Origin: a virus
Taxonomy: Duplodnaviria; Caudoviricetes
Reading direction: 5' to 3' (one strand)
IMG/VR virus record: IMGVR_UViG_643348562_000001
Span: 20,153-84,152 of that record
DNA: 64,000 nt
Of this stretch, positions 1 through 64,000 are shown one piece after another (the first letter of the stretch is position 1; each line of letters starts with the position of its first letter). Under the pieces are notes generated by a model, which saw only the letters and a list, made by a program, of their open reading frames with translations, was not told where the DNA came from and did no database searches. Both the position numbers and the translations under genes were made by a program.

Positions 1-55
1 ACAAAATGCAATCGCACAAAATAGACACCTTTTTAGGTAACAGGAGGATTTATAT

Positions 56-967
56 ATGACAGTAGAAAATAATTTAGTTGATGTAAAAGCATTAGGAGAA
101 GCGAAATCTATCGACTTTGCTAATAAATTAGGAGTAGGCCTTGATAAGTTATTTCAAGCGCTAAACGTAACGAATAAAATTCCGATGAACGTTGGTTCGG
201 TGTTGAAACAGTATGCGTTCACTGTAGTTGATTCAACAGCGCCAAACGGTGTTGTGGCTGAGGGAGAAGAGATTCCTTTAACTAAAGTTGAACGTAAGCA
301 AGTAGGGATTACAGAACTTACTTTCAAAAAATACGCTAAAGCAACATCTGCTGAAGCTATTCATGCACATGGTTACGACTTAGCAATCAATCGTACTGAT
401 CGTGAATTAATTCGTTATACTCAAAAGAAATTCCGCGCTGACTTCTTCTCAACTCTAAAAGCAGCAATCGAAAATGAATCACGCACAAACGATATCAAAG
501 CATTGACAGCAGAAAATTTACAAGGTGCATTATCAAAAGGACGTGCGAATCTTTCAGTGCTACTTGATGATGAAGTAACACCTATGGCATTCGTAAACCC
601 AAATGACACAGCAGAACATATGGCAAAAGGTTTAATCAACTCTAACGGCGCACAATTTGGCATGAACTTACTTACTGATTATGTAGGTGTTAAAGTAATT
701 GAATTTGCTGATGTACCAAAAGGCGAAGTATGGATGACAGTATCTGAGAACTTAAATGCAGCATATGCTAATCCACGCGGAGAGTTATCACGTGCATTCG
801 ACTTTGCTACTGATGAAACAGGTTTCGTTGGTGTATTACATGATATTAATTCACGTCGATTAACATCTGAAACAGTTTTAACACATGCAGTAACGTTATT
901 CCCTGAAAACGTTGATGCAGTAATCAAAGTAACAATTAAGCCTGCTGTAGCTGGTGTGGGAGTATAA
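56..967 (+). CDS. Major capsid protein
   Basis: 303 aa ORF with AGGAGG RBS, first in the head-tail block; sequence resembles Firmicutes siphovirus capsids. Confidence 0.8.
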   Translation: MTVENNLVDVKALGEAKSIDFANKLGVGLDKLFQALNVTNKIPMNVGSVLKQYAFTVVDSTAPNGVVAEGEEIPLTKVERKQVGITELTFKKYAKATSAEAIHAHGYDLAINRTDRELIRYTQKKFRADFFSTLKAAIENESRTNDIKALTAENLQGALSKGRANLSVLLDDEVTPMAFVNPNDTAEHMAKGLINSNGAQFGMNLLTDYVGVKVIEFADVPKGEVWMTVSENLNAAYANPRGELSRAFDFATDETGFVGVLHDINSRRLTSETVLTHAVTLFPENVDAVIKVTIKPAVAGVGV

Positions 968-1012
968 GAGTGGTTTAGTTGCTACTCTATTTTATTATAA
1001 GGTGGTGGTTAT

Positions 1013-1279
1013 ATGTTAGGAAAGCCGATTGTTAATTTTACTGATTTAGTAGAAAATAAGCATTATACGATTGATGATATCTATCATACTAATGATGAGA
1101 AACGTTATGGCGCGTTATCAAGCGATGATAATAATAATGGTGCGCCTGTTATTAAAGCATTAACATTAAGTGAATTAAAAAGTATCGCTCAAAAACATCA
1201 GATTAATGTACCTGCTAAAACAAAACGTGATGATCTAGAGAAGTTGATTGAAGGTGAAATTTATGCAGACGTTGAGTAA
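1013..1279 (+). CDS. Small head-associated protein with Rho-N/HeH-like C-terminus
   Basis: LTLSELKSIAQKHQINVPAKTKRDDL motif; position directly after the capsid gene. Confidence 0.55.
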   Translation: MLGKPIVNFTDLVENKHYTIDDIYHTNDEKRYGALSSDDNNNGAPVIKALTLSELKSIAQKHQINVPAKTKRDDLEKLIEGEIYADVE

Positions 1280-1586
1280 TGTAAAACTGCAGATTGGTAT
1301 CGAAGATGATAAACAAGACGACTTACTTAAGCTCATCATATCGAATGTTGAGAAAGCAATGTTAGGTTATTTACCAGGCATTTTAGAAGTACCTGTAGAA
1401 CTCAGTTATATTGTCGAAGAAGTATCTGTAGCACGTTATTACAGACGTGGCAGTGAGGGAATGAAATCTAAAACAATTGAAGGTTTTTCCGTATCATATG
1501 ATAACGAGTTTGATGCTTATCATCACATATTTGAACGCTATCAACCTACTAATGAAGCTACTCGTGGTTCGGTGGTGTTTTTTTAA
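1263..1586 (+). CDS. Head-tail connector (gp15/gp6-like)
   Basis: VKLQIGIEDDKQDDLLKLII...VARYYRRGSEG pattern; ATG at 1263 preferred over the ORF-track start. Confidence 0.8.
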   Translation: MQTLSNVKLQIGIEDDKQDDLLKLIISNVEKAMLGYLPGILEVPVELSYIVEEVSVARYYRRGSEGMKSKTIEGFSVSYDNEFDAYHHIFERYQPTNEATRGSVVFF

Positions 1587-1888
1587 TGGATAAACATCGT
1601 GTTAAATTATACGCTCAAAAATCGGAGTACGACACACGCCTGAGTAAGACAGTAAATAAACTGAGTTTGATTACAGATACAACTTGCTTTGTCACAGGAA
1701 TTTCTAACAAGAGACAACTTGAAACTTTCGGGAATCTTACAAGTGCAGATACGACAATAAGATTGCTCAATAAAGATGTGATAGGGGTTACACACGCATC
1801 TATTAAAGATGAAAAATATAAGATAACTAAAGTCACATCTTATGACAATGATGTCATCATATACGCTTTAAAGGTGCAATCATGGTGA
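1586..1888 (+). CDS. Head closure/head-tail joining protein
   Basis: Size, synteny and overlapping start/stop. Confidence 0.65.
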   Translation: MDKHRVKLYAQKSEYDTRLSKTVNKLSLITDTTCFVTGISNKRQLETFGNLTSADTTIRLLNKDVIGVTHASIKDEKYKITKVTSYDNDVIIYALKVQSW

Positions 1889-2226
1889 AGTGGAAAGGTC
1901 TAAGTCGAATGAAGAGAGACCTAAAAAATCATAGTCGGAACTCTGACAGGAAGTTAGATGATGCTATTTCAGAAATTGGGATAATGCTTGAGCGTGAAGT
2001 AACGAGTAATGCAGTATTTACCAAAGGCTACACTACAGGTAACTTAAGACGAATGATAAATTATTCGAAAACAGAATTTGCTAAAGGTACGCTTTCGTCA
2101 CCTGCGCATTATTCAGGGTTCGTTGAGAAAGGTACGCGTTATATGGACGCACAACCTTTCTTTTTTATATCAATTTACAAAAATCAACTGGAAGTAATGA
2201 ACATACTAGAAGAAAAAACGAGGTGA
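1882..2226 (+). CDS. HK97 gp10-like tail completion protein
   Basis: TGNLRR...YSGFVEKGTRYMDAQPFF motif. Confidence 0.8.
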   Translation: MVKWKGLSRMKRDLKNHSRNSDRKLDDAISEIGIMLEREVTSNAVFTKGYTTGNLRRMINYSKTEFAKGTLSSPAHYSGFVEKGTRYMDAQPFFFISIYKNQLEVMNILEEKTR

Positions 2227-2230
2227 TTAG

Positions 2231-2614
2231 ATGAAGTCGCCGCGTCAACAATTATACGACGAAGTATTCTCATCTATTTCGATGTTAGGTTATCAAGTAT
2301 ACGATTTATTGCCTATGAGCGAAGTACCTTATCCGTTTATCGTGCTTAAACACAGCCTGACGGACTATAGGAGCACACAAAAATTGAATAGGGATATGAT
2401 AGTGACGCTCAATGTAGATACATGGCATTTAGCTGAAGATAGAGGTCTACATGACAAGACAATGTTTCAAATCGAACAGTTACTTATAGACTTTCAATTG
2501 AGTGATACCTATGGATTGAAGGTAAAGAGAATCAACGTGACAGAAGTAACAGACAGAACGACTAACGATGAATTATTACATGGTTCAATAGAAGTAACAT
2601 ATCAAATAAATTAA
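2231..2614 (+). CDS. Tail terminator protein
   Basis: Synteny; VYDLLP..VPYPFIV pattern. Confidence 0.7.
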   Translation: MKSPRQQLYDEVFSSISMLGYQVYDLLPMSEVPYPFIVLKHSLTDYRSTQKLNRDMIVTLNVDTWHLAEDRGLHDKTMFQIEQLLIDFQLSDTYGLKVKRINVTEVTDRTTNDELLHGSIEVTYQIN

Positions 2615-2625
2615 GGAGTGATCAT

Positions 2626-3180
2626 ATGCAAATTGCAGATGGTGTATCAAAAGTATTATATTTTAGAAAATTAGGTGACAAGACAGCAGCAACTTTAGTT
2701 TTACAGCAAGAACATTCAAAATCATATAAACGAGAACGTGATGCAGTTATTACAAAGGCAGGTAAAGTCTTTAAAAAAGGCGAGCTAGAAGATGAGATTT
2801 CTATCAAAGCATTACAATCTACTAAAGATGATGCTTATAAGATGTTAGAAAAATCTATTGTAGACGGTGATGCTATCGAGGTGTGGGAAGTAGACCTTTC
2901 AAAAAAATCATCTGATTCTGAAACTGAAGGTAAATTCCAAGCAGAATATCGTCAAGGCTATTTAACTGAATGGGAAGCAACTTCTCCGTCTGAAGATGAC
3001 CCTACTGTAGAAGGTACGTTCGTTACATTTGGCACGCGTCAAATCGGATTAGTAACTGTTCCTGAAGAAGATTTGAAAAATGGTGGAGTTTTAGGCTATG
3101 CATTCCACGATATGATTGCATCAGATATTCCTAAAGATGGTTTAGCTACATTACCATCTGAGCCAAGCGTCGGAGTGTAA
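2626..3180 (+). CDS. Major tail (tube) protein, TP901-1 family
   Basis: KVLYFRKLG...EHSKSYKRERDAVITKAG resembles TP901-1-type tube proteins; synteny. Confidence 0.8.
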   Translation: MQIADGVSKVLYFRKLGDKTAATLVLQQEHSKSYKRERDAVITKAGKVFKKGELEDEISIKALQSTKDDAYKMLEKSIVDGDAIEVWEVDLSKKSSDSETEGKFQAEYRQGYLTEWEATSPSEDDPTVEGTFVTFGTRQIGLVTVPEEDLKNGGVLGYAFHDMIASDIPKDGLATLPSEPSVGV

Positions 3181-3185
3181 TATAT

Positions 3186-3211
3186 GAGGGAGTAAATCTC
3201 CCTCTTTTTTT
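3186..3211 (+). terminator. Intrinsic terminator after tail tube gene
   Basis: GAGGGAG-taaat-CTCCCTC followed by a T run. Confidence 0.8.
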
Positions 3212-3245
3212 ATATAAAAAATTAACTAAAAAAGGTGGAAATATA

Positions 3246-3623
3246 ATGTTAACAATTAATACAAATGGTAAAGTATTAGAATTAAAATTTGGTTTAGGTG
3301 AATTAAATGCAGTAGATAAAGCACTAGGACTAGAAATAGAGAAAATCAACTTAGGTGAAGGCTTTGAAATGTTAGTGCCAAAATTACAAACGGCAAATCC
3401 ACTAGCATTAGCAAAGATTATTCCAGCATTGACGCTAAATCAACCAGGGCGACCAAAGACAGAAGACGAAGTACTAGAAGTACTTAAAGCTGTTAAAGAA
3501 CAGTTCGGCTCATTACAAGCATTCTGTGATGCAGTACTAAATGAAATGAAACATCATTTTTTGACCCAAGATCTAGTAAAAGACATCGAAGTGACAGTGC
3601 CGACACAAACAACAGTACAGTAG
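3246..3623 (+). CDS. Tail assembly chaperone (G-like)
   Basis: Between tube and tape measure genes; slippery heptamer near its 3' end. Confidence 0.8.
   Translation: MLTINTNGKVLELKFGLGELNAVDKALGLEIEKINLGEGFEMLVPKLQTANPLALAKIIPALTLNQPGRPKTEDEVLEVLKAVKEQFGSLQAFCDAVLNEMKHHFLTQDLVKDIEVTVPTQTTVQ
3557..3563 (+). other. Programmed -1 frameshift site T TTT TTG (G/GT chaperone)
   Basis: X XXY YYZ heptamer in frame; the -1 frame has a TGA a few codons upstream and is open from here into ORF 3641-3988. Confidence 0.7.
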
Positions 3624-3640
3624 TTACTTATTGGGACATC

Positions 3641-3988
3641 GTGATTAAAAGTATGGCGAACTTTGGTAAGCAGTCTATCGATGAAGTCAATCGAATGACC
3701 TTAACAGAGTTCTACTGCTTATCACATGCTAAGAATGAACGCGACTTATACGATGAGTATCGTATGCATAAAGTTGCATATCTACAACGTGAAGCACAAG
3801 CTCAGATAGAAAAAGGTGCTGGAAAGAACAAGCGTACTGAATATGCATATAAATCATTTAAAGATTTCTTTGATTATGAAAAGGCTGAAAGACAGTTGTG
3901 TGATTTCCACGATGATGTCGAGAAGAAAACGAATGGTCCATCAAAGAAAAAAATAGCAGACATGTTAGCAGAAAGAAATAAAAAGTAA
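3641..3988 (+). CDS. Tail assembly chaperone T part (GT fusion C-terminus)
   Basis: In the -1 frame relative to 3246-3623, directly before the tape measure gene. Confidence 0.75.
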   Translation: MIKSMANFGKQSIDEVNRMTLTEFYCLSHAKNERDLYDEYRMHKVAYLQREAQAQIEKGAGKNKRTEYAYKSFKDFFDYEKAERQLCDFHDDVEKKTNGPSKKKIADMLAERNKK

Positions 3989-4002
3989 AGTGAGGTGATG
4001 GA

Positions 4003-7000
4003 ATGTCAGATATAAAAGATAGTTATACGTTAGAAGCCTTGCTTACAGGCGATAACAGTCGCTTAAAGCGTGTTATTGATCAAGCGGTCGTGATGTTAGA
4101 AAAACTTGAAAATAAAAAGGTTGACGATATTGAAATTGATGGTGATGTGAAGCCTTTACAAAAAAAAGTTGAGAGCGCTAAACGACTTACTGAAATGCTA
4201 GACGGCAAACGAGCACAAATTGAAATTATCGCTAGAAACGCTGAAGCAATAAAGAATCTACGTCAAGTCAGACTGAGTGCAAAACAATTATCTAAAGAAC
4301 GTCCGAAAGTCGATGTAGATGTTCAGACAGGTGCAGCAAATGCGAATATCAAACGTTTCAAAGCTATGCTTAAATCCATTCCAAACAAAGTACGTACTCG
4401 AGTTGATGTGGATTATGACAGAAACGTATTCAAAAGAATCACATCGGGTTGGAGACAGATTCAGAATGCGAATAATAAATTTGGCGATGATATGGACCAA
4501 CTAGCGAATAGTATTCGTGCTTTTGGTACTGTCAGTGCAAATATGATAAAAGGTTCGCTAGTGAGTTCTTTTACTGCTTTGATACCTATTGTTGCAGCAC
4601 TTGTCCCAGCAATTATGGCAGTGGGTAACGCTATAGCAGTAGTTGGTGGTGGCGCTTTAGGATTAGCAGGAGCGTTTGCAGTTGCAGGTGGTGGCGTAGC
4701 TTCATTTGGCGCTTTGGCAATATCAGCGTATAAGATGTATAAAGATGGCGCAATTCAAGCGAGTGATGCAACGCAGAAATTTGAAAGTTCGTTAAGTTCG
4801 TTCAAATCAGAATGGGAAAGCCTGGCGCAGAAGAATGCTGACAGTATTTTCTCAACGATGGCGAATGGTATTAATATTGCTAAAACAGCACTTACAGGTC
4901 TTACACCGTTTATTACAGGTGTCACAAAAAGCATAGAAGGATTATCTGCAAGTGTGCTTAAATGGTCACAGACAAGTGCTGTAGCGAAGAGTTTTTTTGA
5001 TGTGATGAAAACGTCAGGTGTAACTGTATTTCAGGATATCATGAGTGCTGCAGGAAAATTTGGTAGTGGATTAATATCTTTATTTACTAGCTTTATGCCT
5101 TTATTCGAATGGGTGGCTAAAGGTTTCTCAAATATGGGCACTCAATTCAATAACTGGTCTCAGAAAGTAAGTACAGCTGAAGGTATTAAGAATTTTATTG
5201 CTTTCGTGCAGGAAAGCTTACCTAAAATAGGTCAGATTTTCGGCAACGTATTTGAAGGTATCTTTAATCTATTCAAAGCCTTCGCACCTAATTCACAGAC
5301 CTTATTCGATTCATTGGTGCAGATGAGTACAAAATTTGCAGAATGGAGCGCCACGATAGCAGCATCAGATGGATTCCAGAAGTTTATCGAGTATGTGCAG
5401 ACGAATGGCCCGACGATTATGAGTTTAATCGGTAGTATCGTTATGGCAGTAGTCAACTTTGGTATTGCAGTTGCGCCTTTGGGACAGGTGGTGTTGCAAT
5501 TAGTCACTGCATTTGCTCAATGGTTAAGTACACTATTTCAAACGAATCCTGTTGTAGCACAAATTGTAGGTGCTTTAATTAGTTTGATCGGTGTTGCAAT
5601 GGCAACTATTCCGACAATTTTAGGGATATATGATGCGTTGCAGCCTTTAATAATGAAGTTTATTGAATTTAAAGGTGAGTCCACTTTACTCCAAGGAGCT
5701 CTGAGGTTGTTAGGTAGTGCTTTCACTGCACTTTCAGGACCTGTATTAGCAATTATAGGTGTTTTTGTAGCTATAGGTATGGCTATCGTAGGATTATGGC
5801 AATCTAACGAACAATTTAGAAGTAACGTATCTATTATATGGCAAAATATACAGACAATTATAAGCGCAGTAGGTCAAGTTATTATGAATATCTTCGGACT
5901 AATTGTTTCTTCTTTAGGCATTTTATCACAAGCATTTATGCCTGTGATCTCTGGTATTGTATCATTAGTGGCAACTATTACGACATGGATAGCATCATTT
6001 ATAGAAGCGAATCAATGGATTATTACAGTTGTTAGCGTTATTGCAGGCCTGGTCGTTGCTTTTTTTGCAGTACAAAGTGCAATAGCTTTAGTAACGACAA
6101 TTGTAGGAGTTTTAACTACAGCATTAGGAATATTAGGTACTATAATATCGGTTGTTGCTGGTGTTTTCGCATTTTTGTTAACGCCTGTTGGATTAGTGGT
6201 GGCTGCGATTGGTTTAGTGATTGCTGCTGTCGTTATCTGTTATCAAAAATTCGAAGCCTTCAGGAATTTCTTGGCGCCATTAGTAGATTTCTTTATTGGA
6301 ATCGGTGAGGGTATCAAGCAAGGTTTAGGAAGTGCTTTGGATTGGATTTCTGAAAAATTAGGAATGACAGCAACAAAAACTGAGGAAGCAACTGGTAGGA
6401 TGGCGAATGCCACTAATATTAATACTGCTAAGATGGCTAGTGATGTTACTTCAAATAGTGCTTTGATGACTAGTGGCTTTGATGTGAATATGAATAGAAT
6501 GAGTATGATTAACGATTCTCAATGGGCAATGATTAATGGGACTGCCACTTCTCAATCAGGTGCAATGCAAGCTGCTGTATTAGGTAGTGTAGGTGGCATG
6601 TCTGCTCAAACAACTGGATTACTTGCAGGAATGTCAGGTAGTGCACAGGCAGAATTTGCGAGTTTATACAGTGCTGGTTCAGGTCAAGCTAGTAGTTTAA
6701 ATGCTGATGTACTATCCTCACTTGGCGGAATGAGTAGTCAAGGTGTTGGTGATATCGCTAGTATGACATCAGGAATAAACTCTGAGTTCCAAAATATGAG
6801 TAGCACTTCGAGCTCAGCTACTTCTAATATGAGTAGTAATGTTCAATCGAATATGAATTCTATGAGGTCGTCATTCACTTCAGGAGCTAGTGGTATTGCT
6901 CAAGCATGGGCGAGTGCAATGCAGAGAATTACTTCAATTACTTCAAGTGGAATGAGTGCAGTAAGAAGCGCATCTGTGTCAGGAATGCAGGCGGTGGTAT

Positions 7001-8548
7001 CAGCATTCAGAAGTGGTGGGCAACAAGCCGTATCAGTTACAACATCATCTATGGCAGCTTGTGCTAGCGTAATGAGGTCAGCCTATGGACAATTTAGTTC
7101 CGCCGGTAGTTATGTTATGAGTGGATTTATCGCCGGTATGAATAGTCAACGTGGTGCAGTAATGGCTACTGCTGCTAGTATTGCAAATGCTGCATCTGCT
7201 CAAATTAGAAGTGCATTAAAAATTCATTCTCCTTCTCGAGTTACTATGAAAGAATGGTAATGGGTTCGTCAAGGTTTCGCAATCGGTATTATGAAAAAAG
7301 TACCACAAGTTATCCAGGCTTCTAAAACTATGGCGAATAGTGCTGTTAAAAGCATTAAGTAAGATGAAAACTAATTCTTACGATAAAGCGAAGCAAGGAT
7401 CTAAATCGTTCTATGAATCATTGAGCAAGACTTCTCAAAGTGCTAGTAATAAATTAAGTGCTAATAATAAGAAAATTGCAAGTATTCAGCAGAAATTGAA
7501 GGGGAAAATCTGGAAAAGCACACGATCAAGATTAAATAAACAGCTTATTGACTTAAGAAAAGAGAATAAAGCATATACTGTTCAAAAGAATACAATTACT
7601 AAGTTGAGAAGTACGCTAAGCAAGAGTACTAATCAGCTACTAAGTATTGCTAATAAGCGTGAAAAGGTTGCTGATAAACTAAAGGTCGCACAAGATAACT
7701 TGAAACAAGTTCTGAAAGATAGACAGAATTTTAAAGATGGTATTATCGATAGCACACGCTCATTTGGTTCAATATCGAATTCTAAGGTTTCAACTCAACA
7801 AGGATTAGTAGCAGATATGCGTGCTCGATTAAAAGCAGTAAATGACTATGCTAAGAACATCAATGCGCTTAAGAAAAAAGGTGTTCATAAGAATATCATC
7901 GCAGATTTATTAAGTGCTGGCGTTGAAGGTGGCGCAGGACAAGCTAAGATATTAGCAAACGCTTCTAAGAATACAATCAAGCAAATTAACACTGTGCAAA
8001 AGCAAATTATGAGTGTTACTAGCAGTTTAGCTGAAAGACAAGCTAAAGATTTCTACACTGTAGGTCTTAATACTGCAAAAGGAATCGTTCAAGGATTGCA
8101 GAAACAAGACAAAGCATTGCAAAAGGCAGCTGAGCGTATCGCAAACACTATTACGAATACTGTTAAGAAAAAGTTAGGTATCCATTCTCCATCACGTGTA
8201 TTTAAAGCGTTAGGTATATATACGATGCAAGGTTTTATTGGTGGAATAGATAAATTGAGAACACAATCTATTAATAAAATGGCTAACTTATCAGAACGTG
8301 TATCTGAAGCATTTACACCTCGGTTCGTTAGTGGTTTACCTGATCTAACAGGAAACTTACGAAACGCTACAGCGAACATCGCTTCACAGGTTAATGCTGA
8401 TGTCGTTAATACAGTAAGAAGCGAGCCTGTAGGTGTTACCTTAAATGCTAACTTTGCATTAGGAAATCGTGACTACAATGCTTTTGTTGGTGATATCACC
8501 GATAAACAAAATTCAAGAGTAAGACTTCAAGAAACATATAATGTGTAA
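4003..8548 (+). CDS. Tape measure protein of prophage 1, apparently interrupted near 7250-7350 (net +1 base)
   Basis: ORFs 4003-7260 and 7340-8548 join into one TMP-like sequence with hydrophobic repeats and two KIHSPSRV-type motifs; the span is 3n+1. Confidence 0.85.
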
Positions 8549-8578
8549 AGGCTATCAAGTGGTAGCCTTTATTTTTTA
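8548..8578 (+). terminator. Hairpin/terminator after TMP
   Basis: AAGGCTATC-aagt-GGTAGCCTT followed by a T-rich tract. Confidence 0.6.
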
Positions 8579-8590
8579 GGTGGTGGATAA

Positions 8591-9403
8591 ATGAATTATA
8601 ACTTTACAGATATGAATAACATAGCGCATTCTAGCGTAACTAGTGCCAATCAACTGATTTATAACGATGTAAATATAGATAAAACTCTATCTGATATTAA
8701 CTGTGATATCATCACATTGAACGTGACAGGTCGTGCTGCATTAGAATACAACATCAATACAGTCACACCTGACGGTATCGATGGAGAATTATTTCAAAGT
8801 GCTACATTGAAAGCTAGAACATTACAGATAGAGATGTTGATTAGCGCTAAAGATAACGCTACTTTGAGAAAAAAGTATGAACAGTTGAATAAAATGTTTT
8901 CGAAACGCGAGATAGTATCTATACGCTTTAGCGATGAAATAGACAGAGTATATTATGGTATTTATACAGCCAGCGACAATCCTAAAGAGGATTCGAACGA
9001 ACAGATATTTAATATCGATATATTATGCACTGATCCATTCAAATACTCTGATGTACAGACTATAAGTTACAGTAGCTCGTCAATTTTGAGTATATTAAGC
9101 GACTTTCCTGTTAAACCTTATATTGAAGTCGAATATTCTGGAGTAGGCACTACGTTAGATATTATCAATACGAAAACTAAAAAAGGCATAAAACTCGTAG
9201 ACTTAAATCCATCTGTAGAAAAGATATACAAGATAGATGTTTTAGAGAATAGGATTTCTAAATCAAATTTAGATACCAATGCTTTGACTAATCTTAATAT
9301 CACATCTGATTGGGAAGAATTTGACATAAAAACAGGAGATCAAGTCGCTTTCCTTCCAACACCGAGTAAAATCACCATTAAATATCGAGGTGTATTTTTA
9401 TGA
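8591..9403 (+). CDS. Distal tail protein (Dit)
   Basis: Follows TMP; VTGRAALEYNINTVTPDGIDGE and CTDPFKYS motifs typical of siphovirus Dit. Confidence 0.8.
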   Translation: MNYNFTDMNNIAHSSVTSANQLIYNDVNIDKTLSDINCDIITLNVTGRAALEYNINTVTPDGIDGELFQSATLKARTLQIEMLISAKDNATLRKKYEQLNKMFSKREIVSIRFSDEIDRVYYGIYTASDNPKEDSNEQIFNIDILCTDPFKYSDVQTISYSSSSILSILSDFPVKPYIEVEYSGVGTTLDIINTKTKKGIKLVDLNPSVEKIYKIDVLENRISKSNLDTNALTNLNITSDWEEFDIKTGDQVAFLPTPSKITIKYRGVFL

Positions 9404-12205
9404 TTTATCTATTCAATGTCAAAAAAGAATTGATAAAAGTTATCCCTCGCAGAAATATCGTTAGTGCAATTCAAGAACTTGAAATAAATGGTCTGTATAC
9501 TGCTGAAATTGAAGTTCCTCTATTCTATAAAACTGAACAGGGTCAAATCTTCAATCATAAGAAATCATTCGATAACGCTTTATTTTTTGGTCATTTTGAC
9601 TATCGTAAAAAGTTTCAATTGTATAAAATTCATAATAGAAAAATTGATGGCAAACAACTGATTATTACAGGTGTTCATCTATTTTTCGACGAAGCTAAAG
9701 CGATGAGTGTTATTCGTGATAAGCGACTAATCAATGCTGATGCTCGAAACGTTGCGAATGTCGCGTTTGAGGGTACAGGATGGACTGTTCGAGATTACGA
9801 CACGACAAAAGAAAAAAATATAGATTTGTATTATATGACACCGATAGATGCTAGGAAATTAATTATCGAAGAATATAATGTAGAGTTTGACTATGACTTT
9901 TCTTTTGATGGCAGGAAGATTACTTCTAAAAATATTTATATTCGTAATAAATTAGGCAGATGGACTGGCGATAGATATCATTACGGAACAAACATACTCA
10001 GTATCACGCAAGAGCAAGATGATGCAGAAGTTTATACTGCGGCGATAGGTAGAGGGACCAGTGATGATACGAATACAGCTTTAAACGCTAAAGTCCTTTT
10101 TGATGATTTGACGTGGTCTAAAGATGGTTACAACAAGCCTTTAGGTCAAGATTATTTAGAAATCGTTAGCGCTACAGAAAAATATGGATACTATGACGAA
10201 AAAACAGGTAGAATAAAACCTCGAATAGCGATAATTGAATTTAGTGATATCCAAGATCAGAAAGTTTTAGCTGATAAAACCTGGGAGTGGTTAAAACAAA
10301 ACTGCGTGCCTAAAGTCACATACTCGACTACTGTTTCAAAGGTAGGAGAGTACTATTTAGGTGATGAAATCGCGATTATCTACAAAGAAATTGATATCAT
10401 TAAAAAAGCTCGTGTAGAAAATATGAGAGTGAACCTTCTTAATCACGACTTAACCGAATTAGGTTTAGGTGATTATACTTATTTTAAACAAGATAAATAT
10501 AGAGAGCGTATAAGCAATGAAATCAAGGAAACAAAAAAAGAAGCTAATAGCTACATTGTTAAACTCAAAAAAGAATTCGATGCAAACTTTGAAGAGCAAA
10601 CACTGAGTTTCGCTAAAGCTATTGAACAAGTAAAGATTAATGCGCAATCTGAAGTTGAATCGGCAGAAAAAAGACTGTCAGATGAAATAGATAATGGATT
10701 GAGTGCCTTAAAACAACCGAACGCGTTACCATCATCTGTTCTGCAAATAGACGAATTATTAATAAACAGGTTGATATCTGATAATATGTTCGCGAACACT
10801 TTAGGTTCAAATTATCTTTTTAGCGAGATCATAAAAACAAAATCTCTTGAAGCAGTTAATGCAAATATTTCAAATCTGAGGTCTAACATACTCACTTCTA
10901 ACGTGATTAAAGCAGAACACATTGATTCTGGCACAGCACTTATAGATAAATTATTTTCTAATAGTGCAAATATAACTAGATTGACGAGTAAGTCGGCATT
11001 TATCAAAGAAATACAAGCGATTGAGGTTATAGCTTATCGTCTTGAAGCGAGGGATAAACAGGCTAGTGTCAACATTGAAAATGGCTCAATCACAATGAAT
11101 CGTGACAATGGATCTAGAATGGATATCAGTTTGAATGGTATTCAAAGTTTTAACAATGGTGGTTCGTTACTTTTCAGCTTAACACCAACACTTGTAACAA
11201 CCTCTGCTGTAGGCACATCTGTAAGTAACGTTTACCTTGGCACAGCACCGAACGCAGAAGCACGTGTCGTTAATATGAATGGTATTCCTGGTGATGGTGA
11301 AATTGGCAGTTATGCATATAGACCAATACGAACTTTAGCTATTAAATTTCCGTTAAATGCAAATGGGTATATAGGGATTGATGGTAGCGAACTAAGGATA
11401 ATGTCAGATGGTTTGGTAGAAGGTGGATATAAAAGCGTTCGTGCTGACAAAGGATATTTCTCTACAGTTGATGCAAACAATGAAATTAGTGGTGCTCACT
11501 TCTATATCAGACCAAAACGTGGTGGGGAACTTCGAGCAACTTATAACGATGGGTGGAGAAACTTCTTATGCTAACTTTCGTTCAAACGGTATCTATGCAC
11601 CATGGATTGATTATAACGGACATATACCAGGATCACACTTTTATATTAGACCAGCGTATGGGGGAGAAGTACGTTTAACGGCTACTGGTACAACAAACAA
11701 TTGGGCTAACCTGCGTTCAGATGGCATTTACGCTCCCTGGATAGACTTCAATGGTCAAATTCCAGGCTCGCATTTGTATATTAGACCTGGCTCAGGTGGG
11801 GAGGTTAAGTTCACTAGAACTGGTACTACAGATGTCTGGGCAGATATTAGGTTCGGTAGTTGGAACGCAATGTCTCATGAAAAATATAAAAATAACATCG
11901 AAAAATGGAACTATAATGTATTAGGCATATATAAAAACGACTTAGTGTTACATTCATACAAAGTCAATTCTGAATCAGATACTTTATACGCTAGAATACA
12001 CCACGGTATTGTACTTAGAGAAAATTCAAACCTAGACCAATTCCCAGCGGAATGGAGAAATGGTGACGGTTTTGATGGTAATGAAGTCTTATGGTGGAAC
12101 ACGAAAGCTGTTCAAGAATTAGCGTTTGAGAATGATGAGTTAAGAAATAAGATTAGTGATTTAGAAAACAGATTAAAAATATTGGAGGATAAGTTAAATG
12201 GATAA
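9400..12205 (+). CDS. Tail-associated/receptor-binding protein with ~43-aa repeats and C-terminal S74-like chaperone; +1 G near 11551
   Basis: ORFs 9400-11574 and 11423-12205 join; alignment to the intact paralog at 53697-57092 (YNNGGDTSYA) shows one extra G. Confidence 0.85.
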
Positions 12206-12365
12206 TAATAATCAACCACAACGTAATTTAGAAAAAGAAGTGGCATTACTACAACAACAACTCATGATGGCGGTATCGGATAAAGTGATGTTACAAGCAA
12301 TGTTAGATGATGCTTTAGAAGAATTAGATCAAATTAAAAACGGTAATCAAGAAGTTGCAGAATAA
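12198..12365 (+). CDS. Small coiled-coil phage protein (55 aa)
   Basis: GGAGG RBS; near-identical copy at 57085-57252. Confidence 0.7.
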   Translation: MDNNNQPQRNLEKEVALLQQQLMMAVSDKVMLQAMLDDALEELDQIKNGNQEVAE

Positions 12366-12410
12366 TCTGTAGCTTCTTTTTTATAAATAAAAAACAGGAG
12401 GTCATTCAAA

Positions 12411-12686
12411 ATGACAGAAAAAATTCAAGAGTTTTATTTAGTAGAAAGAAACATCAACGGTGATGAAAGTTGTTTAACACGTAACTATTCGAATGGATTT
12501 GTTTCAGGCGCTACACCAAACACTGCTTTTAAGTTTAAAGAAGAAGAACAGGCGAAACAGTTCTGTAAGATGCAAAATATGTTAGCAGGTATCTTCGATA
12601 ATGGAACTAAGACATTCTACGTTAAACAAGATATTACACGTATTAAGTACACAGAAGATGGTCAAGTGGTAGAAGAAACGTTATAA
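12411..12686 (+). CDS. Hypothetical phage protein
   Basis: RBS; paralog at 57297-57575. Confidence 0.75.
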   Translation: MTEKIQEFYLVERNINGDESCLTRNYSNGFVSGATPNTAFKFKEEEQAKQFCKMQNMLAGIFDNGTKTFYVKQDITRIKYTEDGQVVEETL

Positions 12687-12699
12687 GAGGTGGTAAAAA

Positions 12700-13212
12700 A
12701 TGTGGATAACAATCGGAGGAATGAATTTGGAAAATATAGAGATGCTTAAAATTTATTTATATGGAGGAGATATCAGATTACTACACTTCTTATGTATATT
12801 GATGCTAGTAGACATCGTGACAGGTATCGCTAAAGCGGTTTATAACAAAAACTTATGGTCGAGAAAGTCATTATTCGGCTTTGCTAGAAAATTGATGGTA
12901 TTCTGTATCATCGTATTAGCGAATATTATTGATCAGATACTTCAATTGAATGGTGGATTGGTCATTGTCACGATTATGTTCTATATCGCAAATGAGGGAC
13001 TATCTATTGTTGAAAATTGTGCGCAGATGGGCGTATTAATCCCAACAAATATTTCGGAGAAGTTAGCAGTTATCTTAAGTGAGAATGATAAGCAGTCAAT
13101 CACAACTGAAGTGAAAGAAGAATTTACAGCTAAACATTCTAAAGACTTGCCAGGTGGACAGGTTGACGTAAGTGTTAAGGTTCAGTCAGAAAAAAACGAA
13201 GAAATAAATTAA
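12700..13212 (+). CDS. Holin (toxin secretion/phage lysis holin family, Phage_holin_4_1-like)
   Basis: DIVTGIAKA...SRKSLFGFARK...FYIANEGLSIVEN motifs with TM segments. Confidence 0.9.
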   Translation: MWITIGGMNLENIEMLKIYLYGGDIRLLHFLCILMLVDIVTGIAKAVYNKNLWSRKSLFGFARKLMVFCIIVLANIIDQILQLNGGLVIVTIMFYIANEGLSIVENCAQMGVLIPTNISEKLAVILSENDKQSITTEVKEEFTAKHSKDLPGGQVDVSVKVQSEKNEEIN

Positions 13213-13239
13213 GGCAGCTCACTATGAGTTGTCTTTTTT
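13212..13239 (+). terminator. Terminator-like hairpin between holin and endolysin
   Basis: AGGCAGCTCA-cta-TGAGTTGTCT then TTTTT. Confidence 0.65.
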
Positions 13240-13267
13240 AAATACAAATTATAGGGAGAGAAATAAC

Positions 13268-14128
13268 ATGACATATAAAATTATTAATTCATGGTTACCA
13301 GCAAGCAAATATAGTTTAAAAGCACCTTTCTCAATGGATCCTGAATATATTACAGTTCACAATACAGGTAATACAGCGAGTGCTAGAGAAGAAGCAGCGT
13401 ATCATAACTCAAATAATAGCGAAACATCGTATCATGTAGTTATCGATGAAAATGAAGTACATCAATTAATTCCTTTCAGTCGTAACGCTTGGGATTCCGG
13501 AGATGGTAGAGGTAACGGAAACATGAAATCTATCGGAATCGAAATCGCACGTTCAATGGATAATGGATATAGTGGTCCTAAGTCACAACGTTATATGCAA
13601 GCAGAAGAAAACGCCGCGTTATATATCGCTCACGTTATGCACGAAAGAGGTTGGGATATGAGCCGACTAAAACGACATTATGATTGGTCGGGTAAAGACT
13701 GCCCTCACAAAATGCACGCTACAGGCACATATCAACAATTTAGAGATAAAGTTCAAAAGCATCTTGTCGCTTTAAATAACGGTAAAAAAGTTCAAGCAAG
13801 TACAGTTAAAAAACCGGTAAAGAAAGCACCTGCTAAAAATACGGGTGGTTGGCAAGTCAATCAGTACGGTACGAAGTGGAAAAACGAAAAAGGTACATTT
13901 ATTAATGGAAGTGAGCCTATTCAAGCCTATTACGTTGGACCATTTGTAATTGCTAAGAATAAAGCTGGGAAGTTACCTGCTAAAGCTACAGTTAAGTATG
14001 ATGAAGTAATGGTGCAAGATGGATATGTTTGGATCGCTTATGATGCGAATGATGGAAAGCGTATCTACTTACCAATCAGAACACATAAAAATGGCATTGA
14101 TGGACCACTTTGGGGAACAATTAAATAA
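13268..14128 (+). CDS. Endolysin: Amidase_2 (XlyA-like) plus SH3_5 cell-wall-binding domain
   Basis: ITVHNTGN, SIGIEI, HYDWSGKDCP zinc-amidase motifs; C-terminal YDEVMVQDGYVWIAY SH3b pattern. Confidence 0.9.
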   Translation: MTYKIINSWLPASKYSLKAPFSMDPEYITVHNTGNTASAREEAAYHNSNNSETSYHVVIDENEVHQLIPFSRNAWDSGDGRGNGNMKSIGIEIARSMDNGYSGPKSQRYMQAEENAALYIAHVMHERGWDMSRLKRHYDWSGKDCPHKMHATGTYQQFRDKVQKHLVALNNGKKVQASTVKKPVKKAPAKNTGGWQVNQYGTKWKNEKGTFINGSEPIQAYYVGPFVIAKNKAGKLPAKATVKYDEVMVQDGYVWIAYDANDGKRIYLPIRTHKNGIDGPLWGTIK

Positions 14129-14139
14129 GCATGATTACT

Positions 14140-14177
14140 AGCCCTGCACTCAAATTAATGAGTGCAGGGCTTTTTTT
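14140..14177 (+). terminator. Intrinsic terminator after endolysin
   Basis: AGCCCTGCACTCA...TGAGTGCAGGGCT plus a T run. Confidence 0.9.
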
Positions 14178-14179
14178 AT

Positions 14180-14257
14180 TTCGGTCATATACCCGAATAA
14201 TTTAAAATTCGGTTAAATAGCCGGATATTAGACTAATTAAAAGAGTTGTTGTATAAT
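14180..14257 (+). promoter_or_regulatory. Two TTCGG-N8-CCGRA palindromes followed by a sigmaA-type promoter (TAGACT-17-TATAAT)
   Basis: Read directly; same architecture at 63008-63085. Confidence 0.7.
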
Positions 14258-14263
14258 TATATT

Positions 14264-14435
14264 ACACGCAGCTTTATACAATACGCCGAAAAACACATGC
14301 GCTGGTCAACGTCGACTATGACCAATAAAATAGTTAGCTTGTCATTGAGTAGCTGCTTTGACTAAAAGATATTGTATATTGCCTGCAGCTCAAAGAACCA
14401 AAAGTTCAGACACCTATATTTATAGGTGTTTTTTT
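14264..14435 (+). ncRNA. Putative ~172-nt structured small RNA, copy 1
   Basis: Promoter upstream, ACACCTATA-tt-TATAGGTGT-T-run terminator, internal stems, near-identical copy at 63092-63263. Confidence 0.6.
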
Positions 14436-14481
14436 ATGCATTTAAAAGCACCTATCAATTAAGATGAGGTGCCTTTAAAAA

Positions 14482-14530
14482 GTTACCCAAGATTTAAACA
14501 CTTATAAAAATGGGTACTAAATTGGGTAAC
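14482..14530. repeat. Arm-type repeats (GTTACCCAA / TGGGTAC / TTGGGTAAC) left of the att core
   Basis: One copy in one orientation and two in the other, typical of tyrosine-integrase arm sites. Confidence 0.55.
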
Positions 14531-14620
14531 AACTATTAAATTATTATATATAAGTTAACATTGTTCAATTTATAAAACGCTGATATTATACACTTATAAT
14601 CACTTATAATTACAGTATTT

Positions 14621-14677
14621 ATCTACCGTATGCAGGTGTCTGAGTGGGAACGTGCCCAATATATGAAGCAGTATTAA
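14621..14677 (+). other. glnA: att core/junction: duplicated 3' end of glutamine synthetase gene (IYRMQVSEWERAQYMKQY*)
   Basis: Translation matches the conserved Firmicutes GlnA C-terminus (...QVxxWERxQYMxQY*); followed by a terminator at 14683-14716; lies between two prophages. Confidence 0.75.
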
Positions 14678-14731
14678 TAGAGAAAACCCTTTAACTGCAA
14701 TGGTTAAGGGGTTTTTATTTTGTAGAAACTT

Positions 14732-14778
14732 TGAGACTTATTGAGAAAATAATGACCAGATGTCTCATAAATGTCTCA
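14732..14778. repeat. Arm-type repeats (TGAGAC / TGTCTCA x2) right of the att core
   Basis: TGAGAC at 14732, inverted TGTCTCA at 14761 and 14772, adjacent to the integrase stop. Confidence 0.55.
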
Positions 14779-14785
14779 GGAATTT

Positions 14786-15940
14786 TTAGAATATGTTTTT
14801 TAGTGTATTTTCGTATAAAATTCTTGATTCTTCCTGTAGGTGCGGAGTGACATGTGCATAAATCCTTTCGGTCATTTCCATCGATTGATGTCCTAATCTT
14901 TCCTGGATAACTTTCATCGGGACATTAGCTTCTAATAAAAGTGTTGCATGAGTATGTCTCAGTTTGTGAACGGATATTTGTTGACCAAGAATCTTTTTAC
15001 TGCAATAAATCATCGTATTATGTATTGATGACCTTGATAGAGGTTTGCCGAATTCATTAACGAATAAGAAGTTATATTCATTTGAATACTCGCTGCCAAT
15101 AATTATCTTGTTTGTTTCATGTAGTTTCGTTAAGTTTAACATTTCATCGTATAATTCACGAGTAATATAAACTTTACGATGGTGTTTAGTTTTAGTGTTT
15201 CCTAATACGTCACGTTTCTGATCATATGATGAATCAACAGTTATATATAAGTTATTTTTATCGAAATCAGATAACTTCAATGCACAGGCTTCGCCGACAC
15301 GTAAGCCGGTCTCTATAATTAACCTGAATAAATAATAATGATAAATATTACGTCTTTTGACATCGGTAAGGAATGGTTTTATCAAGTCTTTTGGAATGTA
15401 CTCAGCTTTCTTTACTTTGTCAGTGATTCTGAATTCAATGTATTCAGCGGGATTAACTGATATTAATCCATCAAACTTTGCACGCTCCATCGCTCTAAAC
15501 ATTAATGAGTTTGTTTTTTTGATGGTCGAGATACTATAGTTATACTCAAAAAGTTTGTTTATTACTTTCTGTTGCATAGTAGGGGTTACTTTATCAATTC
15601 GAATATTTTCATCATGCAGCTTAACTTCTTCTATCAATTTCTTATTTTCATAGATTCGAATACTGAATAATCGCTTAGCACTCCATTTGTCGATATCTAT
15701 TGATGCCTGGGATACTTTTCCGACCCTATAAGTTTCTATATATTCATCTATGAAAGACTTAAGAGTAGGGATGTCAGTTTTACACTTATTTAGCTCAACA
15801 TCACGTTCTAAGTCTCGTGCTAACTTCTTAGCATCTCTTTCCTTCTTTACATTTTTCGAGATAGTCCTACGTTTACCATTCTCATCATAATAGTATACTC
15901 GCACACGATAGCCAGTACTAATCTTTTGAATAGAAGCCAT
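14786..15940 (-). CDS. int: Tyrosine integrase
   Basis: TGLRVGE, HKLRHTHAT, LGH, IYAHV catalytic motifs; N-terminal arm-binding domain. Confidence 0.97.
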   Translation of the reverse strand: MASIQKISTGYRVRVYYYDENGKRRTISKNVKKERDAKKLARDLERDVELNKCKTDIPTLKSFIDEYIETYRVGKVSQASIDIDKWSAKRLFSIRIYENKKLIEEVKLHDENIRIDKVTPTMQQKVINKLFEYNYSISTIKKTNSLMFRAMERAKFDGLISVNPAEYIEFRITDKVKKAEYIPKDLIKPFLTDVKRRNIYHYYLFRLIIETGLRVGEACALKLSDFDKNNLYITVDSSYDQKRDVLGNTKTKHHRKVYITRELYDEMLNLTKLHETNKIIIGSEYSNEYNFLFVNEFGKPLSRSSIHNTMIYCSKKILGQQISVHKLRHTHATLLLEANVPMKVIQERLGHQSMEMTERIYAHVTPHLQEESRILYENTLKNIF

Positions 15941-15944
15941 ATCA

Positions 15945-16406
15945 TCATATCCTTTCTAATCCAATTAATTTATGTGTCTTAGATCTGTTGATTAATAACT
16001 CTACACGCTTTGTTGCATGTTCCTGCGATACTTTAAAATAATCCATGATTGCTTCAACCGTAAATAAGTTATATTCAACGATTAATCGTTCAGGCATCAT
16101 GAAGAGTAGGGCGAATTTATCTGCTTCCGTTTCCTGCATGTAGTTATACGATGGATGCATTTGTTTCGAAACTCCTACATGCATAAAATAATGGCCAAGT
16201 TCGTGAGCGAATCTGAACCACATATCTTGCGGTGTTCCGAATTTAATGAATATAACATCACATCCGTCCAACTTCATATAGCAGCTCATTTCGTGATTAT
16301 ATGCAATATGAAGATTATAAATGTGAGCGAGAGCTTCAATACTTAAATCCTCAACTCTCTCGATAATATACGCTGTAATATCATTCACAAGTTCTTCAAT
16401 TCTCAT
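15945..16406 (-). CDS. ImmA/IrrE-family metalloprotease (anti-repressor)
   Basis: FAHELGH (HExxH) and ETEADKFA motifs; next to the integrase. Confidence 0.9.
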   Translation of the reverse strand: MRIEELVNDITAYIIERVEDLSIEALAHIYNLHIAYNHEMSCYMKLDGCDVIFIKFGTPQDMWFRFAHELGHYFMHVGVSKQMHPSYNYMQETEADKFALLFMMPERLIVEYNLFTVEAIMDYFKVSQEHATKRVELLINRSKTHKLIGLERI

Positions 16407-16454
16407 GTTATCTCCTCCGAAATTAGAATATATGTTTGGTTTTATGTTAAAATT

Positions 16455-16468
16455 AGAACGTACGTTCT
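16455..16468. promoter_or_regulatory. LexA (SOS/Cheo) box upstream of immA-like gene
   Basis: Perfect palindrome AGAAC-GTAC-GTTCT matching GAAC-N4-GTTC. Confidence 0.65.
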
Positions 16469-16549
16469 AAAAAATTTTTCAAAAATAACCACTATATTAC
16501 TAGTGGTCGGCTAGCTTATAAATAATTTATGGAATTAGAGGTGAAAGTA

Positions 16550-16753
16550 ATGATTGTTAATCTAGATGATGAAAATGTTGCGATTATAATAGATGCACTA
16601 TGCCATGTTGAATCTACTACAGATGCATTCGATTATATAGGTACAAATCCAACTCGCGAAGCCTACAGAAAGGCTTTTTTGAATACTTTTGAAAAAATCA
16701 ATGAAATTAGTAATGATGAGACTCGAAAGGGTATTTTTTATTTTCAAAAATAA
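16550..16753 (+). CDS. Small hypothetical protein convergent with HEPN-like gene
   Basis: GAGGTG RBS before ATG at 16550; 67 aa. Confidence 0.6.
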   Translation: MIVNLDDENVAIIIDALCHVESTTDAFDYIGTNPTREAYRKAFLNTFEKINEISNDETRKGIFYFQK

Positions 16754-17607
16754 TTATCTATTATAGTTCTTATACTATTTAATATAATCTCACAATCAGC
16801 TTTAGCTACCTCTCCTTTATTAGAGTGTGCTAAAGAATTGCGCAATGAATAAGTGATATCAATCCTTTTTGCTAGACGATAATTAATAACATTTCGATTT
16901 CTTAGTTCTTCACCTAGATAATTCAACATTGTATTATTATCTATTTTTATATTTTCTCTTTTGCAAAGCGCTATTAAAACTGTTTCTAGAGCAACGCTTA
17001 AGGTAGCTGCAGCAGGTAAATATAACTTTCTTTTATAGCATTCTTCTGCTTGATCCATTTGATATTTAAAGTCATCGTTAAATCCTTTGGCATTAAAGCT
17101 CCTTATTAGACCTTCATAATCTAAATGGGAATACGGTGAGATGGTTTCGTGGTTGTATGAATCAACCTTTGTTTTATTTTCGGTTCTCCAGTTATCGTAG
17201 TCCTTCTCCGCTCTGAGTCCTCCTTTATCTTTACTAAATATTTTTGAATAGAATTTTTCTATTATAAATATTTTATGTTTTACTAGTTCTGGAAATTTGA
17301 TTTCAATAAATTTTTCTATTCTCTCATAATTACTAAAATCTACAACTTTTTCGTATTCAGAGGGCTCTATATCTGTAAAATCATATTCAAGCTTTTCAAA
17401 ATTATGATTATCAACTATTAACAATGCAGTCTCATAGAAGAATTGTTTATCATTAAACTTTAAAATACAGTAGCTAAGATAGTTGCTATATTTTAAAAGA
17501 GGAAAAGCCTCGTCATGATGTTCCTTAATGTGATTGAAATTCAATTTAATTATTTCTTTGTATCCATTCAAATATTCATCGAGATAATCTTCATTTATAT
17601 TTGCCAT
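16744..17607 (-). CDS. Hypothetical protein with C-terminal HEPN/DUF4145-like domain
   Basis: EAxxCY-like helix, LSVALE, and LRNSLAH (R-x4-H). Confidence 0.6.
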   Translation of the reverse strand: MANINEDYLDEYLNGYKEIIKLNFNHIKEHHDEAFPLLKYSNYLSYCILKFNDKQFFYETALLIVDNHNFEKLEYDFTDIEPSEYEKVVDFSNYERIEKFIEIKFPELVKHKIFIIEKFYSKIFSKDKGGLRAEKDYDNWRTENKTKVDSYNHETISPYSHLDYEGLIRSFNAKGFNDDFKYQMDQAEECYKRKLYLPAAATLSVALETVLIALCKRENIKIDNNTMLNYLGEELRNRNVINYRLAKRIDITYSLRNSLAHSNKGEVAKADCEIILNSIRTIIDNYF

Positions 17608-17669
17608 ATCCTCATCTCTCTTTCTAAAAATAGCCGACCAGTAGGATACTAGTGGTCAGCTAGTGTAAA

Positions 17670-18749
17670 TTATTTAATTGGTAACTCAATAATTTGTTCT
17701 TCTGATAAATTCTCTCCGGTTTCATCATCGAAATAAGGCTTTGCTATATACGAAATAGAAGAAAGATCATCAACTTTAGTATCTTTTAGTTCATATACAA
17801 TTTTACCAGTAGATTTAACTGGACCTTTCATTTCAACAACCAAATCTGAATCAGTTAAAAAACTTGGTTCTACTTGCTCGCCTGAACTTGTCATAAGTTC
17901 TGCTTGATCTGCATAATAGTCTGCAGGTGTATTGCCAGTATTCTTTAATGTGACATCAAGAATTACAATTTGTGCATTTTCTCCAGCTTTAGTACTACTA
18001 AAATTATACTCATTATCTGGTGTAACCTTAATTTCTCCTAATTCTAAATTGTTGATAGTTAATTCAGCAGGACCAGCCTGGATTACTTTATTAACATTAG
18101 TTTTTTTCTTTGATTTGAAATCATCTAACGGATTTAACGAAGAAGTATCTTCATCATTTTCATTATCATCAGTACTTTCTTCCATAGCATTGTCATCTTC
18201 TGCTAGTAATTCTAGAGAATCATATTTTATTCCTTCTTTGTCCATAAAAGCTTTTAATTCGACATCATCTATATCTTTAAGTTGATTTTCCATATCATTG
18301 TTTAGCTCTTCGAATTTTTTATCTCCTTCTTCTTCGGACATTTTCCCGTCATTAACCTTTTTGATGACTTCAGAAGTGGAACTTATAAACTTACCTAATA
18401 CTTGACCAAATTTAACCATGCTTTCCGATGGTTTTTCATATTTGACAGGTTCTTTGTTATTATCCAAGAACTTTTTGAAATCTTGAGCTGCAGATTCTAC
18501 TTTATTACCACTTGTTTCAAAAGTTGCTAGAATACCTTGTACATTACCCGACTCTGATGATTGTTTAATATTCATTAGTTCTTTCGAATATACATCGATT
18601 GTTTTTTGGAACTCTTTTTTAATTTTCTCATCACTTATGTATTTTTCTTCTTTAGGTTTGCTTGTTGTTTTATTTTCTTGACTGCTTTCTTCTCCACATC
18701 CTGCTAAAAGAATACTGATAGCTAATCCACTTGATATTATTTTTTTCAT
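17670..18749 (-). CDS. Lipoprotein with C-terminal DUF4352-like domain (superinfection-exclusion candidate)
   Basis: Lipobox LLAGC; VILDVTLKNTG...STGKIVYE pattern. Confidence 0.75.
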   Translation of the reverse strand: MKKIISSGLAISILLAGCGEESSQENKTTSKPKEEKYISDEKIKKEFQKTIDVYSKELMNIKQSSESGNVQGILATFETSGNKVESAAQDFKKFLDNNKEPVKYEKPSESMVKFGQVLGKFISSTSEVIKKVNDGKMSEEEGDKKFEELNNDMENQLKDIDDVELKAFMDKEGIKYDSLELLAEDDNAMEESTDDNENDEDTSSLNPLDDFKSKKKTNVNKVIQAGPAELTINNLELGEIKVTPDNEYNFSSTKAGENAQIVILDVTLKNTGNTPADYYADQAELMTSSGEQVEPSFLTDSDLVVEMKGPVKSTGKIVYELKDTKVDDLSSISYIAKPYFDDETGENLSEEQIIELPIK

Positions 18750-18761
18750 TTTAATCTCCCA

Positions 18762-19835
18762 TTATATATATTTTTCAACGCAGGATAGAATTATGTCTTT
18801 ATGGTTAAGTAAATCGAATGGCTTATCGATACTTATAGTTGTTTTTTCTTCATTATTTAGTACGACTTTACTATTTTTACCTAGATAGGCTCTGGCAATC
18901 CATTTCCTTATGTTATTATCTATCAAAATATTAAAATAACTTTGATTATCTCTGTAATAAACTCTGTCTGCAGGAATGACATCATTTAGAATCACCTTAA
19001 TTATCGCATAAGTTTCTAACTCTTCTGGGGTTGTGATAATTTCGGGTTCAGATTTTTTAATCGAAGAAACGATTTCTTCTTCAGGAAGATCATCTGATAT
19101 GTTAATTTTGGGGTTTGCTCCAGTATTATTTAGGGCAGCATTTAACTTATCAGTAACTTTATCTTTTAACATTAAATTAAATGTATGCTTTACTGTTGGA
19201 TTAAATCTATCGATTACGGCTTTTGTTTTTACACCTTCATATACATGATTAAGGATATGTTTTACGAATTCTTCATTGGGATTTTCTAGCTGTTCATTTA
19301 AATAATTTCGAATCAAGTTCACATATTTAAGCTCATACGCAGAACTTGAAATATTTTCAACATCGAAATTTTCTTTAGTAAACTTAAAAAGCTCTTTTAT
19401 ATGATTTTCTTTCAATTGTAAAATATTAAAAATAAGGAAAGGTTTTGAATCCATTTTATTTGGCTCTTCTAAGTCAGTAAAAAATCTGTATTCAATACCA
19501 TTTGTTAGTATTCCAAACTTAGAAGTGCTGGTTCCGAAGTATCTGAATAACTGAGAATCATGATTTGTTAATTTTTCGTTTATAGATTTACACTCTATTA
19601 GTATCACAGGTAGTTCGTTATCTATAATTGCATAATCTACTTTTTCCCCTTTTTTTATACCGACATCTGCAATAAATTCTGGAGTGAATTCTAACGGATT
19701 AAACACATCATATCCTAGCGCTTGAAAAAAAGGTAAAACTAATGCAGTCTTTGTTGCTTCTTCTGTATTAACACTGTCTTTTAACTTTTCAACACGATTA
19801 GATAACAACTCTAAATTAGATGTAAACTTTTCCAT
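18762..19835 (-). CDS. Stand-alone HsdR N-terminal-like (HSDR_N) endonuclease-domain protein
   Basis: EEATKTALVLPF, EKVDYAI...IECK, GILTNG motifs. Confidence 0.8.
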   Translation of the reverse strand: MEKFTSNLELLSNRVEKLKDSVNTEEATKTALVLPFFQALGYDVFNPLEFTPEFIADVGIKKGEKVDYAIIDNELPVILIECKSINEKLTNHDSQLFRYFGTSTSKFGILTNGIEYRFFTDLEEPNKMDSKPFLIFNILQLKENHIKELFKFTKENFDVENISSSAYELKYVNLIRNYLNEQLENPNEEFVKHILNHVYEGVKTKAVIDRFNPTVKHTFNLMLKDKVTDKLNAALNNTGANPKINISDDLPEEEIVSSIKKSEPEIITTPEELETYAIIKVILNDVIPADRVYYRDNQSYFNILIDNNIRKWIARAYLGKNSKVVLNNEEKTTISIDKPFDLLNHKDIILSCVEKYI

Positions 19836-19857
19836 TTAACCATCCCCTTATATTTAA

Positions 19858-20203
19858 TTATAATTTCTTATTTCTCTTAGATCGCTCTACTAAGAAGGCT
19901 CCTTGTTCTAGCAGATTCTGAATAATTCTATCTTGTTCTTCTTTCGGTAGTTCATTTAAACCTTCGATATGGTTGAAAAACAAAGATTCAACTTTTACAT
20001 TGTTTAACTTTTCTCTACCATGTAATGCATCCTAAAGAAGTTTCGAATATATCTGCAATTTTCTTTTGAATATTAGCATCAGGAGTTCTTCTATCTTGCT
20101 CATAAGAAGCGTATGTTGTTTTTGCTACTCCTAGTTTTTCTGCCATTTGAGTTTGTGTATAACCATACTGCTTTCTTAATTTTTTTATATTCTGAGCAAA
20201 CAT
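19858..20203 (-). CDS. ImmR/CI-like XRE repressor, +1 base near 20031
   Basis: N-terminal XRE HTH; removing one C restores a 114-aa protein ending ...LVERSKRNKKL; divergent from cro. Confidence 0.85.
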
Positions 20204-20227
20204 TTATAACACCACCTATACTTCAAT

Positions 20228-20338
20228 TATACGCAATATGCGTACATTGACCATAAAAAAACAGAAAATAGTACAAAATGAGTATTTATTATTGACAAAG
20301 TACGCGTTTAGTAATAGTATGTAAGTACGCAATATGTA
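20228..20338. promoter_or_regulatory. Lysogeny switch: TTGACA-17-TAGTAT promoter (20292-20320) and TAC-N7-GTA operator repeats
   Basis: AGTACAAAATGAGTA (20270), AGTACGCGTTTAGTA (20299), AGTACGCAATATGTA (20324), palindrome at 20228-20246; a further copy at 20542 inside cro. Confidence 0.75.
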
Positions 20339-20356
20339 TTGCTTGGAGGTGAGAAG

Positions 20357-20608
20357 ATGAACACGTTAAAATCTTTGCGTAAAAAGCACAATATTACTCA
20401 AGAACAGTTAGCAGATGCTGTAGGACTTGCAACCACAACTATTTCGAGTTACGAGATAGGTCACAGAAACATTACTATTCCAGCTGCTTTAGCGTTAGCT
20501 AAATATTTTAATGTAAATTGGACTATTTTTTTTGATGATAAAGTACGCGAAATGTACGATTTAAAACAAAGTGATAACCAGGCAAGCGACCAAACTCACC
20601 TGGTATAA
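20357..20608 (+). CDS. Cro-like XRE regulator
   Basis: HTH; GGAGGTG RBS before ATG at 20357. Confidence 0.85.
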   Translation: MNTLKSLRKKHNITQEQLADAVGLATTTISSYEIGHRNITIPAALALAKYFNVNWTIFFDDKVREMYDLKQSDNQASDQTHLV

Positions 20609-20700
20609 ACCATCAATTACACGACCAAATGTAATTGTACGGTGTGACCAACACCGTACCTAAAGTATAGACCAAAAGTACGTAAACATTAAAGGCCAAA
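20577..20700 (+). repeat. Array of hairpins carrying GACCAA loops
   Basis: GACCAA at 20588, 20623, 20646 and 20670; the first three sit in clear stems. Confidence 0.7.
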
Positions 20701-20723
20701 AAATATTCAAGGAGAAAACAATT

Positions 20724-21227
20724 ATGAAAACAAGTATACAGAGACATAGACAAAGAACTCGTAGAACTCAATCACAAGTTGCAGACATGTTACTTACTAC
20801 TAAACCAAATATCTGCAATATCGAGAAGGGACGTCGCAATATCTCATCTGAAATCTTAATGACAAGTTACGAAAGAAGTGATGATCCAATTCTAATCAAA
20901 GAAATGTCATACGAGTTCTCGAACGGATATACGACACCAGCACCATCAGAAGTAGTATTTGATGACCATCGTATATGTATAAAAGAGAGGATGCTTAATG
21001 AAATACGAGAAGTAATTGATGTTCTCAATCTCTATCGTATTGATAAACGCCCTGAATATTGCAGTCAAGAAGACATTGAGAATGTAAGACGTATCGCTAG
21101 CGAAACGCAAGATGTGATTTTTGAAGCACAGGCGCTTATCGACAAAATCATTATAGATTACCAATTGAATCCACAAGAATTATCTAGAACAAGAAATCAG
21201 CGTTACAAAATGGAACGCAGAATCTGA
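20724..21227 (+). CDS. XRE HTH protein with C-terminal extension
   Basis: TQSQVADML...NIEKGRR HTH. Confidence 0.75.
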   Translation: MKTSIQRHRQRTRRTQSQVADMLLTTKPNICNIEKGRRNISSEILMTSYERSDDPILIKEMSYEFSNGYTTPAPSEVVFDDHRICIKERMLNEIREVIDVLNLYRIDKRPEYCSQEDIENVRRIASETQDVIFEAQALIDKIIIDYQLNPQELSRTRNQRYKMERRI

Positions 21228-21228
21228 G

Positions 21229-21798
21229 GTGATTTTCATGGATAAAAAAGCAATTGGAAGAAAAATACAAAGTATTCGATTGAATCTAGGTATGAACACA
21301 AGAGAGTTTGGAGAGGAAATACTTAATTCATCAGACAGTCTTGTGAGTAGATGGGAGAAAGGTAAATCAGTTCCTCGACAAGATAGGTTGAAACGTATTG
21401 CTGAACTCGGAAACATAACTGTTGATGAACTTGTCACAACATTAGATTATCAATCGCTCTACGAACAAGAAAAACAAAAGAACATAAAAAATGATGCAAG
21501 AATAATCGGTCAACGGATCAAAAACATTAGACGCTCAAAAGGGTTGTCTATGAGGGAGTTCGGAGAGTATTTCGGTGCTCAAAGTGGAGTGGTATCAAAT
21601 TGGGAAAACGCAAAACAAACTCCAAACAGAAAACGTTTAAAACAAATAGCGGAATTTGCCGGAATAACTGTCGAAGAACTTACAGACTCAATTGATTACA
21701 AGCAGTTATACGAACTTGAATGCAACAGAGCTGAAAGCCTGCAAAATGAAATCGATAATTTAAAATTACAAATTGATTTATTAAAACGAGGTGATTAA
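21229..21798 (+). CDS. Tandem double XRE-HTH regulator
   Basis: Two homologous HTH units (VSRWEKGKSVP / VSNWENAKQTP). Confidence 0.8.
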   Translation: MIFMDKKAIGRKIQSIRLNLGMNTREFGEEILNSSDSLVSRWEKGKSVPRQDRLKRIAELGNITVDELVTTLDYQSLYEQEKQKNIKNDARIIGQRIKNIRRSKGLSMREFGEYFGAQSGVVSNWENAKQTPNRKRLKQIAEFAGITVEELTDSIDYKQLYELECNRAESLQNEIDNLKLQIDLLKRGD

Positions 21799-22044
21799 AT
21801 GTTTGCACCAGAAGTTATTAACAATTTAACAGATGCAATTGCTGAACAGCTAGAGGACAAACTGACAAAGAAATATCATCCAACAGTTTCGAGAGAAGAA
21901 GCTATGGATCTTATAGGTTGTAGCGCTGCAGTATTCAATGAAATAAGAAAACGAGATGATTTTCAGTTCGTTCATATTGAAGGAATCTCATCGCGTTACA
22001 GCACAGCAAACTTAATCGAATGGATTAACGGAAGGAGGAAGTGA
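21799..22044 (+). CDS. Excisionase-like DNA-binding protein
   Basis: Small winged-HTH pattern (VSREEAMDLIGCS...LIEWI). Confidence 0.5.
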   Translation: MFAPEVINNLTDAIAEQLEDKLTKKYHPTVSREEAMDLIGCSAAVFNEIRKRDDFQFVHIEGISSRYSTANLIEWINGRRK

Positions 22045-22045
22045 C

Positions 22046-22237
22046 ATGAAGTATTTAGCGAAGTTATCTTATACATTACTTTATCTGATTTGTACAATTT
22101 TCGCATGCTTAGTGGTGTTATTTCTAGCTTTAGGATTTCAAATGCAACCAGCACCAAGACTAGGGTTAACAATCATCGTTCAACTTTCATCATTCCTTTT
22201 GCTTTCAACTTACAAAGATTTAAAGGAGGTGAGATAG
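22046..22237 (+). CDS. Small membrane protein
   Basis: Two hydrophobic segments; RBS. Confidence 0.55.
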   Translation: MKYLAKLSYTLLYLICTIFACLVVLFLALGFQMQPAPRLGLTIIVQLSSFLLLSTYKDLKEVR

Positions 22238-22330
22238 ATGAGAAAATTACAAGCATTAAAAATAGCCCTCTTAATCGTCATCTTGGCGGAGGAGATTAAG
22301 AGAGTTAAGAAAACAAAATATGTTGCTGGC

Positions 22331-22567
22331 TTAGCTCAAGATATTAGATACTTTTAAATTAAACATCTCAGTTTTTGCACACGTTTTACAGACTGTAACG
22401 AATACTTCCATACCAACTAACGATGCTGGCTGTGAGATGAGCGGTAATGAATGAATTTCATTTGAAAATACTATTTGAGGATTCGAGCAACAAACAGAAC
22501 GCTCTTGAGATTTAAGGTAACTTTCTATTTTTTTCATTTGACTATCATTAAATTTCAAATTTTCCAT
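22331..22567 (-). CDS. Small Cys-rich (Zn-ribbon-like) moron protein
   Basis: GGAGG RBS; CC and CKTC motifs; antisense to the early operon. Confidence 0.65.
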   Translation of the reverse strand: MENLKFNDSQMKKIESYLKSQERSVCCSNPQIVFSNEIHSLPLISQPASLVGMEVFVTVCKTCAKTEMFNLKVSNILS

Positions 22568-22696
22568 TATATAACCTCCTTTCTTAATCAGATTAACAAA
22601 ATTATACAGTAAGAGTTTGCAAAATATAACGGAACATCAGTTCTAAAGGAGAAATTATTTTATTCCAAAACATTTATTAATGAAAGAACAGAAAGG

Positions 22697-23467
22697 ATGA
22701 AGCAAATGAACACATTAATCAAGATCGAGAATAATTCAGAACTAGGCCCAGTCGTTAGCAGTAGGATAGTTGCTGAAGAGTTAAGTAGAAGACATTCACA
22801 TGTAATTAGAGATTTAGAGAAAATTTTACTCGACCCAAATGTGGGCTCAGTGATTTTTGAATCTAAATACAAAGATGTAACAGGTAGAACGTTAAAAGAG
22901 TATTTGTTAACTAAAGACGGATTCATCCTATATATGTTCAACATCCAAGGTCACAACGACTTCAAAATGGCATATATCAATAGATTCAACGAAATGGAGA
23001 AAACATTACAAAACAGATTACCTGGAACATACAAGGAAGCATTATTGCAGTTAGTTGAACAAGTGGAAGAAAATGAGAAATTACATCTAGAGAATACGAT
23101 GCAGAAACAACAGATTGGAGAGTTAAAACCGAAAGCGAACTATGTAGACACAATTCTTAAAAGTAAGAGCTTAGTTACTATTGGTCAGATCGCAAAAGAT
23201 TATGGCATGTCTGCTCAAGAGATGAATAAACTGCTTCAACGATTCAAAATTCAGTATAAGCAATCAGGACAATGGCTACTTTACTCAAATCATCACGCTA
23301 AAGGTTATACGCATTCAGAAACAACTGAGATTACGCATAAAAATGGAAGTGTTTCAGTGAGAATGCATACGAAATGGACACAGAAAGGTCGTTTATTCCT
23401 TTATGAATTCTTGAAACGCAGAGATATTATTCCTGTGATTGAATTTGAAAGCGAGGAAACTGCATGA
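22697..23467 (+). CDS. Antirepressor (Rha-like N-terminus plus KilA-C/ANT C-terminus)
   Basis: SSRIVAEELSRRH..V.RD; LKPKANYVD...WTQKGRLF. Confidence 0.9.
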   Translation: MKQMNTLIKIENNSELGPVVSSRIVAEELSRRHSHVIRDLEKILLDPNVGSVIFESKYKDVTGRTLKEYLLTKDGFILYMFNIQGHNDFKMAYINRFNEMEKTLQNRLPGTYKEALLQLVEQVEENEKLHLENTMQKQQIGELKPKANYVDTILKSKSLVTIGQIAKDYGMSAQEMNKLLQRFKIQYKQSGQWLLYSNHHAKGYTHSETTEITHKNGSVSVRMHTKWTQKGRLFLYEFLKRRDIIPVIEFESEETA

Positions 23468-23856
23468 AGTTACCTTACTGTAGGCAAGTAGAGTTCGTTA
23501 AAGTTGGAAGAGCATTTTTCACGCTTGATGAGTACTACAGATTGATAAAAGAATACGGACCGCATTGCGATGTTGAGTGGGATTTAGAAAACGACTGCGG
23601 AGTTGCTTATTTTACAGAAGTAGTCACTGTAGGAGGTGATAGAAATGCAGGATAACTTATCAGAGCTTGAATATTTGGAAAGATTGTATTGTAGCGATGA
23701 AGAGGATGAAGATAATTTGAATTGGAACTTAAATCATCAAGAAGATGTTTATCGTGATCGAGAGTTTAACACATAAAAAAAGCGCATATCAAGGATACGC
23801 GCATCAGATAACAACTCTAACTCATTATATCACATAAAGATGAAGGAGGAAATAAC

Positions 23857-24798
23857 ATGGCAGAGGTTTTAAGCACAAAGGACATGACTCATGAAGAATG
23901 GCTGAAAGCTAGACAGTCAGGTATCGGTGGAAGTGATGCCGGAACTATTCTCGGAGTGAATAAGTGGAAATCTAAAACACAACTATTCTTCGAGAAGGTA
24001 AATCCAGAATTAAAGCAACAAGTTGACAACGAGTTTATATATTGGGGGAACGTCCTTGAAGATGTTGTAGCTAAAGAATTTGAAACAAGGACAGGTAAGA
24101 AAGTCAGAAAAAACAACAAAATGTTAAGACATCCTGAACATGAATTTATGTTAGCAAACTTAGACAGAGTAATAGTAGGTGAAAAGGCATTGCTCGAATG
24201 TAAGACTACTTCGCAATACAATATTGATCAATGGAAGGATGACGAGATACCAGCATCGTATCTTTGTCAGATTCAGCACTACATGGCAGTTACAGGATAT
24301 GAAAAAGCATATATCGCAGTTTTATGTGGTGGTAATCAGTTCATTTGGAAGGAAGTGCCGCGTGACGATGAATTGATTGGAATTATCATCAATGCTGAAA
24401 AGGACTTCTGGTATAACAACGTTCTTGCAGGCGTTATTCCTGAAATAGATGGAAGTGATGCAACTAAAAATTTCTTGAATCATATGTATAAAGATATCGA
24501 TGAAACCGAAGTTCAGTTAAGTGATGATGTCGAAACATTATTAACTGCATTAGAACAAGTTAAGCAAGAAGAAAAAGAACTTAAAGAACTTAAAACGCAA
24601 TATGAAAACAAAATAAAGCACATACTAGGCAACAACTTAGCAGGTAAAACAAGTGGATATCAGATTACCTGGAAACCACAAGTAAGAAAGACTCTGGATA
24701 CTAAGAAGATTCGAGAAATTTATGGAGAACAATTAGACCCTTATTACAAAGAAACAGAAACTAGAGTATTAAAAATCAAACAAATCAAAGGAGCGTAA
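23857..24798 (+). CDS. YqaJ-family viral recombinase exonuclease
   Basis: WLKARQSGIGGSDA, ANLDR, LECKT, QIQHYM motifs. Confidence 0.92.
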   Translation: MAEVLSTKDMTHEEWLKARQSGIGGSDAGTILGVNKWKSKTQLFFEKVNPELKQQVDNEFIYWGNVLEDVVAKEFETRTGKKVRKNNKMLRHPEHEFMLANLDRVIVGEKALLECKTTSQYNIDQWKDDEIPASYLCQIQHYMAVTGYEKAYIAVLCGGNQFIWKEVPRDDELIGIIINAEKDFWYNNVLAGVIPEIDGSDATKNFLNHMYKDIDETEVQLSDDVETLLTALEQVKQEEKELKELKTQYENKIKHILGNNLAGKTSGYQITWKPQVRKTLDTKKIREIYGEQLDPYYKETETRVLKIKQIKGA

Positions 24799-24803
24799 TA
24801 ATT

Positions 24804-25634
24804 ATGGCAACTACTGAATCATTAAAACAACAGGTACAAACTACACAACAAAATCAAGTGGCAAATCAACCGAAACCTCAGACGATTGATGATTACATGA
24901 AGAAGATGGCACCGGCAATGGCACAAGCGTTACCAAAGCATATGGATATTGATCGTTTAACACGTTTAGCAATGACTACAATCAGAACAACTCCTGCATT
25001 AAAAGATGCAGATGTAGGAAGTCTACTTGGAGCAGTGATGCAAGCAGCACAACTTGGACTAGAGCCTGGATTGATGGGTCATTGCTACTTACTGCCTTTT
25101 AACAATAAAAATAAAGGCATTAAAGAAGTTCAGTTCATTATCGGATATAAAGGCATGATTGATCTAGCACGAAGAAGCGGTCATATCAAATCAATCTATG
25201 CACATGCAGTATATAGTAACGATGAATTTGATTATGAACTAGGATTAGAAAGCAAGTTAGTTCACAAACCGACGATGGAGCCTGATAAAGGAGAATTTAT
25301 TGGTGCTTATGCGGTAGCGCATTTTAAAGATGGTGGATATCAATTTGAATTTATGAGTAAGGCAGACATTGAAAAGCGTAAAGGTAGAAGTAAAGCTGCA
25401 AACTCTAAATTCAGTCCTTGGACATCAGATTATGAAGAGATGGCCAAGAAAACTGTTGTTCGTCATATGTGGAAGTATTTGCCGATTAGCGTAGAAGTGC
25501 AGCAACAAGTTGCTTATGACGAAGGTACAGGTAAGGATATCAGCAAGATTAAAGACGTCACACCTGATGACACGTTGCTTGAAGCACCAGACTATGAATT
25601 GCTGGATATCACAGATGAAAATACGGAGGGGTAA
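24804..25634 (+). CDS. recT: RecT single-strand annealing protein
   Basis: QAAQLGLEPG, QFIIGYKGMIDLARRSG, EMAKKTV motifs. Confidence 0.93.
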   Translation: MATTESLKQQVQTTQQNQVANQPKPQTIDDYMKKMAPAMAQALPKHMDIDRLTRLAMTTIRTTPALKDADVGSLLGAVMQAAQLGLEPGLMGHCYLLPFNNKNKGIKEVQFIIGYKGMIDLARRSGHIKSIYAHAVYSNDEFDYELGLESKLVHKPTMEPDKGEFIGAYAVAHFKDGGYQFEFMSKADIEKRKGRSKAANSKFSPWTSDYEEMAKKTVVRHMWKYLPISVEVQQQVAYDEGTGKDISKIKDVTPDDTLLEAPDYELLDITDENTEG

Positions 25635-25665
25635 GACCCTCCATTCTTTTAGAAAGGAGTAAGTT

Positions 25666-26557
25666 ATGGCTAAGACAAAAAGGTACTTTTGGTTGAAACT
25701 GAAAGAAGACTTTTTCAATCAAAAAGAAATAAAACTGCTGAGAAAAATTGCTGGGGGAGATACGTACACAATCATATATCTTAAGTTATTATTACTCAGC
25801 TTAAAAAATGACGGAAAAATTTACTTTGACGGTTTAACAGATGAATTTTCTGAAGAAGTCGCTTTAGAGATCGATGAATCAGTTGAGAATGTACAGGTAA
25901 CTATGCAGTTCTTACAAAAGAAAGGCTTAATCGCTTTTGATACAGAACATCAAGATGAATTCGAACTTACTAATATAGCTTCAATGATAGGTAGTGAGAC
26001 AGATAAAGCAGCTATGATGAGAAGGAAACGAGCAAGAGAGAAAGAACAAAAACAATTGAATGGTAACAATGTTACTGCAGAGTTACCTGACCGTTACACA
26101 GAGATAGAGAAAGAGAAAGAGATAGATTTAGAGAAAGAGAAAGAGAAGACAAAGAGAGAAACAACTCGTCCTTCGTCATTCGATATCTTCGAAAATGGTG
26201 GTTATTGGCTACCTGGATCCAATAACAATGCAGAAGTTATTTGCATGGATAGATGACTTCGGAGATGAAGGTGATTCTATCGTCAGCAAGGCATTAGATG
26301 TAGGTATTGAAGCGGGCATTAAAAACTATAAATATGTGAATGGCATATTAAGAAACTGGCATAACAAAGGATTTAAGACAACAGCTGAAATAGATGCTAA
26401 TGAAATTGCTAGACAGACTAAGGATAACAATCAAGTTAAACCTAATGTGCAGACAACAAAACGTTCACCTGAAGAAATCGCAAGACTTAAAGAACGTAAC
26501 GAAAGAAACATGAGACAGATGTTAGGTGGTGAAGATGTTGAAATCATTACTGAATAG
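25666..26557 (+). CDS. Replication initiator (replisome organizer N-terminus plus DnaD domain), +1 base near 26205
   Basis: YFWLKLKEDFF N-terminus; YKYVNGILRNW DnaD motif in the +1 frame; span is 3n+1; purine-rich repeats at ~26100-26160. Confidence 0.85.
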
Positions 26558-27320
26558 TGAACTTATGAAAGCAGTAGCAAATCGAGGTATCCCAGAAATC
26601 GAAGAGGAAACATGTGATAAGTGCGGCACAAAGAATACTTACAAAGTAAATGATGATGGAACGCGTGAGCTAGTAATCAAATGCGACTGTCACCTTAGAG
26701 AGTTAGTTAGAGCAGATAAGAAACGAATGCAGCAAAAAAAGATTAACTATTATTTCAATCAGTCGCTAATTAATCCGGATCTGAAAAAGGCATCATTCAA
26801 AAATAATGATATTGATCTCGAAAAAGCAAGTCCTGAGATATATAACGCTTATAAAGTAGCATCTAACTTCTGTAAAGAGTTCAGTAAACAAAATCCTAAA
26901 ACCATCGTTATACAGGGTGATACAGGAACAGGCAAGTCATTCCTTGCATTTTCAATCGCAAGATACTTGAAAGACAAAGGTAATACAGTGCTCTTTATCG
27001 ATAATGTTGAGCTTTTATCACTCATTAAAGCATCATTCAATAAAAAGAATGATGATACAGAAGAAAAAATCATGCGATTAGTTAGTGAAGTTGATTTATT
27101 GGTCCTGGATGATGTAGGAGCAAACAAGCAAACAGACTGGGCATGTGAGAAGTTGTATGAGATTACGAATAAGCGCCAAGGCTTGAATACAATCTATACA
27201 ACGAACTTAGACATCATTAATGAAATGCCATCTGATTTCATGCTGAAACGTGCTTATTCAAGAATATGCAATGGTGCAACGTTTTTAACATTAGATGGTG
27301 CAGACAGAAGAATGCAATAA
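26526..27320 (+). CDS. DnaC/IstB-like helicase loader ATPase
   Basis: GDTGTGKS Walker A, LLVLDDVG Walker B, YTTN. Confidence 0.9.
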   Translation: MVKMLKSLLNSELMKAVANRGIPEIEEETCDKCGTKNTYKVNDDGTRELVIKCDCHLRELVRADKKRMQQKKINYYFNQSLINPDLKKASFKNNDIDLEKASPEIYNAYKVASNFCKEFSKQNPKTIVIQGDTGTGKSFLAFSIARYLKDKGNTVLFIDNVELLSLIKASFNKKNDDTEEKIMRLVSEVDLLVLDDVGANKQTDWACEKLYEITNKRQGLNTIYTTNLDIINEMPSDFMLKRAYSRICNGATFLTLDGADRRMQ

Positions 27321-27986
27321 ACATACAAAAGGAGAAGTGAAACGAATGACATTTAATATCGATGAAACAATTAAGAAGATTAATCAGACTTTAGCAGAAA
27401 GGAAAGTACCTGTTCAGGTTGAGATAAAGAAATCCTGCAAACCACAATGGGATTTCGAACAGCTAGAAAAAATTAAAGAAGAACAGAAAGAACAAGCAAA
27501 GCAAGAACGAATCCAGGAATACGCAAAACTGCTTTACGATGAAAAATTTGTAGTTGTATCGAACGAAAGAATGCAGGAATTGAAAATGAAAGAACGTATG
27601 CTAAGTAAAATATCCGACGACATGGTTTCTGTATTAGAAGATATTACGGAGGTGATCAAGCATGACTAAAGAACAAATCATGAGACGCCTTAACTGTACA
27701 GAAACATATGCGCAACGAATGATTGACTGGGCAACAAATGAATTAGAGTTGCGTGTCCTGGTAGCGCAAAAAGACCATGAGTTACAAACTCGAAAGGGGA
27801 TTGAGGAATATGGACCAACAGAACCTGCGACAGCTTAAGACTAAAGTTAAGGAATTAAAAGTACAGGTCGTTATTGCTAGGCATAACGTGAGGGCATCAG
27901 AGGAAGATGTCGACAGATTACAGTTTCTTGATTTTGCAGATTCAATGATTAAACAAATTAATGAAATGATGGAGGAAATGAAATGA
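27295..27986 (+). CDS. Cluster of small hypothetical early genes
   Basis: ORFs 27295-27669, ~27662-27838 and 27777-27986, closely packed. Confidence 0.5.
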
Positions 27987-28492
27987 TTAACAGAGTAGTA
28001 CTTACGGGTCGATTAACAAAAGATCCAGAATTCAGAGTAACAACATCAGGTGTTTCAGTCGCAACATTCACATTAGCAGTAAATCGCATGTTTTCGAATG
28101 ACCAGGGAGAAAAACAGGCAGATTTTATTAACTGTGTGACTTTCAGAAAACAAGCAGAAAATGTTAACAACTTCTTAAGTAAAGCCAGTTTAGTCGGTGT
28201 TGACGGAAGATTGCAATCACGCAGCTACGATAATCAACAAGGACAGCGTGTATTCGTTACAGAAGTGATTTGCGACAGTGTTCAGTTCCTTGAACCAAAG
28301 AATAGTCAAAATAACGCAAATAATAATGCACAACAAACGAATTACAATCAGACGAACAACAATAACCAAAACAACCAAAACGTCAATAGAGGGCAAAATA
28401 ACACAAATAACGGATACTCGCAACAGCATGAAAATCCATTTGCTAATTCATCAGGCCCTATCGATATCCAGGATGATGATTTGCCCTTCTAA
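27983..28492 (+). CDS. ssb: Single-stranded DNA-binding protein
   Basis: [16 protein letters not shown]...DDDLPF. Confidence 0.97.
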
Positions 28493-28509
28493 TTTAATGT
28501 ATTAAAGGA

Positions 28510-28797
28510 GTGATTCAAATGTCAAAATCAGAAGTCTATTACTTGAATTCAGATGTTGCAAAGCATTTTGATCAGCACTTTAAAGAAGCGGGATTCTATT
28601 CAGAAGAATATGCAATCCAGGAATACCTATCGACCAAAGGTATTAAGGGATATGTCACACTCATGACCAGAGAAAAAGGTGGCATAAAAATAAAGATGTG
28701 CATCGATAGAGATGATAAGACCAGCAACAAGTTTAATGTTAATCAACTCAATCACAATATAAACCATGAATTATATGACCAAGGAGTGAACTTATGA
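28510..28797 (+). CDS. Hypothetical phage protein
   Basis: RBS; 95 aa. Confidence 0.55.
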   Translation: MIQMSKSEVYYLNSDVAKHFDQHFKEAGFYSEEYAIQEYLSTKGIKGYVTLMTREKGGIKIKMCIDRDDKTSNKFNVNQLNHNINHELYDQGVNL

Positions 28798-28973
28798 GTT
28801 TACTAAAGAGATTCAAACTTTATGACCAGAAGAAAGAATGGGCAGTTACAGTAATTCCGTTAAGTGGACGTGATGGTTACAGAAATTTGACGTCTAACTT
28901 TCAGTTAGAAAACAAGATTTATAAATATTTAAGAACTTTGTTCCAAAACTGTTCCAAAACGTTCCAAAAGTAA
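28794..28973 (+). pseudogene. Truncated/chimeric paralog of ORF 30678-30899 running into the iteron region
   Basis: LLKRFKLYDQKKEWAVTVIPL vs LLNRIKLLDDKEKFATTVIPL; the C-terminus diverges into repeats. Confidence 0.5.
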
Positions 28974-29194
28974 AAAGAGAAATGGAACGGATAAACGTTG
29001 ATATATCAGTACTTTGAGCGTTACTGTTCCATTTGTTCCATTATTTTTTATATATAAATAAATATTAAATAAATAAATATATATAAAAGGTAGTGCTTTT
29101 TTAACGGAACATTTGGAACAGGGTGCTGGAAACGTTGATATGAAAGGGTTTAGGGTGTTCCAAAACGTGTTCTATTTTGGAACAAAAGTGGAAC
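28940..29194. repeat. Origin-like element: GTTCC/GGAAC iterons flanking an AT-rich core
   Basis: About 11-12 pentamers in both orientations around an A/T-only tract at 29041-29088; duplicated AAACGTTGATAT. Confidence 0.75.
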
Positions 29195-29222
29195 AAAAAT
29201 CATATAGAAGGGATAGATTAAG

Positions 29223-29456
29223 ATGAACAGAAACACATTAGGAGATTTAAACGGTTACTTATTCGAGCAGATGGAGAGATTGAATGATCCAGAATTATCG
29301 AAAGAAGAATTAAAAAATGAAATATCAAGAGCGCAAGCAATTACAAAGGTTTCGGCTCAGATTATCAACAACGGTAACTTGGTTTTAAAAGCACAAGTCG
29401 CTTATGACAGCATGATGGATATTGATGCTGAAAAGCCGACATTACTCGAGGGATAG
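29223..29456 (+). CDS. Conserved hypothetical phage protein
   Basis: NTLGDLNGYLFEQMERLND motif, commonly seen next to HNH genes. Confidence 0.7.
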   Translation: MNRNTLGDLNGYLFEQMERLNDPELSKEELKNEISRAQAITKVSAQIINNGNLVLKAQVAYDSMMDIDAEKPTLLEG

Positions 29457-29458
29457 TT

Positions 29459-29971
29459 ATGGCGAGAAGAAAAAAATACTCAGAAGAATTGATTGAATAT
29501 GTGAGAGAGATAAGTGAAGGAAGTTTACGTGATGAAATACTAGAAAAGACGAACAGTAAATTTGGTTTGAAACTTACTAAAGAGCGATTAGATTACCTGA
29601 TGACACAAAATAGAATAAAAACAGGTATAAAAACAAGCGAACAACGTAAACGACCAATAGGATCAGAACGTGAAACTGGTAGTAGAAAAATAATGATTAA
29701 GATAGCTGAACCAAGTGTGTGGGAGTATAAGCACATCGTAGAATGGCGTAAACATTATGGCGAGATTCCGAAAGGTTATGTGGTAAGCGCTAGAAATCGA
29801 GACTTAAGAGATACAAGAATCGAAAATCTGATGTTGCTTACAAAGCAGCAGGTAGGCTACTTATCCAGGAAAACACTAAAAGACATCGACTACATTAATG
29901 ATGATGTTATAAAACTGATTAATTTCATGATTGAAATTAAGAAGGCGAGCGAGAAACTAAAAGACAAATAG
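29459..29971 (+). CDS. HNH_3-like endonuclease (possibly degenerate)
   Basis: RPIGSER, KHIVEW..HYGEIPKGYVV...IENLMLL; the usual DG/N residues are altered. Confidence 0.65.
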   Translation: MARRKKYSEELIEYVREISEGSLRDEILEKTNSKFGLKLTKERLDYLMTQNRIKTGIKTSEQRKRPIGSERETGSRKIMIKIAEPSVWEYKHIVEWRKHYGEIPKGYVVSARNRDLRDTRIENLMLLTKQQVGYLSRKTLKDIDYINDDVIKLINFMIEIKKASEKLKDK

Positions 29972-29973
29972 GA

Positions 29974-30489
29974 GTGGTTGAGATGAGTGGATATACACTT
30001 AGCAATCATGCGTTCCAAAGATTTTGGGAACGCGTGCAACATGGCGTAAGCAAAAAGAAAGCGACTGAATGGGTCGAGAACGCAATTAAGAAAGGTATTA
30101 ATTGTGGGGGAGAAGATGACCGACATTATTACAGATACGAAGACTATAAAATAGTGGTCAGTCCGACAAACAAAACGATTATAACGATTTATAACGTAAG
30201 CGTATTTAATAATAAAGAATTAAATAATGAGATACACGAAATGATCGTGGCGAAAGTAAATAGAGAATTGAAGTTATCCTTTAAAGCTAAAAGAAAGCAC
30301 ATGATTCAATATCACGAAGCAAGTATTAATCATTTGAAAGTGAATAACCCTGCAACAAAGAACATCATAAAAGAAGATATCAATGAATTAAGAAGTCTGC
30401 TTGTAAGGATAGACGATGATATCGAAGCAATCAAGAAGACTGCGAAGAAATACCATGTAAATGAAGACAAATTATATCTAATGGAGTAA
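29974..30489 (+). CDS. Hypothetical phage protein (HAxxRxxER motif)
   Basis: LSNHAFQRFWERV N-terminus. Confidence 0.6.
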   Translation: MVEMSGYTLSNHAFQRFWERVQHGVSKKKATEWVENAIKKGINCGGEDDRHYYRYEDYKIVVSPTNKTIITIYNVSVFNNKELNNEIHEMIVAKVNRELKLSFKAKRKHMIQYHEASINHLKVNNPATKNIIKEDINELRSLLVRIDDDIEAIKKTAKKYHVNEDKLYLME

Positions 30490-30492
30490 GGA

Positions 30493-33394
30493 GTGTTAAA
30501 GATGACATACAGAAATAAACGTATCAACAGACATGTGCATGCAAGAAAACCTGTGAACAGTGAGTTTGAAGAGAGACCTCAACGCATAACGATTACTAAA
30601 CGCGCTGAATTGAAAGAGTTCAAATTTGGTAAGTATCCGAATAAGCTACTCGAGATGATGTTTAAGGGGTGGTAACCATGTACGGACTACTGAATCGCAT
30701 TAAACTACTCGATGATAAAGAGAAGTTCGCAACAACGGTCATTCCGTTAAAGAATGGTATGTATAAAATATTGGAGCGTACAGAATTCTATCGTGTACGC
30801 TATCCTGCAACGATAACGAATAGCGAGGGAGTTACAGCATACTGTGAAGAATATGGCTTGCACAGAGCAGATATGAAGCAACTAGCACTATTCGAATAAG
30901 GAGTGAATCACATGATCATCTACTTAAAAGAATCAGAATGGACGAGACTGTTCAACCACTACATGAATAAAGGTTGGCAGACAGATAAACGAGATAAACG
31001 GAACGGTAATATCTATTATTCACTCATTGATGACACGTACAGAGCAATTGACGTATCAGGCGAAGTTTACGTAGAAGAGTTTAATAGCGCTCAGGAAATG
31101 CACGCACAGTACGATGAGCGAGTGCATGAGCAGGTTACTATATTTGATTACTGAAAGATGGAATAGAAGGAGAAGATGAATATGTCAAAACAAGTTGCTA
31201 AGTATGATCAATTAAAAGACGTGTATGTATTTATGAACGAAAATAAAGAAATGGTAGTGATTAAAGCTGATGTGGTTGAACAGTGTGTAGACCAAAAGAT
31301 TAAAGCTAATCAATGGATTGAGAAAGAATCAAATGAATACCACGAAGAAATGAAAAAAGCAGGAGGAAAATAAAATGTATATCGTACATTTCATGAAATA
31401 TGAAGATGATATTTTAGTTGATGCATGGACATCAGAAGATTATTTCAAAACTGAGTTTGATGCTAAAGGGTGGTTATTACCTGGTGGGAACGACAAATTT
31501 GTACAAGATGAAATGTTTGAGAATCATTATAAATACGAAAAAGATGGCATAAGACTTGAAGCTGAAATTAAATATATGTATGAGTTTTTAGGACTTTAAA
31601 ACGAAACCAAACATTCATCGAGGTGCTAAATGGATAAGTATAGAGACATGACAGTAGAACATGGCACAGGGTTAAGAAAGCAGCACACGAACTATGGATT
31701 TAAAGGCTCAGTTAATGAGTTCCTAGAATCAATTAGAAAATACAATAGTCCTTTTATTCAAGTATTCGAAAGAATTGATGGAGAGTTAGTACTGCTATGG
31801 TCTAAAGATAATAAAGGATTGCTACAGCGGGGAGAACAGATGGAGTTATTTTAACGTCCGGTTAAACGAACGATGGAATAACCTAGAGAACCTAAGTTAA
31901 AAAATCACAAGGAGGAAACAACATGCAAGAGTGGGTTAAAGAAGGCACAAATTACTGGGAGAACGAAGAATGTCCTAGAGAGTATTTAGAAAACGCACTT
32001 AAAGGACTTATCCACTTTATAGAAGATATACATGTAGATGATGAACTCGTTAGAAATATGAGTGATGAAGAACTTAAAAATAAAATAGATTTCTATGAGT
32101 ATGTAGCTGATAAGTAAATCACAAGGAGGAAATGAGAGATGAGTAAAGACAAAAAAGAATATTATGTACTTTCTATACCTTATGATTCTGCTTACGGAAT
32201 TTATGACACGTTCCAGCAAGCATTAGAAGAAGGAAACAGACCTGAAAATGAATGGCTTAAATTAATACTTTATAAAACTAAAATGAACAGAGCATTGAAA
32301 AGTGAGGACGTAATAGGACGATTCAGAGATGGAAAGTATATAAGTTCAGAAGAGTAAATCACAAGGAGGAAATGAAAGATGGCAAGAACTCGAATTAAAA
32401 TATTTGGAAGCTATTATGAAGATGATTTAGACCGTAAATTTGAAATCAATATGAATAATTGGTTAAGAAGTAACACTTATGAATTTGTAGTTAAAGATAT
32501 TAAGTTTGTACCAGTAGATTATAAAAGTGTGAAAGTTATTGTGATATTTGAATCGTAACACGAAAGGAGAGAGGGATCGTGAGACACGTAATAAGGGTTG
32601 GTAAATCAAGATGGTACACAGAAGATAGACCTCAAGGATATACGACATTTAAAAGTAAAGCATACGTAACAGAAGATGCACGAAAAGCATTAATTATTGC
32701 TATCAAACATGACGGAGATGTTGAGATACTCGAAAAGGAGAATGAATGATGAGAAAAACACCATACAGAAAAGTATATTGGTCTGTGGTTGGTAGAAAAC
32801 GCAAGTGGGATCATTGGAGAACTTTAGAATTCTTTTATATTCACTATAGATTGAGAAAAGGAGAATGACAATGACTAATATAGGAGATAAAGTCAAACTC
32901 AAGAAATATGACGAAACTATCTACACAGTAGTAAATGTCGAAGATGAACATGTAAGAGTAATCGATGGCACAGGTACTCAGCTTATGCAAGTACGCAAAG
33001 ATTTTGTTGATGTTGTCGAACAATATATCGATTACAAACAACGTGCTGATGAACTTGAAAAGCGATGGAGTGAGTTGGTAGATGTTCTGAAGAAAAAGTA
33101 TGAGTATTACAAAGTTAGAGCTGATGATGAAAGTGCAGGACCTATTGAACAAGATAAGTGGAAAATCGCAAAACACGAATTGATGATGGTGCTAAAAATT
33201 ATGACTGATTTGAAACGAGGTGAAACTGAATGAAAATTATATACTCACATAGCGACTGGAATGTAATTGATCCTCAGAATCAGATTGTTGAATCATTTTC
33301 AAACAAACAATGTGCTAAGGATTACCTGAAAGCATTAGAAGTACCATACAAAGAATTTTACAAAGTAAAAGAACATAAAGTGATGAGAAGAGAG
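30493..33394 (+). CDS. Cluster of small accessory early ORFs
   Basis: About 12 short ORFs with RBSs (e.g. 30678-30899, 30903-31154, 31375-31599, 31630-31854, 31923-32117, 32139-32357, 32379-32558, 32865-33233). Confidence 0.65.
31902..32372 (+). repeat. Three identical 17-bp RBS-containing repeats AAATCACAAGGAGGAAA
   Basis: At 31902, 32116 and 32356, each directly before a small ORF. Confidence 0.85.
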
Positions 33395-33403
33395 GGATAA
33401 GTA

Positions 33404-33706
33404 ATGATTAAAATGACAACGGAACTAATTAAAAAATGGGCAATAGACCGTAATTTAAACACAGCTGATCCGAATAAGCAGATGTTGAAATTAGTAGAAG
33501 AATTTGGGGAGTTAGGAGAAGGGATGGCAAAGGGTAAACCTGAACTTATCAAAGATGCATTAGGCGATATGTACGTGGTTATGACTATACTCGCAATGCA
33601 AATGGATATTGATATAAACGAGTGTATCGATATAGCTTACAACGAGATAAAAGATAGAAAAGGCAAAATGATTGATGGCGTGTTTGTGAAAGAATCTGAT
33701 TTGTAG
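33404..33706 (+). CDS. MazG-like nucleotide pyrophosphohydrolase
   Basis: KLVEEFGEL...DALGD motif. Confidence 0.85.
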   Translation: MIKMTTELIKKWAIDRNLNTADPNKQMLKLVEEFGELGEGMAKGKPELIKDALGDMYVVMTILAMQMDIDINECIDIAYNEIKDRKGKMIDGVFVKESDL

Positions 33707-33905
33707 CAGGAGGGAATCAAATGGAAATCATTTTATTAATACTGATAGCGTACTCGCTCATAACGTTTCATGAGCGACACCTATATAAACAACGTATCAA
33801 TGACTTAGAAATTGAACGCAATCATTACAAGTACTTGTACAACGAACGCAAAAAGGATTTGCAGATTGTAAAAGAACGAATGATGGGTGAGTAGTGGAGG
33901 TAGAA

Positions 33906-34392
33906 ATGCAAAAGAAAACAAGTCAACGTAATAGAGGTAAATACCTCGAGACATTAATCGAACGATCCAATATTCAATATGATTTAAAAGGTATAGCCAC
34001 AATCAATAAGATTCCAACACCTATGACGCATAAGGAGCAAGAACGGAAAGATATTTGATGCCAGGTACACCAAGAAATCAACAGTCGACTTTATCGGCAT
34101 TCACAATGGAAAATTTATCGCATTTGATACAAAGCAGACATCACTGACCAATCTGCCATTTAAGAATATCGAGCAACACCAGATCGAGTACTTGACCAAG
34201 ACTCATCAAAAGGGTGGCATTTGCTTTATTCTTATCTTATTTACGAAGTTTAACGAGTTATATAGATTAGACATCCAAGAACTAAAGGAGCTCAAGGAAA
34301 CGTTAAACAGAGCCAGTATTCCATATACCTGGTTTAAAGAGAATAAAAGACCAATCACAAGTAATAACGGAATCATCTACAACTACTTATAA
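33906..34392 (+). CDS. RecU-like Holliday junction resolvase, +1 base near 34032
   Basis: NRGKYLE...KIPTP, then in the next frame STVDFIG...FDTK; span is 3n+1. Confidence 0.8.
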
Positions 34393-34408
34393 AGGGGAAC
34401 AATAAACC

Positions 34409-34813
34409 ATGACTTATACGACCAACCAAATTGTAAGAATGATTAAAGATTATCAGATGAATGTGAAGGTAGTAGCTAAACTTAGAAAGGAATACATTGA
34501 GGATGTATGTGGAGCGAATATTTCACAGTACGGAATTGAAGCCACGATGCCTAAACCACAAGGACAGACATCTGATCCAATACTTAGAGAAGTGCAAAGA
34601 TTAATGAAACAAGATACAGTAATTGCTAAGTATGAAGCGAAAGTGAGATACATTCAAAACCGTTGGGACAGAATAACGGATGAGAAACAAGCGATGATAT
34701 TCAATATGGTATTGTCAGGTGTAGGGTATGACAAGATTGCAAAGACTGTTGAACTATCAGCTCAAAGAATACATCAAATCATAAATGAAATTGCAGAAAT
34801 ATTAAAAGATTGA
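34409..34813 (+). CDS. RinA/ArpU-like late transcriptional activator
   Basis: Last early gene; C-terminal sigma-region-4-like HTH. Confidence 0.7.
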   Translation: MTYTTNQIVRMIKDYQMNVKVVAKLRKEYIEDVCGANISQYGIEATMPKPQGQTSDPILREVQRLMKQDTVIAKYEAKVRYIQNRWDRITDEKQAMIFNMVLSGVGYDKIAKTVELSAQRIHQIINEIAEILKD

Positions 34814-34879
34814 TATTTTCCCTCTAGTGAAAGCTAGGGGGATTTTGTATGATTAGAAGAAAAGGGAGAGTAGGATAAT

Positions 34880-35752
34880 ATGACGGATAAAGAAAAATAT
34901 GGATTAAAATTAATTTCTATTGTATTTTTATCAATTTTGGTGATTTTTTTAATAAGTATATGTGTTTGGATAGATATTGGTAATAAAAATAAAGATTCAG
35001 TAACTATTGTTTTTCTGACCGGCCTAAATGTAGTAATAATGTCGATTCTGACATATTTACTTTTGGAAACTTCTAAAAAAAGTAATGAGACAAATGAACT
35101 CTTAGTAAAGCATACTATACATGTTCATAGTGCAAGTGTTATAGACAAGAATGTTATTTTAATAACTAAGTTAGATAATTATTTAAGAAGTGCCAAGGTT
35201 ATTAAACAGATGGTAATTAATAAATTAAGCACACCAAAAAAACATAAGATATTGAAAGAGATAAAATCAAAACGACGTAGAAATGGAGAAGATATAATTG
35301 TTTTCAATAATAACGAATTGAATCGCATTTGTAAAATCAAAGATTTGGAAGTTTTTTTGTACTACAATTGTTTCCCTGTTGACGAACCTGGTTTATCAAT
35401 AGAAAATCTATTTTTCGACAGTATTTTTAATACAACTAAATCGCATTATAGGATAGTAGATGCTAGAGAGAATTGGAACTTCCTTCTAAATCTTCGAAAC
35501 GAACAAGATTTACTTTTGGAAAGACTTTATTCTAATCATATTCAAGATTTTTTAAACTTATCGAAAAAGTTTGTTGAGGAAGCACTAAATGCCACGGATG
35601 ATAATGTAAATTTAATTTATACTGAGATCGAAAGTAGACACGCAGACTCAGTATTTGAACTCATGAATAATATTATATATAGTTTAGAGGAAATGATAAA
35701 AAATCTTTATGAAGTTAATGATAATCATAGTAAGAGATTATATTTTGATTAA
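34880..35752 (+). CDS. AT-rich moron, N-terminal two-TM hypothetical protein
   Basis: 290 aa; two hydrophobic segments; between late activator and late promoter. Confidence 0.7.
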   Translation: MTDKEKYGLKLISIVFLSILVIFLISICVWIDIGNKNKDSVTIVFLTGLNVVIMSILTYLLLETSKKSNETNELLVKHTIHVHSASVIDKNVILITKLDNYLRSAKVIKQMVINKLSTPKKHKILKEIKSKRRRNGEDIIVFNNNELNRICKIKDLEVFLYYNCFPVDEPGLSIENLFFDSIFNTTKSHYRIVDARENWNFLLNLRNEQDLLLERLYSNHIQDFLNLSKKFVEEALNATDDNVNLIYTEIESRHADSVFELMNNIIYSLEEMIKNLYEVNDNHSKRLYFD

Positions 35753-35753
35753 T

Positions 35754-35804
35754 TTACATATTTACAAAACTTACAAATTTACATATCGTGACATAACCTA
35801 TAAT
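35754..35804 (+). promoter_or_regulatory. Probable late promoter with four TTACA repeats and TATAAT
   Basis: TTACA at 35754, 35762, 35771, 35779; TATAAT at 35799. Confidence 0.5.
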
Positions 35805-36032
35805 CCTAATTTAAAATGGGAGGTAGGTCGGAGCGTAGTACACTACAATCATTCAAAAACTTGTTTTTGTACCTCGCACTGCATGAACCTAACGGTTCTT
35901 CGTTTACTTTGCCATGAGTAATCTCCTTTCAAAGAATATGTATGGAAACCATCTAGTAATTTCTAGGTGGTTTTTGTATTATTAAACTGTACATGTAAAT
36001 GTGCCAATTAATTACAAAGGGAGAAGATAGGA

Positions 36033-36236
36033 ATGAACTTACACAGAATTAATTTTTCAGAAGAGAATTATATCAATACTGACGATAACGGTTATGCTGA
36101 AGTAATGGATGGTTTAGCGAATAACCAAAAATTTGCAGAAATCACTTGTTTTAAAAATAACAGTACTGAAGTTGGAGTTGTAGTGATTTTAGATAAGATT
36201 ACTTATATTGAAATGAATGCTTTTACTTTAGATTAA
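36033..36236 (+). CDS. Small hypothetical moron
   Basis: RBS; bracketed by terminator hairpins. Confidence 0.6.
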   Translation: MNLHRINFSEENYINTDDNGYAEVMDGLANNQKFAEITCFKNNSTEVGVVVILDKITYIEMNAFTLD

Positions 36237-36348
36237 AAATTCAACACTCACTCTGGTGGGTGTTTTTTAATGCAATAAAATAAATAGAGTTTAGTAACGT
36301 AAAGGTTGTGAGATATGAGATGAACGAGATTGAAGTTGTTGATGATGC

Positions 36349-37062
36349 ATGAGTACAAATTGGGACGCAGTAAAAGAAGACTATGACACAGGACAGTATA
36401 CACAGAAACAATTAGCAGAAAAACATAAAATTAAGTTAGGTACATTGAAGTCGAAAATAAGTAGAGAAAAGTGGAAAAAGGTTGCAACCAAGAAAAAGGA
36501 TGCAACTAATAAAGTTGCAAAAAAGAAGCATCCACAAGATACAACAGATATAAGAAGAAAGAGTGGTAATCCTAATCCACCTAATCAATTCGCAGAACGG
36601 AACAACTTTGCTGTGAAGCATGGATTACTGAGTAGGTACATTCCTAAAGAGACGATGGAGCTTATGGGCATAGCTGATTCGATGGATGCATCAGATATTA
36701 TATGGGCTCAGATACAAATACAGTTTGCGGCAATAATAAGAGCACAAAAAGTAATGTGGGTAGAAGATGCTAACGATCATACGAGTGGAACAACTGGTGT
36801 AAGCATGGATGGTGAATCTATGAAAGTTGCATTCGCTTATGAAAAGTATGCATCTTTTTTAAGTGCACAATCACGAGCAATGGCTGAACTAAGGAGTGCA
36901 TTGAAACAATTCTCATTACATGCAGCAGATGATGATTATCGTAAGTTGCAAGTTGCAGTTATGCAGGAACAATTAACGCAGATTAAGCAACAGAATGAGA
37001 ATGGAGCACAATCTGATAAACCATTAGAAATCTTAATCACAAGAAAAGAGGGACGAGAATGA
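36349..37062 (+). CDS. terS: Terminase small subunit
   Basis: N-terminal [12 protein letters not shown] motif; directly upstream of terL. Confidence 0.85.
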
Positions 37063-38351
37063 CAGAAGCTGTTCAGTTGAATAAAGAAGTTAATCCTCGC
37101 TTTGAAGAATTCTTGTTTGATTGGAATCAGAAGTTTCAATTTCTTGTCGGTGGTTATGGCAGCAGTAAATCATATCACGTTGCATTAAAGATCATTCTTA
37201 AGTTGATATCTGAGAAGCGGAAAGCGTTAGTTGTTCGTGAAGTATTTGAGACTATTAGAGATTCATGTTTCTCGCTCTTTGAAGAGATAATCTATGACTT
37301 AGAACTGAATACAAAAGGTGTAAGGCTTACTACAAGTCCTATGAAGATAACATTTCCGAATGGAAGTCAGATTATTTTCAAAGGAATGGATAAGCCAGGT
37401 AAATTAAAATCGATCAATGACATCTCGCTAATTTGGTTAGAAGAGTGTTCAGAGATAAAGTATGCAGGATTTAAAGAGTTAATTGGTCGTTTAAGACACC
37501 CACGATTAAGAAACTACATGATATTGTCTACAAATCCAGTGAGTAAAAGTAATTGGACATATCTTCATTTCTTTATCAACAAAGATGCGAAAGTCATAAA
37601 GTTAGATGATTACCGTTTATACAAAGAAAAGACAATCGTTTTAGGGGACACGTACTATCATCATTCAACAGCTGATGATAACTACTTTTTACCTGATGAT
37701 TATATTGCACAGCTTGATGACATGAAGAACTATGATATTGATCTGCATCGAGTTGCTAGACTAGGACAATTCGGAGCAAATGGTAAGAAGGTATTACCTC
37801 AATTCGAAGTCATGGCGCATGATGAAGTAATGAAAGTAGTAAACAGAACGAGTGCAAGATTATTAAAGAATGGTCTCGACTTTGGTTTTGTTACTTCATT
37901 CAACGCATTATCACGAATGGCCATAGATGAAAAGAATATGTGGTTATACATTTATGATGAAGTCTATACGAAAGAGCAAGATGATGAAGAACTGTACCAG
38001 GAGCTAGCTTATCTAGGCAGAACGCTTATAAAAGCTGACCACGAGGACAGTACAATCAAATATCTAAACAAAAAAGGTATGAATCTAAGAAAAGCTAAGA
38101 AGTATGCCGGTTCACGTGCCGAATACACAAAGAAGGTGAAACGGTTCAAACGTATTATATGTTCAGATAAATGTGTAAATCATATCGATGAGCTACAAGA
38201 TTTAACATATAAGACTAACAATAACGATGAAATCATTGAGGATCAGTTCAATATTGACCCGCATACATTCTCGGCTATGTGGTACGGACTTGATGATTAT
38301 GATGTAGCAGTTCCTAAAGGCGACTACATTAGACAACAAAGTGCATGGTAA
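37059..38351 (+). CDS. terL: Terminase large subunit, PBSX family
   Basis: GGYGSSKS Walker [26 protein letters not shown]. Confidence 0.95.
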
Positions 38352-38363
38352 AGGAGGGCGAAA

Positions 38364-39983
38364 ATGAACGAGTGGAAGAAGTTTGATAAAGACTTTATAA
38401 AGAAAAAGCATGATGACATGTATTTCTATCGTGATTTGTATGATGGTAAACATGCAAATATCTTTCCTAGAGCTAAAGAGTTAATCAGTAAAGGCGAGAT
38501 AATTGATATTCTGCAATACGGAGAGTACAACGCCAAGAATGTAATGACACCATACTTGATGTTGAATATATGTAAAATTATCGTTGATACACCTTCGCTG
38601 TTAATCAGTCGTGGCATTGGTAAGGTTAAGACTAACTTCCCGAATAAGGAAGAGTTAGCAAATGATACAACGACTGAAGAAGCGAAAATGATTGAGGGAA
38701 CAGTTGATAATTCATTCAACAGTGAAGTCATCGACTTGCAGCAAGAGACGATAGACCAGATTGTTAAGAACTCAAAGATTGATCACAAGATGAACATCAC
38801 TCAATTATTAGTTGATGGTGGTATCGTAGCTGTACCTTCTATGATTAATGGACAGTTAAAGCTGATGTTCAAGGAGCGTAATGTTTATTATCCTCATGAT
38901 GATGGTCATGGATATGATTTAGTATATGAGTTACCTCAGACTGAAGAAGAGAAAGAAGCGGGTATTGATTACGTCCATATTTATACTGAACGTGAAGATG
39001 AGGACAGACTTCTTATACTTCATAAGTTATTCAGAAGAAATGGTGAATCTCAACTTGAAGAAGTTGAAGATTTATCTTTCATTCAAGATAAAATAGGTAT
39101 CGAACAGTTATATCAAGAGTTTGAAGGTCGTAAACGTTCGTTTATAGCTTATCTTGCGAATAATGCAACGTTCTATAATAAGCTAGGTTCATCTGAACTT
39201 AAAGGACTTGCAGGACGACAAGACGAAGTGAACTGGACCTTAACAAGAGCATCACAGACATTTGAGCGCAATGGTAAGCCACGTATCAGTATTACAAGTG
39301 AAACAATGGATACATTAAGAAGAATTGCAGCTGATAGATATGGTGATGAAAACAAGATTGATCATAGAGATTTAGAGATTCAAGAAATCGGTGAAAATGG
39401 TCAAGTCATGCAGATACATCAGATTGACGTCGATAAAATAGGTGATATGGCTTATCTTAAAGACATTATCAGAGGGATGTTAGCAGAAACGCAGACATCA
39501 CAAGCAGCAATGGAATTTGTAAGGACAGACACTGCAAGTCCTCAGTCTGGTGTAGCAAAATTCTATGACTTACTTGTATCTTTGATGAAAGCAGAACAAA
39601 TTAGAAATGATTATGTTGAATTCCTTAAAACTTTATTCGAGAGTGCCTTATGGTTAGCGAATAAAGAGAATGACAGTATCATCATTGAAGAGCCTAACAT
39701 CACAGTACAAGCGATGATTCCGGTGCCAGAAAAAGAAATCACTGATGCGAATATTGCGAAGTACAATGCTAAAGTTCAGTCGCTTGAAGAGACAGTGAGA
39801 TTGAACAACCCTGATAAGACAGATGAATGGGTTTATGAAGAGGTTGAACGTATCAAATCAGAATCGACATCACAAGACAGTATGAGTGTTCTAAATGGCA
39901 ATAATACATTGAATAACTTTTTAAACAACAGGCAACCTGATGGAACGCCACTCGATGAACTAGGAAATCCAATCAAGGAGTGA
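38364..39983 (+). CDS. Portal protein (SPP1-like)
   Basis: 539 aa after terL; synteny. Confidence 0.8.
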   Translation: MNEWKKFDKDFIKKKHDDMYFYRDLYDGKHANIFPRAKELISKGEIIDILQYGEYNAKNVMTPYLMLNICKIIVDTPSLLISRGIGKVKTNFPNKEELANDTTTEEAKMIEGTVDNSFNSEVIDLQQETIDQIVKNSKIDHKMNITQLLVDGGIVAVPSMINGQLKLMFKERNVYYPHDDGHGYDLVYELPQTEEEKEAGIDYVHIYTEREDEDRLLILHKLFRRNGESQLEEVEDLSFIQDKIGIEQLYQEFEGRKRSFIAYLANNATFYNKLGSSELKGLAGRQDEVNWTLTRASQTFERNGKPRISITSETMDTLRRIAADRYGDENKIDHRDLEIQEIGENGQVMQIHQIDVDKIGDMAYLKDIIRGMLAETQTSQAAMEFVRTDTASPQSGVAKFYDLLVSLMKAEQIRNDYVEFLKTLFESALWLANKENDSIIIEEPNITVQAMIPVPEKEITDANIAKYNAKVQSLEETVRLNNPDKTDEWVYEEVERIKSESTSQDSMSVLNGNNTLNNFLNNRQPDGTPLDELGNPIKE

Positions 39984-39987
39984 TTAG

Positions 39988-41076
39988 ATGAACGCTGAAC
40001 AATTAACATTGCTGATTGATGAATTGAAGAAGCACATTGTATCGCTTCTGCATATTACCGATCATTTAAAAGATAGTGATGTACAAAAGACATTACTGAC
40101 AATCAATAAAATATTTGATGAACTAGGACTTGCTGTTCAAGAGGTATTACCTGTTGAATTAGCGAAGTCCTATTTTATTGCGATAGATGAAGCTACAGAA
40201 GATTTACAAGAGCAAGGCATACAGTTGAATGGTCGAGCAATTGTCGATGGTGTAGTGCAGGCAGACTTTAAGACACAAGCAAACGTTGAAGCGCTATCCA
40301 ATATCGTTACTGACACGATGCTAGACATGCAAGCAGCAATTAGAACCGCTAAAGAAAACTTTAATAATAGTTATATGCAGACATTAGAAGCAGTCAGAAG
40401 TGATATAAGCAAAGGGATCTTAGATGGTAACAATCGTGAAGCAATCATAAAGCGAGTATCAGATACATTCTTACAAGATGGATTTACTTCGTTTAAGACT
40501 GTAGATGGTAAGCAGTTACCTTTGGACTTCTACTCACGTACAGTGGTTAGAACAAAGATGAGGGCAGCAACGAATCATGGTCATCTAATTAGATATGAAG
40601 AAGCGGGTGTCAATCTCGTAACGATAACTGGAAGAGAGCCTACCTGTGGTATATGTGCTAGGTATCGTAACCACGTCTTCAGTATTGACGGAAAAGATAA
40701 ACGATTCCCACATATCGATGTATACGGACTATTTCCATTGCATCCGAATTGCGAATGCCGTATCAGACCATTTGTAATTGAATATAAAAGTCAGTCTGAG
40801 ATCAATAAAGCTATTGTTAAAGCAAAGTCATTTAATCCTGATATTGATCCAAGAGCACAAAAACAAAAAGATGCATACAAGCAAGACCAGGATAAGAAAC
40901 GTATCGCAAGACAAGAAGATAAGCATTACATAAAGATGAAAGCGATATTAGGAGATAAAGCGCCAAAGAATATTGGTGCATATCGAAATATCAAGCGTAA
41001 TAATCCAATTAAGTTTGAAGAACTTAAGAAGATGATGAGGGGTGAACCTTATGAAGTTAAGGATAGGGCATATTGA
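39988..41076 (+). CDS. Minor capsid/head morphogenesis protein
   Basis: CGIC...PLHPNCECRI motif. Confidence 0.8.
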   Translation: MNAEQLTLLIDELKKHIVSLLHITDHLKDSDVQKTLLTINKIFDELGLAVQEVLPVELAKSYFIAIDEATEDLQEQGIQLNGRAIVDGVVQADFKTQANVEALSNIVTDTMLDMQAAIRTAKENFNNSYMQTLEAVRSDISKGILDGNNREAIIKRVSDTFLQDGFTSFKTVDGKQLPLDFYSRTVVRTKMRAATNHGHLIRYEEAGVNLVTITGREPTCGICARYRNHVFSIDGKDKRFPHIDVYGLFPLHPNCECRIRPFVIEYKSQSEINKAIVKAKSFNPDIDPRAQKQKDAYKQDQDKKRIARQEDKHYIKMKAILGDKAPKNIGAYRNIKRNNPIKFEELKKMMRGEPYEVKDRAY

Positions 41077-41362
41077 TTATGAAGTAATAGAACAAAAGAA
41101 ACCTAAGAATGATGATGGAACTGTCTGTGTAGGCATAATTGATTATTTTGACCATGAAATATTATTAATGAAATCACTTAGTGCTGAGCATAAAAGAAAA
41201 ACTCTTGCACATGAGATTACACATGGATTATTACATGAATCAGGATTCGAAACTGATGAAGGAATTCATTCTGAAGACACAGTCAATCGCATAGGGTTAA
41301 CTCTGCATGGATTTTTAAAGGATAATATCGAAGCTTTATATGAATTATATAAACCTCTCTAG
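41042..41362 (+). CDS. HExxH-containing small phage protein
   Basis: TLAHEITHGLL motif. Confidence 0.7.
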   Translation: MNLMKLRIGHIDYEVIEQKKPKNDDGTVCVGIIDYFDHEILLMKSLSAEHKRKTLAHEITHGLLHESGFETDEGIHSEDTVNRIGLTLHGFLKDNIEALYELYKPL

Positions 41363-41378
41363 AGCGAGAGGTTATCGA

Positions 41379-41528
41379 TTATTTTTTCTTTTTTGTTGTT
41401 TTTCTTGCTTGAGCTAGTACACTTCCTGCTAAAGAACGTGCTGACTTTGTACTTTTATTAGATTTCAACACTTTGCTTGCAAGTTTAGCCATTTTACTTG
41501 AAGATTGTTTGTTATTCTTTTTACCCAT
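41379..41528 (-). CDS. 49-aa highly basic moron protein (not in ORF track)
   Basis: GAGGTG RBS; MGKKNNKQSSSKMAKLASKVLKSNKSTKSARSLAGSVLAQARKTTKKKK. Confidence 0.65.
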   Translation of the reverse strand: MGKKNNKQSSSKMAKLASKVLKSNKSTKSARSLAGSVLAQARKTTKKKK

Positions 41529-41616
41529 TTAAACACCTCGCTTTCTTATAAAGATAGTATCACGAAAATTTATAAATCACACTTTTATTAAAAAAAGTAA
41601 ATATATTAAGTAACAA

Positions 41617-41850
41617 TCGTCCTAGACATGACGTTAAAAGGTCTCTTTATTATGGATGGCTTTAAAACTCACGTCCAGAAAGGAATAGTGATCACTTAAG
41701 TATCTCATGATGGTGGTATTCCATCAGGTCTTGTGAGTGACATCATACTCACGTGTCCAGCTTATCGACGCTATAACTGTAAGTGTCGTTCGCTTGTACG
41801 TCAACAAGCTAGTCAATCGCTGACTTTACAGCGTAATAAAATGTAGACGA
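41617..41850 (+). ncRNA. Putative multi-hairpin leader RNA upstream of scaffold gene
   Basis: Basal TCGTC(C)TA/TAGACGA pairing encloses at least five hairpins. Confidence 0.45.
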
Positions 41851-41866
41851 AAAGAGGAGAATTAAT

Positions 41867-42472
41867 ATGGAACGTAAAGATTTAACGGAATTAGGTATTG
41901 AAGCAGAAGCAGTTGATAAAATCATGGAAATGTACGGTAAAGATGTCAATCCAATTAAGCAAGAAAATGAATCATTGAAAGCAGAAGTGAAATCTTTTAA
42001 AGAGCAAGTAGCTGATCGTGATAACCAACTTGATGAAATTAAAACTAAAGTTGGTGATGCTGAAGCTTTAAACGCAACGATTGATTCATTGAAACAAGCT
42101 AATAAGGATAAGGATGAAGCACATCAGAATTTAGTGAATCAAGTGAAATTGGATTATGAAATTAAATTAGCATTAAACGAAGCCGGTGCAAAAAATGAAA
42201 GAGCAGTTAAAGCTTTAATAGACTTAGACACTGTAAAAATCAATGAAGACGGGCAGTTAATCGGTCTAAACGAGCAACTAACTAATCTGAAATCAACTGA
42301 CGACTATTTATTTAATGGTCCAATCAATCCCGAAAACAAAGATATTAATAACAATCCGGAAAAGCCACCTAACAACCTTAATCCCGGAGGGCTACAAGGA
42401 AATGGTGGTAAAGACCCAGACTTATCTGAAGTCGGAAAAGCACATGCAAAACGATTATTTAATAAAGAATAA
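41867..42472 (+). CDS. Capsid scaffold protein (GP20-like)
   Basis: MERKDLTELG...GAKNERAVKAL...YLF pattern. Confidence 0.85.
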   Translation: MERKDLTELGIEAEAVDKIMEMYGKDVNPIKQENESLKAEVKSFKEQVADRDNQLDEIKTKVGDAEALNATIDSLKQANKDKDEAHQNLVNQVKLDYEIKLALNEAGAKNERAVKALIDLDTVKINEDGQLIGLNEQLTNLKSTDDYLFNGPINPENKDINNNPEKPPNNLNPGGLQGNGGKDPDLSEVGKAHAKRLFNKE

Positions 42473-42485
42473 GGAGGAAAATTAA

Positions 42486-42860
42486 ATGAATTTAAAACCA
42501 AAAGTGAGCGCTCAATATAATAATGCTCCTACAGCATTCCGCGATTTTAAAGCAGTAGAATGGAAAGTGGGTAACGCGGTATTAGACGCTTCTAAACTTA
42601 AAAAAGGCCAAGTGATTAAACCTTTTACTGCTATTTTCTTAAATGAATCTACTGGTTTATTTGAATTAGTGGCAAGCGATACACCAGCAACAATGAAAGG
42701 TGCATTAATTACAGGTTCAGAAGAAGTAGTTATCGAAGATACTACTACAAATGAATTAGTATCAGCTATCCGTAAAGCATCTCTTATTGAAGAGCGTTGC
42801 ACAGGTGTAACTGCAAACTTTAAAACAGCAACTCAAGGAAGATTAACGTTTGACGTTTAA
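42486..42860 (+). CDS. Head decoration protein (putative)
   Basis: Between scaffold and capsid genes. Confidence 0.55.
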   Translation: MNLKPKVSAQYNNAPTAFRDFKAVEWKVGNAVLDASKLKKGQVIKPFTAIFLNESTGLFELVASDTPATMKGALITGSEEVVIEDTTTNELVSAIRKASLIEERCTGVTANFKTATQGRLTFDV

Positions 42861-42886
42861 TCAATATAAAACTAGGAGGGAATTAA

Positions 42887-43891
42887 ATGGTATTAGAGAT
42901 TAAAGAATTTGAACAACCGGCATTACAAGCATTTATCGCTGAAGCGCCGATTACTAAAGAACATAGACTTGCTAAATGTTATCCTGTTGAGCAAGTTGAT
43001 GAGATTTCAAGCGTATACGACTTAGTGACAAATCAAAAGATTGTTGCAGGTTCTATCGTTGGATTTAATGCAGGTACACCTGTAAGAACTAAAGGAGAAG
43101 CGAAACAAGCAGTAGCGAAATTAACTAAAATCGCTCACGCATATCACTTAGATGAAGAAGATATGTTTAAGTTCCGCAATCCACGTAATGACGAAGAGCG
43201 TCAGCGCATTATCGATCGTACATTACTAAGCACAGCTGAATTATCTGAAGGTATTGAAGATACTAAAGAATTGATTCGTGCTGAATTAACATATCGTGGG
43301 CGTTTCAACTATGAAGATAAACGTGACAACGTTAAGATTCAGTTTGAATTAGAACGTCCTGATGGAAATGACATGACTGCCACTACAAAATGGGCTGACA
43401 CTGCTAACTCTACACCATTATCTGATATTGAAGCGGCAATCGCTCAATTCAAGTTAACAAATGGCAACAAAGCTCCAGATTATATCGTTATGACTGAAGC
43501 TACTTATGCATTATTCAAACGTTCTAAACAAGTTAAAGACGAATTATATCGTGATGGATTACAACCTCGTATCATCAAAGATGGTGAAATCGCTGACTTA
43601 TTCGAGTCAAACGGTTATCCAACTTTAGAAATCGAAAAAGGTTTCACTACTTTAGAAAATGCTGACGGTACAACTTATGATGTTGCACACTTAGAAGACA
43701 ACAAATTTGTTTTACATGCTGCGATTATGGGTGCTACGTTAAGTGGTCCTGCTGCTGAAAACAACTTCGCTAAAGGTAAGTTTGCTTATCGAGTAATTTC
43801 TCAAGATCCAATCGGAGAAAAAACAATCGTTGGTGAAGTAACATTACCTGTTTCTAAAAACTTTAATGGAAATGTAATTGTGACTGTCTAA
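42887..43891 (+). CDS. Major capsid protein (capsid E family)
   Basis: 334 aa; KLTKIAHAYHLDE pattern; synteny. Confidence 0.85.
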   Translation: MVLEIKEFEQPALQAFIAEAPITKEHRLAKCYPVEQVDEISSVYDLVTNQKIVAGSIVGFNAGTPVRTKGEAKQAVAKLTKIAHAYHLDEEDMFKFRNPRNDEERQRIIDRTLLSTAELSEGIEDTKELIRAELTYRGRFNYEDKRDNVKIQFELERPDGNDMTATTKWADTANSTPLSDIEAAIAQFKLTNGNKAPDYIVMTEATYALFKRSKQVKDELYRDGLQPRIIKDGEIADLFESNGYPTLEIEKGFTTLENADGTTYDVAHLEDNKFVLHAAIMGATLSGPAAENNFAKGKFAYRVISQDPIGEKTIVGEVTLPVSKNFNGNVIVTV

Positions 43892-43932
43892 TTTAGACAG
43901 TCTCTTTTATTAATTAATAGGAGGACTTAAGG

Positions 43933-44208
43933 ATGCCAAAAGTATATGTAGATAAAGGTACTGTAATTCACAAAGGACAGGCTTATTTTAGACAGTCTTT
44001 AGACCTTACTCAAGAAGAGTATGCGAATGTAAAAGACTTAGTGACAATTGAAGATGCAACTGAGACAACTGAAAAATCTTATAAAGATTTAGATGTAGAA
44101 GAACTGAAAGCACTAGTCGAAGAAAAAGGCCTGGAAGTCGTTGCTACAGGTAAAAATGGAGCAGTAAAAGCTGACTACGTGAAAGCATTAGAAGAAGCAG
44201 CAGAATAA
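43933..44208 (+). CDS. Small head-associated protein with HeH-like C-terminus
   Basis: VEELKALVEEKGL...KADYVKAL. Confidence 0.6.
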   Translation: MPKVYVDKGTVIHKGQAYFRQSLDLTQEEYANVKDLVTIEDATETTEKSYKDLDVEELKALVEEKGLEVVATGKNGAVKADYVKALEEAAE

Positions 44209-44225
44209 TGTAAAGGTGTGATGTT

Positions 44226-44609
44226 ATGGAAACATTGGAACAACATCAATCATTAATCGATGGCACAGTGGCATACATGAACATCATGCCATTACCTGAT
44301 TATATTAATGAAGTACCAAGTGAAGACTTACCGAAGTATTTGTTTTCGGCCATTCAAGATATTAAGGATTACTTCCCTAGTATCGAGTTAACACCGAGAA
44401 TGGTTTATCTACAACTTGATTACAATTTAGAAGCGGAAGAAGAAGGTTTTGGAGTGCTTAAGCGCCATAACGTTGAAGACTATACAGTTAAAGATGTTAA
44501 AGTCGTATTCAATCATGAAAAGCTATCTCCATCGCTACTAGCGATTATAGATGGAATACTAGCTGAGGAACGAAAGACATCCACAGGTAGAACAGGGAGG
44601 TTGATATAA
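44226..44609 (+). CDS. Head-tail adaptor (putative)
   Basis: Synteny. Confidence 0.55.
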   Translation: METLEQHQSLIDGTVAYMNIMPLPDYINEVPSEDLPKYLFSAIQDIKDYFPSIELTPRMVYLQLDYNLEAEEEGFGVLKRHNVEDYTVKDVKVVFNHEKLSPSLLAIIDGILAEERKTSTGRTGRLI

Positions 44610-44953
44610 TGAGACCTCCAATGAATCAAAGAGTATTAGTCAATAAAGCGGTTCTGAATGAACATGGTATACCTACGACTGATAAATACGGAAGGCCTTT
44701 AACGAAAAGAGTAGAGTCTAAAGCTCGTGTCAGACGTAAGTCGAATTTGATTATTACACCAAGTGGTACTGAAACAAATACGAATATCGAAATTGATGTA
44801 CCTTCTCAAATGATTGTCAAAGAAGGAGAAGAAATCAGTTATATCGATATGGATGGTAACGATGGTACAGGTAAAGTTATCTCTTACGAGGAAGCAACTA
44901 ACGTTACAGGTTCACGCGTACTTTTCAGGACGGTGTTTGTTGATGGCCGATGA
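44609..44953 (+). CDS. Head-tail joining protein (putative)
   Basis: Synteny. Confidence 0.55.
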   Translation: MRPPMNQRVLVNKAVLNEHGIPTTDKYGRPLTKRVESKARVRRKSNLIITPSGTETNTNIEIDVPSQMIVKEGEEISYIDMDGNDGTGKVISYEEATNVTGSRVLFRTVFVDGR

Positions 44954-45425
44954 GTATTTTAAATTTGAATTTGATGATAGTTACAAAGAACTGCAAAGTT
45001 ACTTTAAAAAGTTTGATCAACGCTTTACTAAGATCGTTATTCAAGAACTCGGTAAGTTTGGATTAAGAGTAGAAGAAGTAGCAAAAGCACTTGCTCCACG
45101 TGATTCAGGAGACTTAGAAGACTCAATAAATACTTCTAAAGTAATAGTTGAAGGTAAAACATTCTCGATTACCATAGGTACTAACATGAAATACGCTCTA
45201 AGAATTCATGAGCAGCCTGAAAATAAAGGTGTTAGGCCTAAGTATCAAAGAGGTGTTAAATTCCCTGAATACTATAAAGATGGACGTGGAGAGAACACAC
45301 GTAACAAACCGAATGTTAATGGATATAAGCCAGGAAGAAAGTATCTTACTAATGCAGTTAAAGTTACTGAAGACGACTGGAATATAATGTGCGAAAGAAT
45401 TCTAGCGCGAGTATTGGAGGGTTAG
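44943..45425 (+). CDS. HK97 gp10-like tail component
   Basis: APRDSGDLEDSI...YALRIHE...PGRKYL. Confidence 0.75.
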   Translation: MADEYFKFEFDDSYKELQSYFKKFDQRFTKIVIQELGKFGLRVEEVAKALAPRDSGDLEDSINTSKVIVEGKTFSITIGTNMKYALRIHEQPENKGVRPKYQRGVKFPEYYKDGRGENTRNKPNVNGYKPGRKYLTNAVKVTEDDWNIMCERILARVLEG

Positions 45426-45429
45426 ACTG

Positions 45430-45810
45430 ATGATACAAGAGTCAATCATGAATCTGTTAAGAGAAAATATAGCTGGGCTTACTTGGTCAGTCGACTACCG
45501 TACATTGGGTGACAATACAGGTACAGTATATTCGGATGGTGGAGAAAAGCCTGGTATATATGATGATGAAATGAAATATCCGCACTATCAAATCTATATC
45601 AGATCAAGTGATTTTGATAGGTGCAAAGACATAGCTTTTAAAGTCTATGCATTGCTCCATAAAAAGAGCGGTTGGTTAATTAACGAGCAAAACAATGTAA
45701 TACATGTTTACTTCATCGAAGCGTTGTCTGAGCCACTTAGAATAGGTGTAGAGGATAATGTGATGGAGTATAGCATTAACTTTAGAACAACTTTAAGAAT
45801 TGAAAACTAA
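45430..45810 (+). CDS. Tail terminator (minor capsid 3-like)
   Basis: YPHYQIYIRS motif; synteny. Confidence 0.7.
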   Translation: MIQESIMNLLRENIAGLTWSVDYRTLGDNTGTVYSDGGEKPGIYDDEMKYPHYQIYIRSSDFDRCKDIAFKVYALLHKKSGWLINEQNNVIHVYFIEALSEPLRIGVEDNVMEYSINFRTTLRIEN

Positions 45811-45873
45811 AGCATATTTAGACATCTGAAACGATGTCTATTTTTTATGCAAAAAACAGGAGGAATAAATTAT

Positions 45874-46452
45874 ATGAACGCATTTGATAAAAGTATCATG
45901 TTCGGTATGGCTAATTTTAAATTGACAGGTACAGACAGCAAAGTTCTCAACTTTGATGGTAAAGCAACAGGAGATGGTACTAGCTTCTTACAAACAGAAG
46001 GTGGGGTTCTTACTATTGAACCTAAGTTTAAGGAAATTCAATTTGAAGATACTGGTGAAAGTGACATCGACAATCGAGTTGTCGGTTGGGAAGTAAAAGT
46101 TAAAATGACTGTATCTCAAGAAACTCTAGAATTGATTCAATTGGCGATGGCCGGTGCACATGCTATTAAGGATAGTGCAGGGTCAAAATTGATTGGTATT
46201 ACAGATGGTCCATTAGGTTCATCTAACCGAGATCGTGGAGTAAAAATGGAAATCCACCCACGCCAATTAGCAGCTGAGGATAAATCTATGGATATCGTTA
46301 TCTATAAAGTTGCATCTACATCAGGATTCGAACGAGCATTTAAAAATGAACAAGGTAAATTTGATTTAGAATTCGTAGCTTATCCTAAAGATAACTTTGA
46401 TATGAGTCAACCAAACAACTTCTTCCAAATCGGACAAGCTACAGCTGAATAA
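45874..46452 (+). CDS. Major tail (tube) protein
   Basis: Synteny; AGGAGG RBS; followed by a terminator. Confidence 0.8.
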   Translation: MNAFDKSIMFGMANFKLTGTDSKVLNFDGKATGDGTSFLQTEGGVLTIEPKFKEIQFEDTGESDIDNRVVGWEVKVKMTVSQETLELIQLAMAGAHAIKDSAGSKLIGITDGPLGSSNRDRGVKMEIHPRQLAAEDKSMDIVIYKVASTSGFERAFKNEQGKFDLEFVAYPKDNFDMSQPNNFFQIGQATAE

Positions 46453-46527
46453 CAATATAGCCCTACTTATGCTAGTAGGGTTATTTCTATATTTATTTAA
46501 ATAATTAATTGAAAAGAGGAATAAAAC

Positions 46528-47049
46528 ATGACAAACGAAGTAAAAGTATTAATAACTCAATACGTTAATGAAAAAGGTGTATTAAAAGACGATAGTAAAA
46601 AAGAAATAGTAATCAAAGCGATGCGACCATATCAGTTCTTTGCTATTACTAAAGTTTTAAAAACGTTAATCAATGAGCTAAATGCTGATGAAAATATCAA
46701 CGGTGCTTTAGTAGGATTATTCGATACGGTAGAAGAAGGTATGGATACTAAAGATTTATTAAGTGCATTATCAGCTCAGTTCGTTAAGGATTCAGCTGGA
46801 TCAATCGGATTATTATTAGAGGTTGCTCCTGAAAGTGCTTTAAAACTGATTTCAATCTTATCCGATGTGCATCCTGATCAATTAGAACTTCAAGAGATGG
46901 ATACATTCTTTGATGTTGTAGATGCAATTGCAGAAGTTAATGACTTAGCTAAGGTTGTTGAACGTGTAAAAAAGTCTACGAAAAGTTTTCAGAAGAGTCT
47001 CAAATGGGGCGAGAAAGTTACTCAAGCGACTCTAAGTCCAGTGAACTAA
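46528..47049 (+). CDS. Tail assembly chaperone (G-like)
   Basis: Before TMP; contains A AAA AAG. Confidence 0.75.
   Translation: MTNEVKVLITQYVNEKGVLKDDSKKEIVIKAMRPYQFFAITKVLKTLINELNADENINGALVGLFDTVEEGMDTKDLLSALSAQFVKDSAGSIGLLLEVAPESALKLISILSDVHPDQLELQEMDTFFDVVDAIAEVNDLAKVVERVKKSTKSFQKSLKWGEKVTQATLSPVN
46968..46974 (+). other. Programmed -1 frameshift site A AAA AAG
   Basis: In-frame heptamer; the -1 frame has TGA just upstream and is open into 47004-47387. Confidence 0.8.
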
Positions 47050-47387
47050 GTGGTTATGAGCTTGAAGATGCTCTCGTATATAAGCTTGCGCATAAATTAG
47101 GTGGAAGGTCAGAAATCATTGATATGCCACTTGAAGAAGCGTTAGCTTATTTAATTATCATTATTGAACAGGAAGAGCAACAGGCAGAAGCGAAGAAGTG
47201 GGATTTATATATGAATCACATGTCACGTATTAATGCGAATCCTGCACATAACGATAAAGAATCGAAACGGAGATATGAATTCATTGAAACCATAAATCCT
47301 ATGAAAGAAAATAAAGCACTAGAAATGCCTAAAGAATTAGAGTGGAATTTCGAGCAACTTGAACAATTAAAAGCATTACAAACTTAA
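47004..47387 (+). CDS. Tail assembly chaperone T part
   Basis: -1 frame relative to 46528-47049. Confidence 0.7.
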   Translation: MGRESYSSDSKSSELSGYELEDALVYKLAHKLGGRSEIIDMPLEEALAYLIIIIEQEEQQAEAKKWDLYMNHMSRINANPAHNDKESKRRYEFIETINPMKENKALEMPKELEWNFEQLEQLKALQT

Positions 47388-47426
47388 TTAATTATTTAAA
47401 TGAATATATAAGGAAAGGAGGATAAT

Positions 47427-50400
47427 ATGGCTAACATACAAGAAATAGGCACTAAATTTACGATGTCTGTAGATGGGATGTTGAATAAGTTCAAGGTACT
47501 TGAACAGAACTTTGATAATTTGCCAAAAGTTGCTGAAAAATCAACAAAGCGTATGGATAAAGCATTTGGTGCTATAGATGATTCACTTAAGACATTTGAC
47601 AAGCGTTTATCTGAAACGGGTAAAGATTTCGACACTAAGAAGTTGCAGTCTGAATTACAAAAGGCTCAAAAGGAATTTAAAGATACAGGTAATATCAATA
47701 AAGAGACGATGCAATCACTTCAAAAGGAAATTAAGAGTGTTGATTGGAAGTCTTTAGATGCAAATTCACGTGATACATTTAAAACTGTTATTCGTAATGT
47801 TAACAGTGTAGAGCGCAATATGAATAAGCTGAATGATGTTAAGTTTCTTGAAGGACTACCTGATGATGCGAAAGAAGCAGGTAAGCATTTACTAGCACTA
47901 CAAAAAGATGTTGAGAAGACAAGTAAATCACTTGAGAAAACTGATGATAAGGTTGATTTTAATAAGCTCAATAGTGAGCTCAATAAAGCTAAAAAAGAAT
48001 TACAATCAACGGGTAAGGTTGCAGATAACACACTTGATCAGATAAATAAGGATATTAAAGATGTTGATTTTGAATCGATGTCTATGAGTGCTAATGTAGC
48101 ATTCGGTAAGGTCGAAGAACGTGCTGAACAACTCGATAGAAAACTTAGGAACGTTGGAGAGGATGTTAATCTATCTAATTCTACTAAAAACATTTCTGAG
48201 GACATTGATGGCGCAACTGGTTCGGTTGGTGGCTTGAAAGGTGCATTTAAAGGATTAGGACCTGTTATTGGAGGCGCATTAGCTACTGTAAGCATAACGG
48301 AATTTACAAAGAAGATAGTTGAATCTACTGCTGAAATTGAAGCGTTAAACTCTCAGTACGAACAAGTTATGGGCAAAATGAAGAATACAACTGATAAGTA
48401 TCTTGGAGAGATGGCTCAGAAGTATAATGTGCATCCTAACGAATTAAAGAAGTCGATGCTTCAATATCAAGCGATTCTTAAATCGAAAGGATTAAATGAA
48501 CAAGATGCATACGAAACTTCTAAAATGTGGTTAGAACGTACTGTTGACGGTTCAGCATTTGCTAATGAATCGATTGAAGAATCAACTGGACGTATGATGG
48601 CTGTTATTAAAGGCGAATACGATTCTGCAGATACAGTTATGATTAACTTGTCTCAAACAATGCTTAATGATAAAGCTCAAGAGAAATACGGTAAGAAATG
48701 GGAGCAGTTAAGTGTTACTCAACAGGAACAGCTAAAAGTACAAGAATCAATAAGACAACATACTTCAGCTGGTGTACTTGGTCAGGGTGTAAAAGAAGCG
48801 GATAGCTATGAAAAGAACTTAGCTCAATTGAAGAACACCTGGAAAGACTTTCTTGCTTCTTATGGTGGACCTGCGCTAGATATCGCTAATAAAGGTTTGA
48901 AAGGCGGTATCAAAATCATTGAAGGTATGGCTAAAGGGTTTAGTACTATCGGTAAATTGATTAAGGAACTAACTGGTGGTAAACAAGTTAACATACTTCA
49001 AAAGCTAGGTTTTAGTAACGGAGAAGCAAATAACATCATAAATTGGTTCAATACGTTAAAACAACAATTGTCAATTGCAGGACGGGCTATAAGTGACTTC
49101 GTCAAAGATGGTTTCGGTAAAATCAAAGCGTTTTTTACTGGACCTGATGGGCAACAGATTATGCAAGCTTACAAAAATATATTTAACGGATTGCTAGCTG
49201 TCGTGAAATTTGTTATGCCAGTAGTTCTGTATATAGTTAAAGATATATTTGGAAACATAACAGGTTTCTTAAAAGGGTTGTTTCAGTGGTGGAAAGGCTT
49301 ATTACAAGTCTTTGCAGGTCTATTTACAGGTGATTGGAAGAAGATGTGGGAAGGTGTCAAAAATCTATTTTTTGGCGCAATAAAGATGATATGGAATGGT
49401 GTCCAATTATTATTCTATGGAAAACTGCTTAAAGGCGGTTTAGCCTTTGCTAAATTATTCGCCGGTAGCTTTAAATCCATGTGGAAAGGTATCCTCAATT
49501 TATTTAAGAATTTCGGTAAATTTATATGGGATACTTCAACAAAAGTATCGAAAAACGTCATTGGTGCTTTCAAGAATCTATGGACAGGTTCAATGAATAT
49601 CATAAAGAATTTAAAATCAGGACTTTATAATTCTTGGGTGTCTATAAAGAAAACAACAGTAGATGCAGCGGTTGGATTAAAAGACGGTGTCGTTGGTGCA
49701 TTTAAAAACACTTGGAATGGTATAAAAGGATGGATTAAATCGATTAAAGATGGCGTAGTCGGCATGAAAGATTCCGTCATTGAAACAGGTAAAAAGATGG
49801 CGTCTGGTCTAAAGGATAAAGTCGTTGGTGGACTAAATTCTATGATCGATGGCGTAAACTGGGTAGCTGATAAATTAGGAATGGGTAAACCATTATCTAA
49901 AATTGATGCTAGTAAATATTCTACAGGTACCGGAGGGCATCCTGAAGATGGATGGGCAACTGTAGGAGATAAAGGTCCAGGTAACGGAAAAGGCACAAGA
50001 GAAATTGTTCAATTCCCAAACGGACGCACAGCATTATTCGAGAAAGAAACAACGTTCTGAATGCCTAAAGGAACACATGTTTATAACAATAAGCAAACTG
50101 AAGAATTATTAGAACCTGCTAGGTATTCAAGAGGTACTCCTGGTATGGGAATGCTTGTTAAAGCGACTAGTAATGCAATTACGAGTTCGACTAAACTATT
50201 TGGTGCAAAAAATACTAGGAAGGCACTTGATTATACTGCTGAAAAAGGTGCAGAAGTTGAGAAAGTAACTAGAGCTGGTGCAGAAATCGCTGGAGACATT
50301 ATGGATTACATTGAAAATCCTAGTAAATTAGTAGATCTTGCGATGAAAAAATTCGGAGTAGACTTTAGTGGAATCTCTGGATTACCTGGCGACATGATGT

Positions 50401-53273
50401 TAAGTGCTTATAAGAAGCTAAAAAACCAAACTGTAAAGTTAGTTACAGGTTGGATAGATGAAGCAACAGGTGGCAATGCAGACGGTACTGAAATTCTTGG
50501 ATGGCCGATGACTACACCATATAGTCCTAACGCAGCAGTGCCAGGATATCCTACTTCTTTCAATGGCGGACGACACTATGGTATCGACTTAGGTATACCA
50601 TCAGGAACAACAATTCATGCGCCGACAAGTGGTATTGTTTCTCAACAATCCAACTATGGTGGTGGTATGGTAGCACGTTTGTTATCAGGTAAAATCGCTC
50701 AATACTTCCTACATTTAAGTAAGGTATTGAAAACAGGACCTGTTAAACAAGGCGACGCGATTGCTAAGTCTGGTAATAGTGGAGCTTGGACTACAGGCGC
50801 CCATTTACACTATCAAGTAGAAAGTCCTGCATCTGCAGAGCTTACTAATGCTAACACACTAGATCCTGTTAAGTTCCTGAAAGGTAAAGGCGGCGGTGGT
50901 GCAGGAATACTCAAAAGTGTTTCAGCTCCTGGTAATATATCAAACTGGATTTCTAGTGCTATTAAAAGAACGAGTGTACCATCAACCTGGGCTCCGTATC
51001 TTAAAACTATTGCTAAATACGAATCCGGTTTTAATCCTGCAGCTGTTCAAAATGGTTATGTTGATGTTAATACAGGTGGAAATGAAGCGCGTGGATTAAT
51101 GCAGGTAACTCCTCAAACATACAGAGGTTTGATGGGAACAACTGAAGGTATGATGAATCCTATTAATAACATTACTGCTTCAATCAAATGGATTAAGTCT
51201 CGTTACGGAACAGTAACTAATATTCCGGGTATGGCATCTGGTACATGGCGCGGTGGTTATGCGAATGGCGGTATCATTCCTAAAGATTCTATTTATCGTG
51301 GTGGTGAAGAAGGTAAAGAGGTTGTAATTCCTACTGTTCCTAAGCGTAAAAATCGTGCAAATCAACTCATAGCTTTAGCTGATAGAATGGTTAATGGTAA
51401 GCCTAAGCGTTATGCTGGTGGTACTAAAAAACCATCTACTCATAAAGTAAAATGGGGAGATACGTTATGGGATATTAGTCGTAAAAATGGTACTACAGTA
51501 AAAGCGCTGCAATTATTAAATGGTATTAAAAATCATTTAATCTATCCTGGTCAGATTATTAAATTAACAGGTGCTATTACAGGATTAAAAAAGAATGTAT
51601 CACAACAATCAAAGACGCATAAAGCAACAGTACAGGCATTAAGTAAAGCACAAAGAATGTACAATACGGGTAGTGCTATCGCTAAACGAGGTAAAACGAG
51701 CGGTAAAGTTACTGGTAAAGAAGATATTGCTATCGGTAACTTAATCATGGCCAACATGAAGAATATTGGTAAGTTACCTGTTGAGAAGATGCAATCTAAT
51801 CTTAATGCAATTAACAAGAAGATAAATTCAGTCATTGCATCAAATGAAGGTAAGATAGCAACTCTAAATAATAAGATTGTAAAATCTTCTAAGTCTGCTG
51901 AAATTAAAGGTGCAAGCAGAGAGATACAAAACCGTAAGAATAATATCGCCACACTCAATAGCAAGATTAAAAAGACTTCAAACAAAAAACTTATTGCTAA
52001 ATATAAGAAAGATATCAAAGCGCATCAACGAAAAATAAGTTCGCTTGAAAATAAAATTAAACGTGCTACTAATAACAAAGTAGCAAACAATGCACGTGCA
52101 GATATTGCTGCATATCAAGCACAAATCAATAGTTTGAAGAAGTTGAAACAAAGCGAAGTATTGAAAACTAATTTTCTTGATAGTTTAGTCAAACATAAAC
52201 AACGACTACAGAATCAACTTAATAAGAAAAATGAAGAGCGCAAAGCATTAACAGAATCGAAAATGTCGTTTAGAGATAGCATAAGAGATTCTTATCGTGG
52301 ATTAGCAGGCTTTGAAGCGGCAAAAGGTAATACATCAAAAGACTTTATAGCATTTATGAAGTATCGACTTAACAGAATGAAGAAGTTTGCTGCTAATGTT
52401 TCTAAATTAAGACAGATGGGATTAGATCCTACAATCTTAAGAGAAATTCTTGCAGGTGGTATCGAAACTGCTATACCTCGTGTAGAAACTTTAGTCGGTG
52501 GAGGTAAGAAGAATGTTCTAGAAATTAATAAGCTGCAGAAACAAGTGTTAAGCTATGTTAACAATCTTTCAAATGAACATTCTCGCTTTGGTTACGATAA
52601 TGAAATTAAAGCTAAAGACAAAGAAGTTTCATCAATCAAGAAACAACAGATATCTTTGCAAAGTCGAGCAACTAGCTATTTGACTGCTAAACCTAAAACC
52701 AAGCCTAAAGTAAAACCTAAAGCCCTTGTTAAGAAGACTGTAGCATCAAAGGTTAAAGCTAAGGTGACACCTAAAGCAAAACCTAAAAAAACAAGAACTC
52801 ATAATATTAAATGGGGCGACACATTAGGTGGAATTGCAGCGAAATATCATACATCTGTATCTGCTATCAAGAAATTGAATGGTTTAAAATCAGATATGAT
52901 TTACGCTGGAAGAAAGCTTAAGATACCAGGATATGCTAAGGGTGGCATTGTAAATATCCCTCAAATAGCATGGATTGCAGAGGGTGGCTTTGCAGAATCG
53001 ATTATCAGTCATGATCCATCGCAACGTGTTCAACAGCAGAAGATATGGAAAGATACTGGCGATAAGCTTGGATTCACTAAAGATGATGCACTTACTATGC
53101 GAATGATTCAGCTACTAGAAGAGCAGAGAGAAATTCAAAGAGCAATAGCTCAAAGAGATACTGTACTTCAAATGGACGGTAAGGCAGTCGGTAAACAGAT
53201 TGCACCTCATATAGATAAGGAGCTTGCTAGAATTATGGAACTTGGGAAACGAGGTGTAAGACATGGTGGATAG
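47427..53273 (+). CDS. Tape measure protein with M23 peptidase, SLT transglycosylase and two LysM domains; single in-frame TGA at 50058-50060
   Basis: ORFs 47427-50060 and 50061-53273 are in the same frame; HYGID/HLHY (M23), ESGFNP..GLMQV (SLT), KWGDTL x2 (LysM). Confidence 0.9.
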
Positions 53274-53697
53274 ACTTAAAGCAGGATTTACTATTTATGA
53301 TAAGCACTCAAGCGAGTTATCTTTGGAAGTATATGATTATACTTTTCCTACACCACAGATGAGAGAAATCAAAGAAACCATTCCTTTTATGGATGGAGAA
53401 TACGATTTCTCTTTTTTATATGGAGAGCCTTCATATGATGAGCGTATTATAACAATGGACTCTAGGTGTTATATTAACGACTATGAAAGACGCACTAAGC
53501 ACATAAATTACCTGAAAGAGTGGTTAATAGGCAAACCTAAAAATAAGTTTATTTCTGAATTCTATCCAGGGTTGGAATTCAATATGAGGTGCAGCAGTTT
53601 TGAATTTGATATAACCGCCTATGGATTTGATTTAAAATTAATATTTACAGGTGATCCTAAAGCAAAAATGTCACTTACAGGAAAGTTGGTGATTTAA
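53263..53697 (+). CDS. Distal tail protein (short Dit-like)
   Basis: ETIPFMDGEYDFS motif; follows TMP. Confidence 0.7.
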   Translation: MVDRLKAGFTIYDKHSSELSLEVYDYTFPTPQMREIKETIPFMDGEYDFSFLYGEPSYDERIITMDSRCYINDYERRTKHINYLKEWLIGKPKNKFISEFYPGLEFNMRCSSFEFDITAYGFDLKLIFTGDPKAKMSLTGKLVI

Positions 53698-56600
53698 TGT
53701 ACAAAATCATACTGACTAACGCTACAAATGATAATCAAAAGGTAGTATGGGATGTAAAGAAGGATATAAAACTTTTGAGAAGTGCCAGCATGCAGAAACA
53801 AGAAGATGGAATTGATTCTGTTTCTATATCTCCTGTGCATAACTTTGTAGAAAACAGTGCAACGTTTATACAACCCTACAATACTTTAATCGAAATAATA
53901 AACGAAAAAACAAATGTAATAGAATTTAAAGGAAGAGTTTTATCACCAGAATCAGAAATGACTGATTCTGGACTTTTTACACATGAACTTATCTTCGAAG
54001 GTGCCGAAGCTTATCTTAAGGATTCGATACAAAGTTATTCATTTGAGTTTGATAAATTGCCAGTAGAAAATCTTAAGAAAGTTATCGCTCATCACAATAA
54101 TGAACTGAAAAATGAAGCTTATAAGCATTTTAAGGTTGGTAACGTTACAGTTGAAAAGAATATCATACCATCGGACGAAAACTATAATGAAGAGTTGAAA
54201 TATTTTAAACGATCTGATGATAAAGATACGTATGAAACGTTAATGGATTTAAAGGAAAAGTATGGTGGGACGTTTATATTTGAACCGACTAATGATGTCA
54301 CTTTGGTCCATTGGTTAAAGGAAACTGGGAACTTAACGAATACCGTCATAAAAATAGGTAAGAACTTAAAGAGCATTCAGAAGAAATTTGATGCGTCTGA
54401 GGTTATTACAAGATTGAAGCCTTTAGGTGCAAGCTCTGAGACAGCTAATGGAGATGAAATCAAGCTAACGATTGCTGAAGTTAACAATGGAAGTCCTTAT
54501 ATTGATATACCGCAACTAATTAAGTTATTTGGCATTCAGACTGGCACTGTAACTTTTGATGATAAACATACACCGGAAACTTTAAAAAAAGCAGCAGAAG
54601 ATTGGATTAAGGAGCACGAAAAAAAGCAGGCTAGAATTTCTCTTTCTTTAGATGCTTTGGATCTATCGTACTTAAAATTAGACCCAGACGAGTTTAAGAT
54701 TTACAACAAACATCGTGTTATATGCCCTCCATTAAATATAGATGAAGATCTAAAGATTATCAGTATTAAGGTAGACTTGCTTAAACCTTATGATAAAGAA
54801 GTCTCATTTGGAGAGAGGGAACTTGGATATGCTGAGCTTGAAAAAGAGCGGAGTATAAAGAATACAAACCTAATTATCAATAAAACAGTACCTGGTATTA
54901 TCGATAGACAGACGGGTGGCATTAACAGGGATGTAATGGTTTTAAATGATTACAAAATAACATTTGAAGATTTAAAATTACATCAAAGCAATCTGTTAGA
55001 TGAAGTTAACCAGATTTTAAATAGTGAATACTTAGTTGATAATGAAGTGAGGGCCGACTTATTATTAAAGGCACAGAATGTTGAATCCCTAAGTAACACT
55101 ATAAAAGATGCACTTGAAAGTGCTGACGAAAGAACGATTAATGCTACTAAGCTAGTAGTCCTTCAAAATAAAATGAATGCTTACAGGTTATCTCTTAAAT
55201 CATTCGTCATAGCTAAAGAAGGAGCTAAAATATCTCTATTGAAGCGATTACAAATCTTGCAATCGCAATATACAGAGAAAAAGTTTTCAGATACTTTAAA
55301 GAGCGTAGCAGAAAAGTTTGGACTAACTGTAAATCAATATAACGAACTTATAGGAGAACCGAATGTTGTTCAAAAAGCGATTTCAGTAGTTACAGAACAG
55401 ACTGATAGTAAACTTGCAAACTATGTAAAATCACAAGATTATCAGACAGACAAAAATGGCATTGTTGAACGCTTGAATAATTCAGATAGCGAAAGACGGC
55501 AATTATCTAATCAGATAGCAGATAGAGTAACAATTACTGAATATAACAACGGTATAGAAGCGATTGAACAGAATACAGACCAGAAATTATCTACAATGAA
55601 AACTGAGACCCTTCAAGATGGCAAGAAGATATCGCAAGAAGTATCTCAACAGGTGTTTAATACGAGCAGTAAGACTTTGAATCAAACATTATCACAATAC
55701 ATCAACAGTATCTCGACAGGACATCAGTTTACTTATGATGAGAATGGTAATATCACTAATTTCACTATAGGTTCAAGTGGGATTAAGTTGAACGGTAGAG
55801 TGATTGATATGAACGATGGAGATGTAACTATTCAGAATGGTGTTACTACAATCACTGATGCTTATATTCCTAAGCTATTTAGTAAGAAAGCAACAGTTGA
55901 GTATCTTGATGCAATCGGAATTACAGCTAGAACGCTACAAGCTAAGGATAAACAGGCTAGTGTCAATATTGAGAACGGATCAATCACAATGAATCGTGAT
56001 AGTGGTGCTCGTATGGATATTGGTTTAGATGGTATTCAAAGTTTTAATAATGGTGGTTCATTACGTTTCAGCTTAACACCAACATTAGTAACAACTTCAG
56101 CAGTAGGAACTTCTGTTAGTAACGTGTATTTAGGTGCAGCACCTACAGGGGAAGCACGTATCGTTGATATGAACGGTATTCCCGGAGATGGAGCGATTGG
56201 TAGTTATGCTTACAGACCAATACGAACTTTAGCGATTAAATTCCCTTTGAAAGCGAATGGATATATAGGGATTGATGGTAATGAGTTAAGGATCATGTCA
56301 GATGGTTTAAATGATGGTGGATTTAAAAATATCAGAGCAGACAAAGGGTACTTCGCTACCGTTGATATGAATAATGAAATCAATGGTACTCACTTCTATA
56401 TCAGGCCTAAACCAGGGGGCGAACTCAGAGCGACTTATAATAATGGCGGAGACACTTCGTATGCAAACATTCGTTCAGATGGTATCTATGCACCATGGAT
56501 TGATTACAACGGACATATTGCAGGTTCGCACTTTTATGTCAGACCTGCCTACGGTGGAGAAGTAAGGCTTACTAATACAGGTACTACTGATCAATTCGCT

Positions 56601-57092
56601 AGTCTACGCTCGAATGGTATTTACGTGCCATGGATAGACTTCAATGGTCAAATTCCAGGATCACATTTGTATATTAGGCCGGGATCAGGTGGAGAAGTGA
56701 GATTCACCAAGACCGGAACGACTGACCAATTTATTAATATTAGGGCAAATGATGGTGACTTCAATCAGATTTCCTATAATAAATGGGTGCAAAAATCTAG
56801 AGAAGAATGGAAAACAGGTATTCGTAAGTGGGAAATGAATGCTTCTGAAGTTCTTATTAATGAAGTAGATATTTATGAATTCTATTATAAGAATGACCTA
56901 GACTACCTTACTAGAGGCTCGGTTATTGGTGATGGCTATAAAGTTCCTGATTTTTGGCTCTCAAAAAGCAAGAACGGAATAGACAACACTTCTGTAATCT
57001 GGACATTAGCAAAAGCATTACAGGAACAGATTAAAAGAAACAATGATTTAGAAAACAGATTAAAAATATTGGAGGATAAGTTAAATGGATAA
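53697..57092 (+). CDS. Tail spike/receptor-binding protein with internal repeats and S74-like chaperone
   Basis: Prophage-tail N-terminus (IKIGKNL..VITRLKPLG); repeats YIRPxxGGE..GIYxPWID; C-terminal SREEWKTGIRKW. Confidence 0.85.
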   Translation: MYKIILTNATNDNQKVVWDVKKDIKLLRSASMQKQEDGIDSVSISPVHNFVENSATFIQPYNTLIEIINEKTNVIEFKGRVLSPESEMTDSGLFTHELIFEGAEAYLKDSIQSYSFEFDKLPVENLKKVIAHHNNELKNEAYKHFKVGNVTVEKNIIPSDENYNEELKYFKRSDDKDTYETLMDLKEKYGGTFIFEPTNDVTLVHWLKETGNLTNTVIKIGKNLKSIQKKFDASEVITRLKPLGASSETANGDEIKLTIAEVNNGSPYIDIPQLIKLFGIQTGTVTFDDKHTPETLKKAAEDWIKEHEKKQARISLSLDALDLSYLKLDPDEFKIYNKHRVICPPLNIDEDLKIISIKVDLLKPYDKEVSFGERELGYAELEKERSIKNTNLIINKTVPGIIDRQTGGINRDVMVLNDYKITFEDLKLHQSNLLDEVNQILNSEYLVDNEVRADLLLKAQNVESLSNTIKDALESADERTINATKLVVLQNKMNAYRLSLKSFVIAKEGAKISLLKRLQILQSQYTEKKFSDTLKSVAEKFGLTVNQYNELIGEPNVVQKAISVVTEQTDSKLANYVKSQDYQTDKNGIVERLNNSDSERRQLSNQIADRVTITEYNNGIEAIEQNTDQKLSTMKTETLQDGKKISQEVSQQVFNTSSKTLNQTLSQYINSISTGHQFTYDENGNITNFTIGSSGIKLNGRVIDMNDGDVTIQNGVTTITDAYIPKLFSKKATVEYLDAIGITARTLQAKDKQASVNIENGSITMNRDSGARMDIGLDGIQSFNNGGSLRFSLTPTLVTTSAVGTSVSNVYLGAAPTGEARIVDMNGIPGDGAIGSYAYRPIRTLAIKFPLKANGYIGIDGNELRIMSDGLNDGGFKNIRADKGYFATVDMNNEINGTHFYIRPKPGGELRATYNNGGDTSYANIRSDGIYAPWIDYNGHIAGSHFYVRPAYGGEVRLTNTGTTDQFASLRSNGIYVPWIDFNGQIPGSHLYIRPGSGGEVRFTKTGTTDQFINIRANDGDFNQISYNKWVQKSREEWKTGIRKWEMNASEVLINEVDIYEFYYKNDLDYLTRGSVIGDGYKVPDFWLSKSKNGIDNTSVIWTLAKALQEQIKRNNDLENRLKILEDKLNG

Positions 57093-57252
57093 TAATAATC
57101 AACCACAACGTAACTTAGAAAAAGAAGTGGCATTACTACAACAACAACTCATGATGGCGGTATCGGATAAAGTGATGTTACAAGCAATGTTAGATGATGC
57201 TTTAGAAGAATTAGATCAAATTAAGAACGATAATCAAGAAGTTGCAGAATAA
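57085..57252 (+). CDS. Small coiled-coil protein (copy of 12198-12365)
   Basis: Near-identical sequence. Confidence 0.7.
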   Translation: MDNNNQPQRNLEKEVALLQQQLMMAVSDKVMLQAMLDDALEELDQIKNDNQEVAE

Positions 57253-57296
57253 TCTGTAGCTTCTTTTTTATAAATAAAAAACAGGAGGTCATTCAA

Positions 57297-57575
57297 ATGA
57301 CAGAAAAAATTCAAGAGTTTTACTTAGTAGAAAGAAATTCAAGTGGGTCAGAAAGTTGTTTAACACGCAATTATTCAAATGGATTTGTATCAGGCGCTAC
57401 ACCAAACACTGCTTTTAAGTTTAAAGAAGAGGAGCAAGCGAAACAGTTCTGTAAGATGCAGAATATGTTAGCAGCAATCTTCGACAATGGAACAAAAACT
57501 TTCTATGTAAAACAAGATGTTGAACGTACTAAGTACAATGAAAATGGGGAAGTAGTCGTAGAAGAAACGTTATAA
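57297..57575 (+). CDS. Hypothetical phage protein (copy of 12411-12686)
   Basis: Near-identical sequence. Confidence 0.75.
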   Translation: MTEKIQEFYLVERNSSGSESCLTRNYSNGFVSGATPNTAFKFKEEEQAKQFCKMQNMLAAIFDNGTKTFYVKQDVERTKYNENGEVVVEETL

Positions 57576-57588
57576 GAGGTGGTGAAAA

Positions 57589-58101
57589 ATGTGGATAACA
57601 ATCGGAGGAATGAATTTGGAAAATATCGAGATGCTTAAAATTTATTTATATGGAGGAGATATCAGATTACTACACTTCTTATGTATATTGATGCTAGTAG
57701 ACATCGTGACAGGTATTGCTAAAGCGGTGTATAACAAGAATTTATGGTCGAGAAAGTCATTATTCGGCTTTGCTAGAAAATTGATGGTATTCTGTATCAT
57801 CGTATTGGCTAACGTGATTGATCAGATACTTCAATTAAATGGTGGATTGGTCATCGTCACAATTATGTTCTACATCGCCAACGAGGGGCTTTCTATTATT
57901 GAAAATTGTGCACAGATGGGTGTGCTAGTACCTGCAAATATATCAGAGAAATTAGCAGTTATCTTAAGTGAGAATGATAAGCAGTCAATTACAACAGAAG
58001 TGAAAGAAGAATTCACAGCTAAACATTCAAAAGATTTGCCTGGGGGACAGGTTGATGTAAGCGTTAAAGTTCAGTCAGAAAAAAACGAAGAAATAAATTA
58101 A
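57589..58101 (+). CDS. Holin (Phage_holin_4_1-like), near-identical to 12700-13212
   Basis: Same motifs as the prophage 1 holin. Confidence 0.9.
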   Translation: MWITIGGMNLENIEMLKIYLYGGDIRLLHFLCILMLVDIVTGIAKAVYNKNLWSRKSLFGFARKLMVFCIIVLANVIDQILQLNGGLVIVTIMFYIANEGLSIIENCAQMGVLVPANISEKLAVILSENDKQSITTEVKEEFTAKHSKDLPGGQVDVSVKVQSEKNEEIN

Positions 58102-58206
58102 GGCAGCTCACTATACGAAGAGATTAAACAAGAAATAAAGACTATAAAAGCAGAAAAGATATCTTAAACAGTTGGATCAAACATCTTATTTAAAAGGAGA
58201 ATTCAA

Positions 58207-59169
58207 ATGATGACTGAGGTTAATAAATCTATATATCTAGATGTAGCAAGAAGATATTACGATATGCAATCTTTGTATGAAGTAGTAGATATTGTATACG
58301 AAAATGAACAGAAAGAACTCTTTCTGCACCTATCAGATAATGAAGCATTTAGGGTGGAGATGAATCTTTTTAAGAAGACACCTTATAAAGCGTATTCAAA
58401 GCAAGAAATTAATGATCTGTGTAAATACGCATATGAACGTAATGTAATGATCATCCCAGTGTTAGACATACCTTCGCATTCAGGGGGATGGTTGAATCTA
58501 CTCAAACTTAATGATGAAGAGAGATACAATAAGGTTGTCTCTGATTTTGATGAACACACTGTAAACTATTGGGACGATGGAGAGCCTATTAAATTTATTA
58601 AGAGTATGATTGACGAGATTGCAGATGCATTCAAAATTCCTGGATATAAAGGGGAACAGATATTTCACCTTGGAATGGATGAGGTGCCTGCTGCTATAAG
58701 TAATCAAAAATGGCTTTTTTGGTTTATGGAACATCTTTTCAAGCACGTTGAATCTCACAACTATATACCGGTGATATGGAACGATCAAGTAACCCCAAAG
58801 TTTCTAGAAATGGCTTTAGATGCTGGGATGAGAGACAGTTTAAGATTCAGTTATTGGCAACAAAGCCTAAAAGGTACTGTATCTCCTGATGATATAATGA
58901 ATAACTTCAAACTCTATAACGGAAACTCTTACCCTCAGACGTTCAGCGCAAAGACGTTAGATTCGAAGAAGGATATGGAATACATGAAACAGCATTCAGG
59001 GATTGATAAATTTAATGTTATAGGAGACATAACGTATGAAGCAAAAATAAGAAATGTTTGTGGCTCGTTACTTACGCTATGGGGAGAGGATTCAGAATCT
59101 CGTCCAGAAAAGGAAATTATCACAGAACTAAGAAGAATGTTTACCGCATTCGTACAGGAAGCTAAATAG
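58207..59169 (+). CDS. GH20 beta-N-acetylglucosaminidase, dispersin B-like
   Basis: LDVARRYY, LHLSDNE, IPVLDIPSH, FHLGMDE (catalytic DE), IWND, FSYW, GSLLTLWGED; no signal peptide. Confidence 0.88.
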   Translation: MMTEVNKSIYLDVARRYYDMQSLYEVVDIVYENEQKELFLHLSDNEAFRVEMNLFKKTPYKAYSKQEINDLCKYAYERNVMIIPVLDIPSHSGGWLNLLKLNDEERYNKVVSDFDEHTVNYWDDGEPIKFIKSMIDEIADAFKIPGYKGEQIFHLGMDEVPAAISNQKWLFWFMEHLFKHVESHNYIPVIWNDQVTPKFLEMALDAGMRDSLRFSYWQQSLKGTVSPDDIMNNFKLYNGNSYPQTFSAKTLDSKKDMEYMKQHSGIDKFNVIGDITYEAKIRNVCGSLLTLWGEDSESRPEKEIITELRRMFTAFVQEAK

Positions 59170-59245
59170 TAAGAGGATGTTAAAACATAAATGATAAGCA
59201 TTAGGCAGATAGCCTGATGCTTATTTTAATTGGAGGAATTTATAA

Positions 59246-59512
59246 ATGAATAAAGAACTACAGTTAGCTTTGACGCGTTTAGTCGTGCTATTAATCGCAT
59301 TAATCAATTCAGCTCTAGCGCACTATGGAAAGCCGTTAATTAAAAGTGATGAAACTTTTATCTACCAAACATTAAGTGACTTATTTTTAATTGGATCTAT
59401 TGCCTGGAGTTATTGGAGAAATAACAATATTACTCGCAATGCACAGCAGGCACAAGAATTTAAGAATGTATTAGATATCGAAAAAAACAACGAAAATATG
59501 GAGGAAAAATAA
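59246..59512 (+). CDS. Holin, SPP1 family
   Basis: Two TM segments then WSYWRNNNITRNAQQAQ. Confidence 0.85.
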   Translation: MNKELQLALTRLVVLLIALINSALAHYGKPLIKSDETFIYQTLSDLFLIGSIAWSYWRNNNITRNAQQAQEFKNVLDIEKNNENMEEK

Positions 59513-59514
59513 TT

Positions 59515-60420
59515 ATGGCTAAAAATAAAATCGGTACTTGGAATGGTGTTCCTGTTTATACAGATTTCTTACCTATCGGAACAAGAAGAACAGGACAAAG
59601 ATTGAACAGTGGTAATCCTAAATTCGCAGTATTCCACGACACAGGAAACCCTAACACAACAGCACAACAGAACGTGAACTACTATAAGAATACTTATATG
59701 CAACCATGGGATAGTGTTGCATCAGCACATATCTTTGTGGATGATACTGAATGTATTATCTGTATTCCTGTAACTGAAAAAGCATGGCATGTGATTTACA
59801 ATACACCAACAGATAACGCTTGGTATGGTGCAGATGCAAACGATGTAGCTTTTGGTGTTGAAGCATCATACTACAGTGATAGAAATAAATCTCTTAAATC
59901 TTTAGATAATGCTTGTCGAATTATGGCTGCGTTATGTAATTCGTGGGATATTAATCCACACACGAATATGCCAGGGCATCAAGATATTCAGGCCGACAAA
60001 CAAGACCCAGGTAATCTATTAGCTGCTTGCGGTTATAATAGACGTGATATGACTGTGATTGACAATCTAGTTGTGAAATATATGAATGGCGATGCACCTG
60101 TTAAGAAAGTAGCACCTGCACCTGAAAAAGTTGTGAAACAATCACCACCTGTTAAAAAACCTGCAACAAAAGGTTCTAAACGCATTAAGGCATGGTCAAA
60201 GAAACCTCACTATAAAGGAACGATTCAATATACTGCATCCTTGAGACAACGTTCAGGTAGTAATTTTAGTAACTATACGTTCAACAAAGAGATTGGAACA
60301 CTTAAAAAAGGCGAGACTGTCTATATCTTCGAAGAGATTCAAGATGCACAAGGTAATATATGGTGCAGAACATATTCGCCTAGCAATAACGGTTGGGTTC
60401 ATAAGCATACAATTAAATAA
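59515..60420 (+). CDS. Endolysin: Amidase_2 plus C-terminal SH3-like domain
   Basis: VFHDTGN, SAHIFVD, GHQDI..KQDPG motifs. Confidence 0.9.
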   Translation: MAKNKIGTWNGVPVYTDFLPIGTRRTGQRLNSGNPKFAVFHDTGNPNTTAQQNVNYYKNTYMQPWDSVASAHIFVDDTECIICIPVTEKAWHVIYNTPTDNAWYGADANDVAFGVEASYYSDRNKSLKSLDNACRIMAALCNSWDINPHTNMPGHQDIQADKQDPGNLLAACGYNRRDMTVIDNLVVKYMNGDAPVKKVAPAPEKVVKQSPPVKKPATKGSKRIKAWSKKPHYKGTIQYTASLRQRSGSNFSNYTFNKEIGTLKKGETVYIFEEIQDAQGNIWCRTYSPSNNGWVHKHTIK

Positions 60421-60426
60421 ATGAAC

Positions 60427-60465
60427 AAAAATCCCTACATTCAAAATAAGAGTGTAGGGATTTTT
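60427..60465. terminator. Terminator after endolysin 2
   Basis: AAAAATCCCTACA...TGTAGGGATTTTT. Confidence 0.85.
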
Positions 60466-60754
60466 GTTTGTTAACTATCTATTTATCCAAATTTATTTTA
60501 AATATAGATAACAATGCTTTTACTTCTGTTACTAACAGATACTTGTTCATATAAAAGTTATTATCTTGAAAAGAATGAATTTTCTATTGTGATAAAATCA
60601 TGTTGTGTTCTTTATTGTCTCCCTTAATCATTTTCAAGATTTAGGAGTAATAGTTTTAAAAATATATACGGGAATTTATTATTTAATTATGATTAACACG
60701 GAATATAGTTTATAATTACTGTTAAATAGCAAAATAAGATTTAAGGAGTCTATC

Positions 60755-62119
60755 ATGTTAGATATTACAATAAAAAACATAGGGATATTAAATAATATAG
60801 AAATGAAAATAGATGGCATTACAGTAGTAGGAGCAAAAAATGATAGTGGTAAAAGCACAATCTCTAAAGTGCTAGGCACATCATTGTTAAGTATGAATAA
60901 ATATAAAGATGTATTTCTTGATTATATTAATGATCAAGTCAGAAGTATCTTTTTTAAAATCGAAGGAACGTTAGAAAATAACTTGAATAATCATGGTTCA
61001 CAAATACTAAAAACGATTGATGAATTACCTTTAGAATATAAAAATTATTTTAACCTTGGCACATTTGAGCCATATAATATTTATATCGATTTAAGAATAA
61101 GAAGCACAAATGTTAAGGATATTGATAATAGAATAGATAAAATGATTAGAGTATTTTCATTTATTAAAAATCATTTTTTTGATTATATAACTGATAATGA
61201 TAAAAATAGGTTATCTAGCTTAATAAAAGATTTAGATGACATTAAAGGAATTAAAATAAAAGATGTAGAAGAAACTTTACTTTTAAGATTTTTTGCAAAA
61301 AGTTTTAGAGAAAATCTAGTTAATTTTCATTCTTTTGAACCATCAAGGATTTCAATTAAAGAGAATAGCAATACGATCTTTGAAATGAATTTTGATAAGC
61401 AAAATCGTCTAAAGAAACATTTTATAGGAAATACTTCTATTAAAAATATAGCATATATAGAATCTCCTCAAATTATAGACCATTTATTTGAATCTATACT
61501 GAATAGATTTGATGATAGTAATAAATTAAAGTACACTAATCAACTTCAATATATGTTGACTAACCAATTTAAAAATAATCCATTATTTGATGATAATTCA
61601 AATAGAAATTTTGTATTAAATAAGATATTTGAAATAATTGAAGGTGAGATGAAGGCAGAAACAAGCGAAACTATAGATGAAATATATTTTCAAAAAGGGA
61701 ACTATAGAATTGAAACGATTAACGTAGCTACTGGAATAAAATCGTTTTCGCTGATTCAACTATTACTAAAAAATAATTGGGTTAATGATGAAATGCTGAT
61801 AATTATAGATGAGCCTGAAATTAATTTACACCCAGAATGGCAAGTTAAATATGCAGAAATATTAGTTCTAATACAAAAGTATATGGGATGTAAGATATAT
61901 ATAAATACTCATAGCAGTTATATAATTGAGGCGATAGATTTATATTCCAAAAAATATGATCTCAAAAGTCAAACTAATTATTATATGCTAGATGAATACT
62001 CATCTGAATTTTTGGATAATGATTTCCGACCTATATTTAAACAACTAAATGGTGCATTTGATATTTTAGACGAAGAAAAAATAAATGATTTTTTAAATTT
62101 TGGTACAGAAAATGAGTAA
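60755..62119 (+). CDS. ABC-type ATPase (AAA_15/AAA_21 family)
   Basis: GAKNDSGKST Walker A-like, ATGIKSF signature-like, IIIDEPEINLHP Walker B, THS H-loop. Confidence 0.9.
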   Translation: MLDITIKNIGILNNIEMKIDGITVVGAKNDSGKSTISKVLGTSLLSMNKYKDVFLDYINDQVRSIFFKIEGTLENNLNNHGSQILKTIDELPLEYKNYFNLGTFEPYNIYIDLRIRSTNVKDIDNRIDKMIRVFSFIKNHFFDYITDNDKNRLSSLIKDLDDIKGIKIKDVEETLLLRFFAKSFRENLVNFHSFEPSRISIKENSNTIFEMNFDKQNRLKKHFIGNTSIKNIAYIESPQIIDHLFESILNRFDDSNKLKYTNQLQYMLTNQFKNNPLFDDNSNRNFVLNKIFEIIEGEMKAETSETIDEIYFQKGNYRIETINVATGIKSFSLIQLLLKNNWVNDEMLIIIDEPEINLHPEWQVKYAEILVLIQKYMGCKIYINTHSSYIIEAIDLYSKKYDLKSQTNYYMLDEYSSEFLDNDFRPIFKQLNGAFDILDEEKINDFLNFGTENE

Positions 62120-62717
62120 ATTATCAATTATTAGCTTAAATAAAATTACAGAACTAAAGAATAAGCGAATAGATACTTTTAAAAATATATCATATAGCAA
62201 AGGTAATTGTTTAGTAGAAAGTAAAAAGAATGCTCATGATTTTGATAAGTTATATGATGATTATTGTAAATCTGAAGGTACTAAAAATAAACCTACCGCA
62301 GATGCATTAGTAACTAAAAGTAATTGTTATTTTTTTATTGAATTTAAAAATGCAGCAGGTGTTTCCAAAGATATTTTAAATAGTATATTTAATAAAATGG
62401 TTAGGAGTCCTGAATGCTTAGGCGATATTTTAGTAAAGTATAATAAAATAAAAAGATGGGAACTAGTTTATAAAAGAAATATGCAATTTATAGCTGTATA
62501 TTCGTTAAAACATTTTAAATCACACATGATACAAACTACTGAGGGTCATACTGTAAATGTCACTGTTAATCAAAAAATGAGGACACGAGATAAAACTATT
62601 ATAAGCCACAATAAAGTTCTTAATGATTATATGGAATCTAACAAAGGATATTATAACAAAGTATTATGTATAGATAATGAAGCATTCGAACAATTCGCTA
62701 ATGTATTATGTCGATAA
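62112..62717 (+). CDS. Putative PD-(D/E)xK nuclease partner
   Basis: PTADAL...FFIEFKN motif; ATGAGTAA overlap with the ATPase stop. Confidence 0.6.
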   Translation: MSKLSIISLNKITELKNKRIDTFKNISYSKGNCLVESKKNAHDFDKLYDDYCKSEGTKNKPTADALVTKSNCYFFIEFKNAAGVSKDILNSIFNKMVRSPECLGDILVKYNKIKRWELVYKRNMQFIAVYSLKHFKSHMIQTTEGHTVNVTVNQKMRTRDKTIISHNKVLNDYMESNKGYYNKVLCIDNEAFEQFANVLCR

Positions 62718-63007
62718 AGTATCATATCCTTGCTTTCTAAAATTTAAGTAACTACAAAAAAACGACAACAATACTACAAAAGATATCATTCTATGAAGTT
62801 TAAAATTTCAGTGAGGGAAGTAAAAACCTTTGATAAAACTGTATTTTGAATTTTACTGAATGTTATTTTTTGCTATACGTGATATGGTCATGATGAATCT
62901 GTTAAGAACAAAGTTGAAAAGTAAACTAAAACATAAGGTCTTTAAAGTTCATTACTTATCTGTCATACCATCTGCAAAAAAGAGCTTACCTAAATAAGGT
63001 AGTTTTT

Positions 63008-63085
63008 TTCGGGTAAATAACCGAATATTTAAAAATTCGGTTAAATAGCCGAATATTTGATTAAACAAGTAAATTGTCGTATAAT
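63008..63085 (+). promoter_or_regulatory. Two TTCGG-N8-CCGAA palindromes and TTGATT-17-TATAAT promoter
   Basis: Same layout as 14180-14257. Confidence 0.7.
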
Positions 63086-63091
63086 TATATT

Positions 63092-63263
63092 ACACGCAGC
63101 TTTATACAATACGCCGAAAAACACATGCGCTGGTCAACGTCGACTATGACCAATAAAACAGTTAGTTTGTCATTGAGTGACTTCTTTGACTAAAAGATAT
63201 TATATATTGCCTGCAGCGCAAAGCACCAAAAGTTCAGACACCTATATTTATAGGTGTTTTTTT
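63092..63263 (+). ncRNA. Putative ~172-nt structured small RNA, copy 2
   Basis: Near-identical to 14264-14435, same terminator. Confidence 0.6.
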
Positions 63264-63336
63264 ATACTTAAAAGGCACCTTACTGATTATAGTAGGGTGC
63301 TTTTTGAATCATATTAATATAATATCCTTGTATTTA

Positions 63337-63768
63337 TTATCTTACTTCGACAATAAAGTTGAACTTAAGTTGCATTTTCTCATGATCATAACATGTTCTG
63401 ACTTGCACTTCTTGATTGAATTCATCTATTTTTTCAATGACACAATCAATTTCATGTAATTGATGATCATTGTGATAGATTATAGTACACGATGAAGGCA
63501 TACACGAATAGTGATGTAACTTAACGTTGATTTCAATTATTTGTTCATCGCTTAATGTAGGCATATAAAAATAGTCTTGCGTTTCTATTTGACGTTTTAT
63601 ATCCTCATATTGTTGTGGCATAGTAGCGAATGGCGCCCATTTAATCATGCCACGACCTCTAGGTATGTTTCTTTCAAGATATTGTGAAGGAACATTTTTG
63701 TAATTAGTTTCTTCTATTAAGTGTTCTGGAACGGTAGGGTGGTTATCGTTTAAATTGTGGGCTTTCAA
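63337..63768 (-). CDS. YolD-like protein
   Basis: RGRGMIKWAPFATMPQQY motif. Confidence 0.85.
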   Translation of the reverse strand: MKAHNLNDNHPTVPEHLIEETNYKNVPSQYLERNIPRGRGMIKWAPFATMPQQYEDIKRQIETQDYFYMPTLSDEQIIEINVKLHHYSCMPSSCTIIYHNDHQLHEIDCVIEKIDEFNQEVQVRTCYDHEKMQLKFNFIVEVR

Positions 63769-64000
63769 AGTTATTCACCACACAAAAATAAAATTTGTCA
63801 TCTTCATTCAATTCATCAAAAAGTTCAATATCATTCATTTCTTTTAAGAAAGTTAAAGGGCTTCTTTCCTGGACTTCTTTGCTGATCAGAAAAATCATAT
63901 ACTTGAACTCATCACCTAGGTTCATCTGCAGCTCTTTTAAATCATAATCATCTTTCATCTTTTCAAATTGTTCTTCATCAATTAAATCGTATACTCTCAT
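63743..64000 (-). CDS. Small acidic hypothetical protein (start at window edge)
   Basis: 85 aa ORF overlapping the yolD-like start. Confidence 0.5.
   Translation of the reverse strand: MRVYDLIDEEQFEKMKDDYDLKELQMNLGDEFKYMIFLISKEVQERSPLTFLKEMNDIELFDELNEDDKFYFCVVNNFESPQFKR

Follow-up and report, generated by a model that had tools for sequence, protein, structure and literature searches.

Dispersins are usually secreted by means of an N-terminal signal peptide. In two of them, DspB and DispTs2, a tyrosine (Tyr278 and Tyr247, respectively) forms a hydrogen bond with the acetamido carbonyl oxygen and polarises the acetamido group. Mutation of four aromatic residues in the DspB pocket, including Tyr278, cuts the activity 5- to 2400-fold. 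On the phage side, mycobacteriophage LysB is an extra enzyme of the lysis cassette that acts on a non-peptidoglycan layer of the envelope; it is dispensable for lysis and aids release. Hydrolysis of PNAG, synthetic as well as natural, is documented for DispTs2, DispTs3, DispSf and DispLp (PMC11883664), and synergy against biofilms is reported for exogenous endolysin LysK with a PNAG depolymerase (PMC6116285). In the engineered T7 phage of Lu and Collins (2007), as described in PMC11357414, DspB is made in the infected cell and released by lysis, and more biofilm is removed. Phage depolymerases are so far known almost solely as parts of the virion. We found no description of a natural phage GH20 enzyme or dispersin in the literature, and no paper or cultured-phage record with a GH20 gene in a lysis cassette; the earlier note on this DNA likewise knew of no such description.

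The window, the whole 64,000-nucleotide stretch of DNA that was analysed, consists of two tandem prophages of Macrococcoides caseolyticum (Macrococcus caseolyticus), a dairy and skin bacterium; the host is Macrococcus and not the staphylococcus implied earlier. Integration in comGC, as in phiMC1, was considered and dropped because the phiMC1 att sequence is missing from the prophage ends and the two prophages meet at a C-terminal fragment of GlnA. The genes of interest lie on the plus strand. The last ORF of the tail module encodes a coiled-coil protein of 55 residues (57085..57252, plus strand), which has no Pfam or PHROG family and is conserved in related proviruses. A terminator-like 13-bp hairpin with a trailing T run occupies 57236..57265 (plus strand). 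The next gene encodes a phrog_1747 protein of 92 residues with no assigned function (57297..57575, plus strand), which is present in most relatives. It is followed by a holin of 170 residues with TM-like segments (57589..58101, plus strand; Phage_holin_4_1, Pfam E 1e-31), which also matches TIGR01593, the toxin secretion/phage lysis holin, with 89.5 bits against a cut-off of 40.2. Downstream of the GH20 gene are an SPP1-type holin of 88 residues (59246..59512, plus strand; Pfam Holin_SPP1, E 6e-17; phrog_263 holin) and an endolysin in which Pfam identifies an Amidase_2 domain and an SH3b_T wall-binding domain (59515..60420, plus strand). The neighbours are therefore those that the earlier note had named.

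Between the two holins, ORF 58207..59169 (plus strand) encodes a GH20 enzyme of the dispersin subfamily, a predicted beta-N-acetylglucosaminidase of 320 residues identified by profile, structure and residue comparison. The range assigned to it earlier, 58102-59223, contains the gene, and the excess is upstream spacer and downstream hairpin. A ribosome-binding site, AAAGGAG (58193..58199, plus strand), lies 7 nt upstream of the ATG and is invariant among relatives. All seven motifs quoted before are present in the translation in the same order: LDVARRYY (11-18), LHLSDNE (40-46), IPVLDIPSH (83-91), FHLGMDE (153-159), IWND (190-193), FSYW (214-217) and GSLLTLWGED (286-295). The assignment to GH20 also holds in the profile and structure searches. 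Pfam Glyco_hydro_20 (PF00728) matches with E 1.9e-22 and 80.5 bits (cut-off 22.3), and the four top matches among solved structures are all dispersins (8QAK, E 6e-48; 8QB6, E 5e-43; 8QCE, E 4e-19; DspB, 1YHT, E 7e-12). The nearest solved relatives, DispTs3 and DispTs2, are active on PNAG. The AF2 model (pLDDT 95.2, pTM 0.93) has a (beta/alpha)8 barrel fold with TM scores of 0.91 to DispTs3 and DispTs2 (8QAK and 8QB6), 0.86-0.87 to DispLp and DspB, and at most 0.76 to other GH20 enzymes.

We compared the active-site residues with those of DspB and DispTs2. The catalytic Asp-Glu pair is intact, as had been claimed, and Asp158-Glu159 aligns with Asp183-Glu184 of DspB and Asp160-Glu161 of DispTs2. 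Arg15 corresponds to Arg27 of DspB, the arginine that binds O3 and O4 of the -1 sugar, and Glu294 corresponds to Glu332. Six residues found only in dispersins are kept (His41, Asp87, Trp191, Asp193, Trp292 and Gly293, equivalent to His53, Asp116, Trp216, Asp218, Trp330 and Gly331 of DspB), as is the Asn271-x-Asn273-x-Tyr275 loop of DspB (Asn238, Asn240 and Tyr242). Trp191-Asn192-Asp193 and Trp217 are also conserved. At one position the site departs from this pattern: Thr245 stands where the acetamido-binding tyrosine of GH20 is expected. Threonine occupies this position across the whole clade of the window protein, the phage fibre forms have threonine or valine, and the tyrosine is retained in 33 of 40 relatives outside that clade. 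The earlier reading of the active site stands for the Asp-Glu pair and the motifs; it overlooked this replacement, and the site is not fully canonical. The Tyr-to-Thr change common to the phage copies poses a concrete question on GH20 catalysis and specificity.

The usual dispersin trait of secretion is absent. No signal peptide is present, in agreement with the earlier observation, since the N-terminus is not hydrophobic and the catalytic domain begins at residue 6. Over the first 45 residues of P0001, which is 96% identical to the window protein, hydropathy in 12-residue segments peaks at 0.77, compared with 1.9-3.7 in secreted relatives; TM-like segments were looked for in the window protein and none were found. 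Nearly all bacterial relatives have a signal peptide. In the tree, the protein falls inside a 14-row clade (SH-aLRT 98; internal branching not resolved) among secreted dispersins of the Staphylococcus and Terribacillus types, and one clade member, P0012, matches 8QB6 with E 1e-96. The dN/dS values of the gene, 0.19-0.55 among proviruses and 0.065 against a chromosomal copy, indicate that purifying selection acts on it. The chromosomal copy, a bare domain with 79% identity, lies between osmC and rpsD in a Macrococcus-like species, where holin and endolysin are absent and DUF7365 is reduced to a stub. It is signal-less, yet under purifying selection, so such an enzyme can be useful without phage lysis. 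The signal-less relatives P0048, P0050 and P0038 were examined as lysis-cassette parallels and rejected, their contexts being bacterial sugar metabolism or wall synthesis.

The GH20 gene recurs before the SPP1-type holin in 11 other proviruses, with 96-98% amino-acid identity and at a constant distance. In the window and in these 11, it lies on the same strand amid holin-type genes, directly before holin and endolysin. The usual gene upstream is that of a 95-residue holin-like membrane protein, DUF7365, and the DUF7365 allele adjoining GH20 is 100% identical in all carriers. We tried DUF7365 as a relative of XhlA and rejected it, as a Pfam link is absent even at E up to 10. In proviruses without GH20, the DUF7365 protein is immediately upstream of the same SPP1-type holin, which shows that GH20 was inserted inside the cassette. 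The carriers are temperate siphoviruses of Macrococcus caseolyticus, with GH20 flanked by the DUF7365-type protein on one side and the SPP1-type holin on the other. Among the 36 proviruses that have the latter, 10 carry GH20 and 26 do not, and the enzyme is therefore an optional accessory cargo that is not needed for lysis. The endolysins are swapped among carriers (Amidase_2, CHAP, LysM/CW_7).

The interval between the GH20 gene and the SPP1-type holin contains a 14-bp hairpin with a U tract (59193..59229, plus strand; -21.2 kcal/mol, z -4.6), which is conserved in every GH20 provirus. The neighbouring prophage has a similar hairpin between its sole holin and its endolysin, so such a hairpin must be read through. 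A scan for sigma-70-like promoters found none upstream of GH20, with fewer sites than in shuffles; phage-specific promoters are possible. None of the isolate RNA-seq runs searched covers the stretch. Two assembled contigs touch the region. One of 267 nt, from an oligo-dT library of a food fermentation, spans 58611-58877 within GH20, and a cDNA-like one spans 57786-58139, with a 5' end resembling a template-switch oligo and a 3'-terminal A run. We count neither as evidence of expression because the data are at contig level, where DNA carry-over or internal priming is possible.

For a signal-less dispersin in this position, release at lysis is the most likely reading. We put at about an even chance the full proposal that the protein is a soluble cytoplasmic enzyme, carried as optional cargo, which is released at lysis and, in the surroundings of the burst cell, cleaves a beta-linked glycan of GlcNAc. 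From the family, fold, residues, lack of a signal peptide, gene position and conservation, we infer the timing of expression, the release, the substrate and the benefit as follows. The enzyme would be made late, alongside holin and endolysin, and, having no export signal, would be retained in the cell until these open the envelope. It would then be set free together with the progeny, and outside it would cleave beta-linked GlcNAc glycan near the burst cell, letting the virions diffuse off and find new hosts. The substrate would most likely be a beta-1,6 polymer of the PNAG type in the biofilm nearby, with beta-GlcNAc on wall glycopolymers as the alternative.

PNAG is plausible as the substrate. 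One study records an ica/PIA locus for three other Macrococcus species, M. goetzii, M. epidermidis and M. bohemicus, but lists none for the sole M. caseolyticus strain analysed, M. caseolyticus subsp. hominis CCM 7927 (PMC6008420). PgaC/IcaA has zero matches in the 84-kb IMG/VR provirus record containing the window, and a scan of genome contigs for host PNAG genes gave only distant MAG matches. The PNAG reading of the earlier note survives as to the type of enzyme, while it is doubtful that PNAG forms the matrix of the host itself, given that ica was not reported in that strain (PMC6008420). Several points sit uneasily with release at lysis of a PNAG-cleaving enzyme: Thr245, the unlisted ica of CCM 7927, the chromosomal copy and the terminator-like hairpin between GH20 and holin.

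Some of the same points lead to another target. The enzyme might strip beta-GlcNAc from wall or lipoteichoic acid, or from another wall glycan, and so edit receptors or wall glycopolymers; for wall teichoic acid, the earlier note had raised this alternative. It could act after lysis on debris as a receptor-destroying enzyme, so that progeny are not trapped, or in the lysogen cytoplasm on lipid-linked precursors, altering the surface and excluding superinfecting phages. Teichoic-acid GlcNAc is commonly the receptor of staphylococcal siphoviruses, and that glycosylation is cytoplasmic. The unreported ica locus of the analysed M. caseolyticus strain (PMC6008420) also points this way, and since dispersins also cleave aryl beta-GlcNAc (PMC11883664), their demands on the aglycon are not strict. 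Some relatives are joined to collagen-like fibres and others are encoded in baseplate/fibre modules, a setting typical for enzymes of receptor glycans; the loss of tyrosine to threonine or valine in all phage-borne copies hints at a substrate shift from the secreted bacterial enzymes; and the signal-less chromosomal copy is maintained where lysis genes are absent. However, none of the dispersin-specific residues has been lost, and among characterised enzymes the closest ones hydrolyse PNAG. No promoter-like site precedes GH20 for action in the lysogen, and the literature consulted on Macrococcus wall glycopolymers was not found to document them. We regard receptor editing as rather unlikely. 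A wider conjecture, slightly less probable still, is that phage-borne dispersin-like GH20s form a functionally shifted, Tyr-less group targeting a wall GlcNAc glycopolymer and not classical PNAG; the Macrococcus copy would then be a lysis-coupled enzyme destroying receptor or matrix, comparable to influenza neuraminidase and a natural counterpart of T7-DspB.

Release at lysis also has to be weighed against a place on the virion tail, where the enzyme, in the manner of a classical tail-spike depolymerase, would help an infecting phage to cut its way through matrix or capsule. The gene is downstream of the tail module, and tail-fibre/baseplate modules are where its nearest relatives from other species (52% and 48% identity) are encoded. 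Proteins annotated 'tail fiber' that combine collagen with GH20 occur in Staphylococcus myophages, and GH20 has a weak PHROG match to a tail-fibre family. The tail-module relatives, however, carry an N-extension of 31-55 residues or a collagen stalk, and the window protein has neither, being a bare catalytic domain. The terminator-like hairpin, the 92-residue gene and a holin separate it from the tail genes. Its 96-98% identity persists among carriers whose tail proteins range from 97% down to 32%, so that GH20 does not co-vary with tail genes and is linked to the holin and not to the tail type. A virion-borne depolymerase is accordingly improbable.

The holin upstream might offer another route, in which DUF7365 or the TcdE-family holin_4_1 would let GH20 out of living lysogens without lysis, as a lysogenic-conversion module for biofilm dispersal. 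A holin-like membrane protein is always upstream of GH20, with an invariant DUF7365 allele in carriers; holin_4_1 matches the 'toxin secretion' family TIGR01593; and GH20 has no signal peptide of its own. Against this, GH20-less proviruses likewise have a DUF7365-type protein ahead of the SPP1-type holin, so that these proteins belong to the lysis cassette and not to GH20. The holin_4_1 gene, in turn, evidently replaced the DUF7365 gene by recombination: positions 57044-58114 match 12157-13225 in the neighbouring prophage with 92% identity, and there holin_4_1 is the sole holin of an ordinary cassette. All that is left of the DUF7365 (phrog_1296 'holin') gene is an isolated 3' piece at 58115..58167 (plus strand), detected by DNA alignment, whose frame 0 ends in EEIKQEIKTIKAEKIS and a stop codon, identical to the C-terminus of the 95-residue protein. 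The 'extra holin' of the earlier note is therefore not a dedicated exporter; holin_4_1 precedes GH20 in only 3 of 12 GH20 prophages (the window and 2 of the 11 relatives). Only a DUF7365 stub lies beside the chromosomal copy, and no promoter-like site was found. Export from living cells is very unlikely. Least probable of all is a second endolysin activity, an N-acetylglucosaminidase aiding an amidase that has a single catalytic domain, since GH20 has no wall-binding domain, we know of no GH20 enzyme that is an endolysin, Glu294 (DspB Glu332) binds O4 of the -1 sugar and so disfavours endo-cleavage of beta-1,4 chains, and lysis proceeds without GH20 in 26 of the 36 same-holin proviruses.

Compared with the characterised dispersins, DispTs2 and DispTs3 of Terribacillus, DispSf of Mammaliicoccus and DspB of Aggregatibacter, the window protein has the same single-domain GH20 barrel (TM 0.87-0.91), Asp-Glu pair, arginine, three tryptophans, Glu332 equivalent, dispersin-only residues and clade. 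It differs in sequence (about 30% identity by structural alignment), in being signal-less where they are secreted, in its prophage lysis cassette, in the threonine replacing the acetamido-binding tyrosine and in having its activity predicted from sequence. The GH20 domains of the Staphylococcus myophages (Kayvirus MCE-2014 gp017, Baoshanvirus PSU4/5 and PSU6) belong to the same clade, with 27-30% identity and a TM of 0.91, and have also lost the tyrosine, but they are attached to a collagen-repeat stalk or to an N-domain of 55 residues, distant from lysis genes, and are presumably virion fibres. Dpo7 of vB_SepiS-phiIPLA7 (PMC4658415, cited in PMC6116285), a classical phage depolymerase, is likewise phage-encoded and degrades staphylococcal extracellular polysaccharide; it is a virion pre-neck appendage protein, neither GH20 nor encoded in the lysis cassette, described in PMC6116285 as non-dispersin-B-like with a target not known. 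Like LysB, the window enzyme would be an additional lysis-cassette enzyme aimed beyond peptidoglycan; LysB is an esterase of the mycolyl-arabinogalactan link, whereas GH20 is a glycosidase for GlcNAc glycan and its host has no outer layer of mycolates.

A soluble dispersin-family enzyme, carried as a swappable gene among the lysis genes, would mean that phages, beyond their virion depolymerases, also put effort into removing matrix or wall glycan when progeny are released. Synthetic biologists built this strategy by hand in 2007. If the host is truly PNAG-less, the enzyme indicates that Macrococcus has an unknown glycan of GlcNAc or that the matrix of neighbouring staphylococci is attacked. 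For work on anti-biofilm enzymes, it also provides a small, single-domain dispersin scaffold that is cytoplasmic by nature and comes from a phage of Gram-positive bacteria. As in the engineered T7-DspB (PMC11357414), the window enzyme would be an intracellular dispersin without export that is freed by phage lysis; unlike that human design in a lytic coliphage, it is natural, optional (10 of 36 proviruses) and carried by temperate Macrococcus phages. By this analogy, it looks like a natural version of the phages engineered to release a dispersin as the host bursts.

The GH20 ORF (58207–59169, plus strand) encodes a protein of 320 residues and follows a strong ribosome-binding site in the sequence, AAAGGAG at 58193–58199 on the same strand. 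The assignment of this protein to the dispersin family, proposed in the earlier note from motifs that are all present in the translation, is firm. Pfam (Glyco_hydro_20, E 1.9e-22), sequence and structure matches agree, with one canonical residue missing. The top four sequence matches among all solved structures are the dispersins DispTs3 (8QAK, E 6e-48), DispTs2 (8QB6, E 5e-43), DispLp (8QCE, E 4e-19) and DspB (1YHT, E 7e-12), which cleave aryl β-GlcNAc and synthetic and natural PNAG (PMC11883664). The AlphaFold2 model, based on 45 relatives, is confident (pLDDT 95.2, pTM 0.93). The six structures that match it best all belong to those four dispersins (TM 0.86–0.91), and other GH20 enzymes reach TM 0.76 at most. 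The name 'family 20 glycosylhydrolase [Macrococcoides caseolyticum]' is given to a protein with 96% identity.

The active site was checked using the residue list of PMC11883664 with HMMER and MAFFT alignments. The catalytic pair D158–E159 is kept, as are R15 (DspB R27), H91, E294 (DspB E332), the three tryptophans W191, W217 and W292, and the N238-x-N240-x-Y242 loop. All six dispersin-only residues (H41, D87, W191, D193, W292 and G293) are also present. Thr245 replaces the tyrosine that hydrogen-bonds the acetamido oxygen (Tyr247 in DispTs2, Tyr278 in DspB). In the protein alignment (A4), Thr occupies this column throughout the clade of the window protein, and Tyr is absent from every phage-borne GH20 examined: the fibre and tail forms carry Thr (P0008, in the cluster containing the PSU6 tail-fibre protein, and the collagen-fused P0011) or Val (the SPbeta-like phage copy P0010). 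Outside the protein's own clade, Tyr is kept in 33 of 40 relatives, among them five named secreted relatives from the larger clade (P0006, P0007, P0009, P0012 and P0013); the signal-bearing P0015 has Ala. Mutation of the four pocket aromatics of DspB, including Tyr278, lowers activity 5- to 2400-fold (PMC11357414). Thr245 may reflect lower activity or an altered shape of the N-acyl pocket.

The protein has a non-hydrophobic N-terminus and its catalytic domain starts at residue 6, which bears out the reported lack of a signal peptide. A typical signal peptide or anchor is present in nearly all bacterial GH20 relatives; the signal-less members close to the window protein are phage-borne, and three further signal-less GH20s lie in bacterial metabolic contexts. 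The family is small, with only 11 of 1.84 billion representatives scoring E ≤1e-30. In the tree, the window clade nests in a well-supported clade with secreted Staphylococcus- and Terribacillus-type dispersins and phage forms.

The window belongs to an 84-kb IMG/VR provirus record and holds two tandem prophages, A (1–14128) and B (14786–63280). The genes that close prophage A at 14128 encode Prophage_tail, a Phage_holin_4_1 holin (12700–13212) and an endolysin of the Amidase_2/SH3_5 type, which probably starts at 13269. Prophage B opens with an integrase (14786–15940), and the right-end repeat common to both prophages stops at 63280. A 279-nt stretch, 90% identical, occurs at both right ends (14175–14453 and 63003–63280), and a fragment resembling the GlnA C-terminus (...EWERAQYMKQY*) lies between the prophages near 14640–14700. 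The GH20 cassette is located near the right end of B, downstream of the tail genes, in the order 55-aa ORF, hairpin, phrog_1747 protein (92 aa), holin_4_1 (57589–58101), GH20, hairpin, SPP1-type holin (59246–59512) and Amidase_2+SH3b_T endolysin (59515–60420). The hairpin 3' of GH20 (59193–59225; −21.2 kcal/mol, z −4.6) precedes a U tract and is conserved. Since a like hairpin with six T separates the only holin of prophage A from its endolysin, such hairpins must be read through in late transcription, and they do not mark GH20 as a separate unit. After the endolysin lies a low-GC (27%) two-gene unit (60755–62717), likely an anti-phage defence moron; its AAA_15/AAA_21 ATPase matches HEC-02A, PD-T4-4_A and PtuA in PADLOC, and the second, overlapping gene encodes 205 residues of no family. 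Related proviruses have other genes at this place, e.g. SocA_Panacea in the provirus L001.

GH20 recurs at 96–98% amino-acid identity in 11 other M. caseolyticus proviruses (L001, L010–L019), and its spacing to the SPP1-type holin downstream is exactly constant in all of them. Around this pair, the large tail protein varies from 32 to 97% identity and the endolysin changes between three types, Amidase_2+SH3b_T, CHAP+SH3b_T and Amidase_2+LysM+CW_7. The upstream gene in nine of the 11 encodes a protein of 95 residues that combines a single N-terminal membrane helix with a coiled coil (Pfam DUF7365; phrog_1296, annotated holin); the other two have holin_4_1, as in the window. Here the apparent spacer 58102–58206 retains the 3' end of the DUF7365 reading frame with its stop, EEIKQEIKTIKAEKIS*, and a block at 57044–58114 is 92% identical to prophage A 12157–13225, the identity stopping just past the holin stop. 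Therefore, the placement of GH20 between two holins is a recombination joint, at which a DUF7365–GH20–SPP1-type holin cassette received, within DUF7365, the end of a holin_4_1 cassette. A cDNA-like contig from one public run covers 57786–58139 (the 3' half of holin_4_1 and 25 nt past the joint) at 99.7% identity, with a 5' template-switch-oligo-like sequence and a 3' A run. It hints that the mosaic is transcribed somewhere; internal priming is possible.

GH20 is an optional part of the cassette: only 10 of 36 IMG/VR proviruses sharing this SPP1-type holin carry it, so that GH20 stands between membrane protein and holin in about a quarter of phages with this holin. At least 15 of the GH20-less proviruses have a 106-aa DUF7365/phrog_1296 protein 43 nt before the holin; thus, the basic cassette is membrane protein, holin and endolysin. 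Cassette exchange is concentrated at the slot before the holin (about 3040–3460 in loci L027–L062), for which at least four alternatives occur: the 106-aa DUF7365, a phrog_2990 protein of 133 aa, a membrane protein of 140 aa that belongs to no family, and DUF7365 plus GH20. The GH20 block is unusually uniform (nucleotide identity 97.6–99%, dS 0.02–0.06), whereas the adjoining holin gene is not (75–97%, dS 0.15–1.3), a pattern consistent with the block having spread recently through recombination.

A 79% identical, bare and signal-less GH20 also lies between osmC and rpsD in a Macrococcus-like species (L008 7884–9424, and L009), beside a HutH with at most 82% identity to any named HutH. This chromosomal copy has its own bidirectional terminator, and the DUF7365 stub that persists upstream marks it as phage-derived. 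Compared with the window gene, it has a dN/dS of 0.065.

Position within the cassette, fixed linkage to the holin and not to any tail type, lack of an export signal or virion anchor, and purifying selection together make a soluble, lysis-released enzyme the best fit; it would accumulate in the cytoplasm and leave when the lysis proteins open the cell. The weak point of this reading is the substrate. PNAG is the chemistry of every characterized near relative. However, the ica/PIA locus reported in M. goetzii, M. epidermidis and M. bohemicus was not reported in the M. caseolyticus strain analysed (PMC6008420). The target may instead be the matrix of neighbours, PNAG from an unrecognized locus, or β-GlcNAc on wall glycopolymers. 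The last would make the enzyme receptor-destroying, and it stays a live alternative given the Tyr loss common to phage copies and the chromosomal copy, which functions with no lysis genes beside it. The other route suggested in the earlier note, export through the upstream holin, is unlikely since holin_4_1 arrived by recombination in place of DUF7365, and GH20-less cassettes have DUF7365 proteins too.

Lysis release of a dispersin has a hand-built counterpart: a T7 phage that produces DspB inside the cell clears more biofilm (PMC11357414). Endolysin and PNAG depolymerase act synergistically (PMC6116285). The lysis-cassette arrangement was found in none of 50,697 phage records, and in the phage records and papers searched the conserved placement is, as the earlier note supposed, undescribed. 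The natural phage relatives differ in place and form. Two proteins (52 and 48% identical; 352 and 351 aa) bear a 31-aa non-hydrophobic N-extension and are encoded among tail-fibre and baseplate genes, and the forms in PSU6 and an SPbeta-like phage have 381–382 residues. In the Staphylococcus myophages Kayvirus MCE-2014 and Baoshanvirus PSU4/5, GH20 is fused to a collagen-repeat stalk and annotated 'tail fiber protein'; the MCE-2014 protein is the only strong viral structural match in BFVD. About 3 kb upstream of the fusion in vB_SurM-PSU4 (L003 70–2349), a lipase/acylhydrolase-domain protein and an S8 serine peptidase are annotated, and these genes may form a cluster of matrix-degrading enzymes. 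In summary, the gene encodes a probable glycan depolymerase of the dispersin family, carried by a phage in a new place and form.
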